From assembly GCA_013414765.1 (NCBI GenBank), contig CP058708.1:4630748-4694747 (forward strand): a DNA stretch of 64,000 nucleotides, read 5' to 3'. The position numbers were made by a program, and so were the translations under genes. Shown one piece after another: positions 1-64,000 of this stretch. This DNA comes from Candidatus Accumulibacter cognatus. Its GTDB lineage: Bacteria > Pseudomonadota > Gammaproteobacteria > Burkholderiales > Rhodocyclaceae. The notes under the pieces are model-generated. The model ran no database searches and was not told the DNA's origin. It saw only the letters and a program-made list of their open reading frames with translations. The number at the start of each line of letters is the position of its first letter. Positions within the stretch are counted from its first letter, which is position 1.

Positions 1-370
1 CCCAAGGGTATGGCTGTTCGCCATTTAAAGTGGTACGTGAGCTGGGTTTAAAACGTCGTGAGACAGTTTGGTCCCTATCTGCCGTGGGCGCTGGAAATTT
101 GAAGGGGGCTGCTCCTAGTACGAGAGGACCGGAGTGGACGAACCTCTGGTGTACCGGTTATGACGCCAGTCGTATTGCCGGGTAGCTAAGTTCGGAAGAG
201 ATAAACGCTGAAAGCATCTAAGCGTGAAACTCGCCTTAAGATGAGATTTCCCCGGGGACTTGATCCCCCTGAAGGGTCGTGGTAGACCACCACGTTGATA
301 GGCTGGATGTGGAAGCGCAGCAATGCGTTAAGCTAACCAGTACTAATTGCCCGTGCGGCTTGATCCTATA
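1..370 (+). rRNA. rrl: 23S rRNA, 3'-terminal portion (partial)
   Basis: Strong similarity to the conserved 23S 3' domain, e.g. GACAGTTTGGTCCCTATCTGCCGTGGGCG and the terminal ...AGCTAACCAGTACTAATTGCCCGTGCGGCTTGATCCT. Confidence 0.85.
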
Positions 371-476
371 ACCTTGAGCAGCAACTCGAACTCCCGTTCG
401 AGTCAATCACAACCCCGGAATGTGTTCCGGAACCCCTTCTTCCAGCGCACCCGCCTTGGCGGCGTGCGATCCTCTT

Positions 477-593
477 ACGCTTGGCGGCCATAGCCCTTTG
501 GACCCACCCCTTCCCATCCCGAACAGGACCGTGAAACGAAGGTACGCCGATGATAGTGCATACTTCATGTGTGAAAGTAGGTCACCGCCAGGC
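477..593 (+). rRNA. rrf: 5S rRNA
   Basis: CTTGGCGGCCATAGCC...CCCGAACAGGACCGTGAAAC...GCCGATGATAGTG...GAAAGTAGGTCACCGCCAGGC matches the beta-/gammaproteobacterial 5S consensus. Confidence 0.85.
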
Positions 594-606
594 TCCCCCC
601 TTTACC

Positions 607-641
607 AAAACCCTCCCGCATACTTGCGGCGAGGGTTTTTG
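607..641 (+). terminator. Rho-independent terminator of the rRNA operon
   Basis: GC-rich hairpin AAAACCCTCCCGCA-TAC-TTGCGGCGAGGG followed by TTTTT immediately after the 5S rRNA. Confidence 0.6.
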
Positions 642-919
642 GCTTTGCAACCATGAAAACGCTGTTACCCATTTAACCAAACATCCGTTTTCTGGAGACC
701 GAATATCCCGGAATTGAAATTCAAGGGCTCTTGATGATATCATCAGAAAATTTTGCTGATCCCGTCAGCAAAATATAGAGACGCATTTTCGTGATGCGTC
801 AGGCGTACTGACGAGGTACGTCCAACTACGCACATTCGCCTGTTCAAGGGTGCCCGCCAGAATGGCGGGCTGTAGGTGGGCGGATGGTGGTCAAACCCTG
901 ATATTGAAAGTAGGAACGT

Positions 920-1657
920 ATGTCTACAACAATGCGACAGATGCTTGAGGCTGGTGTTCATTTCGGCCATCAGACGAGATTCTGGAATCCCAAGATGGCG
1001 CCCTATATCTTTGGCGCCCGCAGCAAGATTCACATCGTCAACCTCGAAAAGACGCTGGCCAAGTATAACGAGGCCATGAATTTTGTTCGCCGGCTATCGG
1101 CCAACAAGGGCACCATCCTGTTTGTCGGAACCAAGCGCCAGGCGCGCGAAATCATGGCCGAGGAAGCGTCACGTTGTGCCTCCCCGTACGTCGATCAGCG
1201 CTGGCTGGGCGGCATGCTGACCAACTTCAAGACCATCAAGCAGTCGATCAAGCGTCTCAAGGAGATGGAAACCATGTGTGAAGATGGTTCCCTTGATCGG
1301 CTCGGCAAGAAAGAGGCACTGATGCTCACGCGCGAACTCGACAAAATGCACAAGTCGATCGGCGGCATCAAGAACATGGGATCGTTACCTGATGCCCTGT
1401 TTGTGGTTGACGTTGGTTACCACAAGATTGCCATCACCGAAGCAAACAAGCTGGGTATTCCGATTGTTGCGGTGGTCGATACCAATCATTCACCCGAGGG
1501 CATCGATTACATCATTCCTGGTAACGACGATTCCTCTCGCGCCATCCGTCTTTATGCTCGCGGCGTTGCTGATGCCGTTCTCGAGGGACGCAGCCAGTTC
1601 GTCGACGAAATCCTCGATGTTGTATCGGGCGACGAGTTTATTGAAGAAGAAGACTGA
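920..1657 (+). CDS. rpsB: 30S ribosomal protein S2
   Basis: 245-aa ORF; [19 protein letters not shown]... is a canonical S2 N-terminus; followed by tsf as in the conserved rpsB-tsf operon. Confidence 0.95.
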
Positions 1658-1785
1658 GCGACCGAGCGTCGGCTTTACCCCGCTGGCCGTGCGACTGGAC
1701 CTGTTCGCGGCCGGTTTGTTTTTCCTGAACGTATCGAATGAGCTACGGCCGGCGATTCTGGCCGGGACAGCAAGTGGAGACTGAA

Positions 1786-2682
1786 ATGGCGGAAATTACC
1801 GCAAGTATGGTGAAAGAGCTACGCGAAAGAACCGATGCGCCGATGATGGAGTGCAAACGGGCACTGACGGAGGCCGCCGGCGACCTCGCCAAAGCTGAAG
1901 AGATTCTGCGCGTCAAACTCGGTTCCAAGGCCAGCAAGGCGGCCAGTCGGATTACCGCCGAGGGTGTCGTGGCGATCCACAGATCGAATGACCACAAGCT
2001 TGGTGCAATGATCGAAATCAACTGCGAAACAGACTTTGTCGGCAAGAATGACGAATTTCTGAAATTGGCCAGAGATTGCGCGGTACTGGTCGCCGAGCAT
2101 GACCCGGCGGACGTGGCTGCTTTGTCGGCGTTGCCGATGGGCGAGGGCAGCGTCGAATCGACTCGTACTGCGCTGGTTGGCAAGATCGGCGAGAACATGT
2201 CGATCCGCCGTTTTGCGCGCATCACTGCCAAGGGCAGGCTTGCTGCCTATGTCCATGGCGGAGCCAAGATCGGTGTCCTCGTCGATTATCTTGGCGGTGA
2301 CGATCAGCTAGGCAAGGACCTGGCCATGCACATTGCCGCGACTAAACCGAAAGCGCTGGACTCATCGGGTGTAGCCGTTGATCTGATCGAGAGCGAACGG
2401 CGAATTGCCATCGAGAAAGCGCGCGAAGCCGGCAAGCCGGAAGCGTTGATCGAAAAGATTGCCGAAGGCTCGATTCAAAAGTTCCTGAATGAAGTGACAC
2501 TGCTTGGCCAAGTATTTGTCAAGGCCGAAGATGGCAAGCAAACTATCGCCCAATTGCTCAAGGCTAAGGGCGCTTCAGTTGCCGGATTCACGTTGTTCGT
2601 TGTCGGTGAGGGCATTGCCAAGCGGACCAACGACTTCGCTGCCGAGGTGGCCGCACAGGCTGCCGCTGCCGCGCAGAAGTAA
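1786..2682 (+). CDS. tsf: elongation factor Ts
   Basis: [27 protein letters not shown]... is the typical EF-Ts N-terminus; ATG at 1786 preferred over the longer 6-frame ORF. Confidence 0.95.
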
Positions 2683-2724
2683 AGCACATACCTTCGATCG
2701 ACCAGACCTGCAGGAGCCACGCCG

Positions 2725-3447
2725 ATGTCCGAGACCTCGCCAAGCTATAAACGCATCCTTCTCAAGCTCTCGGGCGAGGCATTGATGGGTGGTGATGCTT
2801 ACGGCATCAACCGGCAGACGATCTGGGCCATCGTTGCAGAGATCAAGGGGGTTGTCGATCTGGGTGTGCAGGTCGGCGTGGTCATTGGCGGTGGCAACAT
2901 TTTTCGCGGTGTGGCGCCTGCCGCCCGAGGAATGGACCGTGCCCAGGCGGACTACATGGGCATGCTGGCGACGGTCATGAACGGCCTCGCGTTGCACGAT
3001 GCCATGCGGGCTGCCGGCATGGTCTCGCGGGTACAGTCGGCGCTGAACATTGAACAGGTGGTGGAGCCCTACATTCGTGCCAAGGCAATTCGATACCTGG
3101 AGCAAGGGCGGACAGTGATCTTTTCCGGGGGAACCGGTAATCCGTTCTTTACTACTGACACGGCTGCGGCCTTGCGCGGCGCAGAGATCGGTGCCGAAAT
3201 CGTGCTCAAGGCCACCAAGGTCGATGGCATCTACTCCGCCGATCCCAACAAGGATCCGCAGGCGACCCGTTATGATCGGATCAGCTTCGATGACGCGATC
3301 GCGCAAAATCTCGCGGTGATGGATGCCACCGCGTTTGCGCTGTGCCGCGATCAGAAGCTACCGATCAACGTCTTCTCGATATTCAAGCAGGGTGCACTGA
3401 AGCGGGTAGCGATGGGCGAAAAAGAGGGTACCCTGGTCTATTGCTGA
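2725..3447 (+). CDS. pyrH: UMP kinase
   Basis: [14 protein letters not shown]...GGGNIFRG motifs of PyrH. Confidence 0.95.
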
Positions 3448-3458
3448 GGGAGATTGAG

Positions 3459-4019
3459 ATGTCCATAGCTGAAGTAAAGAGAACCGCTGAACACAAGATG
3501 CAGAGATCACTTGAGACACTCAGGGTCGATCTGGCGAAAGTACGGACGGGGCGTGCCCATATCGGCCTGCTCGATCATGTGCAGGTCGAGTACTACGGGT
3601 CGCATGTGCCAATCAACACGGTCGCCAACGTGACTGTGCTCGACGCCCGTACGCTTGGTGTCCAGGCCTGGGAAAAAGGGATGGCGGCAAAGGTCGAGAA
3701 AGCCATTCGTGACAGTGATTTGGGTCTAAATCCAGCAGCTCAGGGAGATCTGATCCGCGTACCGATGCCGGCTTTGACCGAGGAGAGGCGCCGTGATCTG
3801 ATCAAGGTGGTGAAGGGCGAGTGTGAAGGTGCCAAAGTTGCAGTGCGTAATTTGCGACGTGATGCCATCGCGACGCTCAAGGAAATGCTCAAGAACAAGG
3901 AATGCTCAGAGGATGAGGAGCATCGTGCCCAGGATGAAATCCAGAAGCTCACGGATCGCTATGTGGCGGAAATCGATAAGCAACTCAGCCACAAGGAAAC
4001 CGATTTGATGGCCATCTAG
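3459..4019 (+). CDS. frr: ribosome recycling factor
   Basis: [21 protein letters not shown]... is a typical RRF; conserved position after pyrH. Confidence 0.95.
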
Positions 4020-4041
4020 CGACTACCGACGAGTGATCAGA

Positions 4042-4830
4042 ATGGGGTGCTTTGCCAGTTCAACCCGAGACGTTCCGACTGCATCGGTAGTCCCCCGCCA
4101 TGTCGCGATCATCATGGATGGCAATGGCCGTTGGGCCAAGAAACGCCTGTTGCCGCGCGTCGCCGGCCATCATCGTGGCGTTGAAACGGTGCGTACCATG
4201 GTCAGGGCCTGTCTTGAGCGCGGCATCGAATATCTGACGCTGTTTGCTTTCAGTTCAGAAAACTGGCGCCGTCCGCAGGAGGAAGTTTCACTGCTGATGC
4301 AGCTCTTCGTCCGCGCTCTCAAGGAAGAGGTCAAGAAGCTCGATCGTAACGGCGTTCGCCTGCGGGTGATCGGTGACCTCGAACGTTTTGATCCTGACCT
4401 GCAGGCACTGATCAAGGCATCGGAGAACCGTACGGCAGGCAACAGCCGCCTAACTCTGACGATCGCCGCGAATTATGGTGGACGCTGGGACATCCTGCAG
4501 GCGATCAACCGCATGTTGAGCAGTGACCCAGAGAAAGGCGCCGAATGGCAGGAAGCTGACCTGACGCCACATCTGGCGATGAGCTATGCGCCGGAACCGG
4601 ATCTGTTCATCCGTACCGGTGGAGAGCAGCGGATCAGCAACTTTCTGCTCTGGCAACTCGCGTATTCCGAGTTGTACTTTACCGAGGTGCTCTGGCCCGA
4701 GTTCGATTCGACTGCCTTTGACGCAGCCCTGGTCTCTTATCAGCAGCGCGAACGCCGGTTCGGGCGCACCAGCGAACAGTTGAGCGGTGCTTCTGCGGCA
4801 TCACCGACCGGATCGCGTATCGATGCTTAG
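4042..4830 (+). CDS. uppS: ditrans,polycis-undecaprenyl-diphosphate synthase
   Basis: [16 protein letters not shown] motif; ATG at 4042 chosen (the ORF track starts at a GTG at 4033). Confidence 0.9.
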
Positions 4831-5659
4831 GACGCGGGTGATCACCGCGATTGTCCTGTTTGCTGCCTTCTTTGGCGCGCTTTTTTACCTGCCACCGCTG
4901 GGTTGGCTGCTCTTCGTCACAGCGGTAGCCAGTATCGCTGCCTGGGAGTGGGGGGCGCTGATGCGCCTCAGTGCAGCGGGACAGGTTTCGCTGGGAGTCC
5001 TGTTGGCCGTCCTGTGTGCAATCGTGGCAGTTCTCCAACCAGGGGCGGTCGGTCTGGGTGCCGGCTTCGACGCTACCGCCTGGCGTCTCGGGGCCTATTT
5101 CTATTTGCCGGCTGCGGTTTTCTGGCTATTGCTGGTGCCAGTCTGGCTGCAACGGCGCTGGCCTCTTGCCAACCCTGTTCTCGCTCTGGCGACCGGCATG
5201 GTACTGCTCCTGCCAGTGTGGCTGGCGCTGATACAATTGCGACAAGCGGGGCCGCTAGCCCTGCTGGCGATCATGGCCATCGTCTGGCTGGCCGATATTG
5301 GCGCCTATTTTGCTGGTCGGAGCCTGGGGAAACACAAGCTGGCGCCCGGCATCAGTCCTGGCAAAACCTGGGAAGGTGCGATTGGTGGTGCGGTCGCAGT
5401 GCTCGCCTACGGATTGCTGATGTCATCGAGGATGCCCACCGGCCTGGCCGGTAACCTGCCGCTGTTGCTGCTGGTTCTGATGGTGTTGACGGCAATCAGC
5501 ATTCTGGGAGACCTGTTCGAGTCACTGCTCAAGCGCCAAGCGGGGCTCAAGGATAGCAGCAGCATCCTGCCCGGTCACGGAGGCGTACTTGACCGCATTG
5601 ACAGTCTTACTTCGACCCTGCCGCTGGTCGCCCTGGTCTGGTTGGTGACGCGGCTTTGA
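4823..5659 (+). CDS. cdsA: phosphatidate cytidylyltransferase
   Basis: Multi-TM protein with CdsA C-terminal signature (SxxKRxxGxKDSSxxxPGHGGxLDRxDS); start at ATG 4823 overlapping the uppS stop. Confidence 0.9.
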
Positions 5660-6861
5660 TGGCTTCCGGAACGGCCGTGCAGCAGCTCACGATTCTCGGA
5701 TCGACGGGGTCGATCGGGGTCAGTACGCTTGATGTACTGCGCCGCCACCGGCAACGTTATCGTGTCGTCGCTCTTTGCGCACACCGCCAAGCGGATCGTC
5801 TCTTCGAACAGTGTCTCGAGTTTCAGCCGCGCCATGCCGTTCTTGGCGAGCCTGCCCTGGCCGCCGACCTCGGTGCGCGGCTGGCGGCCGCAGGCTGTCC
5901 GACCAGGGTCGCGCATGGGCCCGAGGCGCTGATACGGATGGCACAGCTTCCCGAGGTCGATACGGTGATGGCTGCCATCGTTGGCGCAGCGGGCTTGCCG
6001 CCCACCCTGGCAGCAGCCGTCGCCGGCAAGAAAATTCTCCTGGCCAACAAGGAAGCCCTGGTCATGGCCGGATCGGTATTCATGCGGGCCGTGCGAGAAA
6101 ACGGTGCGACCCTGTTGCCGATTGACAGCGAACACAACGCCATCTTCCAATCTCTGCCAGCCAACTATCCCGGTGATCTGGCGGCCAGTGGCGTACTGGG
6201 ACTGTACCTCACCGCATCGGGGGGGCCATTTCTCGGGATGGCGACTGCCGACCTCGATGCCGTTAGCCCTGACGAGGCCTGCGCCCATCCGAACTGGGTC
6301 ATGGGACGAAAGATCTCGGTCGATTGCGCGACGATGATGAACAAGGGCCTGGAGGTCATCGAGGCCCACTGGTTGTTCAACGTCCCTGCCGAACGGATTC
6401 AGGTGGTCATCCATCCACAAAGCGTGATTCATTCGCTGGTTCAATACGTCGACGGCTCGGTGATCGCCGAACTGGGAAACCCGGACATGCGCACACCGAT
6501 TGCACATGCCCTGGCCTATCCACAGCGCATCGCCGCCGGTGTTGAGCCGCTGGACCTCTCCCAGGTCGCCTCACTGCATTTCGAGAGACCCGATCTGGCG
6601 CGCTTCCCGTGTCTGGCCCTCGCTTATCGTGCGCTCAGCGAGGGGGGTAGTGCGTCGACGACGCTGAATGCCGCCAATGAAGTGGCAGTACAAGCCTTTC
6701 TCGAACGGAAGATTGCCTTCACGGCAATTGCCCGCGTGATCGCAACGGTCATGGACCAGTTGCCGGCAGGAGTAGCTCTTGGCTCGCTGGATGAGGTGCT
6801 GACAGCCGATCGGGTAGCGCGTGCAGCCGCTGAGCAATTGATCGCGAGGAGTTCCGGATGA
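5659..6861 (+). CDS. dxr: 1-deoxy-D-xylulose 5-phosphate reductoisomerase
   Basis: [23 protein letters not shown]-binding N-terminus; start overlaps the cdsA stop (TGATG). Confidence 0.95.
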
Positions 6862-8228
6862 GTGGTTTTTTTTACTACCTGGCTGCTTTTGCGCTGGTGC
6901 TGGGAATCCTGGTCGTCGTTCACGAGTTTGGGCACTATCTCGCCGCGCGCTGGGCCGGGGTCAAGGTCCTGCGCTTTTCGGTCGGTTTTGGCCGAACGCT
7001 CTGGTCGAGGCGCTGGGGTCAGGACGGGACCGAGTGGGCTATCGCCGCATTCCCGCTCGGCGGCTATGTCAAAATGCTCGACGAGCGTGAAGGGGAGGTG
7101 GCTGCCGAAGAACTGCACCGCAGCTTCAATCGGCAGCCTGTGTGCTGGCGGATGGTGATCGTCGCCGCCGGACCAGCGGCCAACTTTGCGCTGGCCGTTC
7201 TGATCTACTGGGGACTTTTCTGGCACGGAACTGAAGAATTCAAGCCGATTCTCGGCAGTCCGGCAATCGCCAGTCCTGCGGCCGCGGCTGGTCTGCAAGA
7301 CGGTGAACAGGTTCTGCGGGTGAGCGGCGAAAAGGTTCAGACCTGGCAGGAGATGCGGTGGCTCCTGCTGCAACGGGCTGCCGAGCATGACCAGATCGAC
7401 CTCGAGGTGATCAATGCGGCCAACGAAATTGTCATCCGCCGGGTGGATGTCTCGTCAGTGCGCCGCTCGGGCTGGCAAGGAGACGCGCTCGAACAACTGG
7501 GTTTTGCTCTTTACCGCCCGCGCTTACCACCGGTACTCGGCAAGATCAATGTGAACAGTGCTGCGGAAGCTGCCGGACTGCGTTCGGGAGATGAAATTCT
7601 GAGTATTGGCGAGCAGGTCATCGATAGTTGGGCGGAGGTCGTGCGTGAGGTTCGCCAGTCGCCGGAAAAAACGCTGCGGGTCGAGGTGCTGAGGGATGGC
7701 GCGCGCATCGAGATGTCGGTGACGCCGGTTGCCGTAGACGAGCGGGGGAGCACCATCGGTCGCATTGGCGCGGCGGTCAGCGACTACAGCCAGGCACGTA
7801 CGGCCTTGATGATCACCGTCAGTTACGGGCCTTGGTCGGCGTTTCGCAAGGCGGTCGGCGAGACCTGGGAAAAATCGGTGTTTACCCTGCTGATGATCGG
7901 CAAAATGGTGACCGGGGAGGTGTCTTGGCGAAATATCAGCGGGCCGGTCACCATTGCCGACTACGCTGGCCAGTCGGCAAGACTGGGAATCGACTACTAC
8001 CTGAAATTTCTCGCTTTGGTCAGCATCAGCCTCGGCGTCCTCAATCTGCTGCCGATCCCGATTCTGGATGGCGGGCATTTGCTGTATTATCTCGTCGAAA
8101 TCATCAAGCGTGGGCCAGTTTCCGAACGTGCCATGGAAATTGGTCAGCAAATCGGTCTGACTTTCCTGATCATGCTTATGGCGTTTGCCTTCTACAACGA
8201 CATCAATCGACTACTGTTCTCCGGCTGA
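6858..8228 (+). CDS. rseP: RIP site-2 zinc metalloprotease RseP
   Basis: HEFGHY zinc motif, PDZ region, C-terminal LDGG motif; ATGA overlap with dxr. Confidence 0.95.
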
Positions 8229-8232
8229 GCTT

Positions 8233-10515
8233 ATGAAGAAAAACCTGCGCGCAGGTCTGTTGGCTACCCTTGTTGTCTCTGGCGCAGCGGCGGTGGAACC
8301 GTTCACGGTCAAGGATATCCGCCTTGAAGGCATTCAAAGGGTGGAGGCCGGTACGGTTTTCAGCTACCTGCCGGTCAAGGTCGGCGACACAATGACTGAC
8401 GAAAAGGCTGCGCAGGCCATCAAGACCTTGTTCGCCACAGGATTCTTCAAGGACGTCCGGATTGAAACCGATGGTCCGGTGCTGATCGTCGTGCTTGAGG
8501 AGCGGCCGGCCATCGCACAGATCGATTTTGTCGGTTTGAAGGAGTTCGAGAAGGATCAGCTGATCAAGGGTCTGAAGGAAGTGGGTGTCGCGGTGTCGCG
8601 GACCTTCGACCGAGCCACGCTCGAAAAGGCCGAACAGGAATTGAAACGCCAATACCTGTCACGTGGTCGCTACGCGGCGACGATCACCACCACGATTACA
8701 CCGCTGGATCGAAACCGCGTGGCGATCAATTTCAATATCGATGAAGGCGAGACTGCCAGGATCAAGCAGATCAACATCGTCGGCGCGCAGGCCTTCCGGG
8801 AAAAAGAACTCCTTTCCGTGCTGCAGCAGCAGACCCCTACCTGGATCAGTTGGTACACCAAGAGTGACCAGTATTCAAAGCAGAAACTGTCGGCCGATCT
8901 CGAAACCTTGCGCTCGTATTACCTTGATCGCGGCTACCTGGAGTTCAGTATCGAGTCGACGCAGGTCTCGATTACTCCAGACAAAAAGGAAATCTACATC
9001 ACGATCAGTATCAACGAGGGCGATCGCTACTTCGTTTCATCGGTCAAATTGGCGGGCGATCTGACGCTCTCCGAGGAAGAGTTCAAGAAGGCAGTCAAGA
9101 TCAAGCCAGGAGACGTCTTTTCCCGCGAGAAAGTGAACGAGAGCACCAAAGCCATTGCCGACAAACTGGGTGCTCAAGGTTATGCGTTTGCCAATATCAA
9201 TGCAGCACCGGAGCTCGATAAGCAAAAGCATCAGGTCGCGTTTACGATCTTCGTCGATCCGGGAAAGCGGACCTACGTGCGCAGGATCAATGTCACAGGC
9301 AACACCAAGACGCGTGACGAAGTCATTCGTCAGGAAATGCGTCAGATGGAAGGGGGCTGGTACGACGCTGAGCGGGTGGCCGCGTCACGCGAGCGAATCG
9401 ACCGAACCGGTTATTTTGGCGAGGTCAATGTGGAAACCCCACCGGTTCCCGGAACCATTGACCTGGTTGATGTGAATGTCAATGTGACCGAAAAATCGAC
9501 GGGCAACATCTCGATCGGTGCTGGCTATTCGAGTGCAGAAAAGGTCATTCTCTCCGGATCGATCTCGCAATCGAACATCTTTGGCAGCGGCAAGTTCCTG
9601 TCGCTGCAGGTGAACACCGGCAAACTCAACCGCACACTGGCGATCAACTACACCAATCCTTATTTCACGGTTGATGGCATCAGCCAGGGCTTCGACCTTT
9701 ACGACCGGCGAGTCAACCCGACCTCGCTGGGCTATGCCTTCCAGTCCGAATCCATTGGTGGCGGCATCCGCTTCGGCTACCCGATCAGTGAGAAGGAGAC
9801 ACTCAGCTTCGGCTTGGCGATCGATCAGACGACGATCGACATTACTCCCGTCACGGCCGCCACACCGCCCCAGTACATCAAGTTCAGGGCTGAACATGGT
9901 GACTCGAATGTCACGGTACCGGCGACCGTGACGTGGACCAGCGATACCCGGAACAGCTCGATTTATCCGACCTCCGGTGGCATCCAGCGTGCCGCTGTCG
10001 AGGTCGCCATCCCGGGCGTGGACCTGTCGTTCTATCGATTGACCTACAAGAACGAACGCTACTTTTCCTTGACCAAGGATTTGGTTCTGGCGCTGATGGG
10101 TGAAGTTGGATATGCGAACGGTCTGAGCGGACAGAGCTTGCCGTTCTACAAGAATTTCTACGCTGGCGGTATCGGATCGGTACGCGGCTATCAGACTGCC
10201 AGCCTCGGTCCGGTGGATCCGCTTTATCCCGACACCTATCTTGGCGGTACCAGCAAGGCGGTGTTCAATGTCGAGCTGCTAATGCCGCTGCCGGGTTTCG
10301 ACAAATCCGTCCGCTTCGGTCCATTCTTTGACGCAGGGAACGTGTTTACCAATCACTATTCCTACTCGAAGGAAGGCCTGGCGATGTCGGCCGGACTGAC
10401 TGCGGCCTGGATCTCGCCACTGGGACCCTTGAAATTCAGCTATGGTCAGCCGATCAACGAAGTCAGTACTGCTAAACTACAGAAGTTCCAGTTCCAGATG
10501 GGAACAACCTTTTAA
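8233..10515 (+). CDS. bamA: outer membrane protein assembly factor BamA
   Basis: Signal peptide, five POTRA-like repeats, C-terminal beta-barrel ending in an aromatic residue (MGTTF). Confidence 0.95.
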
Positions 10516-10530
10516 TCTAGGAGAATTAGC

Positions 10531-11049
10531 TTGAAGAAGACGATTGCCAGGCTGCTGGTTGCGTTGATGGGCTCGCTGCCGGTGACTTACGCGTCGGCGG
10601 TAGACCAGTTGAAGATCGGTTACGTCAATACCCAGCGTCTTTTCCGAGATGCACCCGCAGCCGTCAAGGCAGCCAAGAAGATCGAGCAGGAATTCTCCAA
10701 GCGAGACCAGGATTTGCAGCGCCTGGCCAAACAGGTCCAAGGCCTGCAGGAAGTGCTCGAAAAAGGCGGACTGACGATGTCGGAATCGGATCGCCGCAGC
10801 AAGGAAAAGGATCTCGGTGAATTGTCGAGAGAGTTTCAGCGCAAGCAGCGCGAGTTCCGCGAGGATCTGAACCTGCGCCAGAATGAAGAGAATGCGGCGA
10901 TCATTGAAAAGGCCAACAAGGCGATCAAGCAGCTCGCCGATAACGAGAAGTACGACTTGATCGTTCAGGATGTGGTCTGGGTGAGTCCGAAACTCGATAT
11001 CACCGATAAAGTCATCAAGGCCTTGTCCGATCCCCAGTCAGCTAAGTAA
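10531..11049 (+). CDS. skp: periplasmic chaperone Skp (OmpH)
   Basis: 172 aa, signal peptide, charged coiled-coil-rich; conserved bamA-skp-lpxD order; apparent TTG start with an AGGAG RBS upstream. Confidence 0.85.
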   Translation: MKKTIARLLVALMGSLPVTYASAVDQLKIGYVNTQRLFRDAPAAVKAAKKIEQEFSKRDQDLQRLAKQVQGLQEVLEKGGLTMSESDRRSKEKDLGELSREFQRKQREFREDLNLRQNEENAAIIEKANKAIKQLADNEKYDLIVQDVVWVSPKLDITDKVIKALSDPQSAK

Positions 11050-11082
11050 GCGTTGCCAATTGTTCAGTTCGACGGAGTGCAT

Positions 11083-12114
11083 GTGTCAGGAGGTCTGCGC
11101 CTAGACGAAATCGTCGCCCGTCTGGGAGGGATGTTGCAAGGTGACGGATCGTTGGTCGTTTCGCAAGTCGGTTCGCTGCTCTCGGCTGGGGCAGGTGAAA
11201 TCGCGTTTATCGCCAGCCCGAAATACCGCGCGCAATTGAAGAGGACGAAGGCCGCGGCAGTGATCGTTCCGCCGCAGTTTGCCAACGACACGACGCTGCC
11301 CCACATCATTCATCAGAACCCCTATGCCTACTACGCGCGGGTCGTGGGGCTGCTCAATCCGGCTTTGCCAGGCCGCTCCGGCGTACATCCCGGCGCAGTG
11401 GTCAACTCGCCCCTGCCGGCATCGGTAAGCGTCGGGGCAAACGCGGTGATCGGTGACGGCGTGCGCATTGGCGAAAACGTGACGATATATCCGGGATGTG
11501 TGCTTGGTGACGGGGTAGCTATTGGCGATGATTCGGTCCTCCACGCAAATGTGGTCGTATATGACCACTGCGTGATCGGCCGGCGCGCCGTCATCCACGC
11601 CGGCGCAGTCATCGGTGCAGATGGCTTCGGCTTTGCCAAGGATGGGCAGCACTGGGTCAAAATTCCGCAAATCGGCCGCGTGGTGATCGGTGACGACGTC
11701 GAGATCGGCGCCAATACCTCGATCGATCGCGGTGCCCTCGACGATACCGTGATCGGCAACGGCGTCAAGCTCGACAACCAGATTCAGGTTGCGCACAACG
11801 TCAGCATTGGCGACCATACCGCGATGGCCGGCTGTGTCGGCATTGCCGGCAGCGCCAGGATCGGTCGTCGATGTACCGTCGGGGGTGCGGCAATGATCAG
11901 TGGCCACCTGGAAATTGCCGACGATGTGCATGTTTCGGCCGGTACCCTGGTTGCCAAGAGCCTCAGCCAACCCGGCGCCTATACCGGCATTTTTCCACTC
12001 GCAACACACCACGAGTGGTTACACAACGCGGCACAGATCAAGCGTCTGGTAAAACTTGCCGAGCGCGTTGCCGAACTCGAGAAGACAATCCAACTGATGG
12101 GGAAAACGTCTTGA
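11083..12114 (+). CDS. lpxD: UDP-3-O-acylglucosamine N-acyltransferase
   Basis: Left-handed beta-helix hexapeptide repeats and an LpxD-like N-terminus; probable GTG start at 11083 with a GGAG RBS (the ORF track extends to a TTG at 11053). Confidence 0.9.
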
Positions 12115-12119
12115 ACGCA

Positions 12120-12569
12120 ATGGACATTCACGAGATCATCGGGCAATTGCCACACCGCTACCCCTTCCTGCTGGTCGACCGGGTGCTCAAGTGTGAGCCC
12201 GGTAAATCCATCCACGCCTACAAGAACGTGAGCATCAACGAACCGTTTTTTACGGGTCACTTCCCGCATTATCCAGTGATGCCCGGCGTTCTGATCATGG
12301 AAGCACTGGCGCAGGCGGCTGGTATCCTGTCGTTCAAGACGCTCGGCGAAAAGCCCGACATGACCTCGCTGTTCTACTTCGTCGGCATCGACAAGGCGCG
12401 CTTCAAGAAGACCGTCGCTGCCGGCGACCAGTTGCATCTGCACGTGGATATCCAGCGTCAGTTTCGCAACATCTGGAAGTTCAGGGCAGAGGCGCGTGTG
12501 GACGGCGAGGTCGTGGCAGACGCCGAGTTGATGTGCGCTAAAAGTAACCTGGTCAAGACCACGGGATGA
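12120..12569 (+). CDS. fabZ: 3-hydroxyacyl-ACP dehydratase FabZ
   Basis: [14 protein letters not shown]...[10 protein letters not shown] hot-dog dehydratase motifs. Confidence 0.9.
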
Positions 12570-13348
12570 GCACGGCCATGATCCATCCCAGTGCCATCAT
12601 CGAGGCTGGCGCGCAACTCGGTGCCAATGTTTCTGTCGGTGCCTTTTCGATCATCGGCGAGCATGTCGAGATCGGTGACAATACCGTGATCGGCCCGCAT
12701 GTGGTCATTTCGGGTCGGACACGCATCGGCTGTGACAACCATATCTATCAATTCTCCTCGCTGGGCGGACCGCCTCAGGACAAGAAGCACGCTGGTGAGC
12801 CGACGCGTCTGGAGATCGGAGACCGCAACACGATTCGCGAGTTCTGCACCTTCAATCTGGGCACCGCCCTGGATGCGGGTGTCACCCGCATGGGCGATGA
12901 CAACTGGATCATGGCCTATGTACACATTGCGCATGATTGCCAGGTTGGCAACCGTACCGTGTTTGCCAACAATGCGCAGCTGGCTGGCCATGTGCACATT
13001 GGCGACTGGGTGATTCTCGGTGGTTTTTCCGGCGTCCACCAGTTTTGCCGCATCGGCGCGCATGCCATGACCGCTGCCGGAACGGTGGCCGTGCAGGACA
13101 TCCCACCCTTCGTGATGGCTGCCGGCAATACCGCCAGCCCTTTCGGCATCAACGCCGAGGGCCTGAAGCGAAGGGGTTTTTCTCCAGAGGCGATGCTGGC
13201 CCTGAAACGTGCCTACCGCACGCTCTACAAGTCCGGACTGATGCTCGAAGAAGCGCGCGCCAAGCTCATCGAAGAAGTCGTAGCACATCCTGAAATCCAG
13301 CCGTTGATCGACTTCCTCGCAGTATCGAAGCGCGGCATTATCAGATGA
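12566..13348 (+). CDS. lpxA: acyl-ACP--UDP-GlcNAc O-acyltransferase
   Basis: Hexapeptide-repeat protein with the LpxA C-terminal helical domain; ATGA overlap with fabZ. Confidence 0.95.
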
Positions 13349-14526
13349 CCGCAGGTGTGCTGCGGATTGCCATGGTGGCTGGCGAAGCCTCCGGCGATCT
13401 GCTCGCCAGCCAGCTCATTGAGGCCTTGCAGGCCCGGCTGCCGAACGCTGTGTTCTATGGCGTTGGCGGCCCGAAAATGCTCGGGCGGGGTTTCGACGCC
13501 TGGCATCCACTCGAGAAACTGGCGGTGCGCGGCTATGTCGAGGTACTCAGGCACTATCGTGAAATTGCCGGTATTCGCGCGGACCTCAAACGACGCCTGC
13601 TGGCTGATCCGCCCGATGTGTTCATCGGCGTTGATGCACCGGATTTCAATCTGGGACTGGAAAAGACACTCAAACAGCGCGGCATTGCGACCATTCACTA
13701 CGTCAGTCCGTCAATCTGGGCCTGGCGCGGCGGGCGCATCCACAAGATTGGCGCGGCGGTTGCGCGGGTGCTGGCGCTATTTCCCTTTGAACCGGAGATT
13801 TATCAGAAGCAAGGAATTCCAGTCAGCTACGTTGGCCATCCACTGGCCGACATGCTGCCGGTCGAAGATGGCCGCGAAAGTGCGCGCACTCTGCTTGGTC
13901 TGCCCTTGCTGGCTGCCGTTTTTGCGCTCCTGCCGGGCAGCCGGCAATCCGAGTTGCAGTACATGGCTGATACTTTCATCGAAACCGCACTCCGGATCCA
14001 CGCCGAGATCCCGGATGCGCTGTTTCTCGTGCCGCTAGCGACTCGCGAGACGCGCCTGCTCTTCGAAGCCGCGCTACATCGCTGCCAGGCCCAGGAACGA
14101 CCGATTCGCCTGCTGTTCGGACATGCGCATCAGGCGATGATGGCCGCAGACGTCGTTCTGGTCGCGAGCGGCACCGCCACCCTCGAGGCGGCACTGCTCA
14201 AGCGACCGATGGTCATTGCCTACAAGATGGCACCGCTGTCCTGGTGGCTGATGCAGCGCATTGGCGGTTATCTGCCCTATTGTGGTTTGCCGAATGTGCT
14301 GGCCGGTCGCTTCATCGTTCCCGAATTCATCCAGGACGATGCAACACCCGACAATCTCGCGCAGGCGCTGCTCAACCTCTACGCCGACAAGACGGTGTGT
14401 GATGGGCTCAAGGCGCAGTTTCGAGCGCTGCATCTGCAATTGCGCCAGAATGCTGCCGAAAAGGCCGCACTGGCGGTGATCGGCTGCCTGCCGCCATTAT
14501 TGAGCAAGCATGCTGCTGCAAGTTGA
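13345..14526 (+). CDS. lpxB: lipid-A-disaccharide synthase
   Basis: [12 protein letters not shown]-terminus typical of LpxB. Confidence 0.95.
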
Positions 14527-15103
14527 AGGCCTGGTCTGCGGAGTCGACGAGTCCGGCCGTGGTCCGATCGCCGGGCCGGTGCTGGCCGCCGCAGTGATCC
14601 TCGACCCGGCGCAGCCGATTGCCGGCCTCAATGACTCGAAAAAGCTTTCCGCCCGGCAACGCGCGGCACTGGCCGAAGAAATTAGCGCCAAAGCGCTGGC
14701 CTGGGCAGTTGCTGCCGCGAACGTCGAGGAAATCGACCGCATCAACATCCTTCAGGCCAGTCTGCTGGCCATGCAACGCGCCGTCAGCGCACTCGCCGCA
14801 CGGCACCAGCTCGCGCCGGTCCGGGTGATGGTCGACGGCAATCATTGCCCCCGGTTGCAGTACCCCGTTGAGGCCATCGTCGGTGGCGACGGCAAGATCG
14901 CGGCCATTGCCGCGGCATCGATTCTGGCCAAGACCGTACGCGATGCCGGCATGCGCGAGCTGCACGCAGTGTATCCACAGTACGGATTTGATCGGCACAT
15001 GGGTTATCCCACCGCCCTGCATCTGGCGGCACTGCGTGAATACGGTGCGAGCCCCGAACATCGCCGCAGCTTCGGGCCAGTAGCGCGCCTCGGAACGCCG
15101 TGA
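14510..15103 (+). CDS. rnhB: ribonuclease HII
   Basis: [14 protein letters not shown] active-site motif. Confidence 0.9.
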
Positions 15104-15894
15104 GACGCATCGTCGCTCGGAGCAATCCGCATTACCAGGCACTCAAGAAACTCTGCGAGAGTGGCCGTGGACGACGCAAGAGTGGTCGGGTGCTGCTTGA
15201 CGGCATGCATCTGATCGAAACCTATGGCTGCCACCGTGGCATTCCGGAAGAAATTCTGGTCAGCGACAGCGGCACCGTTCGGCCGGAGATTGCCAGATAC
15301 CTAGAACGAGGCCGCTCTGCGCAGACAGTTACCCTGCTTTCCGACGCGCTGTTCGGCGAACTCGCGACGGTCGACACCCCGAGCGGCATCATGGCCGTCG
15401 TTCCGCTACCTGTGGCGGCGCGCAAGCTGGACCATGCTGCTGATACGGTTTTGCTCGATGGCGTTCAGGATCCCGGTAATGTCGGTTCGATCCTGCGCAG
15501 CGCCGCCGCCGCGGGTTTTCGCCAGATCCTGCTGTCGATCGATTGTGCACAGGCCTGGTCGCCGAAGACGCTGCGTGCCGCGATGGGCGCACATTTTCAG
15601 CTCGACATTCACGAAGACAGCGACCTTCCCGAGTTCCTTGCTGCCTATCGCGGGCAATCCGTTGCCACCACGCTCGCTGCGTCGGTCAGTTTGTATTCGG
15701 CCAATCTGCAGGGATCGCTGGCCTGGGTCTTTGGCAGCGAGGGTCTTGGCATCCGGCCTGCCGTGCTGGCTGCGACTGACCAGCGATTGCATATCCCGAT
15801 GCCTGGCGCCACCGAGTCACTGAACGTCGCCGCCGCCGCCGCCATCTGCCTGTTCGAGACGCTGCGCTGTCGTAGGGTGGAAACCTTCCGATGA
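15100..15894 (+). CDS. SpoU/TrmH-family RNA 2'-O-methyltransferase
   Basis: SPOUT-fold motifs ([19 protein letters not shown]...VFGSEGLGI...[11 protein letters not shown]); ATGA overlap with rnhB. Confidence 0.8.
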
Positions 15895-16769
15895 GGCGTT
15901 CCGCCTTCTCGAAGTTGCCTTCCGCATAGATGCGGGACAGACGTTGCCCCCCTGGATCTTCCCGCCAAGGATGAAACGGCGTCCAGCAGCGCCGCCGTGC
16001 TCTCGTCGAGATGAGAGCCAAGTCATCCCGGCAGCTTCCGGAATCCGTAGCAACTCCATGCGAAGGACGTCCTCGGAAACGACTCTGCTCCTCTCCAGCA
16101 AGCCCGGATTTACCCCATCGCCGCGGAGGGTCGAGACGTGCGAATAGCGCCGGTGTCCTGACAGAATGGACAGCATCCACGTGCCCAGAACACGCGATCG
16201 ACGGCGCGTATAGGCTGCCATACGTTATAGCGGACAGCCTGCCAGCCAGCCACAGCGACCACAGCCCTGGCAGATGCAGAAACGGGATGAAGTCGTCCAA
16301 CTGACCTATCGGTGTCACTGCACTTTCCATCTCCCAAGGCACCTGATTACAACCACATACAACCACAAGCGCCTGCACTCGACCTCGGTTTTCGGTCACC
16401 GGCCCAGTTTCTGGAACATAGGCGTTCAGGAGGCGGAATATACTGATAACATGAGACCCCGCCCTTTGGTAGACGATAATCCGAGGGAAGCGTATTGCGG
16501 AAGCTAAGGCGATTTCTCGGAATCAAGATACCGCAAGGCTTGTATTGCTGGCCATGAGTCCAGCCTACCATCATGACTATTGGTATGGCGTTTTGCGGAA
16601 ATCACCTAAAGGATCAGGTAGGAACGCCTGGATGAGAACGAGGCTTGTTGCGGTTGTGATGGTCGCTTTGCTTCAGGCGGGGATGGTCTATTGGGTTGCC
16701 GGCGGCATCGGAGGGTTGGCGATGGCCATTGCCGGTGGCAGCGCTCTTCTGACTGCCGCTTTGTCGTAA

Positions 16770-17870
16770 GCGCTCAGCAAAAAGTCATCCGATAATCGGA
16801 GCCGAAGCCGCCCAGAATTTTGTCGACGTTGGCCTCAAGTGTCGGAGCGTTCCTGGCTTTGAAGGCCATCCACTCGTACTTCATCTTGTACTTCATCTTG
16901 TACTTCATCTTGTACTTCATCTTGTGCCAGAGCTTCTCAACGCGGTTCAGTTCTGGGCTGTCAGGGGGCAAGAAGTAAAGCGTGAGTCCCTTCTGCTTCA
17001 GGAGAGCCAGCAGGGGCTGGATGGCCTTGGCCTGGTGGATGGACGCATTGTCCAGAATGAACGTCAAGGGTCTGCCGACGCTTTCCAGAAGGAGACCCAG
17101 GAAACCTCCAAGGAGCGCCGCGGTCGTGGTCTCCCAGAACTTGGCCGTGAACAACTCCCCCCTCGAGATCAACGCGGCCAGCACATTCAGGCGCTTCCCG
17201 CGCTCGGCCGTAATGCGGTGAACCTCTCCTGTTTCGGTCCATGCGCTCCGATTGGGCTGCGCCTGCGCAAAGCCCGCTTCATCCAGGTAGGTCAGCCCCA
17301 TTTCACCACGCTTTGATTTTTCAAGCAATTCTTCTATTTCTGCCTGGGCTCCCCGAAATTTGGCTTCGTCTCGTTTTTTAGGCTGTGCCGGGTCCTTTTC
17401 CAGACATAGCCCTGCTCTTTCAAGGCGCTTTGCACCAGCTACACCGACACCTGTACACCCTGTTCCTCTGACAGGCGGCTTCTCAACTGAGGGGCCGTAC
17501 AGGCTTCATCCTGTGCCCAGGCGCAGAGCACCTGCCGAAGGGTTTCCGATAGCTTGCGCGGGGCGCCACTGCGCGGCAGGTCCCGTAGTCCGGCAAAGCC
17601 TCGAACCAGCCAAGCATCCCTGTGGCAGGCCACGGTCTCCTTGCAATCTTTTGCTGGGTCACGACGGCATCGATCGACAGTCCCTGATCGAGGAGAAGGA
17701 TGGTCCGCGCTCGCCGACGTTCGCGCCAGTCGCTGCCCCGCTCGTCTATCTGCTTGAGTTGGCCGCGTTCCTCATCGGTGAGCGTCAGTGTTTTGGCTTT
17801 GCGGGACAGGGCGAGGCTTTCGGGAGGTGGGAGGAAAGTATAACGCGCATAAGTCGGAGGACTTATCCGG
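16770..17870 (-). mobile_element. IS630-family insertion sequence (degraded copy)
   Basis: Minus-strand ORFs encode an IS630/Tc1-type N-terminal HTH (KAKTLTLTDEERGQLKQI...) and a DDE domain (LDNASIHQAK...LYFLPPDSPELNRVEKLW), split over three reading frames. Confidence 0.6.
16774..17850 (-). pseudogene. IS630-family transposase, disrupted
   Basis: Interrupted by frameshifts and a 12-bp tandem repeat (CATCTTGTACTT x4) inside the DDE coding region. Confidence 0.55.
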
Positions 17871-18124
17871 AAGCGCTTAGCGTCATCGTGGATGAGGCGA
17901 CCGGCGAGTACAGCGTTGCCGTCGCGGACGCCTACGCTGGTCAGGGAATCGGCTCGGAAATCATGCGGCAATTGCTCGACGCCGCGCATGGACACCACTT
18001 GAAGCGCATCGTCAGGCAAGTGTTGAGTGAGAACGATGGAATGGTCGTAACCATGGATGTACTAGGTTTCAGCGTGTCGATGACCGACGATCCGGAAATC
18101 ATGGATCTCAGTCTGCGTCTCTGA
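17862..18124 (+). pseudogene. GNAT-family N-acetyltransferase fragment (C-terminal part only)
   Basis: YAGQGIGSEIMRQLLDAA...RIVRQVLSEN resembles the acetyl-CoA-binding motif A region of GNATs; no N-terminal half is present; abuts the IS630 remnant. Confidence 0.4.
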
Positions 18125-18308
18125 CGCAGGGGTGATTTCGCGGTTGCCCCTGTCCGCCGCAGCTCTTATGCTTCCCCTGGGTGTCTTCATTCGGTGACGC
18201 CGCATTGCCCGACTGCTGCAATGCCCGGAGTCAGCCGGATGGGAGGGAATCTTGTCAAGCGTCGAACCCGCTGCCTCCCTGGTAGCAGTCGTGCTTCTAA
18301 GCTTCTAA

Positions 18309-19891
18309 CTGAAGTTTAGACACTCGCAATCGCCAGCGGATGCCGAAGACATTCCGGCGCCGCAAAAATTTTTCGAAGAAATACAAAAAAGACTTGACAT
18401 GACGTGGGAATCGTGAGGTCGCCGCGCGCTGCTTGCGCAGGGTTCTCGCGCAAGCAGCGCGCGGCGACCAATGAGGGATCGTTTTCGATCCTGGACTTTC
18501 CCTCATGTCTCTCGCTGCCAACGTCTGCTTGCTACTCTCGGAATGGATTTCCTTTCTCCTGGTGGCGGTGCCACCGCGTTCTCGCCGGACCTTCGTCGAA
18601 CTGCTGATCGGTTGCCTGCTCAACCCGGAAGGCTGGGTCACGCGGGCCATCGGGGCCATTCGCCGGGAGGCACACTGGACCACCTATTACAAGCTCATCG
18701 AGCGAGCACAGGTGCCGGTCACGGAATTGTCGCTGCGTTTGTTACAGCTGGTGCTGACGGTGTGCCCCACCGAACTGGTCACCCTGATCCTCGACGATAC
18801 GCTGGTTCTGCGCGGCGCGAAGTCCGGGCCGGGGATCAGTATCAAGCACGATCACAGCCACAAGGCCAATCGGCCGACCTTTCTGAACAGCCAGTGCTGG
18901 GTCACGCTGGCCCTGGTCGTGCGCGTCCGCCTGGGTTCGGCGCTGACGGTGCCGATTCGCTCGTGGCTGCTCGAAGAATCGGGTCAGCGCGGCAAGCTCT
19001 GGGGGGCACGCCAACTGATGGACTCGGTCCGGGGGCACGTCCAGGGGGGGCGCTTGCTGATCGATGCCTGGTTCATGCGCCGCACCCTGATTCTTCCGTT
19101 GCTCGAACAACCGGTCCGCATCATCGGACAGGTGCGCCGCGATACGGCCTTGTTTCTGCCGCCGGAACCGGAGCCGAAACGCCGAGGCCGCCAGCGCAAG
19201 TACGGCCAGCGGATCGATGCGGCGAGGCTCGAAACCTTGCCGGTGCAGGAGATGGAGCTGATGCTGTACGGCAAGGTGCAGCGGGTTCGGGTGCGTTCGG
19301 TCATCGCTGTGGCGCGATTCCTGAAGGGGCTCCCGGTACGCGCGGTGTGGTGCGAGATGCTCCTGCCCGATCACACCTGGTCGCGCCCACGCCTGATTCT
19401 GGCCACCGAGACCGACCTGTCGGCCCAACAGGTCGTCGCGATCTACGCCGAGCGCTGGGCGATCGAGCCCTTGTTTCACCACCTGAAGCGCTGGTGGGGC
19501 GTGGCCAATCTGTGGCAGCAGTCGAAGGCCGCGCTGGAACTGTGGATGCAGATTCGCTCCACGGCCTACGCGTTGACGCAACTGCTCGCCCTGCAGTTGT
19601 GGCCGTCCTTTCCGCTGATGGCCATCGCCCCCTGGAGAAAGGGTGCCATGATCACTGCGGGCCTTTTCGCCCAGGGGCTGCGCATGCAATTTATCGGACT
19701 TCCCGTGCGCGACGCCTACGACTCGAAGTCCGGTCAATTCGTGATGCCTCTCCCCGGTCAGGATCAGCGTTTGCAGTGTTGAGACGTCTCGCCCAGCGTC
19801 GATCGGCGCTGGGGAATGCCATTGTCTTGAAAGCCATCGCTCGCCTCCGCGAAAACCCGGCGAGCGGAGCACGCGTGTGTCTAAACTTCAG
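18309..19891 (+). mobile_element. IS701-like (IS4 superfamily) insertion sequence, apparently intact
   Basis: Perfect 15-bp terminal inverted repeats CTGAAGTTTAGACAC (18309-18323) and GTGTCTAAACTTCAG (19877-19891); flanking 8-bp direct repeat GCTTCTAA (18301-18308 and 19892-19899); single 425-aa DDE transposase ORF. Confidence 0.75.
18505..19782 (+). CDS. IS701-family DDE transposase
   Basis: 425 aa; ...AIYAERWAIEPLFHHLKRWWG... C-terminal motif typical of IS4/IS701 DDE transposases. Confidence 0.8.
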   Translation: MSLAANVCLLLSEWISFLLVAVPPRSRRTFVELLIGCLLNPEGWVTRAIGAIRREAHWTTYYKLIERAQVPVTELSLRLLQLVLTVCPTELVTLILDDTLVLRGAKSGPGISIKHDHSHKANRPTFLNSQCWVTLALVVRVRLGSALTVPIRSWLLEESGQRGKLWGARQLMDSVRGHVQGGRLLIDAWFMRRTLILPLLEQPVRIIGQVRRDTALFLPPEPEPKRRGRQRKYGQRIDAARLETLPVQEMELMLYGKVQRVRVRSVIAVARFLKGLPVRAVWCEMLLPDHTWSRPRLILATETDLSAQQVVAIYAERWAIEPLFHHLKRWWGVANLWQQSKAALELWMQIRSTAYALTQLLALQLWPSFPLMAIAPWRKGAMITAGLFAQGLRMQFIGLPVRDAYDSKSGQFVMPLPGQDQRLQC

Positions 19892-20251
19892 GCTTCTAAG
19901 AAAGCTCGCCCATATGTGAAAGAACCTTGCGGTCGGATGAACTCTCGGTGAGGAAGGAGATGATCCGGATCTCGCCGCCTCACTTCAGACGGAACTGCGG
20001 GAAGTTCTCATAAATCCGGGCAAGCAGCAGGGCCCACGCGGTTCGCTCTACCTGGCGATGGATCGGCTCTTCTGTAGCTTGTATCTGAACTGCTGCGCTC
20101 GGTGCGGTGGGGAGCGGAACGTTACAGACCTCCGTTGGTGTTTGCGCTGCCGGCGTTTCGGGTGGACACGGGTCTGCAGGCCTCGAAATCCTTTTCGATC
20201 ACGGGAGTGCTTTTGAATCGACGGGTCCACGGGCCAGATCGGTGACCTGGG

Positions 20252-21550
20252 CTACGGCCCCTGTATCGCCGACACGCCGCGTTTCTTCAGGAATTTTCCA
20301 AGTTTTCGGTCGCTGGAATGGATGTGCTGCACCAGCCAGGCATGCAGCGATATCACCAACTGTCGCAGGTCGATCTGCGGGTTGGCCTTCAGTTGCAGGT
20401 CGTAGCTCGACAGTACGTCGGCCAGTTGCAGGTGCTGCGCCTGGTGCTCCCCTCTGTCCGGATAAGCGTGTTCGTGCATGAGGTCCTCCTCGAATGAAAA
20501 GTGGCTGCGCACATACTCGATCAGCGCCTTCATCACCTTTCTCGTTTCGCTCTTCTTGTCGCCCGAATGCGTGCTGGCGTCAAATCGGTTGAGGATGCGG
20601 ATCAGTTCCTGGTGCTGAGCATCGATCGAGGTGTCCCCCGTCTCGTAGGTGAATGACCACGCCAGCAAGGGGTTGCTGGCCTCCGCGAGCGGTTTCTTGA
20701 TGCGTGGCTTCGATGCGACTTCGTAAGGCGGGTTTTCCGCAAAGTCGGTCAAGGCCGCCAGCGGTAGCGGACGCGAGAAATGGTAGCCCTGGATGACATC
20801 ACAACCGTTGGCTTCGAGGAAGGCCATCTGTTCCAGGGTTTCCACCCCCTCGGCAACGGTCATGATGTCAAGCTTGTTGGCCATCTCGATGATCGCCAGC
20901 ACGATGGGAATGTTGTTTTGATCCCGGATGAACGACTGGTCGATCTTCAGGTAATCGAAAGGCAGTTGGTACAGGTAGGACAGGGACGAGTAGCCGGTGC
21001 CGAAATCGTCCAGGGCGAGATTGACACCGATCTTCTTCAGGGCCATGAGCGTGGCCTTGGTCGCCGCAAAGTCGTTGATGAAGGCGCTTTCCGTGATTTC
21101 CAGGGTCAGGCGGTAACCGGCCATGCCGTCAAGCGCTTCGGTCACCTTCGCCACGATGTCGCTCTGGGTGAGTTGCAACGGCGACAGGTTGACGGACATG
21201 TTGATGCCGGTACTGCGCATGACGCGACAGGCTTCCTGCAGGACCCACTCGCCGAGCGTGCAGATCAGGCCAGCCTCTTCGGCGATGGGAATGAAGCGCG
21301 CCGGACTGATGATTCCCAGTTCCGGGTGCGCCCATCGCACCAGCGCCTCGGCGCCGTGTACGCTCCGGCTGACCAGGCAGAGCTGCGGCTGATAATGCAG
21401 CAACAGATCACCGGGGATGGCCTGGCGCAGAGCGTTTTCGACCATCATTTTTTCCAGTGCCTGCGCGTTGATCCGTTCCGTGAAGAACTGGAAATTGTTC
21501 CGTCCCTGAGTCTTGGCATGATACATGGCGACATCGGCGTGCTTGAGCAA
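20252..21550 (-). CDS. EAL phosphodiesterase with C-terminal bacteriohemerythrin domain (downstream segment of the same gene)
   Basis: Begins inside the GGDEF C-terminus (HADVAMYHAK), then EAL motifs (EALVRW...DDFGTGYSSL...QGY) and a hemerythrin HHE cation-binding domain (IDAQHQELIRILN...H...H...H...D). Confidence 0.8.
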   Translation of the reverse strand: MLKHADVAMYHAKTQGRNNFQFFTERINAQALEKMMVENALRQAIPGDLLLHYQPQLCLVSRSVHGAEALVRWAHPELGIISPARFIPIAEEAGLICTLGEWVLQEACRVMRSTGINMSVNLSPLQLTQSDIVAKVTEALDGMAGYRLTLEITESAFINDFAATKATLMALKKIGVNLALDDFGTGYSSLSYLYQLPFDYLKIDQSFIRDQNNIPIVLAIIEMANKLDIMTVAEGVETLEQMAFLEANGCDVIQGYHFSRPLPLAALTDFAENPPYEVASKPRIKKPLAEASNPLLAWSFTYETGDTSIDAQHQELIRILNRFDASTHSGDKKSETRKVMKALIEYVRSHFSFEEDLMHEHAYPDRGEHQAQHLQLADVLSSYDLQLKANPQIDLRQLVISLHAWLVQHIHSSDRKLGKFLKKRGVSAIQGP

Positions 21551-21685
21551 ATCCGCGACGGACTCGCCGTCGGTCGGGTAGATGGCGATGCCTATCGAGG
21601 AAGTGGTGGTGACGGTATGCCTGTCGATCCGGCAGGGCTTGCCAATCGCGGCCAGAAGCTTTTGGGCAGCGTGCGTGATATCGGC

Positions 21686-22753
21686 CTAGTCGTTGAAATC
21701 CTCGAGCAGCAGCACGAACTCGTCGCCGCCCTGCCGCGAGACGGTGTCCGTGGCGCGCAGGCAGTTCTGGATGCGACGCGCCACTTCCTGCAGGAGCAGG
21801 TCTCCCACCTCGTGGCCGAGGGTGTCGTTAACCCCCTTGAACTTGTCGAGGTCGATGAACATCACCGCGAGCCTGGAGCGGTTCCGCTCCGCGCGCCCGA
21901 TCGCCTGTCTGATCCGGTCTTCCACCAGGCTGCGGTTGGGCAACCCGGTCAGGAAGTCGTGATGCGCCATGTGTTCGATTCTTGCCATCGTCCGGCTGGC
22001 TTCGGTGATGTCGTTCATCAGGCCGATGTAGTTGGTCACCGATTCGCCCGTCCGGACGATACTGATGTTGGCGTGGACCAGATACTCTTCGCCGGTCTTC
22101 TTCCTGTTCCATATGTCGCCCTGCCAATGGCCGATTTCGTGCAGGGTTTGCCACATCTTCTGAAAGAAGCTGCGCGGATGGCACTGGGAAGCAAACAGCC
22201 TGGGATTCCTGCCGAGCATTTCATCGGTGCGAAAGCCTGTCAGCCCTTCCAGCGCCCTGTTGGCAGAGATGATGAGGTTGTCCTGACTGGTGATCACGAT
22301 CCCTTCCGAGGCGTTCTCGAAAACACTGGCGGACAGTTTCAATTGCTCCTCGGCCTCCTTGTGACGGGTGATGTCCTGGAGTACCTCGATCGCACCAATG
22401 ATCTTGTCGCCGCTGAACAGCGGTTTTGCCTCGAAGGTCAGGTAACGTCGCTTGCCCTTGAGGTCGTCGAACCAGCCTTCCGCCTTGTAGCCATCACTGG
22501 CAAATTCCGTTCTCTCATGCAGACTGTAGAAGCGCGAAGCGTCCGCCAGCAGGTTGTCCAGTACCAGGTCGGCCAGGCAGGGTCTGGGCTCATCGTAGAA
22601 GCCCTTCCAGTGATCGTTGGTGCCCAGGACATCGGCGGCGGCGATGCCGGTCAACAACTCGCACGGACCATTCCAGGCCACCACCACATGCCGGGTGTCG
22701 ACCATGAATGCGGGCAGACTCAGGGCATTCAGTATGCTGCTATTCATTGCCAT
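21686..22753 (-). CDS. PAS-PAS-GGDEF sensor diguanylate cyclase, N-terminal segment ending at an in-frame TAG
   Basis: Two PAS domains then GGDEF-domain motifs (HDFLTGLPNR...RQGGDEFVLLL); the reading frame continues in frame across the TAG at 21686-21688 into the next ORF. Confidence 0.8.
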   Translation of the reverse strand: MAMNSSILNALSLPAFMVDTRHVVVAWNGPCELLTGIAAADVLGTNDHWKGFYDEPRPCLADLVLDNLLADASRFYSLHERTEFASDGYKAEGWFDDLKGKRRYLTFEAKPLFSGDKIIGAIEVLQDITRHKEAEEQLKLSASVFENASEGIVITSQDNLIISANRALEGLTGFRTDEMLGRNPRLFASQCHPRSFFQKMWQTLHEIGHWQGDIWNRKKTGEEYLVHANISIVRTGESVTNYIGLMNDITEASRTMARIEHMAHHDFLTGLPNRSLVEDRIRQAIGRAERNRSRLAVMFIDLDKFKGVNDTLGHEVGDLLLQEVARRIQNCLRATDTVSRQGGDEFVLLLEDFND

Positions 22754-23218
22754 GTTCTCTCAATTAATTCGGAGGCACGCTGCCCGCGGTGTGCAGGCTT
22801 GCCGTGCCATCTTCCCTGGGGATGACCGAGTCCTACGCAGAAGATTTTTCGTCCACAACCGACCATACTAGCCAGGGTGGGTGAGCGTGGGCAGGACTTA
22901 TTTCGCATCCATTGGATAGGCGCGCCCGGCCGGCGCGCGGACCCGCTGCCCCAACGGCATGCAGCCGTCCGTGCGTCAGCGCACAGAGCAGCGGCGGAGC
23001 AATCGGTATCATTCTCAAACGCCCCGTAGCTGCCCCTTCCGGTTCAGAGGGTGTGGGTCGTGCTCCTGCTCATCCAAGGCGGTACCGACCTCCGAAGGAT
23101 TTGTGCAGGCCCTACAAGAGAAGTCAGTCATGCCCGAAAAGGAAAACAACTCCATGCCTGCCGGCAGAGCGTCACCACCCGGACGAATCTTCCTCCAGCC
23201 AATCAGCGAAATTATGCA

Positions 23219-23975
23219 TTAAGCATATGTTCTAGTAAAAAAATATCCAATTCCGTGAAATCGGCGCCTGCCTACGCGGCGTAGCTTGTCGGCTTTTTCC
23301 TTGAGCGGGAAGAACAGGCCGATGAACTCGAGGATTTGGGCCTGTTGATCTTCCGGGTGTGGCGAATGCGGGTGACGCTGACCGTTACGGCCGGTGCTGA
23401 AGAGATAGGTCAATCGTCCGAGCGCCACCAAGGCGTCGTCCGGAGTGATGGCGGCGGGGTCGTCTTCGGTGCTGCCGAAGGTCCGGTGTAGATCGGTTTC
23501 AAACCGCCGCGTGATCTTCATGGCGAGCATTGCCACGAAGGCATGCGCCTTGGTCCGCTCGGCCTTGCACGGGAAGGAAGATCGGGTGAGTTTTCAGGAA
23601 GGTGGTTTTCAGGGTACGGAAGTTGCGCTCGACTATTACAGGTTGAGCTTGCTTTCCACAGTGCTGCCCAGCACCCGCATGGTGCCCGCTTCGTCGCCAA
23701 CTGCTTAACCGTTGGCGATGAGGCTGCGCACTCGGGCAGGCAATCGCTCCCCTGGCGCGCATATCCGTTAAATAAAGGCACATTCCGAATGGAAGCGCTC
23801 GCCGCCTTTTGATGTCCGGGCGCCGGGTTTCGACATCGTGTGCGCGCAGCAGGTCTATGAACTGGCCGTCTGATGGCATGCGGCAAGCGCCCGGGGGCCT
23901 GGCCCGCTGGTGCCCGCGGGCGCATGGTTCAAAGCAGCGAGATTCTGTGCGCGCCTGCCGTTTCGGTGAGCACAA
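23219..23975 (-). pseudogene. IS5-family (IS427/IS1031-type) transposase remnant
   Basis: Frameshifted fragments PVIVERNFRTLKTTF / AHAFVAMLAMKITRR resemble the C-terminal VVERtFaWL...RRL region of IS5-group transposases; no intact ORF. Confidence 0.4.
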
Positions 23976-24954
23976 ACTCGACAGGCAGGAACTTGCCGAT
24001 CACTTCCACATTGGTCTGCAGATGCGAAGACACCCTCACCGTGGTGAAGGACCCGGCACCGGCGAGTGCCAGCGGCAGGACCAGCTGATCTGCCAGATGC
24101 TCGCCCACCACTGCAGTGCTGTCATGAAAATGCCGGGCGAGCTTCGCCACACGGTTGGCCACCACTTCAGCCGGCAAACCCTTTTCGCCAAAGGCAGTGA
24201 ACAGTTCGGTGATTTCTCTGTATTGCAGCTCAACCAGTAAAGCATTTCCTGGCCCCTCGCGCGAAGGCAGGGCACGCAGTTCCTGCTGCAATTCCCCCAG
24301 CACCCCGCCGAGCTGCAAGTCCAGTTCCGCCAGCTCGCGTTTGGCCACCTCAACGGGCACCCCCGCGACGATGGCCGTCGCCCGCGCTGCGCGCAGCTCG
24401 CCACGCTCCAGCAACTCGAAGGACTGCAGGGCCGAGACCGGACATACCCTGGCGTACAGCTCACCGCCGCCTGCCGGATAAAAGCCGTGGCGTAGCAGCT
24501 CGATGGCCATCTCCACACCCATGCGCAGGAGCAGCGGCAGCCAGCTACGGCTCAGAAAATCGAGTGGCGGTGCCGCTGGATTGTGGGTTCCGCCGCTGAT
24601 CCGCAGCGTGCTCGGTGCATCGGCGAACCACAGCGCCGGCAACAAGGTCTGCAGTACCAAGGTGCAGCTACCGGCCGTGCCAATGGCAAAGCGGTAGTCG
24701 TCACCGCGAATCTTGCCAGGGACAAAGCTCAGGGCTTGTGAACCCGGTGCCGCCCCCTGTACCTGTGCGCCGCAGATCTGCGCGGCGGCATTCACCGCCG
24801 TCAGATGCTGCCGCAACAAGCCAGGCTTGCTGCGCCTTGCACGAATTCGCTCGATGCGAAACGGTATTCCGGTAATCATCGACAAGGTCAGTGCGGTACG
24901 CAGAATTTGCCCGCCGCCTTCTCCGTGCGATCCGTCGAGTTCAATCATCTTCAT
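23929..24954 (-). CDS. rtcA: RNA 3'-terminal phosphate cyclase
   Basis: MIELDGSHGEGGGQILRTALTLSMITGIPFRIERIRARRSKPGL is the canonical RtcA N-terminus. Confidence 0.9.
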   Translation of the reverse strand: MKMIELDGSHGEGGGQILRTALTLSMITGIPFRIERIRARRSKPGLLRQHLTAVNAAAQICGAQVQGAAPGSQALSFVPGKIRGDDYRFAIGTAGSCTLVLQTLLPALWFADAPSTLRISGGTHNPAAPPLDFLSRSWLPLLLRMGVEMAIELLRHGFYPAGGGELYARVCPVSALQSFELLERGELRAARATAIVAGVPVEVAKRELAELDLQLGGVLGELQQELRALPSREGPGNALLVELQYREITELFTAFGEKGLPAEVVANRVAKLARHFHDSTAVVGEHLADQLVLPLALAGAGSFTTVRVSSHLQTNVEVIGKFLPVEFVLTETAGAHRISLL

Positions 24955-24982
24955 TCTTTCTTCTTGTTCCAGAAAGTAACTC

Positions 24983-26202
24983 TCAACCCTTGACGCACAC
25001 CACCTGGCGCAGAGTATGTACCACCTCCACGAGTTCGCGCTGCGCGTGCATCACCGCATCGATATCCTTGTAGGCCATCGGGATTTCATCGATCACATCG
25101 GCATCCTTCCGGCACTCGACGTGGGCGGTGGCGCGCTCCTGGTCGGCAACGGTGAAGCGGCGTCGGGCTTCGTTCCGGCTCATTGTTCGTCCGGCGCCGT
25201 GACTGCAGGAGCAAAACGATTCCTTGTTGCCCAGGCCGCGCACGATGAAACTCTTGGCGCCCATCGAACCCGGAATGATGCCGAGTTCGCCTTTCTGTGC
25301 CGAGACCGCCCCCTTGCGGGTGACCAATACTTCCGCACCAAAGTGAGTCTCGCGCTGGACGTAGTTGTGGTGGCAGTTTACGGCCTCGACGCTGGCGCCA
25401 AACGGTTTGGCAATCACGCCACGCGTAGCCGCAATGACGTTCTGCATCATCAGCAGACGATTTCGCCGCGCAAAATCCTGCGCCCAGCCGACAGCTTCGA
25501 CGTATTCGTTGAAGTGCTGGCTTCCCTCCTCAAAATAGGCGAGGTCACGATTCGGCAGATGGGAGATGTGCTGCTGCATATCCTTCTGTGCCAGTTTGAT
25601 GAAGTGGCTACCGATGGCATTACCGACGCCGCGCGAACCGGAATGCAGCATGAACCAGACGCGATCCGCTTCGTCGAGACAGACTTCGATGAAGTGGTTG
25701 CCGGTACCAAGCGTGCCGAGGTGCTTGTGGTTGTTGGTGTTCTTGAGACAAGGATGCCGGTCGGTGATGCGTGTAAAGCCTTCGATCAAACCAGCCCACA
25801 TGGCATCGACACTTGCCGGTGGCGTATCCCATGACCCTTCGTCGCGCCGGCCCCGGCCCATCGTTCGCCCGTGCGGCACGGCGCGCTCAATGGCCGTACG
25901 CAGCGCCAGCAGATTGTCCGGCAAATCGGTCGCCAGCAGCGTCGTGCACGCGGCCATCATGCCGCAGCCGATATCGACACCGACGGCAGCCGGGATGATC
26001 GCACCCTGCGTCGGGATGACGCTGCCGATCGTCGAACCCTTGCCCAGGTGTACATCTGGCATCACCGCCAGGTGCCGATAGATGAAGGGCATTCTGGCGG
26101 TGTCGATCAACTGCTTGCGGGCTTCGTCCTCAACCGGAACGTCTTGCGTCCACATCTTGATCGGTTTGCCGTTTTCGACTTCGAGGAGTTGATAGTCCAT
26201 TT
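24983..26202 (-). CDS. rtcB: RNA-splicing ligase RtcB
   Basis: RtcB signatures (NCHHNYV, GSMGAKS, SHGAGR); start at MDYQLLEV. Confidence 0.9.
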
Positions 26203-26213
26203 CCGTAATTCTT

Positions 26214-26615
26214 TCACTGATCGTCGGCGGCCTGCTTCTTCTGCAGGCCTTCCTGTTGCATACGGCGGGCCTGTGACTTGCGTTCGCGTTCCTTGATACG
26301 ACAAGGCCTGCATCGTACCGCGGTCGTTTCAACATTGCCCTGGGCAACTTCGTACCACCACTTTTGCTGCGTTGCGGTCCAGACGCACTCGACGCCGCAA
26401 TCCCTGCACCGGAAAGCAATGTCCACGTAATAACCGCGTTCGATGAACGCAGGCGCCCCGTAGCTGATGCGGCGAGCCAGGCGGGTCGTATCACACCACA
26501 CGATGCCCGAAGAGTAGACGTCAACCGACAGTGGCGAGGGGCTGCTCTGAATGCGCGTCGTACGCCGTAACCGGGCACTCTTGATTTCCAGCTTGCGCTG
26601 TTTTCCACTTTTCAT
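26214..26615 (-). CDS. C4 zinc-ribbon protein with lysine/arginine-rich tails (Rtc-operon associated)
   Basis: 133 aa; CRDCGVEC...x21...CRPC zinc-ribbon spacing; basic N- and C-termini suggest nucleic-acid binding; 11 nt upstream of rtcB. Confidence 0.55.
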   Translation of the reverse strand: MKSGKQRKLEIKSARLRRTTRIQSSPSPLSVDVYSSGIVWCDTTRLARRISYGAPAFIERGYYVDIAFRCRDCGVECVWTATQQKWWYEVAQGNVETTAVRCRPCRIKERERKSQARRMQQEGLQKKQAADDQ

Positions 26616-26699
26616 GATTTCACCTACACTTTCTGATTACCGCATTTTCAGGTTTTCACCGCTCGCTCTCTCCCTACATCGCACGAGAGGGTAAGCGAC

Positions 26700-27845
26700 T
26701 CACGCGCCCTTGATGTTCACCAGTCCGCTCAACACCTGATCCAGGCCACCAAACACCGAAATGCGGTCGATTCGTTCCGCCACACGTTCCAGGGTTTCCA
26801 GCTCCTTCAGACGCAGCGCGACCGGGTTTCCTTCCATCACTTTCGCGGTATTGAGCAGCGAACGTGTTGCCGCGGTTTCCTCACGGCGACGAATGACGTT
26901 CGCCTCAGCCAGCTTTCCGGCTTCGACCACCTTGGCAAGAATGGTCTTCATTTCGCCGGGCAGAACGATGTCCTTGACGCCGATGCTGCTCACCTCGATC
27001 CCGAAGCCGTTCAGCTTGCGCGCCACGTGCGCGCTGACTGCTTCGTCGATGATCTGCTTGTTTTCCAGCAGCTCGTCGAGCGATCGTGTTCCCACCGCGG
27101 CCCGCAAGCCGAACTGCAGTTCTCGATACAGGTGTTCGACTGGCTTTGCCAGCTTTTCGTGCGCCAGCAGCACGTCGGTATAGCGCCAGGTAGCCGCAAG
27201 GTTGAGGCGCAGGCCGACCTTGTCGCTGCTCAGAATTTCCTGGCCCGACACTTCCATGTTCTGCAGACGCATATCGACGAGTTCAACCAGCACTTCGCGG
27301 TTGAAGCGCCAGAATACCTCGACGCCGGGTGACATCAATCGCTGCACCTTGCCGTCGACGCGCAGAATGCCGACGTGGTAGGCAGGCACCTGCGCGATTA
27401 GCAGGCCGGCCAGGCCGCTCACCGCGTGCGCCCGCAGGCTCGGCTGCAGGAAGTGCGCTGCCAGTTGCGGTCCGACTTCATAGCCTTGCTGCAGATCGAC
27501 TTTTTCCAGTCTATGCTCGGCCAGGCCCTTCCAGAAAATGCGTCGTGACCCAGGCGCCAGCACTTCGACCAGGATCTTGTTCTCATAGCGCAATCCTGCC
27601 TCGTCCTCACCCAGTTCCATGCAGACGAAATGTTCCGCAACGGTCTGCGGCTGATGCTGAAGCAGGTAGTCGACCAGCGTGATGTCGCGCATGGGAGCGT
27701 CGAGCTTCCAGCTCTGGACCGAGAGCCGGTTCACAGGGTCGAAGAAGTAGTAACGGCCAGCGCTGAGAATGCGTTCGAAATCACCTTCCTTGAACAAGGC
27801 AGCCCGTTCACTCTTCAACACGACGAAACGCTTCAACATGTTCAT
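26700..27845 (-). CDS. SPFH/band-7 (slipin-like) domain protein
   Basis: 381 aa; band-7 core (IAQVPAYHVGILRVDGKV...NMEVSGQEILSSDKVGLRLNL...) plus C-terminal coiled-coil; first ORF downstream of the sigma54 promoter. Confidence 0.85.
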   Translation of the reverse strand: MNMLKRFVVLKSERAALFKEGDFERILSAGRYYFFDPVNRLSVQSWKLDAPMRDITLVDYLLQHQPQTVAEHFVCMELGEDEAGLRYENKILVEVLAPGSRRIFWKGLAEHRLEKVDLQQGYEVGPQLAAHFLQPSLRAHAVSGLAGLLIAQVPAYHVGILRVDGKVQRLMSPGVEVFWRFNREVLVELVDMRLQNMEVSGQEILSSDKVGLRLNLAATWRYTDVLLAHEKLAKPVEHLYRELQFGLRAAVGTRSLDELLENKQIIDEAVSAHVARKLNGFGIEVSSIGVKDIVLPGEMKTILAKVVEAGKLAEANVIRRREETAATRSLLNTAKVMEGNPVALRLKELETLERVAERIDRISVFGGLDQVLSGLVNIKGA

Positions 27846-28106
27846 TCTCCTTTGCTGTTGTTCTGTTGCCGGTCAATGCCGGTCCGCTGGGCCGATTGCC
27901 CGGCACTCGCGGGGAAGCGAGTGGCTGCCTGCCGGAGTCAGCGCTTCTCCCTTGGTGCCGAGGCACGCGGGGGAGGGCTGACATTCCTGCTTCGTCGCCT
28001 GCTCACCGTGCCGCCAGTGCGGGACAGTCGCCGACCGGACCGGCAGCGGGAGCTTGCGCATCCCGCGACCGACGGGTACTGCTAGCTTACGCTGTCGTGG
28101 AAAGAC

Positions 28107-28180
28107 AGTTTGGAGCGGGAATCGAACCCGCGACACACTGAGGATGAGTCAGTTGCTCTAACCGATTGAGCTATCCAATG
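28107..28180 (-). ncRNA. tRNA-like element (tRNA-Met CAU-like D-, anticodon- and T-arms, imperfect acceptor stem)
   Basis: Minus strand reads CATTGGA-TA-GCTCAATCGGTTAGAGC-A-ACTGA-CTCATCC-TCAGT-GTGTC-GCGGGTTCGATTCCCGC-TCCAAAC-T. The D-arm is near-identical to tRNA-Met; the anticodon loop carries CAT but pyrimidines at 37 and 38; two mismatches (1-72, 2-71) in the acceptor stem. Confidence 0.5.
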
Positions 28181-28181
28181 G

Positions 28182-28227
28182 GGGCGACCCGGGAATCGAA
28201 CCCGACGAGCTCCCGACGAGATCGCCC
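28182..28227 (-). ncRNA. Mini tRNA-like hairpin (acceptor-like stem enclosing a T-arm)
   Basis: GGGCGAT...TCGGGTTCGATTCCCGG-GTCGCCC-CCA: a 7-bp stem (GGGCGAT/GTCGCCC) closing a canonical T-stem-loop (TTCGATT), immediately 5' of the tRNA-like element on the same strand. Confidence 0.35.
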
Positions 28228-28351
28228 GTTATCGCCTTCCCGCTGTGGCGGCATGCACAGAAACGACAGACCGGAATCCGGTCTCTGCGCACCGGCGGGG
28301 TTTTGATCCCCTGCCCGTGGGCGTGCAGCGATGTTGCGACAGCTCTTCCAC

Positions 28352-28368
28352 AGCGAAATTCGTGCCAA
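28352..28368 (-). promoter_or_regulatory. sigma54 (-24/-12) promoter driving the tRNA-like elements, SPFH gene, zinc-ribbon gene, rtcB and rtcA
   Basis: Minus strand TGGCAC-GAATT-TCGCT against the consensus TGGCAC-N5-TTGCW; GG-N10-GC spacing is correct; divergent from rtcR, which encodes the cognate sigma54 activator. Confidence 0.55.
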
Positions 28369-28506
28369 CCTCTCGGAGAACCGCGGCATTGCATTCAAGC
28401 CATTGATCTGGCGAGATCTCCAGGATATTTGCGGCTTCCGTGAAAACAGGAGTGGGCGGCTTTTATTAGAATATAGAATCGATATTTATCTTTAAGGATA
28501 GTCAAC

Positions 28507-30096
28507 ATGAAGAGGAGCGTCGTCATCGGTTTTCTCGGTACGCAACTCGATTACGGTGGCAAGGGTAGCGCACGATGGGAGAAGTGGCGGCCGACGGTCG
28601 CCCTCTGCCAGCAGGAGGAGCTGATCGTTCATCGTCTGGAGTTGCTGCATGATGCACGCAGCCGCGGGCTGGCCGAGAGTGTGCAGGCGGACATCCAGTC
28701 GATATCGCCCGAAACCGAAGTCTGCCGCGTCGAGATCGAGCTGCGCGACCCCTGGGATTTCGAGGAAGTCTACACGACGCTGCACGACTTCGCGCGCGCT
28801 TACCCGTTCGACCCCGAGAACGAGGATTACCTGCTGCACATCACGACAGGAACCCATGTCGCACAGATCTGCTGGTTCCTGCTGGCCGAAGCGCGCTATT
28901 TGCCGGCCCGACTCCTGCAGACCTCACCGGCACGCAAGAAGGAGGTGGCGAATACTGCCGGAAGCTACGAGATCATCGATCTGGACCTGTCGCGCTACAA
29001 CAAGATTGCGCAGCGCTTTCAGCGCGAGCGCGCCGACACGGTGAGCTTCCTGAAATCCGGGATTGCCACGCGCAACGCCAGTTTCAACCGCATGATCGAG
29101 CAGATCGAACGGGTAGCGGGGCGCTCGAAGTCGCCAATGCTGCTGATCGGCCCCACCGGTGCGGGCAAATCGTTTCTCGCCCGCCGGGTGTACGAACTCA
29201 AGCGACAGAAGCAGCGTCTGGCCGGACGTTTCATCGAGGTGAACTGCGCGACCTTGCGCGGCGATTCGGCCATGTCCAGCCTTTTCGGCCACGTCAAGGG
29301 AGCCTTCACGGGGGCGCAAAATGAACGCCCCGGGCTCCTTCGAGCGGCCGATGGCGGATTGCTGTTTCTAGACGAAATCGGCGAACTCGGACTGGACGAG
29401 CAGGCAATGCTACTCAAGGCGATCGAGGAAAAGCGCTTCTTCCCCTTCGGTGGCGACCAGGAAGTAACGAGCGACTTCCAGCTCATCGCCGGCACCCATC
29501 GCGACCTGCGCCATTGGGTTGCCGAGGGGCATTTCCGCGAAGACCTGTATGCGCGCATCAACCTGTGGACCTTCGACCTGCCCGGCCTGGCTCAACGGCC
29601 CGAGGACATCGAGCCCAATCTCGATTACGAGCTGGAACGTTATGCGCGTGACCATGATCAGCTCGTGCGCTTCAACGTCGAAGCCCGCCGCCGCTATCTG
29701 GCCTTTGCCAGCTCGGCGGACGCTGTCTGGAGCGGCAATTTCCGTGAACTCTCGGCATCGGTCACGCGCATGGCGACTCTGGCCGAAGCGGGACGGATCA
29801 CCGAGGCGCTGGTTATCGAGGAGATCGAGCGGCTTGGCCACAGCTGGGTCAGCCGCCGGCCGGCCGATGCGGTCGCTGCTATCCTGGGCGAACAGGCCGA
29901 GCAACTCGACCTCTTCGATCGCTGCCAGCTTAACGCGGTGATCGCTGTTTGCCGGCAAGCGGCAAGCCTTTCGGATGCCGGTCGACAGCTTTTCGCCGTA
30001 TCCCGCTTGGACAAGAAAACGGCCAACGACGCTGACCGGCTGCGCAAATACCTGTCACGCTTCGGCCTCGACTGGACGGCCGTAAATCACCAATGA
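28507..30096 (+). CDS. rtcR: sigma54-dependent transcriptional regulator RtcR (CARF domain + AAA+ + HTH)
   Basis: 529 aa; N-terminal CARF-like domain, central sigma54-interaction AAA+ (LLIGPTGAGKS...GAFTGA...GGLLFLDEIGEL), C-terminal HTH; divergent from the rtcBA operon. Confidence 0.9.
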   Translation: MKRSVVIGFLGTQLDYGGKGSARWEKWRPTVALCQQEELIVHRLELLHDARSRGLAESVQADIQSISPETEVCRVEIELRDPWDFEEVYTTLHDFARAYPFDPENEDYLLHITTGTHVAQICWFLLAEARYLPARLLQTSPARKKEVANTAGSYEIIDLDLSRYNKIAQRFQRERADTVSFLKSGIATRNASFNRMIEQIERVAGRSKSPMLLIGPTGAGKSFLARRVYELKRQKQRLAGRFIEVNCATLRGDSAMSSLFGHVKGAFTGAQNERPGLLRAADGGLLFLDEIGELGLDEQAMLLKAIEEKRFFPFGGDQEVTSDFQLIAGTHRDLRHWVAEGHFREDLYARINLWTFDLPGLAQRPEDIEPNLDYELERYARDHDQLVRFNVEARRRYLAFASSADAVWSGNFRELSASVTRMATLAEAGRITEALVIEEIERLGHSWVSRRPADAVAAILGEQAEQLDLFDRCQLNAVIAVCRQAASLSDAGRQLFAVSRLDKKTANDADRLRKYLSRFGLDWTAVNHQ

Positions 30097-30111
30097 TCTC
30101 GGCGGACTCTT

Positions 30112-32040
30112 TCACGCCTGGCGCTGACCATTGGTGCAGGCGGTGCAGAGAGACTTGCCGTTGGCGAACAGGCAAACCCGGTCCCGACCGGCTTTCTTGG
30201 CGGCGTAGAGGGCTTTGTCTGCAGCCCGGAGCAGGTCATCCTCATTGTCCATGCCGTTCTCCCGGTTGGCTACGCCGATGCTCACCGAGATCTTGATCTC
30301 CGTACCAGCGATGTGGATCTGCATCGCCTTGACCATCCGCCGTAGACGCTCGGCAGCCAGCAGGGCCGCTCGGGGGTCGGCATCGTGACAGACCACCAGG
30401 AACTCCTCCCCGCCGATCCGGCTGACACTATCGTCCTTGCGGGCTGCAGACTGGATGGCCTTGGCCACCTCCCGCAAGACCCGATCACCCATCGCGTGAC
30501 CATATCGGTCATTGATGGACTTGAAGAAATCAACATCGATCATGAGGGCTGCCACCGGTTGGCCCGTGCGCTGGGAGGCACTCCAGAAGCGGCTCAGCAA
30601 CTCCATGCCGGCCCTTCGATTGGGTAGCTCGGTCAGCGGGTCGGTCATCGCGGCATGTTCCAGCCGCCGGTTACTGATCGCCAGCTCTGCCGTAAACTGC
30701 TTGAGCTGTGTCCGATCCTTCTCCCAGGCCTCGAGCAGCTTCACGTAATGCAGGGCCGCCCTCATTCGGGCGCTCAAGGCTCGGACATGCACCGGTTTGG
30801 TCACGTAATCGTCGACCCCCGCTTCGAAAGCCTCGATGATCTTGCTTTCGTTCTCTTCGCCGGTCAGCATGATCACATACATGGACTGTCCCCATTCGGT
30901 GGCACGCAGGGCGCGGCAGAACTCGACCCCGTCCATGACCGGCATGTGCCAGTCGGTGATGACGATCTGGGGCATGACTTCCAGAGCCAGGGCCAGACCA
31001 TCCTCGCCATTTTCGGCGGTGTGGACCCGGCAACCGAGAAGGTGGCTCAGCAAACCCTCCGTCATCATCAGGGTCGTGGGGTCGTCCTCTACCAGCAAGA
31101 CCCGCTTACGGCTGTGCTCCGTCTTTGATTCCTGCTCCGGGCGGGGAACCGGAGCATTGGCCATGGCGCTAAACGCAGGGAGCTGGGCGGTAGGCACCTT
31201 CAGCAGATCGGTCCATGCTTGCCACTGGTGAACCACACGGTCGAATACTTCGCCCATGGCCGTCACATCCAGACCGGCCTTGCCACCCAGCAGCATCAGC
31301 TCGACAATGTTGCCATGGCGCTCCGACTCGGGTGAGCGACCGAGGTCCGCCATTCGTCGTGCCTGGAAGAACAGATGGGTCAACTGATCAGGCCGGGAAC
31401 CCTCGGAAAAGCCGGAGGTCTGCGGAAACTCGTGGTAATAGACAGGCTCGGCAAGGGCTTTAGGAATGCCGCAATCAGCGAGGATGGCGGTAGTGAATTC
31501 GGTGTGATCTGCTCCAAGACGCCTGCGCTCCAGTTCCAGGAGTACTGCACCATGGCTCTGCTCGGCCAGTACCGTCGCATAGTCGGCGGGGTAGAGGGTG
31601 GCCAGCGCCAGACGGCCGATCTGCGCCAACAGACCACAGGCAAACAGTTCGTCAGGTGAAGCAAGCCGTACCATCCGGCCCAACTCCTGGCTGGCCACCG
31701 CCATGAACAGGGAGTGGGACCAGAAAGCCGGATAATCAAAGGCGGCGCACTGTCCCTGCAGATACTGGTCGACCAGAGAAAAGCCCATGGCCAGTTGGCG
31801 GACGGTCGTCATGCCCAGGCGCATCACGGTTTCCCTGACCGAGACCAAGGGCCGAGTACCAGCCGATGAAGCATTGGCGAGACGCAACAGGCGGCTGGAG
31901 AGCGCAGGGTCGCCCTGAACTACCCGGGCCACCTCGTCAATAGTCGCATCCTCGCGCCTACAGATCTCCATGATCGCCAACGCCACCCCTTTCGGGCTGG
32001 GAAGTTGGCCGCTGATCCGCAATTGTTCGATCTTGCTCAT
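30112..32040 (-). CDS. HDOD-REC-GGDEF response regulator/diguanylate cyclase
   Basis: N-terminal HDOD domain, receiver domain (RVLLVEDDP...ITDWHMP), GGDEF domain with a GGEEF active site and RxxD I-site; start taken at MSKIEQL rather than the extended 6-frame ORF. Confidence 0.85.
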   Translation of the reverse strand: MSKIEQLRISGQLPSPKGVALAIMEICRREDATIDEVARVVQGDPALSSRLLRLANASSAGTRPLVSVRETVMRLGMTTVRQLAMGFSLVDQYLQGQCAAFDYPAFWSHSLFMAVASQELGRMVRLASPDELFACGLLAQIGRLALATLYPADYATVLAEQSHGAVLLELERRRLGADHTEFTTAILADCGIPKALAEPVYYHEFPQTSGFSEGSRPDQLTHLFFQARRMADLGRSPESERHGNIVELMLLGGKAGLDVTAMGEVFDRVVHQWQAWTDLLKVPTAQLPAFSAMANAPVPRPEQESKTEHSRKRVLLVEDDPTTLMMTEGLLSHLLGCRVHTAENGEDGLALALEVMPQIVITDWHMPVMDGVEFCRALRATEWGQSMYVIMLTGEENESKIIEAFEAGVDDYVTKPVHVRALSARMRAALHYVKLLEAWEKDRTQLKQFTAELAISNRRLEHAAMTDPLTELPNRRAGMELLSRFWSASQRTGQPVAALMIDVDFFKSINDRYGHAMGDRVLREVAKAIQSAARKDDSVSRIGGEEFLVVCHDADPRAALLAAERLRRMVKAMQIHIAGTEIKISVSIGVANRENGMDNEDDLLRAADKALYAAKKAGRDRVCLFANGKSLCTACTNGQRQA

Positions 32041-32153
32041 GTGTTCCTGCTGATGGTGGCTGGTTTCTCGTTCCCGAGCAGCATGTAGTCTATCAGCCTT
32101 GCCGTGCAAGGAATCGATTTCAGGCAGCGAATGGCCTGTGCATGGGTTCCGGG

Positions 32154-32522
32154 TCATGCGGGGAGATAGGCATCTTCTTCCCGGATGCTGGTCGGATCGC
32201 TTGCTCCCTGAAGGTCTGCCGCGAGCAGGCCAGGGGGTTGCGCGGGCCCGCTTGCGGTCGGGTCGGTGTCGGCGGCCGTGTCGAGGAAGCTTCTGATGGC
32301 CTCTGCAAGTCGCCACCGGTGCAAGGCCAGCGAGGCCCCGACCTGGCGACGGGCTGCAACGCGGTCGCCGATGGCGAGCGAACAGAGCGCCTGTTCGAGC
32401 AGGCGCGCCGCTTGCCCGATCGCCTGCCGGACGAGCGAAAAATCGCAGCCGCAACGCGGACAGACGGCCGCTTCGGCCAGGCGCGCCCGACACGCCGGAC
32501 AGCGATCGAGCAGTTCAGACAT
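32154..32522 (-). CDS. C4 zinc-ribbon protein, translationally coupled to the upstream Hsp70
   Basis: CPACRARLAEAAVCPRCGC (CxxC-x9-CxxC) followed by a ~100-aa Ala/Arg-rich tail; ATGTCTGA start/stop overlap with the Hsp70 gene. Confidence 0.55.
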   Translation of the reverse strand: MSELLDRCPACRARLAEAAVCPRCGCDFSLVRQAIGQAARLLEQALCSLAIGDRVAARRQVGASLALHRWRLAEAIRSFLDTAADTDPTASGPAQPPGLLAADLQGASDPTSIREEDAYLPA

Positions 32523-34284
32523 CGAGGTAATACAGGAGGTCGGCAAGCGCATCCATCGCCACTTTCAGGTCGGCGTCCGATCCCTCGGTTTGGTTTTTGA
32601 CAACTTCTATGCCATTCACCAGATCCTCGGCATCTTCCGTACCCGCCCTGGCCAGCAGTCGCTCGGCCTTTTCGATCAGGGTGCCGGCTTCGACGCGCAG
32701 GCGCCTGCGGTCGTCTGAAGGTGAAGCCTCGGTGGTAGTCGCGACGGGCTGCCTGTCGGCGCCTTCCTGCTCGCCAAACAGGCCATCGATGCGTTCCCGT
32801 GCTTCCGCCAGCTTGTCGCCGGTGAAGCGGCTGATGGCATTGTCGATGGTAATCGAATGCACCAGGCCGGTTTCCTTCTCGCGTGAAGTCACCTCCAGGA
32901 TACCGTTGACATCGAGCGAAAAGGTGGTGACCAGCGGGTTGCCGGCCGGCGCATCGCGCAAGCCATCGATGGTGAATCGCCCGATCTCGATGTTGTTCAG
33001 CGCGTCCGGGTCCTCGCCCTGGTAGACGTGGATGTCGACCTTGCTCTGACCGTCGAAAATGGTGCAGAAGCCCTCGCTCCTTGAGACCGGAATCGGTGTG
33101 TTCTTGCGAATCAGCGGCACGAAGCAGAAGGGGTACATTTGACCATTGAAATACTCGAGAGCGCTGGTACCGAAGGTGTAGGGCGTGACATCGATGAGCA
33201 CCGTCGGGGCCTGGCCGCCGGCGATCACGGCTGCCTGGATGGCGGCGCCCATTGCGACACAGAGATCGGGATCGACCTCGGCGCGCGGCTGCATCCCGAG
33301 TTCCTGCTCAAGGCGGCGCTGGACGAGCGGTGTCCGCGTGGCCCCACCGACGAGCAGGATTTCGTTGATGTCGGCGACCGTCAGTCCGGCGCCACTCAAG
33401 GCGATATGCACGGCGTCGAGGGTCTCGGCGATATACGGCTCGATCATCTCCTCGTATTCGTTGCGCGAAACTTCGACCGACAGGTGGATCGGCACGCCAT
33501 CCTTCTCGAGCAGGTACTCTTCCGAGAGCGTGGCGTAAGGTTCGCTGGAAAGGATGATCTTGGCCGCTTCCGCAGCGTGCTGCAGGCGAGCCATGGCCAG
33601 CGGATGCTGTCCGACATCGATGTCGTGCCGCTCGCGCAGATGATCGGTCGCGAAGCTGATCAGTTTCTGGTCGAAATCGTCGCCACCCAGATGATTGTTG
33701 CCGTGACTGGACAGCACTTCAACGACATCGCTCTCCAGGTTGACGACCGAGACATCGAAGGTGCCACCGCCGAGGTCATAGACCAGCGCCTTGCGGGCGC
33801 CGCTGTGGCAGCTTTCATAGGCCAGCGCCGCTGCTGTCGGCTCGTTGATGATGCGTACCACCTCCAGACCGGCGATTTCGCCGGCTTCGCGCGTCGCCTG
33901 ACGTTGGGCATCGGAGAAATAGGCGGGCACGGTAATTACCGCCTTGCCCACGGGCTCACCCAGGTGCGCCTCGGCGATGTCCCGCAGTCGGCGCAGGATC
34001 ATCGCCGAGATTTCCTGCGGGCTGTAATCCTTGCCGGCCATCTGCACCGAGGCGAACTCACCCATTCGACGCTTGATCGAACGTACGCTGCGCTCGGGGT
34101 GCAGCGCATACTGATTGCGCGCCGCCTCGCCGACCAGCAGGCTGCCGTCGTCGGCAACCCCCACCAGCGAGGGCAGAATGCGTACACCGGGTACCACCGG
34201 AATGACCTCGACACGTCCTTCACGGACGATTGCCACTTCTGAATTGGTCGTACCGAGATCGATACCGACAATGATTTCCGTCAT
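32515..34284 (-). CDS. Hsp70-family ATPase, short non-canonical HscC-like paralog (589 aa)
   Basis: IGIDLGTTNS, DLGGGTFD, ILLVGGATRTP actin-fold motifs plus a substrate-binding domain; shorter than DnaK and not in a dnaK-dnaJ context. Confidence 0.9.
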   Translation of the reverse strand: MTEIIVGIDLGTTNSEVAIVREGRVEVIPVVPGVRILPSLVGVADDGSLLVGEAARNQYALHPERSVRSIKRRMGEFASVQMAGKDYSPQEISAMILRRLRDIAEAHLGEPVGKAVITVPAYFSDAQRQATREAGEIAGLEVVRIINEPTAAALAYESCHSGARKALVYDLGGGTFDVSVVNLESDVVEVLSSHGNNHLGGDDFDQKLISFATDHLRERHDIDVGQHPLAMARLQHAAEAAKIILSSEPYATLSEEYLLEKDGVPIHLSVEVSRNEYEEMIEPYIAETLDAVHIALSGAGLTVADINEILLVGGATRTPLVQRRLEQELGMQPRAEVDPDLCVAMGAAIQAAVIAGGQAPTVLIDVTPYTFGTSALEYFNGQMYPFCFVPLIRKNTPIPVSRSEGFCTIFDGQSKVDIHVYQGEDPDALNNIEIGRFTIDGLRDAPAGNPLVTTFSLDVNGILEVTSREKETGLVHSITIDNAISRFTGDKLAEARERIDGLFGEQEGADRQPVATTTEASPSDDRRRLRVEAGTLIEKAERLLARAGTEDAEDLVNGIEVVKNQTEGSDADLKVAMDALADLLYYLDV

Positions 34285-35003
34285 GGGTTGGTTGCTTTCT
34301 TGCTGACAATGACTTCGGCGACACGCAACAGCTCGCCATTATGGAGAAACCCGCGCCTGACCTCGCGCAGGATGGTGCCATCCGGCACGCTTGACGAACT
34401 GCTAGCGGCCTCGACGCCGACCACCCGCATTCGTTGCGGATCGAGGATCTCGCCGAGCACTGGCAGCGGCCGCACCCGATGGCTGGCGAGCAGGTCGTCG
34501 AGGCGCTGCAGGGTCAGCCGCTGGCCCTCCGCCAGGCTCGCCGCGAAACGCGTCGGTCCGGGCACCAGACGCGTCAGAAACGACGACGGTGGCTTTCCGG
34601 CGGCGTCGACACCGCTTTGCAGGCGATCGCGCAGGTCCAGCAGGGCCAGCAGAAATTGCCGCTCGGTCTGCCCCTGGATCGATGCTGCCTGCTCCCGCGC
34701 TCGTTCGAGATCACGCTGCAGGCGCTCGCCGTGTTGACGCAGGTCGTTGCCAAAACCTCTTAATTCATCAAGGGTATTCTTGAACTGGCGAGATTGCAGC
34801 CGCAATTCGCTCTTCAGAACGGCCATCTCGCTGAGCAGGGTGGCCAGGTCAACCGAGGTCTCTGTATCGCCGGCGGCCTGGTCATCCGGCTCACCCGCCG
34901 GTTCGCACTCGCACTGCCTGGCCGCACGCTCGAGAGCGGCGCGGAAATCGTCTACCAGACGCGCTCTTTCCTCGGGGTCGAGGACGATCACCGGCGAGTT
35001 CAT
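34281..35003 (-). CDS. GrpE-like nucleotide-exchange-factor homolog
   Basis: Coiled-coil N-region; C-terminal ...FDP-like PLPVLGEILDPQRMRVVG...GTILREVRRGFLHNGELLRVAEVIVSK matches the GrpE beta-domain pattern (V..GY..NG.LLRPA.V.V); 4-nt overlaps on both sides. Confidence 0.65.
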   Translation of the reverse strand: MNSPVIVLDPEERARLVDDFRAALERAARQCECEPAGEPDDQAAGDTETSVDLATLLSEMAVLKSELRLQSRQFKNTLDELRGFGNDLRQHGERLQRDLERAREQAASIQGQTERQFLLALLDLRDRLQSGVDAAGKPPSSFLTRLVPGPTRFAASLAEGQRLTLQRLDDLLASHRVRPLPVLGEILDPQRMRVVGVEAASSSSSVPDGTILREVRRGFLHNGELLRVAEVIVSKKATNP

Positions 35004-35290
35004 TTCGCTCCCAGTAACCGCAGCAGCCGCCGTTCGGTGGGTGGCTGCGGGACAAAATCGCTGCTGACGGCGCTCAACAAATCATCGATGGTTGGCAGGG
35101 AACAGTCGAACAGCGCGTGCGCCAGCCGCCGATGATGGTTGCAGATCGCCTCATAGGCCGTGCGTACGCTCTCGAAGCGCTCGCGGTCACGTTCCGGGGG
35201 CGATTCGCGAATCGCCGCCAGGTAAGCGGCACGAATCGTCTCGTCAGCCGCCGTCAGGTCGACGCCAAGAATGCGGTAGGGGTCAATCAT
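35000..35290 (-). CDS. J-like domain protein lacking the HPD motif
   Basis: MIDPYRILGVDLTAADETIRAAYLAAIRESPPERDRERFESVRTAYEAI has the J-domain helix I-III pattern, but SPPERD replaces HPD; ATGATTGA overlap with the upstream TPR-like gene. Confidence 0.65.
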   Translation of the reverse strand: MIDPYRILGVDLTAADETIRAAYLAAIRESPPERDRERFESVRTAYEAICNHHRRLAHALFDCSLPTIDDLLSAVSSDFVPQPPTERRLLRLLGAK

Positions 35291-37817
35291 CGAACAGCCC
35301 TTTCTGTCGATCGTCCTGAACGGGTTGTTTTGGCGCGGTCGAGCGAGACCTCGGCTTCGGCTCCGGCAGCCCGCCCGACGGGGAAGCGGTGAAAGAAGGC
35401 AGATCGAGGTTTGCAAGGCTTTCGGCCAGCAGTTCGATCAACATTTCGGCCAGCTTTTTCCGGTTGCCGCCGGCAGCATGCTCGAGCGGACGAAACTTGC
35501 TGTCGGGGAGGATCTCGCGGGCCATGCGGATCACTTCGTTGGGTCCCCCCATCGACATCAAAAGATTGAACACCTCCCGTGGATTCGCAGGCAAATCGTC
35601 AACTAAATCGCCGAAGTCATCGTCGTCGTCGAAGTCATCCGAATCCTCGCCACTGAAATAGCCTGGCGGCCCCATCAGATCGCGGATCCGCAGCACCGTC
35701 CGTTGGTCGCCGTCCTCCAGGGCCTTCTTCAGCGCACCTTCCAGGGCCTGTCGCTCGCGCTCCGACATCGCGAAAAAAGCACCTTGGCCGTGTTTGGCAA
35801 AGGTCGCCAGATAGACAAAAAGCGGCCGCTCGGGCCAGCGCCGCAAACCGGCATCGGCGTAGGCCTGCAGAAGTGCCCGCTCTTCCCGTCTCAACAGCGT
35901 CTCGCAGATCGAGATCCGTTCGGATTCACTGAACTCGCCAGCAGCCGCGCGTTTCAGCGGCGCCCGCAGGGTGTCGAGAACGGTCCGCAGTGCCTTCGAC
36001 TCGTTGTCGCCCAGTGCGTTGATGGCGTGCATGACGGTCAGCACTTCTCGAGGCATGGGCATTCCCGACAGGTCAGGCGCTGCCCGGCGCAGTTCTCCGG
36101 CCGGCTGGCTGCCGACCCGGATGCTTTCGAGCAGAACGTGCCAGGCAGCGAGCAGCCTGCCTCCCAGTTCGCCGACGGCTTCACGCAACAGCACGGTCGC
36201 TCGCGCATCGTCGGCGCTCAGCCCGCGCAACAGCTTGCTAACGCTGCGTTCATTTGCGGTAGCGAGCCATACGTCGGCGAGGTCGAGTTCCTTGCCGGCC
36301 GCTTCCGGTCGGTGCAGCCGAATCTGTTTTCGGGCATGCGACAGGTGCGCTCGACCGATCAGCGCCCGCACCTTCGAATTGATCGGATCGAGATCGAGCA
36401 GACGTTTGGCGAGTGTCACCGCTTTCTTGAAGGCATTGCCGGCCAGTGCCGTTTCGACGGCTTCGAGCAATACTGCCGGGTCGTTGGCAAAGCGCGCCAG
36501 CGCCGTCTCGACAGACGCACGCGCTGCTTTCATATTCCGTCCCTGGCGGTGCAGGCGGATCAGCTTCAGGTGCGTGGCGCGGTCGTCCGGGTCGAGTTCC
36601 AGGCTGCGTTCGAGCCAGGAGGTGCACTCGTCATCATAGTCCGAAGCATCCTTGTCGCCGACGATCAGATCAAAGAGATGGCGAAGGATCAAGGCCGCCT
36701 GCAGCGGCGCTTCCTCCGTCGAAAACAGGCGGACAGCGTGCAACCAGTGCGATTCGCTGTGATTGATTGCACCCCGGCATTGGGCGGCGAGAGCCAGGAT
36801 GCGCTCGCTCTCTGCTTCGCCCAGTGGACCGAAAGCATTCCGGTACTCAGCAAGACGTTTTTCCGCGTAAGGCAGCAGGCGGCGACAAAGCCTGGCTGCC
36901 GTTGCCGGTAGGCCGCGGCTGCGGCGCAGCAGTAGGTCGACGACCCCGGTCGGCGTCGGAGGTACGCCATTCCTGGCCAGTGCGGCCACTTCGAGCAACA
37001 GCGGGCGCCGATTCTCCGGGCAACCCTTGATTTCCAGCAACAAGTACCGGCCCTCCTCGTCGAGATCGAGCAGAGCCAACAGCCAGCCCTTGCCCGGCAG
37101 GACGCCGGCACGAACGACCGCGGCCAGTTTCTCGAAGGGGCCGTCGACAGTCACTCGGGCGATCAGGCCGGCCGCCTGGGCAGCGTCATTGCCGACCAGT
37201 AGCAGTGCCTTGAGGATGAAGCGCAGATCACGATATGGAGAGCGAAAGGGAATACAGCGCAATTGCTCGTCCAGGTCGGCCAGATCACCCCGGCAGCAGG
37301 CGGCAATGGCTGCCTGTGCTGCCGCACGATGACGGCGCAGCGGACTGTCGGCGGCGAGCTGAGCGAGGGCGCTGTCGGGCGCGGTCAGCGCCACCGCCGC
37401 CAGACGGGTTTCCAGGTCGGCGTCGACGGTTGCCACGGCATCGCCTGTCGGCGTCAGCAGACGCAGTGCCGCGTCATGTGCGCCGGTACGCAGTAACCAG
37501 TCGAGGTAGGGGCCCTCGACCAGCGATTTGCCACACAGCGTGGAGCGGTTGCGCCAGATCACCAGCGCCTCCTGCAGCATGCTCTTGCTTGCCAGCTCCT
37601 TGGCCCGACCGGCGTAGCTCGCCGCCAAGCCGTCAAGCCATTCGGATCGACGTTCTTGCTTGAGCAGGTTCTTGTAGAGTTCGATCGCCTCACGATAGCG
37701 GCCCGCGTCGAGAACCTGTCTGGCATGTGCTTCGGGGGATACGGGAGTGCCCGCTGGCGCAGGACGCGACAGCGCTGGTCGATGCTTGCGCGACATGATC
37801 GAGAGACTTACCCGCAA
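35283..37817 (-). CDS. Large (844 aa) alpha-helical TPR-like repeat protein with an acidic DSDDFDDDDDFGD tract; first gene of the Hsp70 operon
   Basis: Repeated Leu/Ala-rich helical hairpins (TPR/Sel1-like by eye); no P-loop; coding bias consistent across the whole ORF. Confidence 0.75.
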   Translation of the reverse strand: MRVSLSIMSRKHRPALSRPAPAGTPVSPEAHARQVLDAGRYREAIELYKNLLKQERRSEWLDGLAASYAGRAKELASKSMLQEALVIWRNRSTLCGKSLVEGPYLDWLLRTGAHDAALRLLTPTGDAVATVDADLETRLAAVALTAPDSALAQLAADSPLRRHRAAAQAAIAACCRGDLADLDEQLRCIPFRSPYRDLRFILKALLLVGNDAAQAAGLIARVTVDGPFEKLAAVVRAGVLPGKGWLLALLDLDEEGRYLLLEIKGCPENRRPLLLEVAALARNGVPPTPTGVVDLLLRRSRGLPATAARLCRRLLPYAEKRLAEYRNAFGPLGEAESERILALAAQCRGAINHSESHWLHAVRLFSTEEAPLQAALILRHLFDLIVGDKDASDYDDECTSWLERSLELDPDDRATHLKLIRLHRQGRNMKAARASVETALARFANDPAVLLEAVETALAGNAFKKAVTLAKRLLDLDPINSKVRALIGRAHLSHARKQIRLHRPEAAGKELDLADVWLATANERSVSKLLRGLSADDARATVLLREAVGELGGRLLAAWHVLLESIRVGSQPAGELRRAAPDLSGMPMPREVLTVMHAINALGDNESKALRTVLDTLRAPLKRAAAGEFSESERISICETLLRREERALLQAYADAGLRRWPERPLFVYLATFAKHGQGAFFAMSERERQALEGALKKALEDGDQRTVLRIRDLMGPPGYFSGEDSDDFDDDDDFGDLVDDLPANPREVFNLLMSMGGPNEVIRMAREILPDSKFRPLEHAAGGNRKKLAEMLIELLAESLANLDLPSFTASPSGGLPEPKPRSRSTAPKQPVQDDRQKGLFDD

Positions 37818-38192
37818 TAAATCAAACTTAGATTCTACATGAAATAATCCGCTTCCCTGTCGGTAAGAATTCGTCAGCAGCCATTCTCATATTGGCCAAC
37901 CAGACCTTCTGCTTCCCCAGCGAGCGCATGGAAATCGGCAACAATTGCGAGACTTGATTTCTGAGTTTCCACCACTATTCTGTTATGGAGACATCAAAAA
38001 GCGAAGCAGGATGCTTGCTCGCTGCAAGAATGCCGCGTTTCCAGGGGGGCAACCCGTGAGTTGCGCAGTTCTTGCGATGTTGAAGGTCGTTTTTCGTCGT
38101 TTGACTCACAGCTTGCCGGGTAGACCAGCCGATAAGCGTGCGGTTTGTTCCCGTCGGCGAGCGATGGGGCAGTGTGCACAAAGGAGATTGTC

Positions 38193-38720
38193 ATGACCGA
38201 GAAGGAAAACAAATCGGAAGTGAAAGAAGAGAAGGGCGGAAAGGCTGTGGCAGTTCAGCGGGGCGCTCTCGCTCCTTTCAAGAGTTTCGAAGATCGCTTT
38301 GAGCAGATGGAACGTTTCATGGATCGCATGATGGGAGGTCTTTTCCCAGGCCGCTGGATGCGATCCTTCGAACGCGAATGGCCTGAATTTGCCGAGCTGC
38401 GGGCACCAGCGGTCGATCTGATTGATCGCGCCAATGAAATTCTGGTGCGTGCGGAATTGCCGGGCGTCAAGAAGGAGGACATTTCGATCTCGCTCACCGC
38501 GGATTCGATCACCATTCAGGCCCAGAGCAATAAGGAAGCAGAGGAAGAAAAAGGCGATTACAAGCGACGCGAGATCAGTTCGAGCGCTTTCTCCCGCTCG
38601 ATATGGTTACCCGCCGAAGTCGACTCGGATGCGGCCAAAGCGGCGTTCAAGGACGGCGTCCTCGAAGTCACGCTTCCGAAGACCGCTGGAGCCAAAGGGA
38701 AAAGCGTTCCGATCGACTAG
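38193..38720 (+). CDS. small heat-shock protein, Hsp20/alpha-crystallin family
   Basis: Alpha-crystallin domain (AVDLIDRANEILVRAELPGVKKEDISISL...GVLEVTLPK); divergent from the Hsp70 operon. Confidence 0.9.
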   Translation: MTEKENKSEVKEEKGGKAVAVQRGALAPFKSFEDRFEQMERFMDRMMGGLFPGRWMRSFEREWPEFAELRAPAVDLIDRANEILVRAELPGVKKEDISISLTADSITIQAQSNKEAEEEKGDYKRREISSSAFSRSIWLPAEVDSDAAKAAFKDGVLEVTLPKTAGAKGKSVPID

Positions 38721-38850
38721 CGGAACAGGGAGCACAGGCGTTCAAGGTCGGCGTCCTGCAAACTCAACCAGCGCAGGGGCTGATGGCGGCTCTTCTTGGA
38801 CAGCGCATTGAGAGCCCCCGTCAGTGTTGAATGATCAGGGGCGCTCAGTT

Positions 38851-39324
38851 TCAGTGATTGCGTTCGCTGGCTGGCGGCGTGCTTGCAGTCAGGTCGCGCA
38901 CTTCGGCCCTGACGTCGACGGCCTCGACTTTCTTGTCCCGGCTTTCGACCTGCAGTGTCAGCGGCACCATATCGCCCTTCTTGAGAGGCTGTTTCAGGTC
39001 GATGAGCATGACGTGGTAGCCGCCGGGTCCGAGCTGCACTGGTTTGCCAGCCGGTAGCTCAAGGCGCGGGATGGCACGCATTTTCATGACGCCGCCATCC
39101 ATCTTCATTTCATGGATTTCGGTGCTGCCGGCCGCCGGGCTGGCAGCACCGACCAGCACGGCTCCTGACTTGCTGGTGATGGCCATGAAGGCGCCGGTCG
39201 CCTGCTGGCCGCTGACCGTTCCGCGAACCCATGGATCCTTGATATCGACATCAGCGGCGAGCGCGGCCAGCGACGAGCAGTTGAGCAGCATCGCCAGCGT
39301 CACGACAGTAGGTGTAGTTTTCAT
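38851..39324 (-). CDS. copper chaperone PCu(A)C (DUF461)
   Basis: Signal peptide; H(x)M...M-rich motifs (IHEMKMDGGVMKMR) typical of PCuAC. Confidence 0.85.
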   Translation of the reverse strand: MKTTPTVVTLAMLLNCSSLAALAADVDIKDPWVRGTVSGQQATGAFMAITSKSGAVLVGAASPAAGSTEIHEMKMDGGVMKMRAIPRLELPAGKPVQLGPGGYHVMLIDLKQPLKKGDMVPLTLQVESRDKKVEAVDVRAEVRDLTASTPPASERNH

Positions 39325-39429
39325 GCCGGATTCCTTGATCGTTGAGGGAGGACGATTATAAATTCGTACCTGTGCATCTCGCTGCGACAAGATGCCGCAG
39401 TTGACCGGGTCGCTTGGCGAGAGGCGACG

Positions 39430-39852
39430 TCAAGGTTTGATGCTCCACCGTCCTTGCGCATCCTCGATCCACCAGCCGGAGTGGAACTGCTCCTTCCAGC
39501 GCCTGACCTGCGCCGCGCGGACGGCGGGCTCGTAGGCCTGGCCACCGTGCCCTTCGGCGATGGCGTAGATCAGCGAATTGCGGTCCGGGTTCTCGTTGTC
39601 GATGAGTTTCTCGGCGATCTGCCGTTGCGCCAGCGTCAGACGGCTGCCATCACGCATCTTGACCATGCCATCGTTAGCCAGCCCGATGATTCCTGCATCG
39701 TAGAAGCGGACCAGCCGCGATGCCCGCTGTGCGAGGCTGTGCTTGACGATGACCACCGGCGGGGTGCCGATGTCGAGGTTGATCGCTTCGCCGGGAGTGG
39801 CGGCAGCAGCCTGAAAGGAAAACAGTGCGAGGAGCAGGAGAAAGCGTGGCAT
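39430..39852 (-). CDS. YdbL-like periplasmic protein (DUF1318)
   Basis: Signal peptide; LTLAQRQIAEKLIDNENPDRNSLIYAIAE... is a DUF1318/YdbL signature. Confidence 0.75.
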   Translation of the reverse strand: MPRFLLLLALFSFQAAAATPGEAINLDIGTPPVVIVKHSLAQRASRLVRFYDAGIIGLANDGMVKMRDGSRLTLAQRQIAEKLIDNENPDRNSLIYAIAEGHGGQAYEPAVRAAQVRRWKEQFHSGWWIEDAQGRWSIKP

Positions 39853-39870
39853 GTCATGTTTCCTGGAAGA

Positions 39871-40452
39871 TCATTTGCCGGCCAGCAACAGCTTCAGATC
39901 GGCAGCAACGTTGGCGGACGTTTCGCCGTGGCTGACGAGAAGCCGCAGCCGCCCCTGGGGATCAAAGACATAGCTGCCCGTGGAGTGGTCGATGCTGTAG
40001 CTGCCGGGTGAACTGCCTGCATGCCTGGCGTAGAAAACCTTGAAATCCCTGGCGACTGCCGCGATGGCCGTCTCGTCGCCACGCAGGCCAATGAAACTCG
40101 GATGAAACGCGCGGGCGTATTCGGCCAATACCTGCGCCGTGTCACGTGCCGGGTCGAGGGTGACGAAGATCACCTGGACGCGGCCGGCATTGTCGCCGAG
40201 ACGGCCCAGCACCTCGCGCATCGATGAAAGCGTCGTCGGACAGACATCAGGGCACTGCGTGTAACCAAAGAAGACGATGACCACCTTGCCCTCGAAATCG
40301 GCCAGACGACGTGTCTGACCCTGCGGGTCGGTCAAGGTGAAGCCCTTGCCCCAGTCGGCGCCGGAAATGTCGGTCGATTTGAAGTTCGGCGGTTGCGAGC
40401 AGCCGGAAAACAGCAGGGTGATGCAGAGGATCAAGGTCGAGAGTATTTTCAT
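39871..40452 (-). CDS. SCO1/SenC-family copper chaperone (thioredoxin fold)
   Basis: Lipoprotein signal (LFSGCS); CPDVCP metal-binding motif; conserved His downstream. Confidence 0.85.
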   Translation of the reverse strand: MKILSTLILCITLLFSGCSQPPNFKSTDISGADWGKGFTLTDPQGQTRRLADFEGKVVIVFFGYTQCPDVCPTTLSSMREVLGRLGDNAGRVQVIFVTLDPARDTAQVLAEYARAFHPSFIGLRGDETAIAAVARDFKVFYARHAGSSPGSYSIDHSTGSYVFDPQGRLRLLVSHGETSANVAADLKLLLAGK

Positions 40453-40783
40453 GGTGGTCGCGAGCAACCTGGATGCAGGTTGGTCATTGTCGCTCATTCC
40501 GGGCTCGCTGCGGCAGACAGGCAAGATTTGCCGGCTAATTCTATTCCTTTCGGCCCCCAAGAGATGTGGCCACTGGCGCGGACTGCTGCATAATCGCTGG
40601 CAGTCGCCGTCTTCGTGAAGTATAGTCCGTAGGCTGGTTTGGCCAACAGGGCGCAACCCGACAGCCCGAGGCAAAGAATGCCGGGTTACGCAGCGCTGAC
40701 CTGACCTGACGAGGATTGGCGGTAGTAAAAACAAGGGCTGAGAGGCACTTGTCGCGACCCGTCCCGGAATCAATTTTTGGAGG

Positions 40784-41423
40784 CGAGAGACCTATGCAGC
40801 AGGCTGACTGGTATTTCGATTTCATCTCGCCCTACGCCTATCTCGGGCTGATCCGTCTCGGTGAACTGCCGCCGGATCTCGAGATTGCCTACCGGCCGGT
40901 GCTCTTCGCCGGTTTGCTGAATCACTGGGAGCAGAAGGGACCCGCCGAGATCCCGCCCAAACGCTCGTGGACCTATCGCTCCTGTAACTGGTGGGCGGCC
41001 AGGCTTGGCATTCCGTTTTGCTTTCCGGCCGCGCATCCCTTCAATTCGCTTCCCTACCTTCGCCTGGCGATTGCTGCCGGAGGCACCGCACACGCCGTGC
41101 GCAAGATCTTCGAGGCCTTGTGGACCACCGGCGCCGATCCTTCAGACGCAGAGCAGGTCGCTGCACTGGCGCGTTCGCTGGCAGTCGATCCGGAGGAACT
41201 GTCGCGGCAGGAAATCAAGGATGCCCTGAAGATGGCAACCGAACATGCCATTGGCCGCGGCGTCTTTGGCGTGCCCACGCTGGATGTCGGTGGCGAGCTG
41301 TTTTGGGGTGCTGACGCCACCGATTTCGTGAAGGCCTTTCTTGCCGACCCCGGCATCCTGAGCACCGCCGAGATGCAGCGCCTGGCGGCCCTGCCGGTAG
41401 GCGCTGCGCGCATACCGCTCTGA
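40784..41423 (+). CDS. 2-hydroxychromene-2-carboxylate isomerase / DsbA-like thioredoxin-fold protein
   Basis: ADWYFDFISPYAYLG N-terminus and GVFGVPTLDVGGELFWGAD C-region typical of the HCCA-isomerase family. Confidence 0.8.
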
Positions 41424-41452
41424 TTCGATCCGGGCGATTTTCAGAAACCACC

Positions 41453-41647
41453 ATGGCCTCCTGGGGCTGCCCCCACGAAATCGATGGCAAGTGCGCCAGG
41501 CTCAATGAGCTGGTCTGCAACCCTGGAATGAAAGGCTGTGTACTCGCCGGACGCTACTTCTTTCTGAGCAGCGACGACAAGAACCGGCGTTTGCGGGAGA
41601 AGCAGGAACGGACGGGCAAGGAGGAGGGCGGCGAGCCGACGGACTGA
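41453..41647 (+). CDS. small Cys-containing hypothetical protein (64 aa)
   Basis: ORF with 4 Cys (C6, C14, C22, C29) and a charged tail; no recognisable family; coding status uncertain. Confidence 0.3.
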   Translation: MASWGCPHEIDGKCARLNELVCNPGMKGCVLAGRYFFLSSDDKNRRLREKQERTGKEEGGEPTD

Positions 41648-41705
41648 CTTGTCCGGAAGAGCCGGCTCCTTTCTGTGCCTCGTTCGAAGCCTGCCCTCCG
41701 GGAGA

Positions 41706-42293
41706 TCAGTCGATCCGGCAGGCTTCCTCGAAACTCAGACGAGGGCCGCGCGGATGCACGGCGGCGGGATCGCCGATGCCGAGGTTGCAAAGGAAATTGG
41801 CCTGGCAGCGTCCGTCAGGAAAGAACGCGGCATTGAGCTTGCCGGCGTCGAAGCCGGACATCGGGCCGCAATCCAGACCCAGTGCACGCGCGGCGATCAT
41901 CAGGTAGGCGCCCTGCAGCGTACCGTTGCGGAAAGCGGTGCTGGCGGCGAGTTCGGCATTGCGCTCGAACATCGGCTTGGCGTCGTATGCCGGGAACATC
42001 GTCGGCAGATGTTCGTAAAAACGGCTGTCGGTGGCGATGATCACCGTCGCCGGCGCCGCCAGGGTCTTGTCTAGGTTACCGGGAGAAAGTGCCGGCGCGA
42101 GCCTGGCCTTGCCTTCCGGGCTGGTGACGAAAACCAGCCGCGCCGGCTGGCAGTTCATCGAGGTCGGTCCCCACTTCATCAGGTCGTATAGGCGGCGCAG
42201 GGTCGCTTCCGGGATCGGATCGGGCGCGAACGCATTGTGCGTGCGTGCGTGGACGAATAGTTGGGCTAGGGCTTCGGCGGTTAGGGCTGGCAT
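41706..42293 (-). CDS. nitroreductase-family NAD(P)H oxidoreductase
   Basis: Nitroreductase-fold motifs ([24 protein letters not shown]...); start taken at MPALTAEAL. Confidence 0.85.
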
Positions 42294-42375
42294 TGCGTTT
42301 CCTCCGGGGATAGAGAGCTGCTCATTGTGTCGAGAGGCTACCCTTGTGCGGGGTTGGGTTCCACTCTGGATCAAC

Positions 42376-42945
42376 CTACTGCTTCAGCGCTTCGACAGCG
42401 ATGCTTAGGGTGACCTCGTCGCTGACGTTGGGTGCGTACTTGCCGGCGTTGAACTCGGAGCGCTTGATCCTGGCGCTGGCGTTGGCGCCGAGCGCGTCCT
42501 TCTTGAGGATCGGGTGGGGCATCGTCTGGAAGGAACTCAGGGTCAGCGTCACCGGCCTGGTGATCCCCTTGATGGTGAGGTTCCCTTCGACGGCCACGGG
42601 CTTGTCGCCGTCGAATCTGACGGCGGTGGACTGGTAGGTGATGGTCGGGTATCTGGCGGTGTCGAAGAAGTCTTCACCCTGGAGATGCTCGTTGAACAGC
42701 GCATAACCGGTGTCGACCGACCGGGCATCGATGGCGACGTTTACCGAACCGGTCCTGGCAACGCGGTCGAAGACGATGGTCCCGGAAGTCTTGTTGAAGC
42801 GCTGGATCTGGTTCGAGTAGCCGAAATGGTTGTATTCGAATCGCGGGTAGGTGTGATTCGGGTCGACCAGATAGGTCTCCGGGGCGGCGAAGGTCGGTGC
42901 GGCAAAGAAGCTGGCGAGGGCGACGAGGCTGATCTGTTTTTTCAT
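42376..42945 (-). CDS. YceI-family periplasmic polyisoprenoid-binding protein
   Basis: Signal peptide plus YceI-like beta-barrel pattern ([20 protein letters not shown]...[12 protein letters not shown]). Confidence 0.85.
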
Positions 42946-42970
42946 GGGATGACTCCTTCAGGGGGTGGAC

Positions 42971-43543
42971 TTACTTGCGAACCGCTGACGGGGCAGCGAC
43001 GATGTGAAACTTGATCTGGACTTCGTTGGCGACGGTACTGACATCTGACCAGACGCCATCGCCCACCGCAAAGTCGAGGCGTTTGAGGACAAAGGCACCG
43101 TCGAAGACGCCGTTGACGCCGTCCTGGCGAAAAGTGAAGGGTGCGGTGAGGTCCTGGCTCTTGCCCTTGATGGTCAGCTTGCCGGCGAGTTCATATTTGT
43201 CGCCGCCGAGCGGGCGGACCGCAGAGGAAACGAAAGTGGCGGTGGGAAACACTTTCACATGAAACCAGGATTTGCCGACGACCTCGTCATTGGCGTCTTG
43301 CGAACCAGCGTCGATGCTCGCCAGGTCGAGATCCAGTCGGGCGCTGGCGGCAGTCGGCCGGGCCGGGTCGAAAGCGACGCTGACGGCGAACTTCCTGAAG
43401 CGGCCGTCGATGGGAACGCCCATCTGTTTCGACACGAAGGTCAGCGAACTTTTGTCGGCCTGAAACTGGCCATATTCGGCCGCGCCGGCATTACCGGCGA
43501 GGGCCACGGCCAGCGTGCCGAGGAGGATGCTAAAGGAAGTCAT
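42971..43543 (-). CDS. YceI-family protein (second paralog)
   Basis: Signal peptide plus ...AGKLTIKGKSQDLTAPFTF... YceI pattern; start at MTSFSILL rather than the extended ORF. Confidence 0.8.
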   Translation of the reverse strand: MTSFSILLGTLAVALAGNAGAAEYGQFQADKSSLTFVSKQMGVPIDGRFRKFAVSVAFDPARPTAASARLDLDLASIDAGSQDANDEVVGKSWFHVKVFPTATFVSSAVRPLGGDKYELAGKLTIKGKSQDLTAPFTFRQDGVNGVFDGAFVLKRLDFAVGDGVWSDVSTVANEVQIKFHIVAAPSAVRK

Positions 43544-43563
43544 GAGTTGTCCATTCAAGATTT

Positions 43564-44109
43564 TCAACGATTTCTGGTGAGCAAGGGCAGCATCCGCGCG
43601 AGTACATCGTCGCGGTCGAGCAGATGATGTTTGAGAGCAGCAGCAATGTGCGCGACGACCAGTCCGGCAAGGGTGAAGTTGAGGCTGCTGTGTACCAGCT
43701 CCAGCAGTTCGCCGAGTTCCTTGTTTTTCTGCAGCAGGTCGGGCAGGGGAATGATCCCGAAATAGACCGTCTGGAAGCCCTTGGCCGAACTCATCAGCCA
43801 GCCGGAAAGTGGAATGGCGATCATCAGCAGGTAGAGCAGGTGGTGCAGTCCTTGGGCGGCGGTTTTCTGCCAGCCCGGCATGGCTGCCGGCAAGTCTGGG
43901 GGCCGGTGGCCGATACGCCAGGCAAGTCGCAGCAGGACCAGCAGGAAAGCGCTGACGCCGGCCCATTTGTGCCAGGAGTAGAGCTTCAGCTTCTGCGGCG
44001 ACACCGGCAGGTCGCTCATGTAGAGGCCGAGGCTGAACAGAACGATCAGCAGCAGGGCCATCAGCCAGTGCAGGGCGATGGCGGTGTGGGTGTAGCGGGT
44101 CTCGGGCAT
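43564..44109 (-). CDS. cytochrome b561 (CybB family)
   Basis: 4-TM protein with conserved His ligands (IALHWLMA...HKWAG...HHLLY...AHIAAAL). Confidence 0.85.
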   Translation of the reverse strand: MPETRYTHTAIALHWLMALLLIVLFSLGLYMSDLPVSPQKLKLYSWHKWAGVSAFLLVLLRLAWRIGHRPPDLPAAMPGWQKTAAQGLHHLLYLLMIAIPLSGWLMSSAKGFQTVYFGIIPLPDLLQKNKELGELLELVHSSLNFTLAGLVVAHIAAALKHHLLDRDDVLARMLPLLTRNR

Positions 44110-44167
44110 GGCATTCTCCTTATTGGGGGCTCACAGGGGTGCGCATGGGCATCGTATTTTGTGCTGA

Positions 44168-45034
44168 TCAGTGATGGCTGAAGAGTTCCTGCGCCAGGCA
44201 GGCGAGGGGACGCGGCGGATGCCCGACGAGCAGGGCAAAGTCATTGCTGATGCGGTCGAACTTGCCCGCCGCCACTGCAGCGTACATCCTCGTCAGTGCG
44301 TCGGCAAACCAGGGCGGCAATCCCTGCGCTACGAGTGCCTGCGCGTAGGTGTCCGTGTCGACCGGCTGGTAGCGTACGGGTTTGCCGGTAGCCCTGGCGA
44401 CCGCCGCGGCCAGCTCATGGTAGTCGTGTGTTGCCTGGCCGGTCAATTCATACACGCTTCTCGCCAATGCCGGTGCCAGCGCAGCGGCGGCCGTAGCTTC
44501 CGCGAGTTCGGTACGGCTGACGAAACTGGCGCGGCCGCTTCCTGCCGGTAGCTCGAAGACACCGTTGATGAACGCGGCGGCTACGTTCATTGGCAGAAAA
44601 TCGGCATACAGCGGGTTGCGCAGCGCAGTGAATTGAACACCACTGGCGGCAAGCTCGGCCTCGGTCGTCCGATGGACCACGGCGAACTCGGCCGGCGAGT
44701 CGGCGGCCACATCAATGAAACTGGTATAGAGGATGTGCCTGACGCCGGCGGCGCGGGCTGCATCGATGGCATTGCGGTGCCGGCGGATGCGGAGATCACT
44801 GGGGCCATCGGTGGAAACCAGGATCAATTTGTCGACGCCGGCGAATGCGCTGACCAGCGTTGCCGGCTGATCGAAGTCGCCGTGACGGATCTCGATGCCC
44901 CGTTGGCCGAGGTCTGCCGCCCTTGCCGGATCGCGCACACTGATGGCGATGCCGGTGGCGCTGCCGTGCCGGGCGAGCAGTTGATCGACAATGCGACGAC
45001 CGAGTTGGCCGGTGGCACCGGTGACGAGGAGCAT
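44168..45034 (-). CDS. NmrA-like/SDR-family NAD(P)-binding oxidoreductase
   Basis: MLLVTGATGQLGRRIV Rossmann N-terminus. Confidence 0.8.
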   Translation of the reverse strand: MLLVTGATGQLGRRIVDQLLARHGSATGIAISVRDPARAADLGQRGIEIRHGDFDQPATLVSAFAGVDKLILVSTDGPSDLRIRRHRNAIDAARAAGVRHILYTSFIDVAADSPAEFAVVHRTTEAELAASGVQFTALRNPLYADFLPMNVAAAFINGVFELPAGSGRASFVSRTELAEATAAAALAPALARSVYELTGQATHDYHELAAAVARATGKPVRYQPVDTDTYAQALVAQGLPPWFADALTRMYAAVAAGKFDRISNDFALLVGHPPRPLACLAQELFSHH

Positions 45035-45155
45035 GTGTTTCTCCAGAACGGTTGCGATGGCCGAACTGTAGAACAGTCATTGAGGATGAAATAGGGGACA
45101 ATCTGCAATTGTTTGTTGCGATGATCGCAACAACATGACACCGTCTGGAGAGACC

Positions 45156-46058
45156 ATGGACCGATTCGACAGCATGCGAATTTTCCTGCGGGTCGCAGAG
45201 ATCGGCAGTTTTGCCGCAGTGGCGCGGCAGATGGACGTCGCCCGCTCGGTGGTCACGCGCCAGGTGGCGGCATTGGAAGCCCACCTCGGGGTGAAACTGA
45301 TCGCCCGCAGCACTCGCAGCCTGACCCTGACCTCGGCTGGCAGCGCTTATCTGGAGTCTTGCCGAGAAATCCTCGACCTCGTCGAAGCCGCCGAGAGCGG
45401 TCTGGCCGGAGAACGCCAGGAACCGCGCGGCCTGATTCGCCTCAGCGTGCCGCTGAGTTTCGGTCTGCGTCACCTGTCACCGCTGTTGATGGATTTCAGC
45501 GTCACCTACCCCGAGGTGATCACCGAAATCGACTTCACCGACCGTCGCGTCAAGCTCGTCGAGGAAGGGCTGGATCTCGCGATCCGCATCACCCAGCGCC
45601 TCGAACCGCTCGATGTCGCCCGGCGGATCGGCAGCAGCCACCTGGTGGTGGTTGCCTCGCCGGAGTATCTGCGTCGCCACGGTGAACCCGGACATCCTCG
45701 CGAGCTGGTGAAGCACGAATGCCTGATCTATCTGCCTGCCCAGCAGGAGGGCTGGCCCTTCCTGGTGGACGGGGTGACGGAAGTCTTTCCGGTACGCGGC
45801 CGCATGCGCGCCAACAACGGCGATGCCCTGCTCGACGCCGCGATCCGTGGTCTTGGCATCACCGCGCAGCCCAGCTTCCTGACCGCCGCAGTCATCGAGA
45901 CCGGGTGGGTACAACCGATTCTGCGAGACTACCCGATGCCCGAGCTTGGCATCTACGCCTTGCTCGCTGGCAATCGGTACGTGCCACAGCGGGTACGGGT
46001 GCTGATTGACTACCTGGCCGAGCGGATCGGTGTCCGACCCTATTGGGAAAGCGGGTAG
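45156..46058 (+). CDS. LysR-family transcriptional regulator
   Basis: N-terminal wHTH (MDRFDSMRIFLRVAEIGSFAAVARQMDVARSVVTRQVAALE) plus an LysR substrate-binding domain. Confidence 0.85.
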   Translation: MDRFDSMRIFLRVAEIGSFAAVARQMDVARSVVTRQVAALEAHLGVKLIARSTRSLTLTSAGSAYLESCREILDLVEAAESGLAGERQEPRGLIRLSVPLSFGLRHLSPLLMDFSVTYPEVITEIDFTDRRVKLVEEGLDLAIRITQRLEPLDVARRIGSSHLVVVASPEYLRRHGEPGHPRELVKHECLIYLPAQQEGWPFLVDGVTEVFPVRGRMRANNGDALLDAAIRGLGITAQPSFLTAAVIETGWVQPILRDYPMPELGIYALLAGNRYVPQRVRVLIDYLAERIGVRPYWESG

Positions 46059-46067
46059 CACATCTGA

Positions 46068-46964
46068 CTAGAAGGCGGTGACCCATTTGAAGAAGAACTT
46101 GTTGCCCTGAAAGCGGTTTTCGACACGGGTTTCGTGATTCCAGCTAGCGACGAAGCTCATCCCCTTGTAGTCGTACTTGACTGCCGGGCCGTAGGCGAAG
46201 ACCTTGCCGCGGTTGCCGTCCGGTTGGACAGTCCGGCCATTCCGCTCGTCGTCGCTGGTCTGCGTCAGATAGTAGCCGGCCAGGCCGACGGCCCACGGCC
46301 CGAAGTGCTGAGCAAGCAGGTAGTCCATGTGAAAATCGTTACCTGACTGGTAGTGGGTATCGAGGTTCCTGGTCTTGAGGTTGTACATCAGCTTGGCAGA
46401 GGCTTCGAAACCGCCCTGATTGAGGTAGGTAAAGGCGAGGATGGGCTCGAAGCTGTAGTAGTTGGCGCCGATGCTATCGGTGGGGTTGTTCTTGCTGTAC
46501 TTGCCGGTGGGCAGATAGATGTCGACGCCGACGGTCAGATGCCAGTCCGGCGGGAAATGCCAGCCGATGATCAGGGGGTCGATGACGATGTCGCCAAGGC
46601 CGAAGGCACTGCCGTTGCCGATGCCCGGAATCGGGGTGTGCAGTCGCTGGTCAACCAGCGGCACGATCGCATGCACCGCCCAGTCGCCCCCGAGAATCTT
46701 CTGCTGGGTGACATGGATGAAACGCAGGGCGTCGAAAGTGGCGCTGACCTTGAGCCCCGGCACCTTTTGACCGTTGTTGGCGCGATAGTCGCCCTGGTAG
46801 TAACCGAGATAGTTGATGAAATAATTGCCTGCTGGCGGCAGGGCGCCGACCATGAAGTTCTCGGAGCCGTTCGGGTATTGGTCGGGACCCTCCTTGGCCA
46901 GACTCAACGGGCTGGCCAGCAGGGCCGGCAGGGCCAGGAGCAGAAGTCTTTTCGCGGTATTCAT
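46068..46964 (-). CDS. outer-membrane beta-barrel channel (MetA/phenol-degradation pathway-type transporter family)
   Basis: Signal peptide; alternating amphipathic beta-strand pattern; C-terminal ...KWVTAF aromatic end. Confidence 0.7.
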   Translation of the reverse strand: MNTAKRLLLLALPALLASPLSLAKEGPDQYPNGSENFMVGALPPAGNYFINYLGYYQGDYRANNGQKVPGLKVSATFDALRFIHVTQQKILGGDWAVHAIVPLVDQRLHTPIPGIGNGSAFGLGDIVIDPLIIGWHFPPDWHLTVGVDIYLPTGKYSKNNPTDSIGANYYSFEPILAFTYLNQGGFEASAKLMYNLKTRNLDTHYQSGNDFHMDYLLAQHFGPWAVGLAGYYLTQTSDDERNGRTVQPDGNRGKVFAYGPAVKYDYKGMSFVASWNHETRVENRFQGNKFFFKWVTAF

Positions 46965-47069
46965 CTCTGGTGTTCCCCCCTTATGGTTGTGCTCCGCGCT
47001 GGAGTGTGGCGACCAGTGACGGGTCTGGCGAAGCGAAATGCAATCATCCATTCCGGCAATGCCGGGCTC

Positions 47070-48680
47070 TCAAGCCTTGCCGGAGCGCGGCAGCGGCACC
47101 ATGATCGCCTGCCCCGGTGGCGAACAGCCGGCGTCGCAACAGCGTCCGGGTTGACGGTTACGCGTGATCGCACGCTCTGGATCATGCAATACGCCACGGT
47201 CCAGTAGCCTTTCGACCAGCTCAACCTTGCTGCCAAGCGGGTAGTTGCGCCAGATCTCCTGTTTCATGGCGGCTGGCGAGCCTCCCCCGTGCAGGCTGAT
47301 CACCGAATACCAGCCGCCCTGATACGATGCGGTCAGATCCTCGATGAAGCGGGCGACTGCGATGCGCTTGTCGTAGGGCACGTCGGGATGGGCGCGCAGC
47401 ACCTCGGCGAGGGTCGCAGCGGTTGCCGGGTTGTGGTCTTCGTCGGGACCGGGCAGCGCGACGATCAGGCCGCCCGACACCTCGTGCGCCAGGCGATGCA
47501 TGTCGTAGATCTGGGTGGCCAGCAGCAGCTTGCCGATGTTGGCAAACACCGCTTCGGGCATGAAGCTGCCGCTGTAGGGGTCTGGTGTCCCGTAGACGCT
47601 GGCGGCGACGCCGCAGGCGAAAAAGCCCTCGGTGATCTTGATCAGTTCGACCATCGGTTCGCGCAAGCTCGCCTGGCGACCCGGATCGAAGCCGTTGGCT
47701 TCGCACATCAGGGCGCCGGCGCCGATCAGGAGGTCGCCGAAACCGGCACGCGCGGCGATGCAGCTATGGCGGTGGTGGGTCGCGTAGTGGTAGGTCAGCG
47801 ACCCGGAATGCTCCCACTCGCCGGCAAAGAAGACCCGCTCCCAGGGGACGAAGACGCGATCGAAAACGAGCACCGCGGTCGATTGCCCATAGCGCCGTGA
47901 AAACAGTGCCGCGCCGTGTTCCAGCTTCTCGCCGGGTCGTCCGGCCGGTCGGGCGACGATGGTCAGCCCCGGTGCATCGACCGGCAGCGCGCAGCAAACA
48001 GCGAAATCGGCATCGGCCGGACCCATGTTGCGGCTGGGCATGACCAGGAACTGGTGCATGTACGGTGCTCCGGTGACGATTGCCTTGGTGCCGGAGATGA
48101 CGATCCCCCGCGGGTTGCGCTCGACGATGTGTACGTAGGTGTCCGGGTTTGCCTGTTGGTGCGGCCGCTTCGAGCGGTCGCCCTTGGCGTCGGTCATGGC
48201 GATTCCCAGTGACCAGTCGCTCGCCTGCACCTCTTCGAGATAGGCCTCGAAGCGCGCCCGATGCTCGCTGCCGCCGCGTGCGTCATCGATTCTGGCGCTG
48301 ACCTGATGGATCGCGTTGAGTGCATCGTGGGCCAGATAGCGTTGTGCGCAACCGGTCTCCTGACAGAGGAGGCGCACCGCTTCGAGCTTGTTCAACAGGT
48401 CGCCCGCGGATTCGTTGATATGCAGCATGCGATTGACGGTCGCGCCGCTGCCGGTCTGTACGGCGGTCATCAGTGGGATTTTCTCCGGATCGAGCGCGAA
48501 ATCGTAGCTGACGGCAAGCGCGTTGATTCCCGGCTGCAGTGTCGGTGCGTCGGCAACCGAAGCGATCGGTTCGCCATCGACGTAGACCTTCGGTGTGTAG
48601 CGGCGCAGCGAGTCGCGGTACTCGGCGCCGCTGATCAGTCGGCTGGATGTGAGCAGCATGCGATCTCTAGTCATTGTCAT
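47070..48680 (-). CDS. HpaB-family flavin-dependent monooxygenase (4-hydroxyphenylacetate 3-hydroxylase / 4-hydroxybutyryl-CoA dehydratase superfamily)
   Basis: Acyl-CoA-dehydrogenase-like fold with HpaB family motifs across ~480 aa; the C-terminal ~40 aa look non-conserved. Confidence 0.8.
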   Translation of the reverse strand: MTMTRDRMLLTSSRLISGAEYRDSLRRYTPKVYVDGEPIASVADAPTLQPGINALAVSYDFALDPEKIPLMTAVQTGSGATVNRMLHINESAGDLLNKLEAVRLLCQETGCAQRYLAHDALNAIHQVSARIDDARGGSEHRARFEAYLEEVQASDWSLGIAMTDAKGDRSKRPHQQANPDTYVHIVERNPRGIVISGTKAIVTGAPYMHQFLVMPSRNMGPADADFAVCCALPVDAPGLTIVARPAGRPGEKLEHGAALFSRRYGQSTAVLVFDRVFVPWERVFFAGEWEHSGSLTYHYATHHRHSCIAARAGFGDLLIGAGALMCEANGFDPGRQASLREPMVELIKITEGFFACGVAASVYGTPDPYSGSFMPEAVFANIGKLLLATQIYDMHRLAHEVSGGLIVALPGPDEDHNPATAATLAEVLRAHPDVPYDKRIAVARFIEDLTASYQGGWYSVISLHGGGSPAAMKQEIWRNYPLGSKVELVERLLDRGVLHDPERAITRNRQPGRCCDAGCSPPGQAIMVPLPRSGKA

Positions 48681-48854
48681 TTCTCCCTAAGTTCGGGAAG
48701 GCTGCTGTCCCGCCAGATCATGCGCCAGAATCCGCTACCAGAAATACCAGGAAGCGCACATTTCTGTTGACAATTTGCCCTCCACAGGAATAGTAAAATT
48801 GAAGAGAAGGATACTGGATTTGTATGTCGACGACCATAGAAAGAGGCATAGGAA

Positions 48855-50786
48855 ATGAAGGTGTCGTTTAGAAGAAGAATATTGTTTACCTTGGTGGGGA
48901 GCTTCGTTGCCATGCTGAGCACGGCAGCAGCGCTGATCTATGTTACGCAGATCGGACAGCTGAGAACCTCACTGGATGCCCAGATGCGTGGCGATGAACG
49001 GGTCTTCCTGACCCAGATTGCCAGCGATGCCGAGGGGTTGGAGCGCGCCTTGACCGCCACCACCCGCATAGACACCCTTCTGGATACCTTTGAAGCGCGC
49101 AATCGCGAGCAACTCCTGCAAAGGGCAAAGCCACTGTTCGAGGAACTAAAGGCGCAATTCAGGATTACCCACTTCTATTTCTTCGAGCCCGACGGCACCA
49201 CCTTCCTGCGCGTCCACAAACCCGAACAGCACGACGACAAGAATAGCCGCAACAGTTTCAGGATGGCAGTAGCTACGGACAAGTCGGCGACAAGCCTGGA
49301 TATGGGCAAGAATTTCTTTTCTCTTCGAGCGGTCCGTCCGGTCGTCCGCGACGGCAGAAAAATCGGTTACTGGGAACTCGCGCAGGAAATCGACCACGTT
49401 CTTCCGGCTACCAGAACGATCACTGGCGACGACGTCGCCGTACTGCTTGCGGATGACTATATCCAGAAAAAAGGGACCGCAATCAATGGGGAACGGCTCC
49501 CAGGTCTGACCCTTCTCGAGGCGACCAATAAGGCGCTGCTGCTTGACGTCGCTCGCCAGTTCTCTCTGTCATCCGAGGCCGCAGAGGGGACCCTGCACCT
49601 GAACGCCAGCCATGCCTTGATGGGCTTCCCATTCAAGGATGGCGCCGGTGAAACCGCCGGCATCCTGGTTTTCATTCGCGATATTCAGGCGGTGCGTAGC
49701 CAAGTACAGACGGCAATACTGCGCAATCTTCTGTTCATCACGGCCATTCTGCTGCTTGGAGGTGCGATGGTTGTACTCATCGTCCGGCACGCCGTGGCCC
49801 AGTTGGGAGGCGATCCGGCCTACGCCGTGGCGGTAACTCAGGAAATTGCAGCGGGTAATTTGTGTGTTGAGGTACACACCGACGACCAGCGCCAGGACAC
49901 CCTGCTAGCCGCTGTAAACGCCATGCAGACCAGTCTGCGCGAAATAGTGGGCGAGATTCAGCACAGCGCAACCGCTCTCGCAAGGGATGCAGTGATACTC
50001 GCGGACCTGGTTCGCGACACCTCGAGAGCACTGGCCAGTGAAGCCGGATCGGCAAGATCGATCGCGGTGGCGGTCGATGAAGTGACAAACAGCATCAGCA
50101 GGGTCAATGCCAGTGCTGGCGAAGCGCTGGCGACGGCTTTGCAGTCCGGTCAACTGTCACGGGAGGGTACTCAGGTGATCAACCGCTCGGTGGCCGAGGT
50201 GTCACGAATTGCGGTAACCGTCCAGCGCTCGTCGGTGATGATTGAAGAACTGGTGCGCCAGTCCGATCGCATCTCGGCGGTGACCGCAGTGATCAAGGAG
50301 ATTGCTGATCAGACCAATCTGCTGGCCCTCAATGCAGCCATCGAGGCGGCGCGTGCAGGCGAAGCGGGACGCGGATTCGCAGTGGTTGCTGACGAGGTGC
50401 GCAAGCTCGCCGAGCGTACCGGCAAGTCGACGCAAGAGATCACTAGCATCATCATGCTCGTCCAGCAAAGTACGCACGCGGCGCTAGAAACGATGCACAG
50501 CGAAGTGAAGCAGGTTGCGCAGGGGGTTGAACTGGCGAATGAAGCAAGCGCCTCGATCCGGCAGATTGAAGCCGGTACGGCGCGCGTTGCCAATGCCATT
50601 GCCGGAATTTCCGACCTCCTGGGCAAGCAAGCCACGGCCAGCGAACAAATGGCTGCTGGCGTGCAGCAGATAGTGGGAATGACCGAAAGGAACGGCGTGT
50701 CCCTGCAGAGCGTCAAGGAATCCGCCAGCCAACTCGAGGATCTCGCCGGACGCTTGCAGAATGCTGTGAAGCAGTTCCGGATCTGA
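48855..50786 (+). CDS. methyl-accepting chemotaxis protein with periplasmic Cache-like sensor and HAMP domain
   Basis: Two TM segments flanking a ~270-aa periplasmic domain; C-terminal MCP signalling hairpin ([38 protein letters not shown]). Confidence 0.9.
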
Positions 50787-50825
50787 GGTCAGTCGCGATG
50801 GTAACCCGGTGAGGCCAAATAATCC

Positions 50826-52664
50826 CTATTCGCGTGCAGCCCGGCGGCGCTCGTTATCGGTGAGCAAGCGCTTGCGGATGCGGATGCTCTTCGGCGTGAT
50901 TTCGACCAGTTCATCGTCGTCGATGAACTCGACCGCCGACTCCAGGGTCAGTGCGACCGGCGGCACCAGGCGAACCGCCTCGTCGTTTCCCGAAGCACGT
51001 ATGTTGGTCAGTTGCTTACCCTTGATCGGGTTGACGACCAGGTCGTTTTCACGGCTGTGGATGCCGATCACCATGCCTTCATAGAGCTTGTCACCGGGAA
51101 TGGTGAACATTCGTCCGCGCTCCTGAAGTTTCCAAAGCGCATAGGCGACGGCTTCGCCTTTCTCGGCGGAGATCAGAACGCCATTGCGGCGGCCCGGAAT
51201 TTCTCCCTTGACTACCGCATATTCGTCGAAGACATGGCTCATCAGGCCGGTACCGCGGGTCAGGTTGAGGAACTCACCCTGGAAACCGATCAGTCCGCGC
51301 GCCGGGATGCGATATTCGAGACGGACACGGCCCCGTCCATCCGAAGACATGTCCTGCAGTTCGCCACGGCGATAGCCAAGCGCCTCCATGACGCCTCCCT
51401 GGTGCACTTCCTCGACGTCGAGGGTGAGCAGTTCGTAGGGTTCGCAAGCCTCTCCACCGATCTCCTTGATGATTACTTTAGGACGCCCGACCGCGAGTTC
51501 GTAACCCTCGCGACGCATGGTTTCAAGGAGGATCGTCAGATGCAACTCGCCCCGGCCAGAGACCAGGAAGCTGTCGGTGTCGGCGGTTTCCTCGACGCGT
51601 AGCGCCATGTTGGTCAGCAGTTCCTTGCGCAGGCGTTCGCCGATCTGGCGACTGGTGACGAATTTGCCCTCGGTGCCGGCGTAAGGCGAGTTGTTGACCA
51701 TGAAGGTCATGTTCAGCGTCGGCTCGTCGATGCGCAGCATGGGCAGTGCTTCGGGCTTCTCGGTATCAGTGATCGTGCAGCCGATCGAGAGATCGTCGAT
51801 TCCCGTCACCAATACGATGTCGCCAGCAATCGCTTCATCGAGCGGCACCCGTTCGAGACCGCGGAAACCGAATACCTGGCCGACCTTGGCAGTCTTTGGC
51901 GGGCCATGTTCGAACCTGCCCTGGTCGTCAGGCTGTCCATACATCACGATGACCTGCTGCGCCGGTTTCAGACGCCCACGTTGCAGGCGGCCAATCCCGA
52001 TGCGTCCTACATAGCTCGAGTAATCGAGGGCGGAAATCTGAAGTTGCAGTGGCCCGTCGATCTCGTCGGCATGAGGCGGCGAAACATGCTTGAGAATGGT
52101 TTCGAACATCGGCCGCATGTCAGGCGATGGCTTCGACAGATCCAGTGTCGCGTAGCCATTGAGGGCGGACGCGTAGATCACCGGGAAATCGAGCTGATCG
52201 TCGTTGGCGCCGAGTTTGTCGAAAAGGTCGAAGGTGTGGTCAATCACCCAGTCAGGCCGCGCACCATCGCGGTCGATCTTGTTGACCACCACGATCGGTT
52301 TCAAACCGAGGGCCAATGCTTTTTTGGTGACGAATCGGGTCTGCGGCATTGGTCCTTCGACGGCATCGACCAGCAGCAGGACACCATCGACCATCGACAG
52401 AACCCGTTCAACCTCGCCGCCAAAGTCGGCGTGTCCCGGCGTATCGATAATGTTGATATGTACGCCCGCATAGTCGACCGCCAGATTCTTGGCCAGGATA
52501 GTAATGCCCCGTTCCTTTTCGAGGTCGTTCGAGTCCATCATCCTCTCGGTGATCTGCTGATGGGCCGAGAAGCTGCCGGCCTGAACCAGCAGCTTGTCCA
52601 CCAGGGTGGTCTTGCCATGGTCTACGTGGGCGATGATGGCGATATTGCGGACGGCGCGGGACAT
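50826..52664 (-). CDS. typA: ribosome-associated translational GTPase TypA/BipA
   Basis: [22 protein letters not shown]1 motif and EF-G-like domain order; start at MSRAVRN. Confidence 0.9.
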
Positions 52665-53100
52665 GAGGTTAAGCCTTTGAAGAAGGGGCGCTATTCTAGC
52701 ACGGGCGGGCGCTGCCTGTTGCGCCGCGGGAACAGCGGAACAGCCAGCAATTCTCATTTTGGCAATGGTGGCCTTCTGTTCTCCTACCGAGCACCTGCAA
52801 TAGAGCCAGATTCAGGTATTGGACTCCACTCATGGCCGGCAGAAAGGCACTTACCGGCGAACTCGCTCCATTGCTTGAGTCAGAATGAGAATTGCTGGAA
52901 ACGGCGGCAGCAGCGCCATCAGCTTGCCGCCTGGGCCGATTTGCATGCGCATGCAATCGGTGGTGCTAACGGTCATGACTTTTCCAGGAACCCCCGATCA
53001 TCAAGGTCATGACCGTTGCCTTCCCTTGCAGCCGAAATCGCTTGATGAGGCACTGGTGGCTTGGCGGCCTGAGCAGTCATGCTGCGACGCAACAAATAGC

Positions 53101-53128
53101 TTGACAAGTGCTCATTAACAGTTAGAAT
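53101..53128 (+). promoter_or_regulatory. sigma70-type promoter upstream of the phasin gene
   Basis: TTGACA-N16-TAGAAT, about 80 nt upstream of the 53212 ATG. Confidence 0.45.
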
Positions 53129-53211
53129 CCAGTCTTCGCTGCGCTGCAGCAATTGACCTCAGGTGATGCGAACCCGCCGGGGCAATATTTCGCAACCTCA
53201 AGGAGCATGGT

Positions 53212-53721
53212 ATGTACAATCCGATAGAGAAATTCACCAGCGCCACCACTTTTGATGCGCTCATGACAGTGGTCAATACCGCACTGGACTGCGTCGGCCA
53301 GTTGGCCGCATTGAATCTGCAGACGGCACGGGCTGTCGCCGAGCGCGGTCACGAAAACCTCAACACCCTCAGCTCGGTCAGGGATCTGTCGGGCCTGCTG
53401 GCCCTGCGGCAACCAATGGCCATGGCCGCCGTCGAGCAGTCGATAGCCTACTCGCGGCGTGTATACGAAATCTGCAACGAGTCGTCGAATGTCTTTGCCA
53501 ATGTCTACGAAGGCCAGGTCGGTGGCCTCGGCCGCGGTCTGGTGGAGACGCTCGCCAAGAGTCGCCAGAATCTTTCACCGGTTGTCGACTTCGCGGTCGG
53601 GACTGCGAAATCGCTGCTCTCGAAGGCAGGCCAGAACGATGGCAGATACGTCAAATTGCTGACGCAGGACTCGGCAGCCATTGGTCAGGCGGCAGCAGTC
53701 AAACTGATCAAATCCTGCTGA
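53212..53721 (+). CDS. phasin-family (PHA-granule-associated) protein
   Basis: 169 aa, Ala-rich amphipathic helices, phasin_2-like pattern; call is by composition and pattern, not close homology. Confidence 0.6.
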   Translation: MYNPIEKFTSATTFDALMTVVNTALDCVGQLAALNLQTARAVAERGHENLNTLSSVRDLSGLLALRQPMAMAAVEQSIAYSRRVYEICNESSNVFANVYEGQVGGLGRGLVETLAKSRQNLSPVVDFAVGTAKSLLSKAGQNDGRYVKLLTQDSAAIGQAAAVKLIKSC

Positions 53722-53979
53722 TCCAGTCATCAGCATCATTCCACGTGTGCCGCTTCCGTAAAACCCGGTGCAGGGCACCGGGTTTTTTTCGCAGCACGAC
53801 GACTTTCTCAGGGATCGTCGAGTCCGTGGGCGGGCACAAGACGACAGCGAAGCGCTTGTCAGCAAGATTGCTATGCTGTAAAAACGGGCAGAACACTGGA
53901 AGGAATTGCCAGAACTGAATCTGCGGCGCAAACTGCCATACCTTTCCAGTTCGCGAAGGCATTTTTTGGGGATAGTCAG

Positions 53980-54255
53980 ATGACTGAAACGATTGTTGCT
54001 TACCTGAGAGCCAATGCGGAGCAACTTGATGTGGATATGGCCGAGGCGCTCAATATCCCGATCGTCGAGTTACGCGAGCAGATTGCCCGGCTCGCTGCAT
54101 CGGGAGACGTAATCTGTTGCAGGGTAACTCGCTTCATCGATGGCCGGAAGATCGAGGGTATCAGTTGTCGCCTCTCGTGCGATCCGCCGACGCCGGCGCG
54201 CGGGCGCAAACCGGGCGTAAAAAAGGACGACGATTCGGAGGTAAACCTGTTTTAA
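53980..54255 (+). CDS. small winged-helix-like hypothetical protein (FeoC-like fold?)
   Basis: 91 aa; MTETIVAYLRANAEQLDVDMAEALNIPIVELREQIARLAASGDV resembles small wHTH proteins; Cys-containing C-terminus. Confidence 0.35.
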   Translation: MTETIVAYLRANAEQLDVDMAEALNIPIVELREQIARLAASGDVICCRVTRFIDGRKIEGISCRLSCDPPTPARGRKPGVKKDDDSEVNLF

Positions 54256-54308
54256 GCGGGCGCACGCGGCCGTCCACGTGCTGTTGTGCCATGCTATACC
54301 GTGCGCGG

Positions 54309-54866
54309 TCACGATTGAATCTTCTGGAAGGTTTGGAAGTTCAGGGTCAATAGGGACTGTAGCGCCTTGGCGTGGATGGTGTGGGTATCTTGCAAGCAGC
54401 GTTCGATGGCCGTCGTGAAGGAATGGAAGTCGGGGTAGTACTTGGCGTAGAGGCACTGCTTTTTGACGAACTTCCACAAACGCTCGATGAGGTTCAAATT
54501 TGGGGAGTAGGTGGGTAAAAAGAGCAACTCGATCTTCAGTTTCTCGGCGCAGGTTTTCACCAACGCACAACGCTGATAGCGGGCGTTGTCCAGGACGACC
54601 GTCATAGGCAGCGTGGGCCGTAGGGTAACCAGTTTCTCCAGCAAAGCACAGACGCTGAGCGAATTGATGTAGGTGGAATTGACGACGGTGACGACCTCTT
54701 TGGTGACGGCGTCGAGCGCACCCAGTACGTTGAAGCGCTGCCGGCCCGAGGGCGCCTTGATCCAGACCCGAGCAAGGCACCACACCACCGACAGGAAGGC
54801 GCCCAAGACAAAGTGTGCCGCGTCTACGAAGAACACGGCACGTTGGCCCGCTTGGGCTTCTGCCAA
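54309..54866 (-). CDS. IS630-family transposase orfB (DDE domain)
   Basis: VVLDNARYQR...LLFLPTYSPNLNLIERLWKFVK DDE region; presumably expressed as an orfAB fusion by -1 frameshift. Confidence 0.75.
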   Translation of the reverse strand: MAEAQAGQRAVFFVDAAHFVLGAFLSVVWCLARVWIKAPSGRQRFNVLGALDAVTKEVVTVVNSTYINSLSVCALLEKLVTLRPTLPMTVVLDNARYQRCALVKTCAEKLKIELLFLPTYSPNLNLIERLWKFVKKQCLYAKYYPDFHSFTTAIERCLQDTHTIHAKALQSLLTLNFQTFQKIQS

Positions 54867-55370
54867 ACGCGGTTCAAGTTCTTTTTTTTAAAGGCTTCCT
54901 GGACCTCGGGATCCGCCTTGGCCGGCAGGGTGCCGGTCTTCAGGCGTCTCATCCCGCACTTCTCTCGCAGGAAAAGCCGCACCTGAGTCGGCGAGCGGCT
55001 CAAACCCGTGAGCTTTCTGATCGCATCCACGGCCTCATGGATCGAAGCCGGCGGATGGGTGAGAAAATAAGCCCCGATCGTCTCCTGATGCGCCACCAGT
55101 TCGCTCTGCGGCCGACGGAAATGCAGTTCCTTCAGCCCGGCGACGCCGCCCTCCACATACTGCTGGAGGTAGGTGCGAAGCGTCTTGCCGCTCACGCCCG
55201 CGAGCCGCGCGATATCTTGATGCGCAAGCCCCTGGCTTTTCAGCCACAGCGCTTCCATCTTGCGTCGCACGTGGGGATGCGGATGGTGAAATCGCTCGTG
55301 CTCTAAGGCGTCCGCCTCCGCCGGGGTAAAGGTCAGTCTCAGCATCGCAGCCTGTCCCTACAGAAAGCAA
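54340..55370 (-). mobile_element. IS630-family insertion sequence with two overlapping transposase ORFs
   Basis: orfA (HTH) and orfB (DDE) overlap around an A8 slippery run; imperfect terminal inverted repeats containing TAGGGAC at ~54344-54360 and ~55353-55369. Confidence 0.7.
54824..55345 (-). CDS. IS630-family transposase orfA (HTH domain)
   Basis: MLRLTFTPAEADALEHERFHHPHPHVRRKMEALWLKSQGLAHQDIARLAGVS is a typical IS630/Tc1 N-terminal paired HTH. Confidence 0.75.
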   Translation of the reverse strand: MLRLTFTPAEADALEHERFHHPHPHVRRKMEALWLKSQGLAHQDIARLAGVSGKTLRTYLQQYVEGGVAGLKELHFRRPQSELVAHQETIGAYFLTHPPASIHEAVDAIRKLTGLSRSPTQVRLFLREKCGMRRLKTGTLPAKADPEVQEAFKKKNLNRVWQKPKRANVPCSS

Positions 55371-55500
55371 TGCTCGAATTCTACAGCCCATTACACCAGA
55401 CAGTTAAAGTCGTTTGTTACCTATTTCAGTATATATCCACCACCTTCGGTCAGGCGAGAGTTCACGCGACGCCCGTACCCGGCATGACGCTGCCGCCGGG

Positions 55501-56940
55501 TCATCTGAGCAGATGCAGCTTGAAATGGCCCTTTATGAACTCCTGGAATTTTACGACGCCTTTCAAGGCGATTTGCAGCCTGCCGAACTCCATCATGTTC
55601 AACCGCTCGAGCTGAATGTAGTTGTCGGGCGTGCGCCCTTCGCTCAGAGCTTCCACCTGCCCGCGCAGGCGCATCAAGACCAGAAAGTCGAAGCTCTCGG
55701 CAATGGTGGCCACCATTTTCTTGTTGACCACCTTGTCCCTGAGCAGTGCTTCCAGGCGTTGATGGGTGCTGCCCTCCAGCTTGCCGGCCTGAATCGCGAG
55801 CGCCTTGACGCCCTCGGACAGCGCAAAGATGCCGGCTTTCTTGATCTCCAGCATGCCCGAGTGCTCCCCGTCCTTCTCACCCTTGATCTTGCCAAACCAG
55901 CCGATCGGGGGGGCAAAGCGCAGTGTGTTCTCGACCATGCGCATCAGGAACAATTCGTTTCGCTGCACGTGCTTGTAGACCTGCGCCTTGAGTTGCTCCT
56001 CAAAGGAGGGGTCGCCGTAGATGGTGCGAATGTCGACAAAAGTGCCACAACTGAGGACGTGGTTCGGAGTGGGCGCCTGTAACCAGCGGTCGAGTTGATC
56101 GCTCCACTTGCCGAGGCTGCGTCGCCACTCCTTGTTGTTGGCCATGATCCCGCCCGTGCAGGGGGGAATGCCGATAGCAATCAGCGAATCGATCAGTACC
56201 TGCGAGAAATCTTCAATCTTCCGGATCTCGCCAGGCCCGAGTTCATCACCATAGATGATGGCATTGTCCTGATCGGTGAGTAAGGTCTGTTCACCGCGCC
56301 CCTCACTACCGAGCACGACAAAGGCAAAACGTTCCGGCAGGTCGGAGAAGCGATCCTGGCGAATGAGGGCAATCAGGCGCAGGAGAATCTGGTCGTTAAG
56401 ATGGGCAATCATGCGCACCACGTCGCGCGTCTTGGTGCCGCTGCCGCTGAGATGAAGGACCAGGTCCTGGATTCTCGTGTAAACCGTTTTCAGTTCTTCG
56501 AGGTCTCGGGCATTCTCGATGTCGAGTACCAGTTGATGCGGGGAGTGCGATTGCAGGCGGATGATGTCACTGTCGGTGATGATCCCCGAGAGCTTGCCCT
56601 GGCCGTCGACGACCACCAGACGATGGATCCGCTCGCGTGACATCCGATACAGGGCTTCGTAGAGCAGATCGTTCTCGCCAATCACCGACAATGGGCGGTT
56701 CATGATCGCCCGGACGGCCAGCGTAGACGGATCGGTGCCCGCAGCGACAACCTTGTTGCGCAGGTCACGGTCGGTCATGATGCCGCTTGGCAGATGGTTT
56801 TCACAGACCACGACGCTGGAGATGTTCTTCTCCCGCATGGTTCCGACCACATCGACCAGTGCATCATCCGGTTCGCAGGTGACCACGATGCGCTGGCAGA
56901 AATCCTTTACCGGGCGAAAATACTGACCTTCTTCAGCCAT
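55501..56940 (-). CDS. CBS-pair plus DUF294 putative nucleotidyltransferase signalling protein
   Basis: Two N-terminal CBS domains, then a DUF294 nucleotidyltransferase-like domain (FAFVVLGSEGRGEQTLLTDQDNAIIY) and DUF294_C. Confidence 0.8.
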   Translation of the reverse strand: MAEEGQYFRPVKDFCQRIVVTCEPDDALVDVVGTMREKNISSVVVCENHLPSGIMTDRDLRNKVVAAGTDPSTLAVRAIMNRPLSVIGENDLLYEALYRMSRERIHRLVVVDGQGKLSGIITDSDIIRLQSHSPHQLVLDIENARDLEELKTVYTRIQDLVLHLSGSGTKTRDVVRMIAHLNDQILLRLIALIRQDRFSDLPERFAFVVLGSEGRGEQTLLTDQDNAIIYGDELGPGEIRKIEDFSQVLIDSLIAIGIPPCTGGIMANNKEWRRSLGKWSDQLDRWLQAPTPNHVLSCGTFVDIRTIYGDPSFEEQLKAQVYKHVQRNELFLMRMVENTLRFAPPIGWFGKIKGEKDGEHSGMLEIKKAGIFALSEGVKALAIQAGKLEGSTHQRLEALLRDKVVNKKMVATIAESFDFLVLMRLRGQVEALSEGRTPDNYIQLERLNMMEFGRLQIALKGVVKFQEFIKGHFKLHLLR

Positions 56941-57091
56941 CGGTCGCTGCTCCTTGTGTCTTCTGGTTCATCTGGCGCACACGTCGGGATGGTTGTCGCA
57001 AACCGGCCAAGCGACCAAAATTCTGTAATTCTAGCATTCGCGGGCAGGGTGAGCGATGCCTGGCGCGATATCGCCTCAGGAGCCGGGTGGT

Positions 57092-58111
57092 CTACTCGCG
57101 GATCGGCCCGAACTCGATCGGCACCCAGGCGTAGCCTTTCCTTTCGCTGCGGACGTGGCCAATGCCGGGGAAGGGCAGGTGCATGCCGGCGACCAGCACC
57201 TTTTCCTTGGCCGTTCGAGCGAACATTGCCTTGCGCGTGGCGATTGCCTGTTTCTTGTTGACATCGAACTCGATGACGACTTCGGGACGCGAGAACTGTA
57301 CCGAGTGACTATGTACAAGGTCGCCCCAGATCAGCAGTTGCTGACCGTTCGAGGCAACCAGGTAGGCGCTGTGCCCGGGAGTATGGCCGGGAGCGGCGAC
57401 ACTTCTGATGCCGGGAACAATCTCGCCATCGGCGGCGAAGACTTTCCATTTGCCCATTTGCTGGTAGGGTGCGGCGGCGTCCTGTGCCATCTTGAAGAAG
57501 GGCTGTGCATCCTGTGGTGCCTTGGCGGCAACCTCGCTGCTCAACCAGAAGTCATTGTCGGCCTTGGCCGACCAGATCTCGGCGTTGGCGAAGGCCGGTT
57601 TGCCCTCGGGAGTGACGAGTCCATTGACGTGGTCGCCGTGCAGGTGGGTGATCAGCACCGCATCGACCTGTGCCGGATCGTAGCCGGCGGCCTTGAGGTT
57701 ATCGATAAGGTAGCCGAGTGAGGGGCCAAACTTCTTGGCAGCACCGGTATCGACGAGCACGAGCTGCTGGCCGGTGTTGATCAGGTAGGCGTTGACCGCG
57801 GTCTGCATCTGCGGGCCCTTGACGAAGAGGCGTGCCAACAGGCTCCGGATCTCCTGTTCGCTGGCGTTCTTCAGCAGCTTGCTGTCGAGATCTATGTATC
57901 CATCATACAGCGCGGTGATCTCGAAAGCGCCGACCATCGCCCGGTAGTAGCCAGGCACCTGGGTCTTCTGCAGCGCTGACGCCGCGCCTGCAAGGTTGGA
58001 GCTGAAGAGCAGCAGGGCGGCGATGAGCGCGGCAAGAAGCGAGGCGAAACCGGCGCGCTGACTGCCGTGGCCCGGCACGAGACAAACTGGAACTGACATC
58101 GAATTCTCCAT
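57092..58111 (-). CDS. MBL-fold metallo-hydrolase (secreted), lactonase/beta-lactamase-like
   Basis: Signal peptide; HLHGDHVNG zinc-binding motif plus downstream H and D ligands. Confidence 0.8.
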   Translation of the reverse strand: MENSMSVPVCLVPGHGSQRAGFASLLAALIAALLLFSSNLAGAASALQKTQVPGYYRAMVGAFEITALYDGYIDLDSKLLKNASEQEIRSLLARLFVKGPQMQTAVNAYLINTGQQLVLVDTGAAKKFGPSLGYLIDNLKAAGYDPAQVDAVLITHLHGDHVNGLVTPEGKPAFANAEIWSAKADNDFWLSSEVAAKAPQDAQPFFKMAQDAAAPYQQMGKWKVFAADGEIVPGIRSVAAPGHTPGHSAYLVASNGQQLLIWGDLVHSHSVQFSRPEVVIEFDVNKKQAIATRKAMFARTAKEKVLVAGMHLPFPGIGHVRSERKGYAWVPIEFGPIRE

Positions 58112-58245
58112 GGATGACGAAGGTATGGCCCAATAGCCATCGCGTTGCGCCCAAGGGTGCGGGCACCCCTGGAGACCGGGTACCGGTCCGCTCGCGCCCT
58201 TGGGCGCCGTGGGTTTCCCCGGCGCCGTCTGGTGCTTCCTGACCT

Positions 58246-59892
58246 TTATCCCTGTCTGACCTCCAGCAGGCTTTCATCCCACTTGGCGTGCTTCTCGAAG
58301 CCGAGCAGGTGGGTGATCGTCGCGGCGATGTTCGACAGACCAGCGCCGGGCAACGGCCTGAGACCCAGTTTGCCGCCAGTGACTGCGTCATAGAGGATCA
58401 ACGGCACCGGATTGAGGGTGTGTGAGGTCTTGGCCTTGAAGGATCCGTCCGGGTTCTGTGCCGGTTGTCTGGTCTTCTTGTCGATTTCGTACATTTCGTC
58501 GGCGTTTCCGTGGTCAGCGGTAATCAGCGCCACACCACCGAGCGCCTTGACGACCGGCAGGATGCGCGCCAGTTGCAGATCCACGGCCTCGATGGCCATG
58601 GTTGCTGCACGGAAACTGCCCGTGTGGCCGACCATGTCGCCATTCGCAAAATTGCAGCGCAAGGTCCGGTACTGGCCGCTCTGCAGGGCTTCGATCATTG
58701 CGTCGGCAATCTCCGCAGCCTTCATCCACGGTCTCTGTTCGAAGGGCACCACGTCGCTGGACACTTCCTGGTAGGTCTCGCCGTCAAATTTATTTGAGCG
58801 GTTGCCATTCCAGAAATAGGTCACGTGCCCGAATTTTTGTGTTTCGGAACAGGCAAACTGGGTAATGCCGGATTTGGCAAACCACTCGCCCATGGTATCG
58901 AGGATGGCCGGCGGATCGACCAGGAAGCGCTTGGGAAGCTTGAGGTCGCCATCGTATTGCAGCATTCCGGCATAGGTCACACGGGGCATGCGGACACGAT
59001 CGAACTTGTCGAAACCCGCTTCTTCGAAAGCACGCGTGATCTCGATCGAGCGATCGCCACGGAAGTTGAAAAAGACTACTGAATCGCCATCCTCGATGGT
59101 CCCTACGGGTCGGCCATCACTGGCGATGACGAATGCCGGCAGATCCTGGTCAATCGTTCCCGGGAACTTGACGCGCAGTGCCTGCACTGCTGCCGACGCG
59201 CTCTCGTACTGCTCGCCTTTGCCAAGAACGTGCGTCTGCCAACCTTTGTCGACCATGCTCCAGTTCGCTTCGTAGCGGTCCATGGTGATGTTCATGCGGC
59301 CACCGCCCGAGGCAATGCGGGCATCGAAGCCATCGCGGCTGACTTCGGCGAGGAAGGCCTCGAAAGGCAACACATATTCGAGCGCGCTGGTCTCGGGAAC
59401 GTCACGCCCATCGATCAGAATGTGAATCCGCACGACCGGCACGCCTTCCTCGTTGGCGCGCAGGATCATCGCTCGTAAGTGATCGATGTGGCTGTGCACA
59501 TTGCCGTCGGAAAACAGGCCGATGAAGTGGATTACCCCACGTCCGGCCTTGGCCCCGGCAATGATCTGCTGCCAGGCAGCGCCTTGCCATATCGAGCCGG
59601 AGGCAATGGCCTCAGCGACCAGCGAAGCGCCCTGGCTGTAAACCTGGCCTGCACCGATGGCATTGTGACCGACCTCGGAATTGCCCATGTCTTCGTCGGA
59701 AGGCATGCCGACAGCGGTGCCATGGGCGCGCAAGGTGATGTTCGGGTGGTTGGCGAAAAGATGATCGAGGGTCGGCTTTCTGGCAGCCGCAATCGCGCTG
59801 CCGACATCGGATTTGGCAATGCCGTAGCCATCCATGACGATCGTCACGATCGGGCCCTGAATACCAGGGAAAAAGGCAGACTTCTGCAACAT
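58246..59892 (-). CDS. gpmI: 2,3-bisphosphoglycerate-independent phosphoglycerate mutase
   Basis: iPGM N-terminus (IVMDGYG...NSEVGHNA) and C-terminal metalloenzyme domain (TADHGNADEM); start at MLQKSAFF. Confidence 0.9.
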   Translation of the reverse strand: MLQKSAFFPGIQGPIVTIVMDGYGIAKSDVGSAIAAARKPTLDHLFANHPNITLRAHGTAVGMPSDEDMGNSEVGHNAIGAGQVYSQGASLVAEAIASGSIWQGAAWQQIIAGAKAGRGVIHFIGLFSDGNVHSHIDHLRAMILRANEEGVPVVRIHILIDGRDVPETSALEYVLPFEAFLAEVSRDGFDARIASGGGRMNITMDRYEANWSMVDKGWQTHVLGKGEQYESASAAVQALRVKFPGTIDQDLPAFVIASDGRPVGTIEDGDSVVFFNFRGDRSIEITRAFEEAGFDKFDRVRMPRVTYAGMLQYDGDLKLPKRFLVDPPAILDTMGEWFAKSGITQFACSETQKFGHVTYFWNGNRSNKFDGETYQEVSSDVVPFEQRPWMKAAEIADAMIEALQSGQYRTLRCNFANGDMVGHTGSFRAATMAIEAVDLQLARILPVVKALGGVALITADHGNADEMYEIDKKTRQPAQNPDGSFKAKTSHTLNPVPLILYDAVTGGKLGLRPLPGAGLSNIAATITHLLGFEKHAKWDESLLEVRQG

Positions 59893-60073
59893 GATGGAGT
59901 CCTGGGAAAGTAAGGGGGTGTGAGCACAGGCCGCGGATCGGAAAGCCGCGACAACGACCCCAGTATACTGCAAGCCATGCTCCCCGAATTGACAAACAAT
60001 CCCATTCGAAACGGATGCTTGCAAAGCATCTGCGGGGACGCCAAGGCGCCTGGTGGCCTTCTTGCAACGGTGG

Positions 60074-61054
60074 TTAATTCTGCGGGATGCTGGCGCTCGA
60101 TGGCGAACTCCTGAGTCGGATGCGCTTGCGGATGCGCTGCTCCTTCACCTGCGGGCTAGCTTTAGAGCGTCTCCGGTATGTTCGCTTTCTGCCTCGTCGG
60201 CGGGCAATCTCCAGTGCGACCTTGCCGGCCACCATGAAAAAGAGAATCACCCAGAGCAAAGGGTAACTGAGGATTTCCTTGACCAACTCGATCAGTTCAT
60301 GGACGCCTTCAAGGTCCTTCGACGCCGGGTGAGCACTATGAGTGGACGCACGCTGGTGGTCAGATTGGCCGACATTGCGCTCGATGATGGACAGCGAAGT
60401 CTCGCCGTATCCAAAAGTCAGTTCACCGCCCTGCAAGGAATAGTGAAACCCCTCGACACCGGCCAGCGAGAAGGTCATCCGCCCTTGCGGGCCTTTGTTG
60501 AGATCGATTGCGGTCGCAATCACTTCCCTGGCCGATTCCTGCAACTCGTTGAATACCCGTATGGTTTCTTCTTCAGATTGAACGACCGCGGGATGGGCAA
60601 GGGATGCCGCGCCCCCAGGAGGCGCGGCGGCCAACGGTGGATGAGAACTGCCGCTGAGCACGGTCCGCGGCACCGCCAATAAGGGAACTGTTTCCATCTG
60701 GCCGGCTGGGTCTGAAGCGGTATCGGCACCGTGCCGCAACGGTTCGAACGGCGCTTCTGGCGATTTCGTCCCGCTTGCTGACCAGGAAGCCGGTGTGAGA
60801 ATGTGTTTTTCGATCGCCGGCAAAGAAGAGGGCAGGGGAGCGGGCGTATTATGCCCGGCAGGGACACCCATGCCCATCAGCACCGCAGGGGGAAGCAAAC
60901 CTTGGTGACTGCTGCTGGTGGCAACCGACAGGCCACCCGTATCGTTTCCCATGGGGTGTGCCAGCGCGCCAGCCGCGGTCCAGAACGACAGCACCATCAC
61001 CTGAAGCAAGCTGCATCCTGTCCGACGCGAAATCATTTCACAGATCTGGCTCAT
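60074..61054 (-). CDS. hypothetical Pro/Ser/Ala-rich protein with C-terminal TM helix and Arg/Lys tail
   Basis: ORF only; low-complexity N-region, single C-terminal TM (LLWVILFFMVAGKVALEI) then RRRGRKRTYRRR; coding status uncertain. Confidence 0.3.
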   Translation of the reverse strand: MSQICEMISRRTGCSLLQVMVLSFWTAAGALAHPMGNDTGGLSVATSSSHQGLLPPAVLMGMGVPAGHNTPAPLPSSLPAIEKHILTPASWSASGTKSPEAPFEPLRHGADTASDPAGQMETVPLLAVPRTVLSGSSHPPLAAAPPGGAASLAHPAVVQSEEETIRVFNELQESAREVIATAIDLNKGPQGRMTFSLAGVEGFHYSLQGGELTFGYGETSLSIIERNVGQSDHQRASTHSAHPASKDLEGVHELIELVKEILSYPLLWVILFFMVAGKVALEIARRRGRKRTYRRRSKASPQVKEQRIRKRIRLRSSPSSASIPQN

Positions 61055-61295
61055 TGGGTAATATAAGCAAGAATCGATCCGGGTTTGATGAGAGTTTTAT
61101 ATCAATTGACTATTGGGTGAATGATGCCCAGCAAGATGGTAAATGTAAAATATTTCGACACCGTGGATCTGCTTGACCCGTACTTCCGACAAGCCGTCTC
61201 TCTGACGCGGGTAATCGTCCGCATCCAAATAGGGCGTACTTTCAACGCCAGTTTTCAGGATAATCACGAGAACTCGAGGGAACTGGAAAGGCACG

Positions 61296-64000
61296 ATGAC
61301 GAACAAGAAATTGCAGCCAGGCAGTGACTCGAGGCAGTCGGTATTCGACCGAGTTTGCCAATGCATGCAGGTCAGCGGTCCTTGTCTTCGGGTTCTGGAT
61401 GGTTCGGGTAGCAAGCTGAGCGATCGACCCGGCGAAACGATTTCCTGGCATGGCCTTCCTGCCGACGAAGCGGCGACCCGCTTGGCTGCCAGTTTCGCGG
61501 AAGGGCTTGCTGAAACCGAAGTCGCCAGCCGACGTGCGGCACATGGTGAAAACCGGATTACGGCGAAGCCGGGCAGGGGGCCATTGCTGCGCTTTGCCCT
61601 GCAGTTCGTGCAGCCGCTGGTCCTGGTGCTGCTGCTGGCGGGCGTGGTGACCGCCATTCTCGGCGAATGGGTCGATTCCGGAGTGATCTTTGGCGTCACG
61701 CTGATCAACGCGGTGATCGGCTTCGTTCAGGAAGGCCATGCCGAGAATGCCCTGGCGGCACTGGCGCGTTCGCTAGCCAGCGAGGTGACTGTCCTACGTG
61801 GCGGTTGTAAACAACGTCTCGCCTCGACGATGCTGGTACCCGGCGACATCGTTCTCCTGGCGGCCGGAGACAAGGTTCCGGCCGACCTGCGTCTGTTCCG
61901 CGCGAAGGACCTGCAGGCCATCGAATCAGCACTGACCGGCGAATCGGCCGCGGTCGCCAAACACGAAGAGACACTTCCGGAAGATACGCTGCTCGCCGAG
62001 CGCTGCAACATGGCTTACGCGGGCACCGTGATGATCAGCGGACAAGGAGCCGGGGTCGTGGTGGCCACCGGTGATCACACCGAGACCGGACGCATTTCGC
62101 GGCTGATTGCCGAGGCGCCGGACTTGACCACGCCACTGACGCGCAAGATGACGGTCTTCAGCAACTGGCTGCTGATCGCCATCGGCTTGCTGGCGATGCT
62201 GACCTTCGCCGTCGGCATGGGGCGTGGCGAATCGGCGTTCTCCATGTTCATGGCAGCAGTCGCGCTGGCTGTCGGCGCGATTCCCGAGGGACTGCCGGCA
62301 GCGATGACCATCACACTGGCCATCGGCGTTTCGCGCATGGCCAAACGACGGGCCATCATCCGCAAGCTGCCGGCGGTTGAAACCCTGGGCAGCGCAACCG
62401 TCATTTGTTCGGACAAGACCGGCACGCTGACCGAGAACCAAATGACGGTGCGCGAAATCTATGCCGGTGGCGTGCGAACGACCGTCAGCGGTAGTGGCTA
62501 TGCGCCAAACGGCAAGATCGGGGAGGGCCAACAGATCGACGGCGCCTTGCGGGAATGCTTGCTGGCCGGCGTGCTCTGCAACGACGCCGAACTCTGCAAG
62601 AACAACCGGCACTGGGAAGTGGTCGGCGACCCTACCGAAGGTGCCCTGTTGGTGGTTGCCCGCAAGGCCGGGCTCGACGAGCGGACCTTGCAGAAGCTGT
62701 TTCCACGCATCGATGAAATCCCGTTCGATTCTGCACGCCAATACATGGCGACCCGTCATGAGATCCAGGGCGTGCACTTTGCTTATTTCAAGGGTGCGCT
62801 CGAACGCTTGCTGCCACGCTCGGTCAGTATGCTCGATTGCGAGGGCCTGACGATACCACTGCGCAACGACGAGATCGAACTGGCGGCCAGCAGCATGGCC
62901 GCGGAGGGCTTGCGGGTACTCGCCGTGGCGCGCCTCGTCATTGGCGCGGCGTGCTCGCTCGATGCCGCCAGTGCCGGTACCGGGCTGCAATTCATCGGCC
63001 TTCTGGGAATGGTCGATCCACCCCGCCCGAAGGCGATCACCGCTGTCAAAGCCTGTCACCGAGCCGGTATTGTGGTCAAGATGATCACCGGCGACCATGC
63101 CGGCACGGCACTCTCGATTGCCCGGCAAGTGGGGATTGCCAAGGCCGGCGAGCGTGCCCTCACGGGTCGCGAGTTGGCGGCGCTCGACGACGAAGCACTG
63201 CGCGGCGTACTGCGGACGGTGAACGTTTATGCGCGCGTCGAACCCGAGCAGAAGCTGCGCCTGGTACGTGCGCTGCAGGCCAACGGCGAAATCGTGGCGA
63301 TGACCGGTGACGGGGTCAACGACGCGCCGGCCCTCAAGCAGGCCAACATCGGCATTGCCATGGGATTGGCAGGTACCGAGGTCGCCAAGGATGCAGCCGA
63401 TATGGTGCTCACCGACGACGATTTTGCTGCCATCGAAGCGGCGGTCGAGGAAGGTCGCGGGGTCTACGACAATCTGGTGAAGTTCATCACCTGGACGCTA
63501 CCCACCAATTTCGGCGAAGGCCTGGTGATCATGGCCGCGATCGTCGCCGGCGCGACCTTGCCGATCACGCCTTTGCAGATTCTCTGGATCAACATGACGA
63601 CGGCGGTCTTTCTCGGCCTGATGCTGGCCTTCGAGCCGATCGAACACGCCGTTATGCACCGCCCACCGCGGCCGCCGGAAACCCCGATTCTCGATGCGGC
63701 GCTGGTCTGGCGGATTGTCCTGGTGAGTGTGCTGCTGCTGGCGGGTTCCTTTGGACTGTTCTTGCGCGAACTGGCACAGGGGCATTCGCTTGCCGAGGCA
63801 CGTACCGTCGCGGTCAACGTCTTCGTCGTCGTCGAGACGATGTACCTCTTCAACTGTCGTTCGCTGACGCGCTCTGCACGGCGTGTCGGCCTGTTCTCGA
63901 ATCGTGCGCTGTGGTATGGCGTGCTGATCATGGTCCTCCTGCAGATCTCATTGACTTACCTGCCGCTGATGAATCGCCTGTTCGCCACCGCAGCGATCGG
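61296..64000 (+). CDS. P-type cation-transporting ATPase (P2-type, Ca2+/Mg2+-like), 3' end beyond the window
   Basis: ICSDKTGTLT phosphorylation motif, TGES actuator motif, MITGD and GDGVNDAPAL motifs; about 10 TM helices begun. Confidence 0.85.
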   Translation, partial: MTNKKLQPGSDSRQSVFDRVCQCMQVSGPCLRVLDGSGSKLSDRPGETISWHGLPADEAATRLAASFAEGLAETEVASRRAAHGENRITAKPGRGPLLRFALQFVQPLVLVLLLAGVVTAILGEWVDSGVIFGVTLINAVIGFVQEGHAENALAALARSLASEVTVLRGGCKQRLASTMLVPGDIVLLAAGDKVPADLRLFRAKDLQAIESALTGESAAVAKHEETLPEDTLLAERCNMAYAGTVMISGQGAGVVVATGDHTETGRISRLIAEAPDLTTPLTRKMTVFSNWLLIAIGLLAMLTFAVGMGRGESAFSMFMAAVALAVGAIPEGLPAAMTITLAIGVSRMAKRRAIIRKLPAVETLGSATVICSDKTGTLTENQMTVREIYAGGVRTTVSGSGYAPNGKIGEGQQIDGALRECLLAGVLCNDAELCKNNRHWEVVGDPTEGALLVVARKAGLDERTLQKLFPRIDEIPFDSARQYMATRHEIQGVHFAYFKGALERLLPRSVSMLDCEGLTIPLRNDEIELAASSMAAEGLRVLAVARLVIGAACSLDAASAGTGLQFIGLLGMVDPPRPKAITAVKACHRAGIVVKMITGDHAGTALSIARQVGIAKAGERALTGRELAALDDEALRGVLRTVNVYARVEPEQKLRLVRALQANGEIVAMTGDGVNDAPALKQANIGIAMGLAGTEVAKDAADMVLTDDDFAAIEAAVEEGRGVYDNLVKFITWTLPTNFGEGLVIMAAIVAGATLPITPLQILWINMTTAVFLGLMLAFEPIEHAVMHRPPRPPETPILDAALVWRIVLVSVLLLAGSFGLFLRELAQGHSLAEARTVAVNVFVVVETMYLFNCRSLTRSARRVGLFSNRALWYGVLIMVLLQISLTYLPLMNRLFATAAI

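Follow-up and report, generated by a model that had tools for sequence, protein, structure and literature searches.

A recent, strain-private amber codon interrupts a PAS-PAS-GGDEF-EAL-hemerythrin gene in Candidatus Accumulibacter cognatus

A single amber codon interrupts a gene for a PAS-PAS-GGDEF-EAL-hemerythrin protein in a closed long-read MAG of Ca. Accumulibacter cognatus, the source of the 64-kb stretch of DNA analysed here (the window). The stop codon is real, derived, private to one strain and recent. The most probable explanation by a wide measure is a recent loss-of-function G-to-T change (GAG to TAG) confined to this bioreactor-enriched strain. The locus is thus an ordinary young pseudogene of a well-known kind, not a new mechanism. 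We infer that function has been lost, that no downstream product is made and that the loss is neutral or tolerated.

The interrupted gene and its domains

The disrupted gene occupies positions 20252..22747 of the minus strand and comprises 831 codons plus a stop codon, counted from a conserved ATG at 22747. A preliminary description of this DNA had begun the gene at an alternative ATG at 22753; the conserved start lies two codons downstream of it on the minus strand, while the frame and stop of the ORF stand as described. The ORFs 21686..22753 (355 aa) and 20252..21550 (432 aa) share one frame, and translation from 22753 to 20252 runs through 834 codons, of which codon 356 is the only stop apart from the terminal one. 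The internal stop is the TAG at 21686..21688 (minus strand, reading GAG GAT TTC AAC GAC TAG GCC GAT ATC, with TAG at 21688..21686) and replaces Glu354 of the intact 831-aa protein. In a six-frame scan it was the sole in-frame stop of the window flanked on both sides by long high-GC3 coding sequence, the flanking segments being 357 and 477 codons. The gene is collinear, without indels, with intact orthologues (L001, L002 and L012) and with contigs of the same species (L013-L020). Frame, translation and Pfam matches all bear out the initial view of an approximately 830-aa multidomain protein carrying one nonsense codon and no frameshift.

In GenBank the two halves are deposited as separate CDSs, QLH51988.1 and QLH51987.1, and a cluster look-up found the corresponding 353-aa and 424-aa products recorded at NCBI. 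An exact-product look-up in the contig index matched the 424-aa product and returned no match for the 355-aa, 353-aa and 432-aa ORFs.

The N-terminal fragment (353 aa, 21689..22747, minus strand; QLH51988.1, 'diguanylate cyclase') contains PAS-1 (~22358-22741), PAS-2 (~21995-22324) and part of a GGDEF domain. Pfam places a PAS domain at residues 144-253 and also identifies the EAL and hemerythrin domains; the N-terminal 138 residues match a divergent PAS (PF00989, 27 bits, above the cutoff of 22.6). The first part of the GGDEF domain (21692-21967) covers 92 of 161 profile positions and includes both the A-site motif, at residues 342-346 and hence upstream of the stop (PF00990/TIGR00254), and an allosteric RxxD I-site five residues before it (RATD-TVSRQ-GGDEF, residues 333-346). 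The orphaned C-terminal third (21494..21682, residues 2-64 of the downstream ORF) matches the remainder of the profile, so that the GGDEF domain proves continuous through the TAG, as had been proposed, with profile positions 1-92 before the stop and 98-161 after it. A complete GGDEF domain (~160 residues) on one polypeptide is lacking in the interrupted gene and present in the intact protein of the same species, P0123.

The downstream ORF as deposited (424 aa, 20252..21526, minus strand; QLH51987.1, 'bacteriohemerythrin') begins at ATG 21526; a start at TTG 21550 would extend it to 432 aa. Within it lie a complete EAL domain (~20768-21436) and a hemerythrin domain (~20297-20635). The EAL match is full length (PF00563, E = 2.8e-69), and the whole motif set (EAL, N, ExTE, DDFGTG, KxD, EGVE, QG) is present, with EAL at 469, EITE at 552, DDFGTG at 582, KID at 603, EGVE at 635 and IQGY at 654; these columns are invariant across a 17-sequence alignment. 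The hemerythrin diiron ligands H714, H751, E755, H770, H774, H810 and D815 (PF01814) are likewise complete and do not vary among 17 orthologues, and the match to the bacteriohemerythrin profile NF033749, at 103-104 bits, exceeds the cutoff of 84. Judged from these motifs, the EAL-hemerythrin part keeps all of its catalytic and metal-ligand residues.

Origin and age of the stop codon

All 10 contigs of the same species from other samples and studies, drawn from cluster members of P0001, have GAG (Glu) at the interrupted codon. They align to the window at 99.7-99.84% identity over 12.8 kb with the same gene order and encode the intact 831-aa protein P0123 (WP_324576456.1). Scans of genome and metagenome contigs recovered sister lineages only (92-95% identity) and no further member of the species. 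The nine sister-lineage loci are also all sense at this codon, eight with GAG and one (L004) with GAT, and Glu is the commonest residue at the site in more distant orthologues. A stop at this codon was thus found in none of the 19 related loci, which answers the question, raised at the outset, of whether the codon is sense elsewhere. GAG to TAG is one G-to-T transversion, with T at 21688 the derived base and G present in all conspecifics and sister species. Sense codons in every relative and a single base change support the preliminary suggestion of a recent inactivating mutation.

Changes were polarised with the sister species as outgroups, within the 2.7 kb that could be aligned. Five of the 11 window-private SNPs fall in this 2.7 kb near the gene; three match all outgroups, one matches two of five outgroups, and T at 21688 alone is clearly derived on the branch of the window. 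A second in-gene site, 22276 (minus strand), differs from all covering conspecific contigs, the window having CTC (Leu160) in place of TTC (Phe). The C in the window matches the sister species and is thus ancestral, which shows that the window represents a genuinely distinct basal strain. A local excess of private SNPs as a sign of decay was considered and rejected, the private alleles being mostly ancestral.

The gene shows no other lesions: there are no indels relative to the orthologues, and the catalytic and ligand motifs are intact. On the cognatus branch, 56 changes are synonymous and 37 non-synonymous, much as on the branch of the intact L004 (37:24). Together these observations fit a very recent inactivation, and an old pseudogene under long relaxed selection is rejected because the N/S ratio is the same on the cognatus branch as on the sister branches with an intact gene.

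The full-length sister orthologues are intact with the exception of one lineage (L003/L010), which has acquired an independent GAA-to-TAA nonsense change at codon 761 (E761*, in the hemerythrin domain). That stop is identical in two separately assembled records, which indicates that the gene sustains nonsense alleles in nature. A frameshifted variant of the gene also exists, and the first PAS domain has been lost in Ca. A. contiguus.

An IS701-family insertion sequence (18309..19885, plus strand; transposase 18505-19782) with 19-nt terminal inverted repeats and a candidate 8-bp target duplication, GCTTCTAA, lies ~365 bp downstream of the stop codon of the gene. Of the 10 conspecific contigs, L015 has the insertion and the other 9 have an empty site, and the Logan contig L023 joins the end of the element and the TAG on one molecule. 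We reject the element as the cause of the disruption, since it lies outside the gene and L015 combines it with an intact copy. A plasmid origin is also rejected; megablast of window positions 17000-27000 against PLSDB gave trivial matches only.

Consequences of the stop and alternative explanations

In the mechanism we propose, the G-to-T change arose very recently in the lineage of the enriched strain behind the closed MAG. Translation ends with residue 353, midway through the GGDEF fold, leaving an N-terminal product of PAS-PAS plus 57% of the GGDEF domain and no possibility of a complete cyclase domain. The EAL-hemerythrin part would lack an efficient start of its own, and probably little or none of it is made. 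Loss of the gene would be tolerated because c-di-GMP networks are highly redundant.

A sequencing or assembly error had been one of three options that the preliminary description raised without a preference, and the MAG was indeed built from Nanopore long reads (PMC6469205), with G in all other assemblies of the species. However, the same bioreactor DNA was also sequenced as Illumina paired ends (SRR8313048), and a de Bruijn-graph contig from that run (SRR8313048_38227, L023) matches 1,866 nt of the window, TAG included, at 100% identity. Residual Nanopore errors are mostly indels, whereas the change is a substitution in a non-homopolymer context. Most other window-private alleles match the outgroups, as expected of a real basal strain and not of random errors, and the housekeeping genes of the window are intact. 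A true G at this position, with an intact gene here as in the rest of the species, is thus very unlikely, and we essentially reject the artefact. The Illumina and ONT data share one DNA sample, so the platforms are independent while the biology is not, and the TAG could be just the majority allele in a mixed population. Programmed recoding would yield the full-length protein by readthrough of the TAG, or by its decoding with a suppressor tRNA or as pyrrolysine. An isolated in-frame TAG between two intact coding segments would suit it, but the stop is conserved in no relative, and TAG is a common terminator in the window, ending 9 of its 18 long high-GC3 ORFs, this gene included. A tRNA scan of the 64-kb window found no suppressor tRNA, only a tRNA-Met, and pyrrolysine is not known to occur in Betaproteobacteria of this family. 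On the pattern of stop-codon use and the tRNA result, code reassignment and a suppressor tRNA within the window are rejected, and recoding altogether is exceedingly improbable.

In a functional split, the dual-domain enzyme would become a sensor-less N-terminal stub accompanied by a separately translated EAL-hemerythrin phosphodiesterase, started at TTG 21550 or ATG 21526, which would shift the strain to lower c-di-GMP and might be selected in the enrichment reactor. The downstream ORF has the complete EAL motifs and a hemerythrin domain with all seven metal ligands, and GenBank lists it as a CDS of its own. Against this, the arrangement occurs in none of the 10 conspecifics and none of the nine sister loci, and its restriction to one strain argues that it is not an evolved regulatory design. 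The nearest in-frame start after the stop is the TTG at 135 nt and the first ATG lies at 159 nt; a long untranslated stretch past a premature stop normally invites Rho-dependent polarity, which may apply here. The Shine-Dalgarno scores of the two internal starts (-3.1 and -0.5 kcal/mol) are no stronger than the mean of the in-gene background (-3.2), so that no internal Shine-Dalgarno exceeding background was found for the C-terminal ORF, nor was a minus-strand promoter-like site found inside the gene. The native start of the gene also has a weak Shine-Dalgarno, as do other native starts in the region, and internal initiation may be possible even where the internal Shine-Dalgarno is weak. In Shigella, degenerate diguanylate cyclase genes with premature stops can give a second, downstream product, but there the Met is close to the stop (PMC11327459). 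An incidental, trace-level EAL-hemerythrin product may be possible; the 'regulatory split' of the preliminary description, taken as an evolved arrangement, finds no support, and a functional split is unlikely. We consider it quite unlikely, too, that the stop is non-neutral and stems from recurrent selection, in enrichment reactors, for dismantling or rewiring an O2/redox-sensing c-di-GMP node, as E761*, the frameshifted variant and the loss of PAS-1 in Ca. A. contiguus may suggest when read jointly. If this were true, a sensor-less EAL-hemerythrin phosphodiesterase from an internal start would lower c-di-GMP, and aggregation or EPS production would be altered under anaerobic/aerobic cycling.

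Relation to known systems and implications

GGDEF/EAL pseudogenes with nonsense changes or IS disruptions occur in Yersinia pestis and pathogenic E. coli. The young pseudogene described here resembles these as a lineage-specific loss, by point mutation, within a redundant c-di-GMP gene set; those losses, however, are tied to host adaptation and fixed in their lineages, whereas this one is found in a single bioreactor-enriched strain. E. coli dgcE pseudogenes are also mentioned in a study of Shigella flexneri, where dgcE, dgcM, dgcN, dgcQ and pdeR are degenerate GGDEF or GGDEF-EAL genes with premature stops (PMC11327459). As in Shigella, a c-di-GMP turnover gene is interrupted by a stop, the orthologues of close relatives are intact and the downstream sequence is still open. 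The Shigella stops precede the GGDEF domain and have an in-frame Met nearby, which in three of the five genes follows within a few codons, and a catalytic product is made (PMC11327459). In the window gene, by contrast, the stop cuts the GGDEF domain and the nearest starts lie 45-53 codons downstream. The Shigella lesions are fixed in the species while this one is private to one strain.

The closest parallels to the intact protein are the hemerythrin-coupled c-di-GMP enzymes Bhr-DGC of Vibrio cholerae and Bhr-HD-GYP of Ferrovum sp. (PMC9388753). Like these, it joins c-di-GMP catalytic domains to a bacteriohemerythrin that has the complete 5-His/Glu/Asp ligand set, an association that implies O2 or redox control of c-di-GMP and hence that the intact gene would be an oxygen/redox-sensing c-di-GMP signalling gene. 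The architecture differs, in that the Bhr proteins have an N-terminal hemerythrin and a single catalytic domain, whereas here the hemerythrin is C-terminal and follows PAS-PAS-GGDEF-EAL. According to a review, no hemerythrin-EAL phosphodiesterase has been characterised (PMC9388753). The PAS-GGDEF-EAL core aligns over ~540 residues with DibA, PdeR and DosP (NF045675, NF007474 and NF008467), but these have no hemerythrin domain and the window protein scores far below their equivalog cutoffs (548 bits against 980 for DibA), which indicates that it is not an orthologue of any of the three.

One disrupted gene is a better description of the locus than a 'diguanylate cyclase' and a 'bacteriohemerythrin', and the split GenBank annotation would mislead c-di-GMP enzyme counts and metabolic or regulatory models of this reference-quality closed genome. 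The locus also provides a modest but clear case of gene loss that happened very recently in a laboratory-enriched population, datable relative to an IS701 insertion common to the strain and one relative with an intact gene. The intact family may merit more attention than the lesion: a C-terminal hemerythrin on a GGDEF-EAL protein is a biochemically uncharacterised architecture, and it occurs in a wastewater organism whose lifestyle depends on oxic/anoxic cycling.

Reading frame and domain layout of the interrupted gene

The minus-strand interval 22753..20252 translates as one frame of 834 codons, broken only by an internal TAG at 21688..21686 (codon 356 counted from 22753), and it is collinear with the closest orthologue over 2,502 nt with zero indels. 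One protein interrupted by one nonsense codon, with no frameshift, is what the preliminary description had proposed, and that reading of the frame stands; its start at 22753 does not, as orthologue alignments place the conserved start at ATG 22747, two codons inward. A six-frame scan of the window identified this as the sole in-frame stop with long, high-GC3 coding segments on both sides. In the public annotation, the two halves appear as separate, ordinary CDSs rather than one disrupted gene: 21689–22747 (QLH51988.1, 'diguanylate cyclase') and 20255–21526 (QLH51987.1, 'bacteriohemerythrin').

The stop falls within the GGDEF domain, with Pfam profile positions 1–92 located directly 5′ and 98–161 directly 3′ of it. 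A PAS domain is found at residues 144–253, and a complete EAL domain (E = 2.8e-69) and a hemerythrin domain lie past the stop. Residues 1–138 match a divergent PAS (PF00989, 27 bits, over its cutoff), and the PAS-PAS-GGDEF-EAL-hemerythrin architecture originally assigned is therefore correct. The best NCBIfam match of the intact protein is DibA, at 548 bits versus an equivalog cutoff of 980, so that the likeness to named enzymes is at the domain level only.

Polarity and age of the nonsense change

A database search retrieved full-length orthologues of 820–840 aa, the closest of which (94% identity) has glutamate at the stop position in the context DFNDEADITH, encoded by GAG where the window has TAG. 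A sense codon is likewise present in all nine sister-lineage loci of Ca. Accumulibacter (propinquus, contiguus, UW18 and others; 92–95% nucleotide identity) obtained from genome and metagenome scans: GAG in eight and GAT in one. The 90%-identity cluster of the best match supplied the partial protein P0133 and P0123 (WP_324576456.1, 831 aa), which differs from the window read-through protein only in having Glu at the stop and Phe for Leu at residue 160. Ten records encoding these proteins (L013–L022), drawn from different samples in ENA, NCBI and Logan, form a conspecific set with 99.7–99.84% identity to the window across about 12.8 kb and with the same gene order (rtcR, SPFH, zf, rtcB, rtcA, hypothetical, the gene, GNAT).

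Within the 2,496-nt gene, two positions set the window apart from every conspecific contig: 21688, where G is replaced by T and all ten contigs have GAG, and 22276, where the window has C and eight of eight contigs have T. Over the whole shared 12.86 kb there are 11 such private differences, five of them in the 2.7 kb for which a sister-species alignment is possible. The window shares the allele of every outgroup at three of these five (22891, 22890 and 22276), and that of two of five outgroups at 22836; T at 21688 is the only one clearly derived on the window's own branch. The window therefore represents a real strain that is slightly basal within the species, and for its lineage the nonsense change would be the only evident mutation fixed at this locus.

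The 353-aa upstream product still has its two PAS domains, the RATD I-site and the GGDEF motif, but should be inactive as a cyclase because roughly the last 40% of the GGDEF fold is lost. Beyond the stop, no EAL catalytic motif is missing and the hemerythrin ligands are all seven present (H714, H751, E755, H770, H774, H810 and D815). Three features point to a very recent inactivation: sequence that is undamaged on either side of the stop, the lack of indels, and a ratio of non-synonymous to synonymous changes (37:56 on the species branch) comparable to that of an intact sister branch (24:37). Among the explanations raised at the outset, a recent inactivating mutation is thus the one favored, and the stop is probably a real, recent and strain-private nonsense mutation (G to T, GAG to TAG).

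Sequencing error, recoding and a functional split

The exact 353-aa and 424-aa half-products are recorded as adjacent NCBI proteins (QLH51988.1 and QLH51987.1) on a contig of 5,169,514 bp in a Ca. Accumulibacter cognatus MAG. Logan contig SRR8313048_38227 encodes the 424-aa product too; it is a 100% match to window 21728..19863, TAG included, and extends 28 nt into the adjoining IS end. SRR8313048 is an Illumina paired-end bioreactor run with a Nanopore companion, SRR8305972 (PMC8862659); the two runs come from Arumugam et al. 2019, where an Accumulibacter chromosome of 5.2 Mb was recovered from long reads at 384x coverage and the same DNA was also sequenced as short reads (PMC6469205). Since the TAG is present on two platforms, albeit from the same DNA, it is very unlikely to stem from assembly or polishing, and the sequencing-error explanation suggested earlier is essentially excluded. 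Programmed recoding is essentially excluded as well, because TAG serves as a normal terminator in this stretch (nine of the 18 long high-GC3 ORFs in the window end with it, as does the gene itself), no tRNA other than tRNA-Met lies in the window, and the stop is conserved in none of the relatives (nine sister loci and 10 conspecific contigs).

A functional split, in which an EAL-hemerythrin product is translated separately, has a precedent in Shigella, where degenerate DGC genes with premature stops do yield a product from beyond the stop. In those genes a Met is found near the stop, and in three of the five it follows the stop by only a few codons (PMC11327459). In the window gene, by contrast, the first in-frame start (TTG) is 135 nt past the stop and the first ATG 159 nt past it. 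Their anti-SD pairing (−3.1 and −0.5 kcal/mol, respectively) is no stronger than the mean background within the gene (−3.2), although the gene's native start is also weak (−2.9), which limits the power of this comparison. A consensus scan found no promoter-like site on the coding strand inside the gene. The window strain may produce a trace of EAL-hemerythrin protein, but a functional split is unlikely, and the regulatory arrangement with reinitiation once suggested does not hold as an evolved one, because it is private to a single strain.

Apparent mobility of the locus and recurrent lesions

Nucleotide homology to most sister loci (L001, L002, L003 and L012) extends from 185 bp upstream of the gene to exactly its stop codon (limits 22938 and 20252). 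These loci are flanked by a ferritin gene and a histidine kinase/response regulator cluster, with no relation to the rtc operon and GNAT gene that flank the window copy; only L004 (UW18) has the 3′ flank in common, up to the IS insertion point. Within the genus, the gene seems to have moved from one genomic context to another as a cassette. The adjoining RNA-repair locus (23929–30096) comprises rtcA (23929–24954), rtcB (within 24983–26608), an SPFH/Band-7 gene (26700–27845), tRNA-Met (28107–28180) and the divergently transcribed sigma-54 activator rtcR (28507–30096). About 115 bp upstream of the start codon, the conserved block CTGGCTAG(T/A)ATGG contains a −10-like hexamer at 22865–22870 (TAGTAT in the window, TAGAAT in sister species), which the consensus promoter scan did not flag and which may be the gene's own promoter.

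About 365 bp downstream of the gene sits an IS701-family element (18309–19885; transposase 18505–19782, NF049999, 471 bits). Its terminal inverted repeats are 19 nt long, and the length of its candidate 8-bp target duplication, GCTTCTAA, is ambiguous because the target already consists of a tandem repeat. Of the 10 conspecific contigs, nine lack the insertion and L015 (GCA_044229675.1) carries it alongside an intact gene; most parsimoniously, the insertion would therefore have preceded the nonsense mutation. A truncated IS630-family transposase ORF (16774–17328, 184 aa, profile positions 138–277 of 299) contains about four copies of a 12-nt tandem repeat, CTTGTACTTCAT, at 16873–16932, read on the coding strand as repeated Met-Lys-Tyr-Lys.

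In a sister Accumulibacter lineage (L003:8275–8277, with the same allele in L010), an independent in-frame nonsense change, GAA to TAA at codon 761, again G to T in a C-G-A context, removes four of the seven hemerythrin ligands. NCBI MAG JAKOZI01 and JGI Ga0208938_1000106 agree at 100% over 1,464 nt of the gene and 900 nt of flank, and the 758-aa product is recorded in NCBI, JGI and ENA. The JGI protein P0132, a candidate variant from a single 3.7-kb contig, has a frameshifted hemerythrin C-terminus. In Ca. A. contiguus (P0121, P0126 and L005:1–472), the first PAS (about 145 codons) is replaced by unrelated sequence, a form present on six contigs, one of 3.9 Mb. Together, these cases suggest a gene unusually prone to truncation across Accumulibacter lineages.

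Pseudogenised GGDEF/EAL genes are known from E. coli pathotypes and Yersinia pestis. They are also documented in Shigella (PMC11327459), and the window lesion is a further case of this familiar process in bacterial genomes. The placement of hemerythrin C-terminal to EAL (window 20297–21436) is conserved in orthologues from Rhodocyclaceae, Propionivibrio and Rhodospirillaceae, down to 45% identity (alignment A1, P0123 and about 20 orthologues). As a 2022 review knows of no hemerythrin-EAL phosphodiesterase discovered or characterised (PMC9388753), the gene belongs to a family architecture that was uncharacterised as of that review, though widely annotated in databases.

Follow-up and report, generated by a model that had tools for sequence, protein, structure and literature searches.

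A probable RtcR-regulated operon for RNA repair, of the Band-7/tRNA-like-RNA type, in Candidatus Accumulibacter cognatus

What could an SPFH/band-7 protein contribute to RNA repair when its gene, preceded by a tRNA-like RNA, stands ahead of rtcB and rtcA in a single operon? The core functions are known from orthologues: RtcB joins 3'-phosphate or cyclic-phosphate ends to 5'-OH ends, RtcA generates cyclic-phosphate ends, and in Salmonella, tRNA fragments that terminate in a 2',3'-cyclic phosphate activate RtcR through its CARF domain. The window analysed here comprises 64,000 nt of Candidatus Accumulibacter cognatus (contig CP058708.1), and all coordinates are window positions. We assign the locus to the RtcR-regulated RNA-repair operons of the Band-7/tRNA-like-RNA type; this reading, taken together with a role of the RNA and the SPFH protein as a scaffold for RtcB and RtcA, has a probability of about 60%.

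Gene content and transcription

On the reverse strand, a sigma-54 promoter is followed by a leader of about 500 nt, the SPFH gene, a zinc-finger gene, rtcB and rtcA, with rtcR divergent on the forward strand:

28507 to 30096, forward: rtcR, 529 aa, transcriptional activator with CARF-like RtcR domain, sigma-54 AAA+ domain and C-terminal HTH
28353 to 28367, reverse: predicted sigma-54 promoter TGGCACGAATTTCGC, GG at 28366-28365 and GC at 28354-28353
27840 to 28341, reverse: structured leader RNA of about 500 nt, 13 helices, supported by covariation
26700 to 27839, reverse: SPFH/band-7 ('slipin') gene, 379 aa, start MLKRF...
26214 to 26615, reverse: zinc-finger gene, basic 133-aa protein, Pfam zf_Tbcl
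24983 to 26200, reverse: rtcB, 405 aa, 3'-phosphate/5'-OH RNA ligase, start ATG 26200
23929 to 24954, reverse: rtcA, 341 aa, RNA 3'-terminal phosphate cyclase

The five genes and the tRNA-like element that a previous, sequence-only reading had placed on these strands were borne out by Pfam, NCBIfam, ARAGORN and Rfam. RtcR matches Pfam PF06956 (298 bits, residues 2-185) and PF00158 Sigma54_activat (170 bits), the NCBIfam equivalog NF038308 RNA_repair_RtcR (856 bits against a cut-off of 650) and PADLOC RtcR--CARF_AAA_HTH (893 bits); RtcB matches Pfam PF01139 over its full length (427 bits), and RtcA matches Pfam RTC PF01137 (270 bits) together with RTC_insert, as well as an NCBIfam equivalog (465 bits). 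The zinc-finger protein scores 48.9 bits with PF13451 zf_Tbcl, against a cut-off of 24. A TROVE domain is absent from all five operon proteins as searched with Pfam, and the operon contains no further open reading frame. The SPFH protein, earlier given as 381 aa, most likely has 379 and starts at the second ATG (27839), given that AGGAG precedes this codon by 7 nt and that homologues have 378-380 aa.

The gaps measure 84 nt between the SPFH and zinc-finger genes and 28 nt between the co-oriented, adjacent rtcB and rtcA. While the latter gap agrees with the sequence-only reading, the 11 nt which it gave for the gap between the zinc-finger gene and rtcB become 13 nt, because rtcB starts at ATG 26200. 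On the reverse strand from 27845 to 23929, neither a sigma-70-like promoter nor an intrinsic terminator was detected, and the earlier proposal that rtcB and rtcA are transcribed as a unit together with the SPFH and zinc-finger genes, driven by RtcR and sigma-54, is supported at the sequence level. The predicted promoter at 28367-28353 (reverse strand) is the sole match in the window to the sigma-54 consensus TGGCACG-N4-TCGC, for which chance alone would yield about 0.7 matches over the entire window. Among 80 orthologous loci, 50 carry this motif too, 450-575 nt ahead of the start codon of SPFH. Standard -24/-12 geometry would place the transcription start near 28341, such that the transcript would begin with the leader and run on through all four reverse-strand genes, from SPFH to rtcA.

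Homologues of the SPFH protein (62-96% identity) were found at no fewer than 593 genome loci, and synteny was counted in the best 80 of these. There, rtcB lies just downstream of the SPFH gene in 66 of the 76 loci with enough sequence, and rtcR is divergent upstream in 55 of 74. Nearly all have a tRNA-like element some 250 nt ahead of the SPFH gene; ARAGORN detects it in 57 of 80, at distances of about 230-300 nt. The inclusion of an SPFH gene in an RNA-repair operon, which had been called unusual, is thus an association seen at at least 593 loci and already published. Of the two partners suggested for rtcB, band-7 holds up in this comparison, but the zinc-ribbon protein does not appear as an integral one: its gene occurs as an optional insert at 24 of the 76 SPFH loci, and three homologues (50-53% identity) are stand-alone genes in unrelated neighbourhoods. 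With two CxxC pairs (C70, C73, C102 and C105, invariant across 30 homologues), Lys/Arg-rich helical N- and C-terminal tails and a net charge of +13, this basic protein would be an optional accessory that probably binds nucleic acid. At some Burkholderiales loci (e.g. L076), a gene for a ClpP-like SDH serine protease follows the SPFH gene.

The leader RNA and its tRNA-like modules

The leader, all on the reverse strand, is composed as follows:

28291 to 28318: hairpin H1, 9 pairs, 5 compensatory, 98% paired
28255 to 28290: long hairpin H2, 15 pairs, 12 compensatory
28247 to 28254: single-stranded motif ATGCCGCC, near-universal, found in about 75 of 80 loci with its relative position unchanged
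28182 to 28227: tRNA-like module 1, 7-bp acceptor stem GGGCGAT/GTCGCCC, 3-bp mini-hairpin with GG-containing loop, canonical T arm (TTCGATT loop)
28109 to 28178: tRNA-like module 2, 5-bp acceptor stem, D arm with GG, anticodon stem, 5-nt variable loop, T arm, no CCA
28092 to 28108: hairpin H9 CTGTC...GACAG, directly 3' of module 2, 5 pairs, 3 compensatory, 91% paired
28046 to 28066: GNRA-tetraloop (GCAA) hairpin, conserved stem bearing GCAA, GUGA, GCGA or GAAA loops in the alignment
27868 to 28073: 3' domain, closed by long-range H10, with H12 and H13 inside around a variable insert
28073-28068 with 27873-27868: H10, 6 pairs, mostly invariant
28045-28029 with 27893-27877: H12, 15 pairs, 14 compensatory
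28026-28007 with 27916-27897: H13, 15 pairs, 12 compensatory

RNAalifold, applied to 26 orthologues, predicts 93 leader pairs, 60 of them with compensatory changes. When the pairs were scored in the leader alignment, 94.4% of cells were paired, against 35-46% in slid controls, and double changes occurred at 63 of 94 pairs, against 21-31 in controls; none of 500 shuffles matched the observed pairing values, and the single-sequence fold has a z of -4.6. Two pairs only of the GNRA hairpin entered this formal scoring, and no covarying partner of ATGCCGCC was found in the alignment. Apart from tRNA, no Rfam family exceeds its threshold on the leader. As a whole, it is a large conserved structured RNA, supported by covariation, with two tandem tRNA-like modules, and possibly a new one. 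The sequence-only reading had seen the tRNA-like element alone, as module 2, and missed this larger structure.

Module 1 has no anticodon arm in the window and is followed by CCA at 28181-28179, whereas in Pseudomonas it forms a full cloverleaf (ARAGORN; Rfam tRNA 57.8 bits in locus L050). Its acceptor helix is complete (7/7) in 32 of 70 loci, compared to 6% after shuffling, its T arm is 98% paired in the leader alignment, and (N)CCA follows it in about 30 of 70 loci. Two T-loop motifs, spaced 68-83 nt apart, are found in about two-thirds of the 80 loci. Module 2 is called 'tRNA-Met CAT' by ARAGORN (28107-28180, reverse strand) and scores 51 bits with Rfam tRNA (28110-28178), above the gathering threshold, which would fit an ordinary tRNA-Met gene lying by chance between rtcR and the operon. 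However, this is most improbable: the element sits inside the predicted sigma-54 transcript, always in tandem with module 1, lacks a discriminator, and has orthologues with unrelated 'anticodons' or tetraloops. As a functional decoding tRNA, which should have, conserved across orthologues, a 7-bp acceptor with discriminator and CCA and an anticodon loop of 7 nt that contains U33 and purine 37, module 2 was rejected on its 5-bp acceptor, the missing CCA, the C at position 37 of its anticodon loop CUCAUCC, and the tetraloops in 27 orthologues.

What, then, has been kept of the tRNA? The acceptor stem of module 2 has 4-6 bp in 56 of 75 loci and four of the five pairs of its anticodon stem are compensatory; the nucleotides of the tRNA tertiary fold, GG in the D loop and TTCGA in the T loop, are retained. 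In the 77 loci in which the anticodon loop was scored, it is a tetraloop in 27, UUCG or GNRA, and has 7 nt in 23, and the 'anticodons' of the orthologues are many and unrelated. The modules would mimic the body of a tRNA, the acceptor/T-arm stack and elbow, rather than its anticodon. The same loops bear on the notion that the modules serve anticodon nucleases as decoys or sentinels, in which case their cleavage would spare real tRNAs or, by releasing fragments with cyclic phosphate, feed forward into RtcR activation. RtcR is indeed activated by damaged tRNAs, namely tRNA halves with cyclic-phosphate ends (PMC7790460), and the diversity of 'anticodons' between species could reflect an arms race. 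Yet a decoy would be expected to keep the loop that an anticodon nuclease attacks, and this loop is replaced by a stable tetraloop in 27 of 77 loci and, where it has 7 nt, is often of non-tRNA composition, as with C37 in the window. Since, furthermore, the modules are transcribed only once RtcR is already active, and Salmonella YrlA is not cut by the relevant nuclease (PMC7790460), we consider a decoy function quite doubtful.

A purely cis-acting leader deserves somewhat more weight, albeit still as an unlikely alternative. The leader would then be a 5' UTR only, carrying processing or stability signals such as RNase P/RNase Z punctuation, or an attenuator or sensor that tunes SPFH-rtcBA translation, with no trans-acting RNP. 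In its favor, the structure fills the whole span from promoter to ribosome-binding site, with the final helix about 15-20 nt before AGGAG, the distance to the SPFH start codon is conserved, and H2 superficially resembles a terminator. However, H2 has no proper U tract, the consensus fold leaves the ribosome-binding site unsequestered, and tRNA-fold tertiary nucleotides together with 13 covarying helices over about 500 nt far exceed what processing sites need; moreover, Y RNAs that genuinely act in trans are encoded by the analogous operon of Salmonella (bioRxiv 10.1101/312249; PMC7790460).

Relation to known systems

The Band-7/tRNA-like-RNA variant of the Rtc operon is already described and widespread. 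As relayed by a secondary source (bioRxiv 10.1101/312249), Burroughs and Aravind (2016, Nucleic Acids Res 44:8525) defined a Band-7/b7a-tRNA/RtcB system, whose Band-7/b7a-tRNA module is there proposed as a cofactor or scaffold interchangeable, or redundant, with Ro60/YrlA. All components of the system so described are present in the window, in identical order, with the SPFH gene near rtcB and a tRNA-like non-coding RNA adjoining. The window differs from that secondary description in its inserted zinc-finger gene and in that the single tRNA-like RNA is replaced by a leader of about 500 nt with two tandem modules and flanking covarying helices. The suggested toxin-responsive repair role agrees with the way in which operons of this kind are generally understood (Hughes 2020, PMC7790460; Burroughs and Aravind 2016, as relayed by bioRxiv 10.1101/312249).

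The P. aeruginosa operon PA4582-PA4585, with a divergent rtcR and an SPFH gene in first position, followed by rtcB and rtcA (PMC8619066; PMC13086221), is of the same type (rtcR / PA4582-rtcB-PA4584-rtcA; PaFlo8 = PA14_60630). While PA4584 lies there between rtcB and rtcA, the window has no PA4584-like gene in its 28-nt gap, and it carries the zinc-finger gene between the SPFH gene and rtcB. Other Pseudomonas loci in our set, with 62-66% SPFH identity to the window, have the same leader architecture. The E. coli K-12 rtcR/rtcBA locus shares RtcR, a sigma-54 promoter, rtcB and rtcA, but it is not known to carry an SPFH gene, a zinc-finger gene or a long tRNA-like leader.

The Salmonella operon rsr-yrlB-yrlA-rtcB-rtcA shares with the window RtcR/sigma-54 control and a protein scaffold gene co-transcribed with rtcBA and two tandem non-coding RNA modules, one of them a tRNA mimic. 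However, its scaffold gene encodes TROVE/Ro60, which the window lacks; the RNA precedes the protein gene in the window, unlike in Salmonella; and the mimic is a cloverleaf of normal order, compared to the permuted YrlA fold. The leader falls outside the YrlA family: it reaches 21.9 bits with the covariance model RF02553, whose gathering score is 69, and mismatches the acceptor-like hairpin of that model.

A possible scaffold for RNA repair

The predicted structure of the SPFH protein comprises an N-terminal beta domain (residues ~1-145), the SPFH domain proper (~146-292) and, at the C-terminal end, long helices (295-360), of which 295-334 and 341-360 have a pLDDT of only 41-63. The beta domain, of about 145 aa, is uncharacterised and occupies the position of the anchor in canonical SPFH proteins. 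As SPFH proteins are typically membrane-associated, with membrane cages as structural neighbors, and as the ClpP-like protease at some Burkholderiales loci recalls stomatin-NfeD/protease pairs, this one could be an organiser of membrane microdomains or a protease regulator that couples the membrane, or toxins acting on it, to RNA repair. We regard this as very unlikely. A hydropathy scan and the predicted structure reveal neither a transmembrane segment nor a hydrophobic hairpin anchor, and the Kyte-Doolittle maximum over 19 residues is 1.44, reached at residues 143-161, where the model has beta strands; neither NfeD nor a protease partner is found within the window, and most loci conserve RNA enzymes and an RNA as partners of the SPFH gene. 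The earlier description of the protein as membrane-associated, and of the repair as membrane-linked, was thus not sustained: the protein is predicted to be soluble and anchor-less, though it may bind membranes peripherally.

The most likely function, to our inference, is that of an SPFH-RNA scaffold for RtcB and RtcA, comparable to Ro60 with its Y RNA. The leader, or pieces cut from it at the module boundaries by tRNA-processing enzymes such as RNase P, would act as a non-coding RNA in trans and be bound by the soluble SPFH protein, which probably assembles into a large ring or cage, as other SPFH proteins do. The resulting RNP could scaffold RtcB/RtcA, or specialise them on broken tRNA or rRNA, and would parallel Ro60 with YrlA/YrlB of the Salmonella rsr-yrlBA-rtcBA operon. 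In its favor, the protein lacks a membrane anchor and has the build, an SPFH domain with a long helix, of cage-forming relatives, including the major vault protein. The link of this SPFH subfamily with RNA-repair genes also extends to loci without RtcB: a Citrobacter record has the order rtcR, short leader, slipin and nucleotidyltransferase, and an E. coli record has the same slipin-nucleotidyltransferase pair. Two observations count against this scaffold: loci L044 and L051 have lost both tRNA-like modules while keeping SPFH-rtcB, and deletion of the P. aeruginosa orthologue paFlo8 gave no phenotype when growth, virulence, motility, biofilm and oxidative stress were assayed, the assays described not including RNA damage (PMC13086221).

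A bolder version, which we hold to be rather unlikely, takes the whole leader, with its two tRNA-body mimics in tandem, its GNRA hairpin, its long-range helices and a universal ATGCCGC motif, as a single, undescribed large non-coding RNA that forms with the anchor-less SPFH protein a cytosolic, vault-like RNP cage, capturing broken tRNAs or rRNA for RtcB/RtcA. If true, such a cage would be the bacterial counterpart of vault and Ro RNPs. The likeness to the eukaryotic vault (major vault protein with its SPFH shoulder, vault RNA, and TEP1 with TROVE) is at the level of the fold only, with 11-16% identity, a TM of about 0.35-0.4 and nothing outside the SPFH domain that would indicate homology.

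A known type of Rtc operon

To what kind of system does this locus belong? The family assignments for RtcR, RtcB, RtcA, the SPFH protein and the zinc-finger protein are unambiguous, and the genes are laid out as follows.

Genes and promoter of the locus (window positions, strand, supporting match)
28507-30096, +, rtcR, divergent (PF06956 and PF00158; NCBIfam equivalog, 856 bits)
28367-28353, -, sigma-54-type promoter TGGCACGAATTTCGC (motif match)
27839-26700, -, SPFH/band-7 gene (PF01145, 93 bits)
26615-26214, -, zinc-finger gene, 133 aa (PF13451 zf_Tbcl, 49 bits)
26200-24983, -, rtcB (PF01139, 427 bits)
24954-23929, -, rtcA (PF01137 and insert domain; NCBIfam equivalog)

About 500 nt without a credible ORF separate the promoter from the SPFH gene. 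A search of the operon strand for sigma-70-like promoters and intrinsic terminators found none that interrupts the operon; the sole terminator candidate, hairpin H2 of the leader RNA, is without a U tract and was rejected. RtcR binding sites, sought as repeats between the promoter and rtcR, were not found, and the PADLOC defense-system models matched RtcR alone. For the start sites a mechanical ORF list was unsuitable, given the spurious long ORFs to which the G+C-rich sequence of the window gives rise, such as a 541-aa GTG-start extension of rtcB (24983-26608, -) overlapping the zinc-finger gene, and antisense ORFs of 270-680 aa. Most likely, the SPFH protein starts at the second ATG (27839), yielding 379 aa, which matches the lengths of its homologs, instead of the 381 aa of the sequence-only reading; with rtcB starting at 26200, the gap to the zinc-finger gene comes to 13 nt, not 11. 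At its start the window adjoins an rRNA operon: positions 1-367 are the 3' end of a 23S rRNA gene, and a 5S rRNA gene occupies 480-593.

A degenerate-pattern scan over one genome per species found close relatives of the SPFH protein encoded at 593 loci at least. The best 80 of these, with 62-96% SPFH identity, come from Rhodocyclales, Burkholderiales and Pseudomonas, the 96% being that between the window and a Candidatus Accumulibacter MAG. Among the best 80, counting loci with enough flanking sequence, the SPFH gene is followed by rtcB in 66 of 76, a divergent rtcR lies upstream in 55 of 74, and the zinc-finger gene stands between SPFH and rtcB in 24 of 76. In 50 of the best 80 loci a sigma-54 motif precedes the start codon of the SPFH gene by 450-575 nt, and nearly all of these 50 also have rtcR; in 57 of the 80, ARAGORN detects a tRNA-like element 230-300 nt ahead of the gene. 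The conserved co-occurrence clearly extends beyond the window, so the linkage of the SPFH gene to rtcB is real, and the arrangement cannot, by the same token, be called unusual, as it had been from the sequence. Origin as a phage module was rejected, a relative being found on one viral contig.

In bioRxiv 10.1101/312249, the Band-7/tRNA-like RNA/RtcB module is described as apparently interchangeable with Ro60/YrlA, its tRNA-like RNA (b7a-tRNA) being a prediction, and the source given for the module there is Burroughs & Aravind 2016. The operon of Pseudomonas aeruginosa comprises PA4582, rtcB, PA4584 and rtcA, with a divergent rtcR (PMC8619066), and a 2026 study designates its SPFH protein PaFlo8, "embedded within the rtc locus", the deletion of which produced no phenotype in general physiology assays (PMC13086221). 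What had seemed striking about the arrangement was already in print in 2016 and can be found in a model organism. The locus adds no new kind of system; with a probability of about 0.9, it is an Rtc operon of the Band-7/b7a-tRNA type. Many orthologous loci (L004, L005, L006, L011, L014, L015, L058, L064 and others) carry inserts of 0.8-3.5 kb between rtcB and rtcA, where the window has a gap of 28 nt only; these would fit the uncharacterized PA4584 of P. aeruginosa.

Leader RNA and its tRNA-like modules

The following elements were located in the leader, with helices numbered H1 to H13.

Elements of the leader RNA (window positions, strand, basis)
28318-28291, -, helix H1 (curated structure)
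28290-28255, -, helix H2 (curated structure)
28254-28247, -, invariant ATGCCGCC (alignment)
28227-28182, -, tRNA-like module 1 (curated structure)
28181-28179, -, CCA after module 1
28107-28180, -, single tRNA-like element (ARAGORN and Rfam agree)
28178-28109, -, tRNA-like module 2 (curated structure)
28108-28092, -, hairpin H9 (curated structure)
28073-28068 with 27873-27868, -, helix H10, closing a 3' domain that contains H12 and H13
28066-28046, -, GNRA-capped hairpin (curated structure)

In 51 aligned leaders, conserved blocks run from the promoter to the ribosome-binding site, and RNAalifold predicts 93 pairs for 26 Rhodocyclales and Burkholderia sequences, 60 of them with compensatory changes; its pairing of the promoter bases TGGC with GCCA was discarded, since the promoter is not transcribed. 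When covariation was scored on the curated structure (94 pairs in 13 helices), 94.4% of cells were found to pair, against 35-46% with the partner strand slid, and 63 pairs showed double changes, against 21-31; the observed values were reached by none of 500 shuffles, a control that does not preserve phylogeny, whereas the slide control does. About 75 of 80 loci have the motif ATGCCGC(C) (28247-28254, -) at an equivalent position, loci without rtcR and without the 3' domain included. No pairing partner for it was found, and a pseudoknot between ATGCCGCC and GGCGGCA was rejected, the latter being conserved in Rhodocyclales only, with outer bases that covary with H13. Apart from tRNA, an Rfam search of the leader at E <= 10 returned nothing credible, with no family above threshold and no match to GOLLD, ROOL, HEARO or raiA; membership in YrlA or the Y RNAs was rejected at 21.9 bits, compared with a gathering score of 69. 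How far the leader RNA extends and how it is built are possibly new, set against the 2016 system as it appears in a secondary description. With conserved blocks that reach the ribosome-binding site, the leader might act purely in cis, as a UTR or processing signal, which we consider unlikely.

In the window, module 1 combines a 7-bp acceptor stem with a canonical T arm, and in this lineage a 3-bp mini-hairpin with a GG loop replaces the D and anticodon arms; in Pseudomonas the module is a full cloverleaf, its anticodon loop a tetraloop. Because MAFFT misaligns the 5' strand of the acceptor helix, this helix was tested by a direct script, and it is a perfect 7-bp helix in 32 of 70 loci, versus 6% after shuffling. 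An (N)CCA follows module 1, directly before module 2, in about 30 of the 70. In module 2 the GG of the D loop and the TTCGA of the T loop are retained, as is an anticodon stem that covaries; the acceptor stem reaches no more than 4-6 bp in 56 of 75 loci, and a check of the acceptor end in these 75 never revealed a CCA after it. That such an element, recognized by both ARAGORN and Rfam, is a genuine tRNA gene is highly improbable. Its "anticodon" loop is a tetraloop (UUCG, GNRA) in 27 loci and has 7 nt in 23, with many different triplets; the window has CUCAUCC, with a pyrimidine at position 37. As the features of the body are kept while this loop is unconstrained, the comparison indicates selection for the tRNA body rather than for decoding. 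The tetraloops also count against the RNA serving as a decoy or sentinel for anticodon nucleases, which is rather improbable.

Two Pseudomonas loci, L044 (P. aegrilactucae) and L051 (P. donghuensis), are natural deletion variants: both tRNA-like modules are deleted upstream of the SPFH gene, and rtcR, the sigma-54 promoter, ATGCCGC, the SPFH gene and rtcB are retained.

SPFH and zinc-finger proteins

In the AlphaFold model of the SPFH protein (pLDDT 76.8), residues about 1-145 form a beta-rich N-terminal domain, for which no Pfam family was matched even at E <= 10; the SPFH alpha/beta domain follows in the middle, and long helices occupy residues 295-360. Neither a transmembrane helix nor a hydrophobic hairpin was seen in the protein, and hydropathy over 19 residues peaks at 1.44, within a segment that the model gives as beta strands; its earlier description as membrane-associated was thus an assumption drawn from the family name, for which this subfamily offers no support. 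The SPFH partner appears to be soluble; it may bind membranes peripherally, and a membrane-linked role has very little probability. An enterobacterial variant fits a view of the SPFH protein as a portable RNA-repair accessory: in Citrobacter freundii (L085:2966-6919), rtcR is followed, in this order, by a short leader (~450 nt, containing H1 and one T-loop element), a slipin of 55-56% identity to the SPFH protein of the window and a gene with a nucleotidyltransferase domain, rtcB and rtcA being absent nearby. The same slipin-nucleotidyltransferase pair occurs in E. coli STEC639 (L084:5001-6925). In the Burkholderiales loci without rtcR, a gene stands between SPFH and rtcB; in L076 (7154-8239) its product is a ClpP-like SDH-type serine protease (PF01972), and similar gaps of ~1.1 kb are seen in L052, L056, L057, L066 and L075; the pairing in L076 recalls stomatin-NfeD/protease operons, but the protease gene is absent from the window.

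In the zinc-finger protein, four cysteines in two CxxC pairs are invariant and a WWYE motif is conserved; the helical tails are rich in Lys and Arg, and the net charge is +13. Its homologs of 50-53% identity, from a cyanobacterium and two metagenome contigs, each stand alone among unrelated genes, with rtc genes absent from the neighborhood. The protein would be an optional accessory that was recruited into some rtc operons and probably binds nucleic acids; its place inside the operon holds for the window, but as a facultative insert (24 of 76 loci) it is no general component. On one metagenome contig (L082:5022-5972), a stand-alone homolog comes 28 nt after the gene for a TIR_2-PDZ protein, in a neighborhood that may be defense-related.

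A possible ribonucleoprotein in RNA repair

In Salmonella, the activation of RtcR by tRNA fragments with cyclic-phosphate ends is established (PMC7790460), and from the literature on orthologs, RtcB ligates and RtcA cyclizes RNA ends. Tentatively, and at somewhat less than even odds, we favor a mechanism in which the leader contributes to a ribonucleoprotein scaffold. As in the orthologs, damaged tRNA fragments would activate RtcR; the leader would be transcribed together with the operon and may be cut at the module boundaries by tRNA-processing enzymes. The partner bound by the leader RNA would be the SPFH protein, apparently soluble and probably oligomeric, and the resulting particle would assist RtcB and RtcA in the way suggested for Ro60 with YrlA/YrlB. 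A vault-like SPFH-RNA particle in the cytosol is a more doubtful proposition, which we think unlikely.

The wider matter is that of the cofactors of bacterial RtcB systems, each an RNA with a scaffold: Ro60 with Y RNA in one case, Band-7 with a tRNA-like RNA in the other. The comparative analysis narrows the experimental targets to an apparently soluble SPFH partner, to selection on the tRNA body but not the anticodon, and to a strongly covarying RNA of ~500 nt with two modules in it, of which the first often has a terminal CCA that directly abuts the second. Should the SPFH protein and the leader RNA form a particle, it would serve as a bacterial model, and a tractable one, of the way SPFH cages and tRNA mimics work together in RNA quality control; P. 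aeruginosa has the orthologous operon.

Canonical-scoring tRNA genes accompany some of the Burkholderiales loci that are without rtcR (L071:3135-4813; L056, L057, L062, L068, L070, L072, L075, L076, L077). In arrays of 2-13 (Rfam 32-63 bits in L071), they precede the tRNA-like modules, the SPFH gene and rtcB by 1-3 kb, and PcfJ-like and HNH endonuclease genes come after the array of L076. Such loci give the impression of a mobile island in which spare tRNAs and RNA repair are brought together.

Follow-up and report, generated by a model that had tools for sequence, protein, structure and literature searches.

Two tRNA-like modules in a predicted folded leader RNA of the SPFH-RtcB-RtcA operon of Candidatus Accumulibacter cognatus

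tRNA-like RNAs described beside Band-7 and rtc genes

The closest described element is the b7a-tRNA (band 7-associated tRNA), which was predicted beside Band-7 and RtcB genes by Burroughs and Aravind (Nucleic Acids Res 2016;44:8525), as cited by Wang et al. (2018, bioRxiv 10.1101/312249). In the latter paper, the b7a-tRNA is proposed to be functionally redundant or interchangeable with the Y RNA YrlA. Rfam holds no family for it. At the locus described here, the leader of an RtcR-linked SPFH-RtcB-RtcA operon carries two tandem tRNA-like modules, a minihelix (module 1) and a cloverleaf (module 2). The Band-7/SPFH gene starts 262 nt downstream of the cloverleaf, RtcB lies in the same operon, and the likeness to authentic tRNA is strong (ARAGORN call, 51.1 bits with the Rfam tRNA model, covariation). 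Compared by the description in the citing paper, module 2 matches the b7a-tRNA in context and shape, and the core finding is a rediscovery of this known, unvalidated prediction. Wang et al. (2018) make no mention of a CCA-tailed minihelix or a second Pseudomonas cloverleaf, nor of domains on the 5' and 3' sides, a position behind a sigma54 promoter or a variant with tRNA arrays and HNH genes. No published description of the larger leader fold was found, the b7a-tRNA being known here through the citing paper. Three aspects may be new: the minihelix with its CCA tail, the fold of the entire leader as supported by covariation, and the presence of this leader behind tRNA arrays and HNH genes in Burkholderiales with no adjacent RtcR.

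A second relative is PA4581.1 of P. aeruginosa PAO1, which is annotated as tRNA-Arg4 and located between rtcR (PA4581) and the SPFH gene PA4582. This is the same position as that of module 2, and the Pseudomonas loci in our set carry a homologous module pair. PA4581.1 has no CCA, and its D loop is atypical. It could be detected as RNA in P. aeruginosa, with a level that remained unchanged upon induction of the Rtc proteins (qRT-PCR of a tRNA-like RNA may cross-react). Such an unchanged level is unexpected if the RNA is made only from a sigma54 promoter. PA4581.1 is annotated as a real tRNA-Arg, whereas 'Met' is the reading of the window copy. Among further Pseudomonas copies, the readings are Leu, Ser or Arg, or a 7-nt loop is missing, and this variety argues against any amino-acid identity.

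YrlA is likewise a tRNA mimic, composed of a T arm and a D arm, in RtcR-regulated rtcBA operons, and the M. smegmatis form, with its 7-bp acceptor, is a substrate of RNase P and has CCA added to it (Chen et al. 2014, PMC4201824). A first-pass annotation of this DNA had drawn a parallel with the Salmonella rsr-yrlBA-rtcBA operon; the parallel is supported, and the analogy has already been made in the literature for such elements. The same annotation had called the elements Y-RNA-like, and this part did not stand. Membership in the YrlA family was rejected, as the score with the Rfam YrlA model (RF02553), 21.9 bits, is far below the gathering score of 69 and the architecture differs. The alignment covers positions 31-81 of the 114 in the model and links the T arm of module 1 to the D arm of module 2, with the central hairpin left unpaired. 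The tRNA-like fold of YrlA is circularly permuted, and a Ro-binding stem closes it. The leader modules, in contrast, follow the normal tRNA order, and a Ro-binding stem (paired 5' and 3' ends) around them is absent from the predicted consensus fold. No gene for the YrlA partner Ro60/Rsr is present at this locus, as had been stated at first pass; a Pfam scan of the operon proteins gave no match to the TROVE/Ro60 family.

Module 1 can also be compared with the tRNA-like domain of tmRNA and with acceptor-T-arm minihelices, with which it shares a 7-bp acceptor, a T arm, a reduced D element, the missing anticodon arm and a 3' CCA. It differs from tmRNA in having no mRNA-like part and no conserved G3:U70, and the Rfam matches to its T arm are weak. 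A 7-bp acceptor, a T arm and a 3' CCA are the features recognised by RNase P and the CCA-adding enzyme. The leader as a whole resembles the multi-domain, tRNA-associated fold of GOLLD and ROOL, bacterial RNAs of large size and complex structure that commonly lie close to tRNA genes. It differs from them in the lack of an Rfam match to any such family and in being the 5' leader of a specific operon rather than a free-standing or prophage gene.

Gene context, promoter and predicted fold of the leader

The window analysed was a stretch of 64,000 nucleotides of contig CP058708.1. The RtcR gene is divergent from the SPFH, RtcB and RtcA genes on the minus strand, as claimed at first pass (Table 1). 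The SPFH protein probably starts at the second ATG (27839, MLKRF...), as its homologues begin with MLKRF. The true start of RtcB is assigned by sequence to the ATG at 26199 (MDYQLLEVENGKPIKMW), and the listed 541-aa ORF is over-extended; in other loci, RtcB homology begins at about residue 113-140 of the long ORF. RtcB is found downstream of SPFH in most homologous loci. SPFH and RtcB seem to be separated by a gap of 400-480 nt, but an additional ncRNA was ruled out there, the interval being explained by the 133-aa zinc-finger ORF and the over-extended RtcB ORF. An AlphaFold model of the SPFH protein (mean pLDDT 53.5, pTM 0.35) was of too low quality to judge RNA binding. A phage origin was set aside, with a single relative of the SPFH gene in a viral contig collection.

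Table 1. Coordinates of genes, promoter element and predicted RNA features in the window
Feature	Position	Strand	Basis
RtcR, sigma54 activator with N-terminal RtcR (CARF-type) domain	28507..30096	+	Pfam RtcR 3e-89, Sigma54_activat 4.7e-50
Putative sigma54 -24/-12 element TGGCAC-GAATT-TCGCT	28352..28367	-	Motif match and conservation
Hairpin Pa of the 5' domain (GGCAGGGG / CCCCGCC)	28294..28315	-	RNAalifold; 6/7 pairs with compensatory changes
Long hairpin Pb, base GGUGC.../...GCAUGCC	28250..28293	-	RNAalifold and pair counts
Palindrome AGACCGG-AUU-CCGGUCU, tip of Pb	28268-28284	-	
Module 1, tRNA-like minihelix without anticodon arm	28179..28227	-	Sequence
Module 1 acceptor, 7 bp (GGGCGAU/GUCGCCC)	28221-28227 / 28182-28188	-	
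Module 1 T arm UCGGG-UUCGAUU-CCCGG	28189-28205	-	
Module 1 terminal CCA	28179-28181	-	
Module 2, cloverleaf	28107..28180 (core 28110-28178)	-	ARAGORN, Rfam tRNA model, own covariance model
Module 2 acceptor, 5 bp	28174-28178 / 28110-28114	-	
Small hairpin CUGUC-UUUCCAC-GACAG, directly 3' of module 2	28092..28108	-	Conserved position
3' domain, long irregular helix	27868..28073	-	RNAalifold and pair counts
P3a	28068-28073 / 27868-27873	-	
P3b, closing hairpin with GNRA-type loop (GCAA)	28063-28065 / 28047-28049	-	
P3c	28026-28045 / 27877-27897	-	17/18 pairs with compensatory changes
P3d	28007-28020 / 27903-27916	-	8/11 pairs with compensatory changes
SPFH/Band-7 (slipin-like) gene, first ORF of the operon	26700..27845	-	Pfam Band_7 3.1e-26
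133-aa treble-clef zinc-finger ORF, SPFH-RtcB interval	26214..26615	-	Pfam zf_Tbcl 6.4e-13, sequence
RtcB RNA ligase	24983..26199	-	Pfam RtcB 5e-127 from residue 166 of long ORF; sequence and translation
RtcA RNA 3'-phosphate cyclase	23929..24954	-	Pfam RTC 2e-80

A sigma54 promoter had been predicted on the minus strand at 28352-28368, and the element could be placed at 28352-28367, where TGGCACGAATTTCGCT agrees with the sigma54 consensus (GG-N10-GC, TGGCAC-N5-TTGCW) and the adjoining activator gene is the divergent RtcR. A motif scan for TGGCAC-N5-TCGCT returned this single match in the 64-kb window. As about 0.2 matches are expected by chance, the weight for the predicted promoter lies on its position and conservation: of 60 homologous loci linked to RtcR, about 50 carry YTGGCACG-N4-TCGCW at a distance of about 140-155 nt to the start codon of rtcR. 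Transcription would start at about 28341 on the minus strand. No sigma70-like site was found in 27600-28700. The leader is an untranslated stretch of about 480 nt (27846-28341, minus strand), and the location of the tRNA-like elements downstream of the promoter and ahead of the first ORF was borne out, with no conserved terminator in between.

Three leader structures had been described at first pass, and all were present, like the promoter element, at the positions given or no more than 2 nt away; they are, however, not isolated but parts of one fold of about 480 nt which extends along the entire leader. Covariation analysis of homologous rtc leaders, which the first-pass annotation had proposed as a check, revealed compensatory changes in every stem. 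Over the whole leader, 94.6% of the cells at 86 pairs were paired, compared to 35-48% in slid controls, and 57 pairs showed compensatory changes, compared to 17-26 in the slid controls. The same architecture was obtained independently from the Pseudomonas set, and hairpin Pa was likewise recovered in the Pseudomonas alignment. Hairpin Pb comprises 18 pairs, 12 of them with compensatory changes, with 94.5% of the cells paired. The palindrome reported at about 28270-28286 exists, but its true place is 28268-28284 and it forms the tip of this longer covarying hairpin. An intrinsic terminator at the palindrome was dismissed, given that its T-rich 'tail' is engaged in pairing as the 3' strand of Pb and that homologues show no U-rich stretch in this place. 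The stems of the small hairpin that follows module 2 covary among homologues (CTGTC/GACAG, TGCC/GGCA, TACC/GGTA). A variable region lies within the 3' domain, which stops about 12 nt short of the RBS of the SPFH gene; this RBS is unsequestered in the predicted fold.

A closing helix of the 5' domain, P0, could be recognised as ATCGC/GCGAT in many betaproteobacteria, CGACC/GGTCG in others and GACC/GGTC in Pseudomonas. P0 was seen by eye and predicted in Pseudomonas; it is out of register in the MAFFT betaproteobacterial alignment and was therefore not counted. Inspection by eye revealed no consistent register for a long-range pairing of the conserved 5' GGCCCACGGG with 3' sequences. Apart from the tRNA model, no Rfam family for the leader was found at gathering level in the window and 12 homologous loci, and the matches with E <=10 were at chance level. 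Judged from the aligned sequences, the leader is one large conserved folded RNA consisting of the Pa/Pb domain, two tandem modules, the small hairpin and the 3' helix.

Structure and conservation of the tRNA-like modules

The 74-nt tRNA-Met(CAU)-like module noted at 28107-28180 was present. ARAGORN identified it as tRNA-Met(CAU), and the Rfam tRNA model scored it above the gathering score (51.1 bits), over model positions 3-68 only. In addition to its acceptor, the module has a D arm, a T arm and an anticodon-like arm with the loop CUCAUCC. The two unpaired acceptor pairs and the pyrimidines at positions 37 and 38 were confirmed in the window copy: pairs 1-72 (C-C) and 2-71 (A-A) are mismatched, and both loop positions are C, with no purine at 37. 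Our own covariance model, R1, gave 82.7 bits for module 2 as the sole hit in the window and placed it at a constant position in 75 of 78 informative SPFH-RtcB loci of Rhodocyclales, Burkholderiales and Pseudomonas. The sequence GGTTCGANTCC occurred exactly twice in the window (0.17 expected), both times in the leader.

Across 37 homologues, the acceptor of module 2 has 4-5 bp and does not reach the canonical 7 bp. The nucleotides U8, A14, G18G19, A21, U54U55C56 and A58 were invariant or nearly so in alignment A3, and the D and T arms as a whole are near-invariant while the flanks diverge. The cloverleaf pairs were formed in 96.7% of the cells, compared to 32-46% in slid controls, and five of the five anticodon-stem pairs covary. 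The anticodon loop itself varied in length among 66 copies, with 7 nt in 39, 6 nt in 14, 5 nt in 5 and 4 nt in 8. A 7-nt loop is thus missing from 27 copies (41%), among which UUCG, GAAA and GCAA tetraloops occur. At least 12 different 'anticodons' were counted among the orthologues, and the ARAGORN 'identities' differ even between close relatives. Because the elbow nucleotides of the D and T loops (U8, A14, G18G19, U54U55C56, A58) are conserved, module 2 is interpreted as a tRNA mimic, with an unconstrained anticodon loop.

An ordinary functional tRNA gene, encoding tRNA-Met here and tRNA-Arg in P. aeruginosa, could lie between rtcR and the rtc operon by chance. The ARAGORN call, the Rfam score above the gathering score and the tRNA-Arg4 annotation of the P. 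aeruginosa orthologue would all agree with such a gene. It is nevertheless highly improbable in view of the acceptor, which has 5 bp with 1-72 and 2-71 mismatched where a normal tRNA-Met has an intact stem, of C37 and C38, and of the many 'anticodons' and non-standard loops among the orthologues. Moreover, the b7a-type element scores 40-51 bits with the Rfam tRNA model, whereas canonical tRNAs from the arrays nearby reach 50-63 bits, and PA4581.1 departs from a tRNA in its 3' end and D loop. The earlier suspicion that module 2 is probably not a chargeable tRNA is supported in the sense of a non-decoding element, considering the 5-bp acceptor, the free anticodon and the copies with shortened loops.

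The mini tRNA-like hairpin reported at 28182-28227, a 7-bp acceptor-like stem with a T arm, was confirmed in the sequence as module 1, which additionally contains a short D-like hairpin with a GG loop. In most loci parsed, its acceptor retains 6-7 bp while the sequences vary widely, the 5' strand being the best complement within about 60 nt upstream, chosen with no shuffled control. A CCA follows module 1 in 26 of 47 non-Pseudomonas loci and in 0 of 17 Pseudomonas loci; in Pseudomonas, module 1 is a full cloverleaf. No constant aminoacylation identity, including G3:U70, was present in module 1 across the loci parsed. Neither module is predicted to decode, and both seem to mimic the shape of tRNA.

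Distribution among homologous loci and possible roles

The leader with both tRNA-like modules is also present in Burkholderiales loci with no RtcR gene or sigma54 motif nearby, where it lies downstream of tRNA arrays (up to 13 canonical tRNAs) and an HNH gene. Judged by this distribution, the tRNA-like RNA follows the SPFH gene and not RtcR, and a sensing role specific to RtcR and its CARF domain is weakened because these loci carry the leader without RtcR. The Pseudomonas loci L047 and L053 have kept the scaffold and lost both tRNA-like modules; the modules are therefore dispensable in some lineages. In L029, a damaged-looking hybrid of module 1 and module 2 was found. These damaged or missing copies, together with the tRNA arrays nearby in some Burkholderiales, would fit functionless, decaying tRNA pseudogenes left as relics of an integration site or array. 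This reading is strongly disfavoured, since the modules are found at a single position in beta- and gammaproteobacteria alike, compensatory changes affect all of the stems, and the D and T arms are near-invariant against diverging flanks.

The main reading, to which we assign a probability of about 0.5, is that the leader of about 480 nt of this RtcR/sigma54-controlled SPFH-zinc finger-RtcB-RtcA operon yields a tRNA-like RNA partner of SPFH and RtcB. Upon induction, the transcript would be cut by tRNA-processing enzymes, with RNase P cleaving 5' of G28227 and 3' trimming halting at the CCA at 28179, and one or more stable tRNA-like RNAs would be freed. The freed RNAs may then serve as a partner or scaffold for the co-encoded SPFH protein and RtcB ligase in the repair of cleaved tRNA, by a logic analogous to that of YrlA with Ro60 in the Salmonella rsr-yrlBA-rtcBA operon.

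Alternatively, the RNA could remain on the mRNA as a cis-acting leader which controls the stability or translation of SPFH, RtcB and RtcA, with the modules reporting tRNA damage or the availability of tRNA enzymes. In this case, tRNA nucleases would cut the modules and RtcB would re-seal them, which may provide feedback or 2',3'-cyclic-phosphate fragments for the RtcR CARF domain; activation of RtcR by tRNA fragments has been reported (Hughes et al. 2020). The predicted structure is continuous from near the inferred start to about 12 nt before the RBS, no terminator precedes the ORF, and the scaffold survives where the modules are lost (L047, L053). The fold near the RBS suits cis control at least as well as it suits a released RNA. 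However, the RBS is not sequestered in the predicted fold, and the same RNA occurs behind the HNH gene where neither RtcR nor a sigma54 motif lies in the vicinity. The variable anticodon loops, tetraloops included, would also be a poor bait for anticodon-specific nucleases, and the tRNA-like YrlA of Salmonella was not cut by the inducing nuclease. Cis control is regarded as unlikely.

As a decoy or competitive inhibitor, modules over-produced upon induction could bind tRNA-targeting toxins or nucleases directed at the body of the tRNA or its CCA end, and real tRNAs would be spared. In favour of this reading, conservation falls on the nucleotides of the elbow, on the minihelix of acceptor and T arm and on the CCA. 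We consider a decoy distinctly improbable, as one or two copies per inducible transcript are small compared to the cellular tRNA pool, the strict linkage to SPFH would be left unexplained, and the CCA is missing in Pseudomonas.

A related proposal, which we hold tentatively and at somewhat short of even odds, concerns the leader as a whole. The tRNA-like piece may be just one part of a larger, hitherto undescribed RNA of about 450-500 nt, which is always located before the SPFH gene of RtcB operons and shows covariation-backed conservation in Rhodocyclales, Burkholderiales and Pseudomonas. In that case, the RNA would be a dedicated component, as scaffold or sensor, of a tRNA-repair particle formed by SPFH and RtcB, and the arrays in the Burkholderiales loci could represent a linked supply of 'spare' tRNAs.

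For bacterial RtcB operons, whose substrates and cofactors are poorly characterised, a conserved RNA of tRNA shape that is encoded together with the ligase and an SPFH protein provides a candidate RNA partner open to experimental testing, comparable to the Y RNA of Ro60. The covariation-supported fold offers defined helices for mutation, and culturable carriers are available in P. aeruginosa PAO1 and PA14, Burkholderia, Ralstonia and Dechloromonas. Such elements are annotated as ordinary tRNAs (tRNA-Met here, tRNA-Arg4 in P. aeruginosa) and, because of the comparative data on anticodon loops and acceptors, should stay out of the decoding set of the genome.

Organization of the rtc locus

Pfam analysis revealed that rtcR is divergent from an operon encoding an SPFH/Band_7 protein, a treble-clef zinc-finger protein, RtcB and RtcA. 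The 541-aa ORF of RtcB (24983–26608, −) was about 136 codons too long, overlapping the zinc-finger gene in a different frame, and the start was placed at ATG 26199 (MDYQLLEVENGKPIKMW). The 133-aa zinc-finger protein is possibly a nucleic-acid-binding member of the operon. The 135-aa ORF directly 3′ of RtcA had no Pfam match and may be an additional member, comparable to PA4584 of P. aeruginosa, although that gene sits between rtcB and rtcA. No TROVE/Ro60 domain could be detected in the operon proteins with Pfam, in agreement with the first-pass annotation, which had noted that a Ro60 gene was absent. Its sigma54 element, palindrome, minihelix and cloverleaf were likewise all present between rtcR and the first ORF. 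Transcription would start near 28341 under RtcR and sigma54.

Residues 1–50 of the SPFH protein (FVVKKNERGxLLRDGxFERIL.AGRHYFFDP) looked like a repeat of the opening beta-strands of an SPFH domain, an observation covering residues 1–50 and 148–191, and they were the sole confidently modelled part of the predicted structure (pLDDT 80–90). No transmembrane segment was evident in the protein, which may be soluble, unusual for this family. The locus is flanked on both sides by c-di-GMP signalling genes, encoding response-regulator-HDOD-GGDEF and PAS-GGDEF proteins, and the window starts inside an rRNA operon.

Coordinates of features in the window and in selected homologous loci (locus number: positions within the fetched stretch)
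Feature	Position	Strand	Remark
23S rRNA, 3′ end	1–367	+	
5S rRNA	480–593	+	
c-di-GMP signalling gene	21686–22753	−	
135-aa ORF	23518–23925	−	
RtcB	24983–26199	−	Pfam
Zinc-finger ORF, 133 aa	26214–26615	−	Pfam zf_Tbcl, 6.4e-13; between SPFH and RtcB
SPFH/Band_7 gene	26700–27845	−	Pfam; first ORF of operon
3′ domain of leader	27868–28073	−	
Module 2 (b7a-tRNA cloverleaf)	28107–28180	−	
Module 1 (tRNA-like minihelix)	28179–28227	−	acceptor/T-arm minihelix 28182–28227; CCA 28179–28181
Hairpin Pb	28250–28293	−	
Palindrome AGACCGG-AUU-CCGGUCU	28268–28284	−	tip of Pb
Hairpin Pa	28294–28315	−	
Sigma54-type element TGGCAC-GAATT-TCGCT	28352–28367	−	single pattern match in window
RtcR	28507–30096	+	Pfam
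c-di-GMP signalling gene	30112–32493	−	
HNH endonuclease gene (example)	L074:2356–2928		
tRNA arrays	L074:635–2313; L080:404–1200; L062:153–2031; L066:1805–2348; L071:1966–2307; L075:1726–2342; L076:65–511		13 tRNAs in L074
Leaders with unrelated hairpins	L047:3056–3500; L053:3070–3500		Pseudomonas aegrilactucae; P. donghuensis
Leader with hybrid element	L029:2104–2542		
Weak b7a-tRNA model match	L032:2904–2977		31.4 bits; Zoogloeaceae MAG
Three canonical tRNAs	L079:2618–2861		Asn, Ile, Pro

Two tRNA-like modules within a larger fold

ARAGORN called module 2, the b7a-tRNA (tRNA associated with band 7) cloverleaf, as tRNA-Met(CAU), which was the sole tRNA call in the 64-kb window. The Rfam tRNA model scored 51.1 bits over model positions 3–68 only, since pairs 1–72 (C-C) and 2–71 (A-A) were unformed; positions 37 and 38 were both C. 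The T-loop word GGTTCGANTCC occurred twice in the window against 0.17 expected, both times in the leader. A genome scan with the SPFH protein, whose close relatives number in thousands, provided 80 loci from Rhodocyclales, Burkholderiales and Pseudomonas, the nearest being from Candidatus Accumulibacter (96% identity). In most loci ARAGORN reported a "tRNA" 250–400 nt upstream of SPFH, the identity of which changed nearly every time (including Met, Ile, Thr, Val, Leu, Arg, Ser, Asn, Phe, Lys and Pro), and many calls were undetermined, with "anticodons" of 2 or 4 nt.

A covariance model built from 37 copies of module 2 had a hit where one was expected in 75 of the 80 loci; the five misses consisted of two loci without upstream DNA and three true absences (L047, L053 and L079). 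The model found two tandem copies in 17 Pseudomonas-type loci and exactly one match in the window (82.7 bits). In the 37-sequence alignment the cloverleaf was 96.7% paired, compared to 32–46% when the pairing partners were slid, with compensatory changes in 10 of 19 pairs and covariation in all five pairs of the anticodon stem. The D arm, T arm and elbow nucleotides (U8, A14, G18G19, A21, U54U55C56, A58) were invariant or nearly so. The acceptor was just 4–5 bp across copies (YUGGA/UCCAR or UUCGA/UCGAA), and the anticodon loop was free to vary: among 66 parsed copies, loops of 7, 6, 5 and 4 nt occurred in 39, 14, 5 and 8 copies, respectively, UUCG, GAAA and GCAA tetraloops being among them. 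No normal tRNA-Met with a high score and an unbroken acceptor stem, which would have contradicted the first-pass annotation, was found. Module 2 is a tRNA mimic, not a decoding tRNA.

Module 1 had no anticodon arm and is also a non-decoding tRNA mimic. Its acceptor stem was 6–7 bp in most parsed loci with very different sequences (GGGCGAU/GUCGCCC, GUGCGAG/CUCGCAC, CGACGUU/AACGUCG, GGUGAUG/CAUCACC, CGUGUAA/UUACACG), the 5′ strand being the best complement upstream, chosen without a shuffled control. A short hairpin with a conserved GG in its D-loop-like loop lay between this strand and the T arm. Of 47 non-Pseudomonas loci, 26 had CCA immediately after the 3′ strand of the acceptor, and several others had CCU there; in the window, the final two bases of CCA were the unpaired "positions 1–2" of the ARAGORN tRNA. 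Pseudomonas had a full cloverleaf as module 1, with an acceptor of 7 bp and lacking CCA. RNase P and the CCA-adding enzyme classically act on a 7-bp acceptor that is stacked on a T arm and followed by CCA. Cutting by RNase P and the addition of CCA were demonstrated for M. smegmatis YrlA, whose "acceptor" is 7 bp long (Chen et al. 2014, PMC4201824), and module 1 may be processed similarly.

Leaders of 25 betaproteobacterial loci, taken between the −12 element and the start codon of SPFH, were aligned and showed conserved blocks along the whole length. RNAalifold predicted Pa, Pb, the T arm of module 1, the cloverleaf of module 2 and a long 3′ domain of four helices around a variable region. 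This structure had 94.6% paired cells, compared to 35–48% in the slid control, and compensatory changes in 57 of 86 pairs, compared to 17–26, although the control somewhat favours the fold, which had been predicted on this very alignment; none of 500 shuffles reached the observed values. A separate alignment of 15 Pseudomonas leaders gave the same architecture with additional closing helices around Pa and Pb. Rfam had no family for any leader part except tRNA. The apparent terminator at the palindrome was rejected as an artefact, its "U tail", which was not conserved, being a paired strand of Pb. These comparisons suggest that the b7a-tRNA-type element belongs to a structured RNA much larger than any described in the available literature. 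Some 12 nt separate the end of the 3′ domain from the GGAG of the ribosome-binding site of SPFH, and a fold extending up to this site favours the main rival explanation, that the RNA is a cis-regulatory leader. Further rivals considered were a decoy, a genuine tRNA and a pseudogene.

Linkage and variation among homologous loci

RtcR was divergent and upstream in about 60 of the 80 loci, and RtcB was downstream in most. About 50 of the approximately 60 RtcR-linked loci had the sigma54 motif YTGGCACG-N4-TCGCW at a constant distance from rtcR. In contrast, 13 Burkholderiales loci (Piscinibacter, Rubrivivax, Ramlibacter, Roseateles, Ideonella and relatives) without adjacent RtcR or sigma54 motif shared the leader of Pa-Pb, minihelix-(A)CCA and b7a-tRNA, which speaks against a function specific to RtcR sensing. 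There, the leader and SPFH-RtcB operon lay directly 3′ of a 190-aa HNH endonuclease gene. The first-pass reading was supported in part: the elements are tRNA mimics in a sigma54-driven leader, but they are linked to SPFH rather than RtcR. Several HNH-linked loci carried 3–13 canonical tRNA genes of differing identity upstream on the same strand (Rfam 50–63 bits), which could be a "spare tRNA" supply tied to the RNA-repair operon.

Short unrelated hairpins replaced both modules in two Pseudomonas species, which retained the sigma54 motif, Pa, Pb, small hairpin and 3′ domain. The scaffold can thus be present where the tRNA mimics are missing, a further point for a cis-regulatory leader. Another locus (L029) had one tRNA-like element with mismatched acceptor strands, apparently joining the 5′ half of module 1 (GGCTCGGTAGCTCAG...) to the 3′ half of module 2 (...CCCGCTCGAAAA). 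It probably arose through a recombination deletion between the D arms of the tandem modules, or else through faulty assembly of the MAG. The weak match in L032 was downstream of the SPFH gene, and no RtcB match was present within the fetched stretch. L079, with canonical tRNAs about 640 nt upstream of SPFH, was the only non-Pseudomonas locus in which a b7a-type element was undetected despite enough upstream DNA.

Relation to known RNAs

In 2016, Burroughs and Aravind reportedly assigned a cognate RNA, "a novel tRNA-like molecule", to SPFH/Band-7 modules. The P. aeruginosa orthologue is annotated as tRNA-Arg4 (PA4581.1), between rtcR (PA4581) and PA4582–PA4585, PA4582 being the SPFH protein "PaFlo8" within the rtc locus. 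According to a 2026 paper, PA4581.1 has no CCA and an atypical D loop, and by qRT-PCR its level was about half that of canonical tRNAs and unchanged on Rtc protein induction; in a separate study it was among the most up-regulated genes of a late cystic-fibrosis isolate. The b7a-tRNA predicted by Burroughs and Aravind is described as lacking experimental validation and as possibly redundant with YrlA (Wang et al. 2018, bioRxiv 10.1101/312249). Given this prediction and the annotated orthologue, the central finding is a rediscovery.

The first-pass annotation had also regarded the elements as Y-RNA-like. The Rfam YrlA model scored 21.9 bits, below its gathering score of 69, aligning with the module 1 T arm and module 2 D arm and leaving the intervening YrlA hairpin unpaired; this partial alignment reflects the permuted YrlA order (T arm, closed acceptor, D arm) and not membership. 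Unlike YrlA, the leader has no terminal Ro-binding stem, and the operon no Ro60 gene, so the identification as a Y RNA was unsupported. That the leader RNA works like YrlA is a reasonable hypothesis, and the idea already appears in the literature.

This analysis established a conserved fold, a promoter motif, linkage to SPFH and RtcB, and modules that do not decode. The leader RNA may act in trans as an RNA partner of SPFH and RtcB. The RNA is genuine and conserved, and the window contributes an Accumulibacter-type member of b7a-tRNA.

Follow-up and report, generated by a model that had tools for sequence, protein, structure and literature searches.

Locus organization

Which of six co-directional genes on the minus strand of the window (the whole stretch of DNA analysed, 64,000 nt) belong together, and what would their products do? 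The initial annotation had read them as a translationally coupled operon encoding a private Hsp70 machine and a downstream c-di-GMP regulator. All six genes were present in the ORF calls, and the four proposed start/stop overlaps were verified on the sequence, namely ATGATTGA at 35283-35290 (scaffold stop and J start), ATGA at 35000-35003 (J stop and GrpE start), ATGA at 34281-34284 (GrpE stop and Hsp70 start) and ATGTCTGA at 32515-32522 (Hsp70 stop and zinc-ribbon start). The distance from the zinc-ribbon stop (32154) to the cyclase ATG (32040), put earlier at about 110 bp, was measured as 113 nt. The features were as follows.

37797 to 38192, no strand: intergenic stretch separating the divergent scaffold and Hsp20 genes, presumed to hold the promoter (sequence)
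35283 to 37796, minus strand: scaffold gene, 837-aa all-helical TPR-like solenoid (ORF; ATG start; Pfam TPR_19; AlphaFold2)
35592 to 35654, minus strand: scaffold acidic disordered tract, residues about 715-735 (sequence; pLDDT <50)
35292 to 35306, minus strand: scaffold C-terminal QKGLF, then DD-COOH, with the form of a beta-clamp-binding motif (sequence)
35000 to 35290, minus strand: J-domain-only protein, 96 aa (Pfam DnaJ; DjlB/DjlC identity)
35192 to 35200, minus strand: PPE triplet, J-protein residues 31-33, at the HPD position (alignment with E. coli DnaJ)
34281 to 35003, minus strand: GrpE paralogue, 240 aa, presumed nucleotide exchange factor (Pfam GrpE)
32515 to 34284, minus strand: Hsp70, 589 aa, HscC-like paralogue keeping the GrpE-signature loop (Pfam HSP70; indels; key residues)
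32154 to 32522, minus strand: zinc-ribbon protein, 122 aa (Cys conservation; AlphaFold2)
32451 to 32501, minus strand: C4 zinc-ribbon knuckles, residues 8-24, CPACRARLAEAAVCPRC (sequence; Cys conservation)
30112 to 32040, minus strand: HDOD-REC-GGDEF response regulator, 642 aa, outside the conserved cassette (Pfam)

The product of the cyclase gene matched the Pfam families HDOD, Response_reg and GGDEF. The length of 844 aa first given for the scaffold had been counted from a TTG; the ATG at 37796 gives 837 aa, and this start was backed by the family consensus and by a 100%-identical 837-aa database protein (P0001).

Conservation and distribution of the cassette

The order scaffold, J, GrpE, Hsp70, zinc-ribbon was kept at all 78 GTDB species loci whose contig extends far enough, the sole locus without a zinc-ribbon gene being L076, and about 70 bacterial species keep the cassette as a unit. 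Hosts belonged to the Beta- and Gammaproteobacteria, Magnetococcales and Desulfobulbales. Median junction gaps, taken over 64-74 related loci, were -8, -4, -4 and +2 nt; chance does not explain such tight spacing. Pairwise identities of the five proteins were correlated (r = 0.76-0.96; 59 complete loci), and independent gene calls reproduced the cassette in L001, L083 and L084 (the gene table of L084 had no call for the zinc-ribbon protein). The coupled operon and its private Hsp70 machine were supported, and the Hsp70, GrpE, J and zinc-ribbon genes did co-occur with the TPR scaffold gene across genomes. Of the six-gene unit proposed initially, five genes are co-conserved, but the HDOD-REC-GGDEF gene lies outside; no sixth neighbour, GTPase or other, was conserved around the cassette across the loci. 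Comparison of these loci shows the five genes to be inherited as a unit across several Pseudomonadota classes and the Desulfobulbales. No description of the five-gene set was found in the literature, in keeping with the earlier view of an unrecognised architecture.

Occurrence was sparse and patchy (78-92 of 185,579 species), which argues for an accessory rather than a core function. Such a distribution would also suit a chaperone-based conflict or anti-phage module, in which the solenoid would be the sensor for an invader protein and the response would be thresholded or set off by the Hsp70 cycle, on the model of NTPase-plus-repeat conflict systems (Kaur et al. 2020, PMC7159879). Defence or toxin genes surround two of the loci: L083 adjoins Schlafen/AlbA_2, a 2364-aa DUF4011 helicase, ParE and a UvrD/DEAD protein of giant size, and L084 adjoins AbiEii/AbiEi and IS66. 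Cas3, PDC-S22, mad2/mad3 and an RT-protease were found among the neighbours. HSP70, GrpE and DnaJ- or TPR-fused FNIII proteins are also themes of the GTPase-centred GAP1-N2 conflict systems (PMC7159879), in which, as here, J-domain and TPR modules accompany Hsp70 and GrpE away from the housekeeping operon. Those systems, however, have a GTPase at their centre and are found chiefly in Actinobacteria and Firmicutes, whereas the cassette has no conserved GTPase and its J-domain and TPR are separate proteins. PADLOC gave no match for any cassette protein, copies were absent from 72,556 plasmids and 50,697 phages, the five proteins have no effector domain, and 125 neighbours from 33 loci were mostly metabolic or housekeeping, with only about 5 PADLOC-positive. 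The proteins also evolve slowly (mean pairwise identity of the Hsp70s 67%; many invariant columns in the scaffold). The conflict role raised initially therefore received little support and is considered improbable.

Hsp70, GrpE paralogue and J-protein

The Hsp70 (Pfam HSP70, 485 bits), the GrpE paralogue (Pfam GrpE, 66.3 bits, profile positions 15-165 of 165) and the J-protein (Pfam DnaJ, 30.3 bits; cut-off 27.8) all passed in profile searches, and no cassette protein reached any NCBIfam equivalog cut-off, those for DnaK, DnaJ and GrpE included, in line with the initial statement that this is not a canonical dnaK-dnaJ-grpE or hscAB/hscBA locus. By identity the Hsp70 was nearer to DnaK (42%) than to HscA (37%) or HscC (36%). 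With 589 aa and HscC-type indels it is the non-canonical short Hsp70 described before, but less aberrant than implied, as the NBD, linker, SBD and lid are complete.

Residues and loops were counted in 66 family sequences. K70, R167, N170, E171, T173, T199, Q378, L391, D393, P419 and F426 were kept in 65-66 of these, so the alignment shows every DnaK catalytic and allosteric residue to be in place; of the two salt bridges closing the nucleotide cleft, K55/E267 is kept, as in DnaK but not in HscC or HscA, and R56/E264 is lost. Judged by the NBD and SBD features defined for HscC (PMC8215388), the Hsp70 shares with E. coli HscC the deletion of DnaK 76-101 in the NBD, the D211-loop deletion, an insertion in loop L1,2 of SBD-beta, a short lid and the end point. 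The L1,2 insertion (8 aa, conserved) is in the substrate-binding loop, which the alignment shows to be remodelled. The GrpE-signature loop is missing from HscC, which is believed to work without GrpE (PMC8215388), whereas the loop of the cassette Hsp70 had the full DnaK length of 27 aa in 66/66 sequences (HscC 21, HscA 17) and a GrpE gene lies in the operon.

The J-protein consists of a J-domain extended at the C-terminus by about 35 conserved aa; unlike DnaJ it has no G/F region, zinc-finger, client-binding domains or HPD. The position of HPD is taken by [PS]P[ED] throughout the family and by PPE here, so that the assignment as a J-like protein without HPD was upheld. In E. coli, the DjlB and DjlC J-domains align with it without gaps at 38-40% identity and likewise depart from HPD (HPE); by sequence the protein is of the DjlB/DjlC type, reduced to the bare J-domain, and closest to these two. 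They differ from it in being tail-anchored and 475-483 aa long, the cassette protein being soluble. J helix II has lost basic residues and the Hsp70 its acidic J-contacts E206, D211 and D477, two changes that run in parallel. Because the His of HPD is essential in every system tested (PMC8215388), the PPE protein could by analogy with Pam16 be a non-stimulating tether or regulator instead of an activator. The E. coli hscC locus (b0644-b0650) also encodes TPR-class repeat proteins, the Sel1-repeat proteins YbeQ and YbeT; no counterpart of the cassette scaffold or zinc-ribbon protein exists in E. coli.

Scaffold and zinc-ribbon protein

The scaffold matched Pfam TPR_19 at 27.6 bits (cut-off 25; the TPR matches are weak), and AlphaFold2 gave a helices-only model with a pLDDT of 88.7, according to which it can be predicted with confidence to be an all-helical solenoid. 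The solenoid spans residues 20-710 and is followed by the acidic tract, which had been noted initially and contains SGEDSDDFDDDDDFGDLVDD (pLDDT <50 over residues 715-735), a helical domain (739-796) and a disordered Pro/basic tail (798-825). Homologues at E<=1e-30 fell into no fewer than 526 clusters. A fold search returned generic solenoids only, the structural neighbours being assembly scaffolds, e.g. Ctr9, Ski3, APC subunits and Naa15.

The zinc-ribbon protein is laid out as CxxC-x9-CxxC, three helices (about 1.5 TPR units; residues 29-51, 54-67 and 71-85, pLDDT >90 in the AlphaFold2 model) and a variable tail. No Pfam family was matched above threshold by its 122 aa, matches to zinc ribbons all staying below it, and zf-DNL was not matched. 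Cys8, 11, 21 and 24 were >90% conserved across the family, which sustains the C4 zinc-ribbon assignment.

Local neighbours

Only in L001, L002 and L010 (3 of 78 loci), the closest Accumulibacter relatives, was the cassette followed by the cyclase gene, and unrelated genes (MCP, ParE, AbiE, others) lay downstream elsewhere. A module of six genes in which the HDOD-REC-GGDEF regulator ties chaperone activity to the synthesis of c-di-GMP, as the initial annotation had suggested, would fit the local layout, with the cyclase co-directional, no terminator-like site in the 113-nt gap, and GGEEF and the RxxD I-site intact. The comparative data disfavour this module, and it is regarded as very improbable.

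The divergent Hsp20 gene and the nearby Rtc locus noted before are present in the window, but Hsp20 adjoins the cassette in L001 and L004 only and RtcR adjacency is likewise lineage-specific; since these neighbours are lineage-specific, coupling to c-di-GMP, Hsp20 or RNA repair has no comparative support. Judging by these comparisons, the cyclase, Hsp20 and Rtc genes are no more than neighbours of local occurrence. The former wording 'IS-flanked' was loose, as transposase fragments do occur (16774-17301 and 54824-55345) but the only ones found lie 13-17 kb away.

With Hsp20 and a stress locus at hand, GrpE and J partners present and the core Hsp70 residues all intact, the cassette could be a stress-inducible back-up for proteostasis, i.e. 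another general machine of the DnaK kind that acts together with the adjoining Hsp20 under heat or other proteotoxic stress. Against this, sigma-32-like promoters upstream of the cassette were no commoner than in shuffled sequences (21/70 versus a mean of 21.25), the 96-aa J-protein has no domains for client binding, the L1,2 insertion is conserved, and a dedicated 837-aa scaffold favours one target over general folding; this reading is held to be unlikely. No sigma-70, sigma-32 or sigma-54 consensus was recognisable in 37797-38192.

Proposed machine

The reading preferred is that one translationally coupled operon probably encodes a self-contained, scaffold-targeted Hsp70 machine of five proteins. 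The J-domain would dock on the conserved R167/Q378/P419/linker site of the Hsp70 and trigger ATP hydrolysis via a co-evolved, less electrostatic interface, and the GrpE paralogue would reset the Hsp70. The solenoid would act as specificity factor, holding the J-protein and/or the Hsp70 and directing the machine to a single client or a single place in the cell, with the zinc-ribbon/TPR-hairpin protein as a possible accessory or escort subunit. Three activities (Hsp70, J-domain, GrpE) would be common to this machine and DnaK-DnaJ-GrpE, and the DnaK linker and GrpE loop are retained; the cassette differs in its two extra dedicated subunits and in showing no sign of a heat-shock promoter.

The mitochondrial PAM motor comprises mtHsp70, Mge1, Pam18/Pam16, Tim44 and Hep1/Zim17, that is, an Hsp70, a GrpE-type exchange factor, an HPD-less J-like protein, a docking scaffold and a small C4 zinc-ribbon escort. 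The parts list of the cassette matches it by analogy, homology being confined to Hsp70, GrpE and J; the cassette has neither a second, HPD-bearing J-protein nor a membrane component, and its zinc-ribbon protein gave no zf-DNL match.

In Myxococcus xanthus, the bicistronic operon MXAN_6672-MXAN_6671 is described as encoding a GrpE paralogue and MxDnaK2/SglK (PMC11019930), a second Hsp70 paralogue co-transcribed with its own GrpE paralogue and dedicated to non-heat-shock functions. The likeness is one of description: the operon has two genes only, no J-protein adjoins the MxDnaK genes, and in the parts of that account consulted no adjacent scaffold or zinc-ribbon gene is mentioned.

C-terminal motif of the scaffold

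The disordered C-terminal tail of the scaffold may serve as a docking peptide, for which the likeliest receptor, by form, would be the beta sliding clamp. Q-x-[DGN]-L-F-(D/E)(D/E)-COOH ends 69% of scaffold homologues, and 168 of 245 family proteins had Q..[LMF]F within their final 14 residues, compared with about 0.0015 expected per window; the remaining 31% lack it, their ends being basic runs or different sequences. The motif is also kept at loci without the gene overlap. Set against the consensus and flank rules given for beta-clamp-binding motifs (PMC11139829), it looks like such a motif, a reading based on the short linear motif alone. As in Pol II, in Pol IV and at the C-terminus of Pol III alpha, Q-x-x-L-F ends a disordered tail, with acidic residues and a free carboxylate after it. 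In contrast to these polymerases, the scaffold has no nucleic-acid enzyme domain, binding is only predicted, and position 2 is K, R or G instead of L in most betaproteobacterial members; exact QLDLF, QLNLF and QLELF are present in some family members. The list of clamp partners in PMC11139829 contains no chaperone. Neither the HscC/DjlC affinity nor the Q-x-x-L-F motif had figured in the initial annotation, and the clamp-type motif at the scaffold terminus is a new observation of the present analysis.

Layout of the locus

The initial annotation had placed six co-directional genes with four start/stop overlaps on the minus strand, and all of these were recovered when the sequence was re-read. 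Six minus-strand genes were present among the window ORFs in 30112-37796, namely the cassette (scaffold, J, GrpE, Hsp70 and zinc-ribbon genes, in this order) and an HDOD-REC-GGDEF gene, here called the cyclase. The junctions were as follows:

35283-35290, minus strand: scaffold stop/J start overlap, ATGATTGA
35000-35003, minus strand: J stop/GrpE start overlap, ATGA
34281-34284, minus strand: GrpE stop/Hsp70 start overlap, ATGA
32515-32522, minus strand: Hsp70 stop/zinc-ribbon start overlap, ATGTCTGA
32154 and 32040, minus strand: end of the zinc-ribbon gene and ATG of the cyclase

The scaffold had been given 844 aa from a TTG at 37817; the ATG at 37796 (837 aa) is most likely the true start, as MSRK opens the database protein as well as the consensus of the family. 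All five cassette proteins were identical to Candidatus Accumulibacter cognatus QLH51994-QLH51998, which carry generic names only in public records. Scans of the cassette region for sigma-70 promoters and for terminators returned no more matches than shuffled sequence, and the sigma-54 consensus was not enriched in 70 upstream regions (1 seen, 0.85 in shuffles).

Conservation of the five-gene unit

The scaffold forms a separate full-length family of ~830 aa, for which a profile search of 1.84 billion representatives yielded at least 526 clusters at E ≤ 1e-30. Loci were scanned in one genome per species, which gave 78 loci in Betaproteobacteria (Accumulibacter, Propionivibrio, Rhodoferax, Polaromonas, Variovorax, Massilia, Paraburkholderia, Gallionella, Sulfuricellaceae, Thiobacillus), Gammaproteobacteria (Thiomargarita, Thiothrix, Sedimenticola, Methylococcales), Magnetococcales and Desulfobulbales. 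Co-occurrence of the Hsp70, GrpE-like, J-like and zinc-ribbon genes with the scaffold, which the initial annotation had left to be checked across genomes, was found throughout the 78 loci as far as the contigs permitted: the order scaffold, J, GrpE, Hsp70 was constant in every locus with enough contig, and the zinc-ribbon gene was fifth in every long-enough locus except L076, where it was not found. Median junctions in the related loci were -8, -4, -4 and +2 nt. The five genes are co-inherited, and the pairwise identities of their products were correlated with r = 0.76-0.96 over 59 complete loci. The same cassette was present in independent gene calls for L001 (one of the closest Accumulibacter loci), L083 and L084, the table for L084 having no call for the zinc-ribbon gene.

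No sixth conserved gene emerged when 787 flanking ORFs were clustered all against all: what recurred was synteny confined to particular lineages and large families of a generic kind, and the conserved unit is five genes. The cyclase had been counted as a sixth member of the module, a coupling to c-di-GMP signalling had been suggested, and the proximity of Hsp20 and Rtc genes had been pointed out; none of these associations is supported by the comparison of loci. A cyclase gene follows the cassette in L001, L002 and L010 only, which disfavours a coupling of the cassette to c-di-GMP, and Hsp20 and RtcR matches came only from L001, L002, L004 and L010, which are among the closest Accumulibacter loci. 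The same clustering separates the cassette from the GAP1-N2 systems (Kaur 2020), which have a linked TRAFAC GTPase and FNIII-repeat protein.

Domain identities

The Hsp70, GrpE-like, J-like, TPR-like and HDOD-REC-GGDEF assignments were each upheld by profile searches. The Hsp70 scored 485 bits against Pfam HSP70; the GrpE protein scored 66.3 bits against PF01025 (cut-off 25.8) with almost the entire profile covered; the J-protein scored 30.3 bits against PF00226 (DnaJ; gathering score 27.8) over residues 3-56; the scaffold scored 27.6 bits against TPR_19 (cut-off 25); and the cyclase matched HDOD, REC and GGDEF. The NCBIfam equivalog cut-offs for DnaK, HscA, DnaJ and GrpE were reached by no cassette protein. 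For the Hsp70, the DnaK equivalogs NF001413/TIGR02350 gave 536.6 bits against 648 and 530.2 against 822.55, and the HscA equivalog 406.9 bits against 708.55. Since the GrpE protein passed the Pfam cut-off but reached only 37 bits against 231 with its top NCBIfam equivalog, it is regarded as a diverged paralogue. No HscB_C domain was detected in the J-protein with Pfam and no isc genes lie near the cassette in the window, and together with the missed equivalog cut-offs this agrees with the earlier placement of the cassette outside a canonical dnaK-dnaJ-grpE or hscAB setting.

Hsp70

Against E. coli DnaK, HscC and HscA, the Hsp70 showed 42%, 36% and 37% identity, respectively. It was compared with the HscC type as defined by Kluck 2002 and Mayer 2021 (PMC8215388), i.e. 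a deletion of DnaK 76-101, a deletion of the D211 loop and a 4-8-residue insertion in L1,2 of SBD-beta, together with absence of the GrpE-signature loop and of both nucleotide-cleft salt bridges and no use of GrpE (PMC8215388). Residues are numbered as in E. coli DnaK. In the alignment, a gap of ~24 residues in the 76-101 region (NBD lobe I) was common to the cassette Hsp70 and E. coli HscC, and the phmmer alignment to E. coli DnaK breaks at this gap. The D211 column, in a loop near the J-domain site, was a gap in 66/66 family Hsp70s and also in HscC and HscA. Loop L1,2 of SBD-beta carries ~8 extra residues (..YFNGQMYPFCF..) at the HscC insertion site, which are conserved in the family, and the lid is short with the same end point as in HscC. 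In contrast to HscC and HscA, the cassette Hsp70 has a GrpE-signature loop of DnaK length (27 aa in all 66 family members; HscC 21, HscA 17) and retains the K55/E267 salt bridge, R56/E264 being lost. The full-length loop fits with the presence of a GrpE gene of its own, the stop codon of which overlaps the start codon of the Hsp70 gene.

Because 65-66 of the 66 sequences keep each of eleven key residues (K70, R167, N170, E171, T173, T199, Q378, L391, D393, P419 and F426), the ATPase, the allostery between the domains and the docking site for the J-domain look intact. An EEVD-like TPR-binding tail was considered and dropped: in the alignment, the conserved terminal L-A-D-L-L-Y-Y-L-E falls on lid helix E of DnaK, so that a structural role is more likely than that of a free tail for TPR binding.

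J-protein

The J-protein (96 aa) consists of a lone J-domain and a conserved tail of ~35 residues and has no membrane anchor. The lack of an HPD motif noticed at the outset was borne out, the position between helices II and III being occupied by PPE in the window protein and by [PS]P[ED] in the entire family. Its J-domain aligned without gaps to those of E. coli DjlB/DjlC, the HscC partners, with 38-40% identity; DjlB and DjlC share the short helix II-III loop but are tail-anchored proteins of ~480 aa with HPE. HPE variants make up ~1% of J-proteins (PMC10410713), and replacement of the His in HPD abolished stimulation in all systems tested (PMC8215388). Helix II of the cassette J-domain has fewer basic residues than that of DnaJ, and acidic J-contacts of the Hsp70 are lost in parallel (E206 replaced by N, D211 deleted, D477 replaced by S), which suggests an interface that co-evolved and became less electrostatic. 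On the Hsp70 the J-protein might act by stimulation or by mere tethering.

Zinc-ribbon protein

In the 122-aa zinc-ribbon protein, CxxC-x9-CxxC is conserved in the family. No Pfam family exceeded the cut-off, and zf-DNL/Hep1 gave no match. In the AlphaFold2 model a zinc knuckle precedes three helices, ~1.5 TPR units; a fold search returned no significant match (best E = 0.78), and the helices overlay locally on single TPR units.

Scaffold and its C-terminal motif

The scaffold was modelled with AlphaFold2 using 110 homologues (pLDDT 88.7), which gave the following regions:

Residues 20-710: all-helical solenoid
Residues 715-735: acidic disordered tract
Residues 739-796: helical domain
Residues 798-825: Pro/basic disordered tail

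Foldseek neighbours in the PDB were generic TPR assembly scaffolds only (e.g. Ctr9, Ski3, APC subunits and Naa15; TM ~0.2). The window protein ends in QKGLFDD-COOH, a feature absent from the initial annotation. The motif Q-x-x-[LMF]-F is conserved in the final 14 residues of 168/245 scaffold proteins (69%; ~0.0015 expected per window) and almost always ends 0-2 residues from the C-terminus, with variants that include QKDLF (45 of 245), QKGLF (23), QLDLF (15), QLELF (4) and QLNLF (3). The ATGATTGA overlap does not account for it: L040, L047, L052, L078 and L079, in which the scaffold and J genes do not overlap or overlap differently, keep the motif, and gene overlap was rejected as the source of the conservation.

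The beta-clamp-binding motif has the consensus QL[SD]LF, with QLDLF as the strongest known peptide, is tolerant at position 2 and slightly favours Asp at position 3, and often terminates a disordered C-terminal tail, followed by acidic residues or a free carboxylate; the clamp partners listed include no chaperone (PMC11139829). The scaffold tail agrees with this form in its disordered, terminal position and in its C-terminal flank of acidic residues and carboxylate. As a lead from a short linear motif, the scaffold C-terminus has the form of a beta-clamp-binding motif and is a candidate docking peptide. That Q-x-[DGN]-L-F-(D/E)(D/E)-COOH is a genuine clamp-binding motif which brings the cassette, as a dedicated Hsp70 remodelling machine, to sliding clamps loaded on DNA is a speculative reading that we consider rather unlikely. 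If it were true, the cassette may act at stalled forks or in the wake of DNA damage, removing or recycling clamps or the proteins bound to them. It would also be the first known case of a chaperone system that connects into the clamp hub, and it might account for the unexplained UV sensitivity of E. coli hscC mutants; binding of DnaN would be an unexpected link between a chaperone and the replisome hub. In a full-text search combining the clamp-binding motif with Hsp70 or tetratricopeptide, no such paper was among the matches listed.

Scaffold homologues without Q-x-x-L-F (P0168, P0195, P0205, P0226, P0230 and others) have runs of Arg/Lys at their ends. A few end in ...DSDSEIPF, ...GFPF or ...FPFPF, the first of which resembles the SSB C-terminal tip DDDIPF. 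At the E. coli K-12 hscC locus (L080, 676711-680215), the genes just upstream of djlB and djlC, ybeR and ybeU, encode DUF1266 proteins whose N-termini run from an acidic stretch into Q-x-x-L-F (MDMESQKILF and MNKEEQYLLF), the form of the scaffold motif; this may be a coincidence or a piece of helix.

Proposed function and alternatives

The best-supported reading is that the cassette is a specialised Hsp70 machine targeted by its scaffold. The J-domain would set off ATP hydrolysis by the Hsp70, the GrpE paralogue would return the Hsp70 to the start of the cycle, the solenoid, by way of its grooves and the C-terminal docking peptide, would determine specificity and localisation, and the zinc-ribbon protein would be an accessory subunit. 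Of this, the joint inheritance of the genes, the identities of the domains and the conservation of residues and motif are shown; the interactions, the client and the receptor of the scaffold tail are inferred.

A general heat-shock back-up is disfavoured by an altered substrate-binding loop, by a J-protein without client-binding domains and by sigma-32-like promoters that were not above chance, the consensus being seen in 21 of 70 upstream regions against a mean of 21.25 in shuffles. The patchy distribution, and two distant loci near AbiE, ParE, Schlafen-like and giant helicase genes, give a weak hint of a defence module. In L083 (1-8388 and 14607-20586) the neighbours encode Schlafen/AlbA_2 with HATPase_c_4, ParE and a UvrD/DEAD protein of >1740 aa, as well as a 2364-aa helicase (DUF4011-AAA_11/12-MTES_1575-DUF3320), and in L084 (6616-12157) AbiEii/AbiEi and IS66. 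However, the five cassette proteins had no match in PADLOC-DB 2.0 at E ≤ 0.01, contain no effector domain and are slow-evolving, the scaffold was not found in the plasmids or phages searched, and 125 neighbours (PADLOC and Pfam) were chiefly housekeeping genes with few defence genes.

The nearest described systems are HscC-DjlB/DjlC of E. coli, the GTPase-centred HSP70/GrpE/DnaJ-TPR conflict systems (Kaur et al. 2020) and the Myxococcus GrpE-DnaK2 operon. No description of the cassette was found in the full-text literature search; an earlier mention is possible, most likely in Barriot et al. 2020 (J Mol Biol). Recognised bacterial Hsp70 types are DnaK, HscA and HscC, the last still poorly understood (PMC8215388). 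Beside these, the cassette is a coherent fourth arrangement, with an HscC-like Hsp70 that, from its sequence, still appears to depend on GrpE, a naturally occurring J-domain family that lacks the His of HPD, a residue supposed to be essential, and two new dedicated subunits. It offers a natural experiment on the extent to which the HPD motif is needed and a compact operon-encoded system for studying scaffold targeting of Hsp70, and is present in cultured strains of Variovorax, Polaromonas, Massilia and Paraburkholderia.

Surroundings of the locus

The cyclase (30112-32040, minus strand) has an intact GGEEF and, five residues upstream, an RKDD (RxxD) I-site, and is probably an active, product-inhibited diguanylate cyclase. 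The region had been called IS-flanked; the only transposase fragments found are at the first two of the sites listed here, at a distance of 13-17 kb from the cassette:

16774-17301, minus strand: transposase fragment, DDE_3 domain ORF
54824-55345, minus strand: transposase fragment, HTH_29/HTH_23 ORF, adjoining an ORF without Pfam match (54070-54783)
28107-28180, minus strand: tRNA gene, CAT anticodon (Rfam tRNA 51 bits; ARAGORN tRNA-Met)

The CAT tRNA gene lies between rtcR (28507-30096, plus strand) and divergent band-7, zinc-finger, rtcB and rtcA genes, heading the RtcR-controlled RNA-repair operon, and may be a tRNA-like RNA tied to Rtc function. ORFs 18471-19919 (plus strand, 482 aa) and 20780-22825 (plus strand, 681 aa) matched no Pfam family at E ≤ 0.001 and represent unknown proteins or else shadow ORFs in high-GC sequence. 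Just past the Hsp20 gene, a PCu(A)C copper chaperone gene (38851-39324, minus strand) adjoins SCO1/SenC (39871-40497, minus strand), and the two are a cytochrome-oxidase copper-delivery pair. Since 1-593 (plus strand) holds the 3' end of a gene for 23S rRNA together with a complete one for 5S rRNA, the window begins within an rRNA operon; rpsB-tsf-pyrH-like genes come after this operon.
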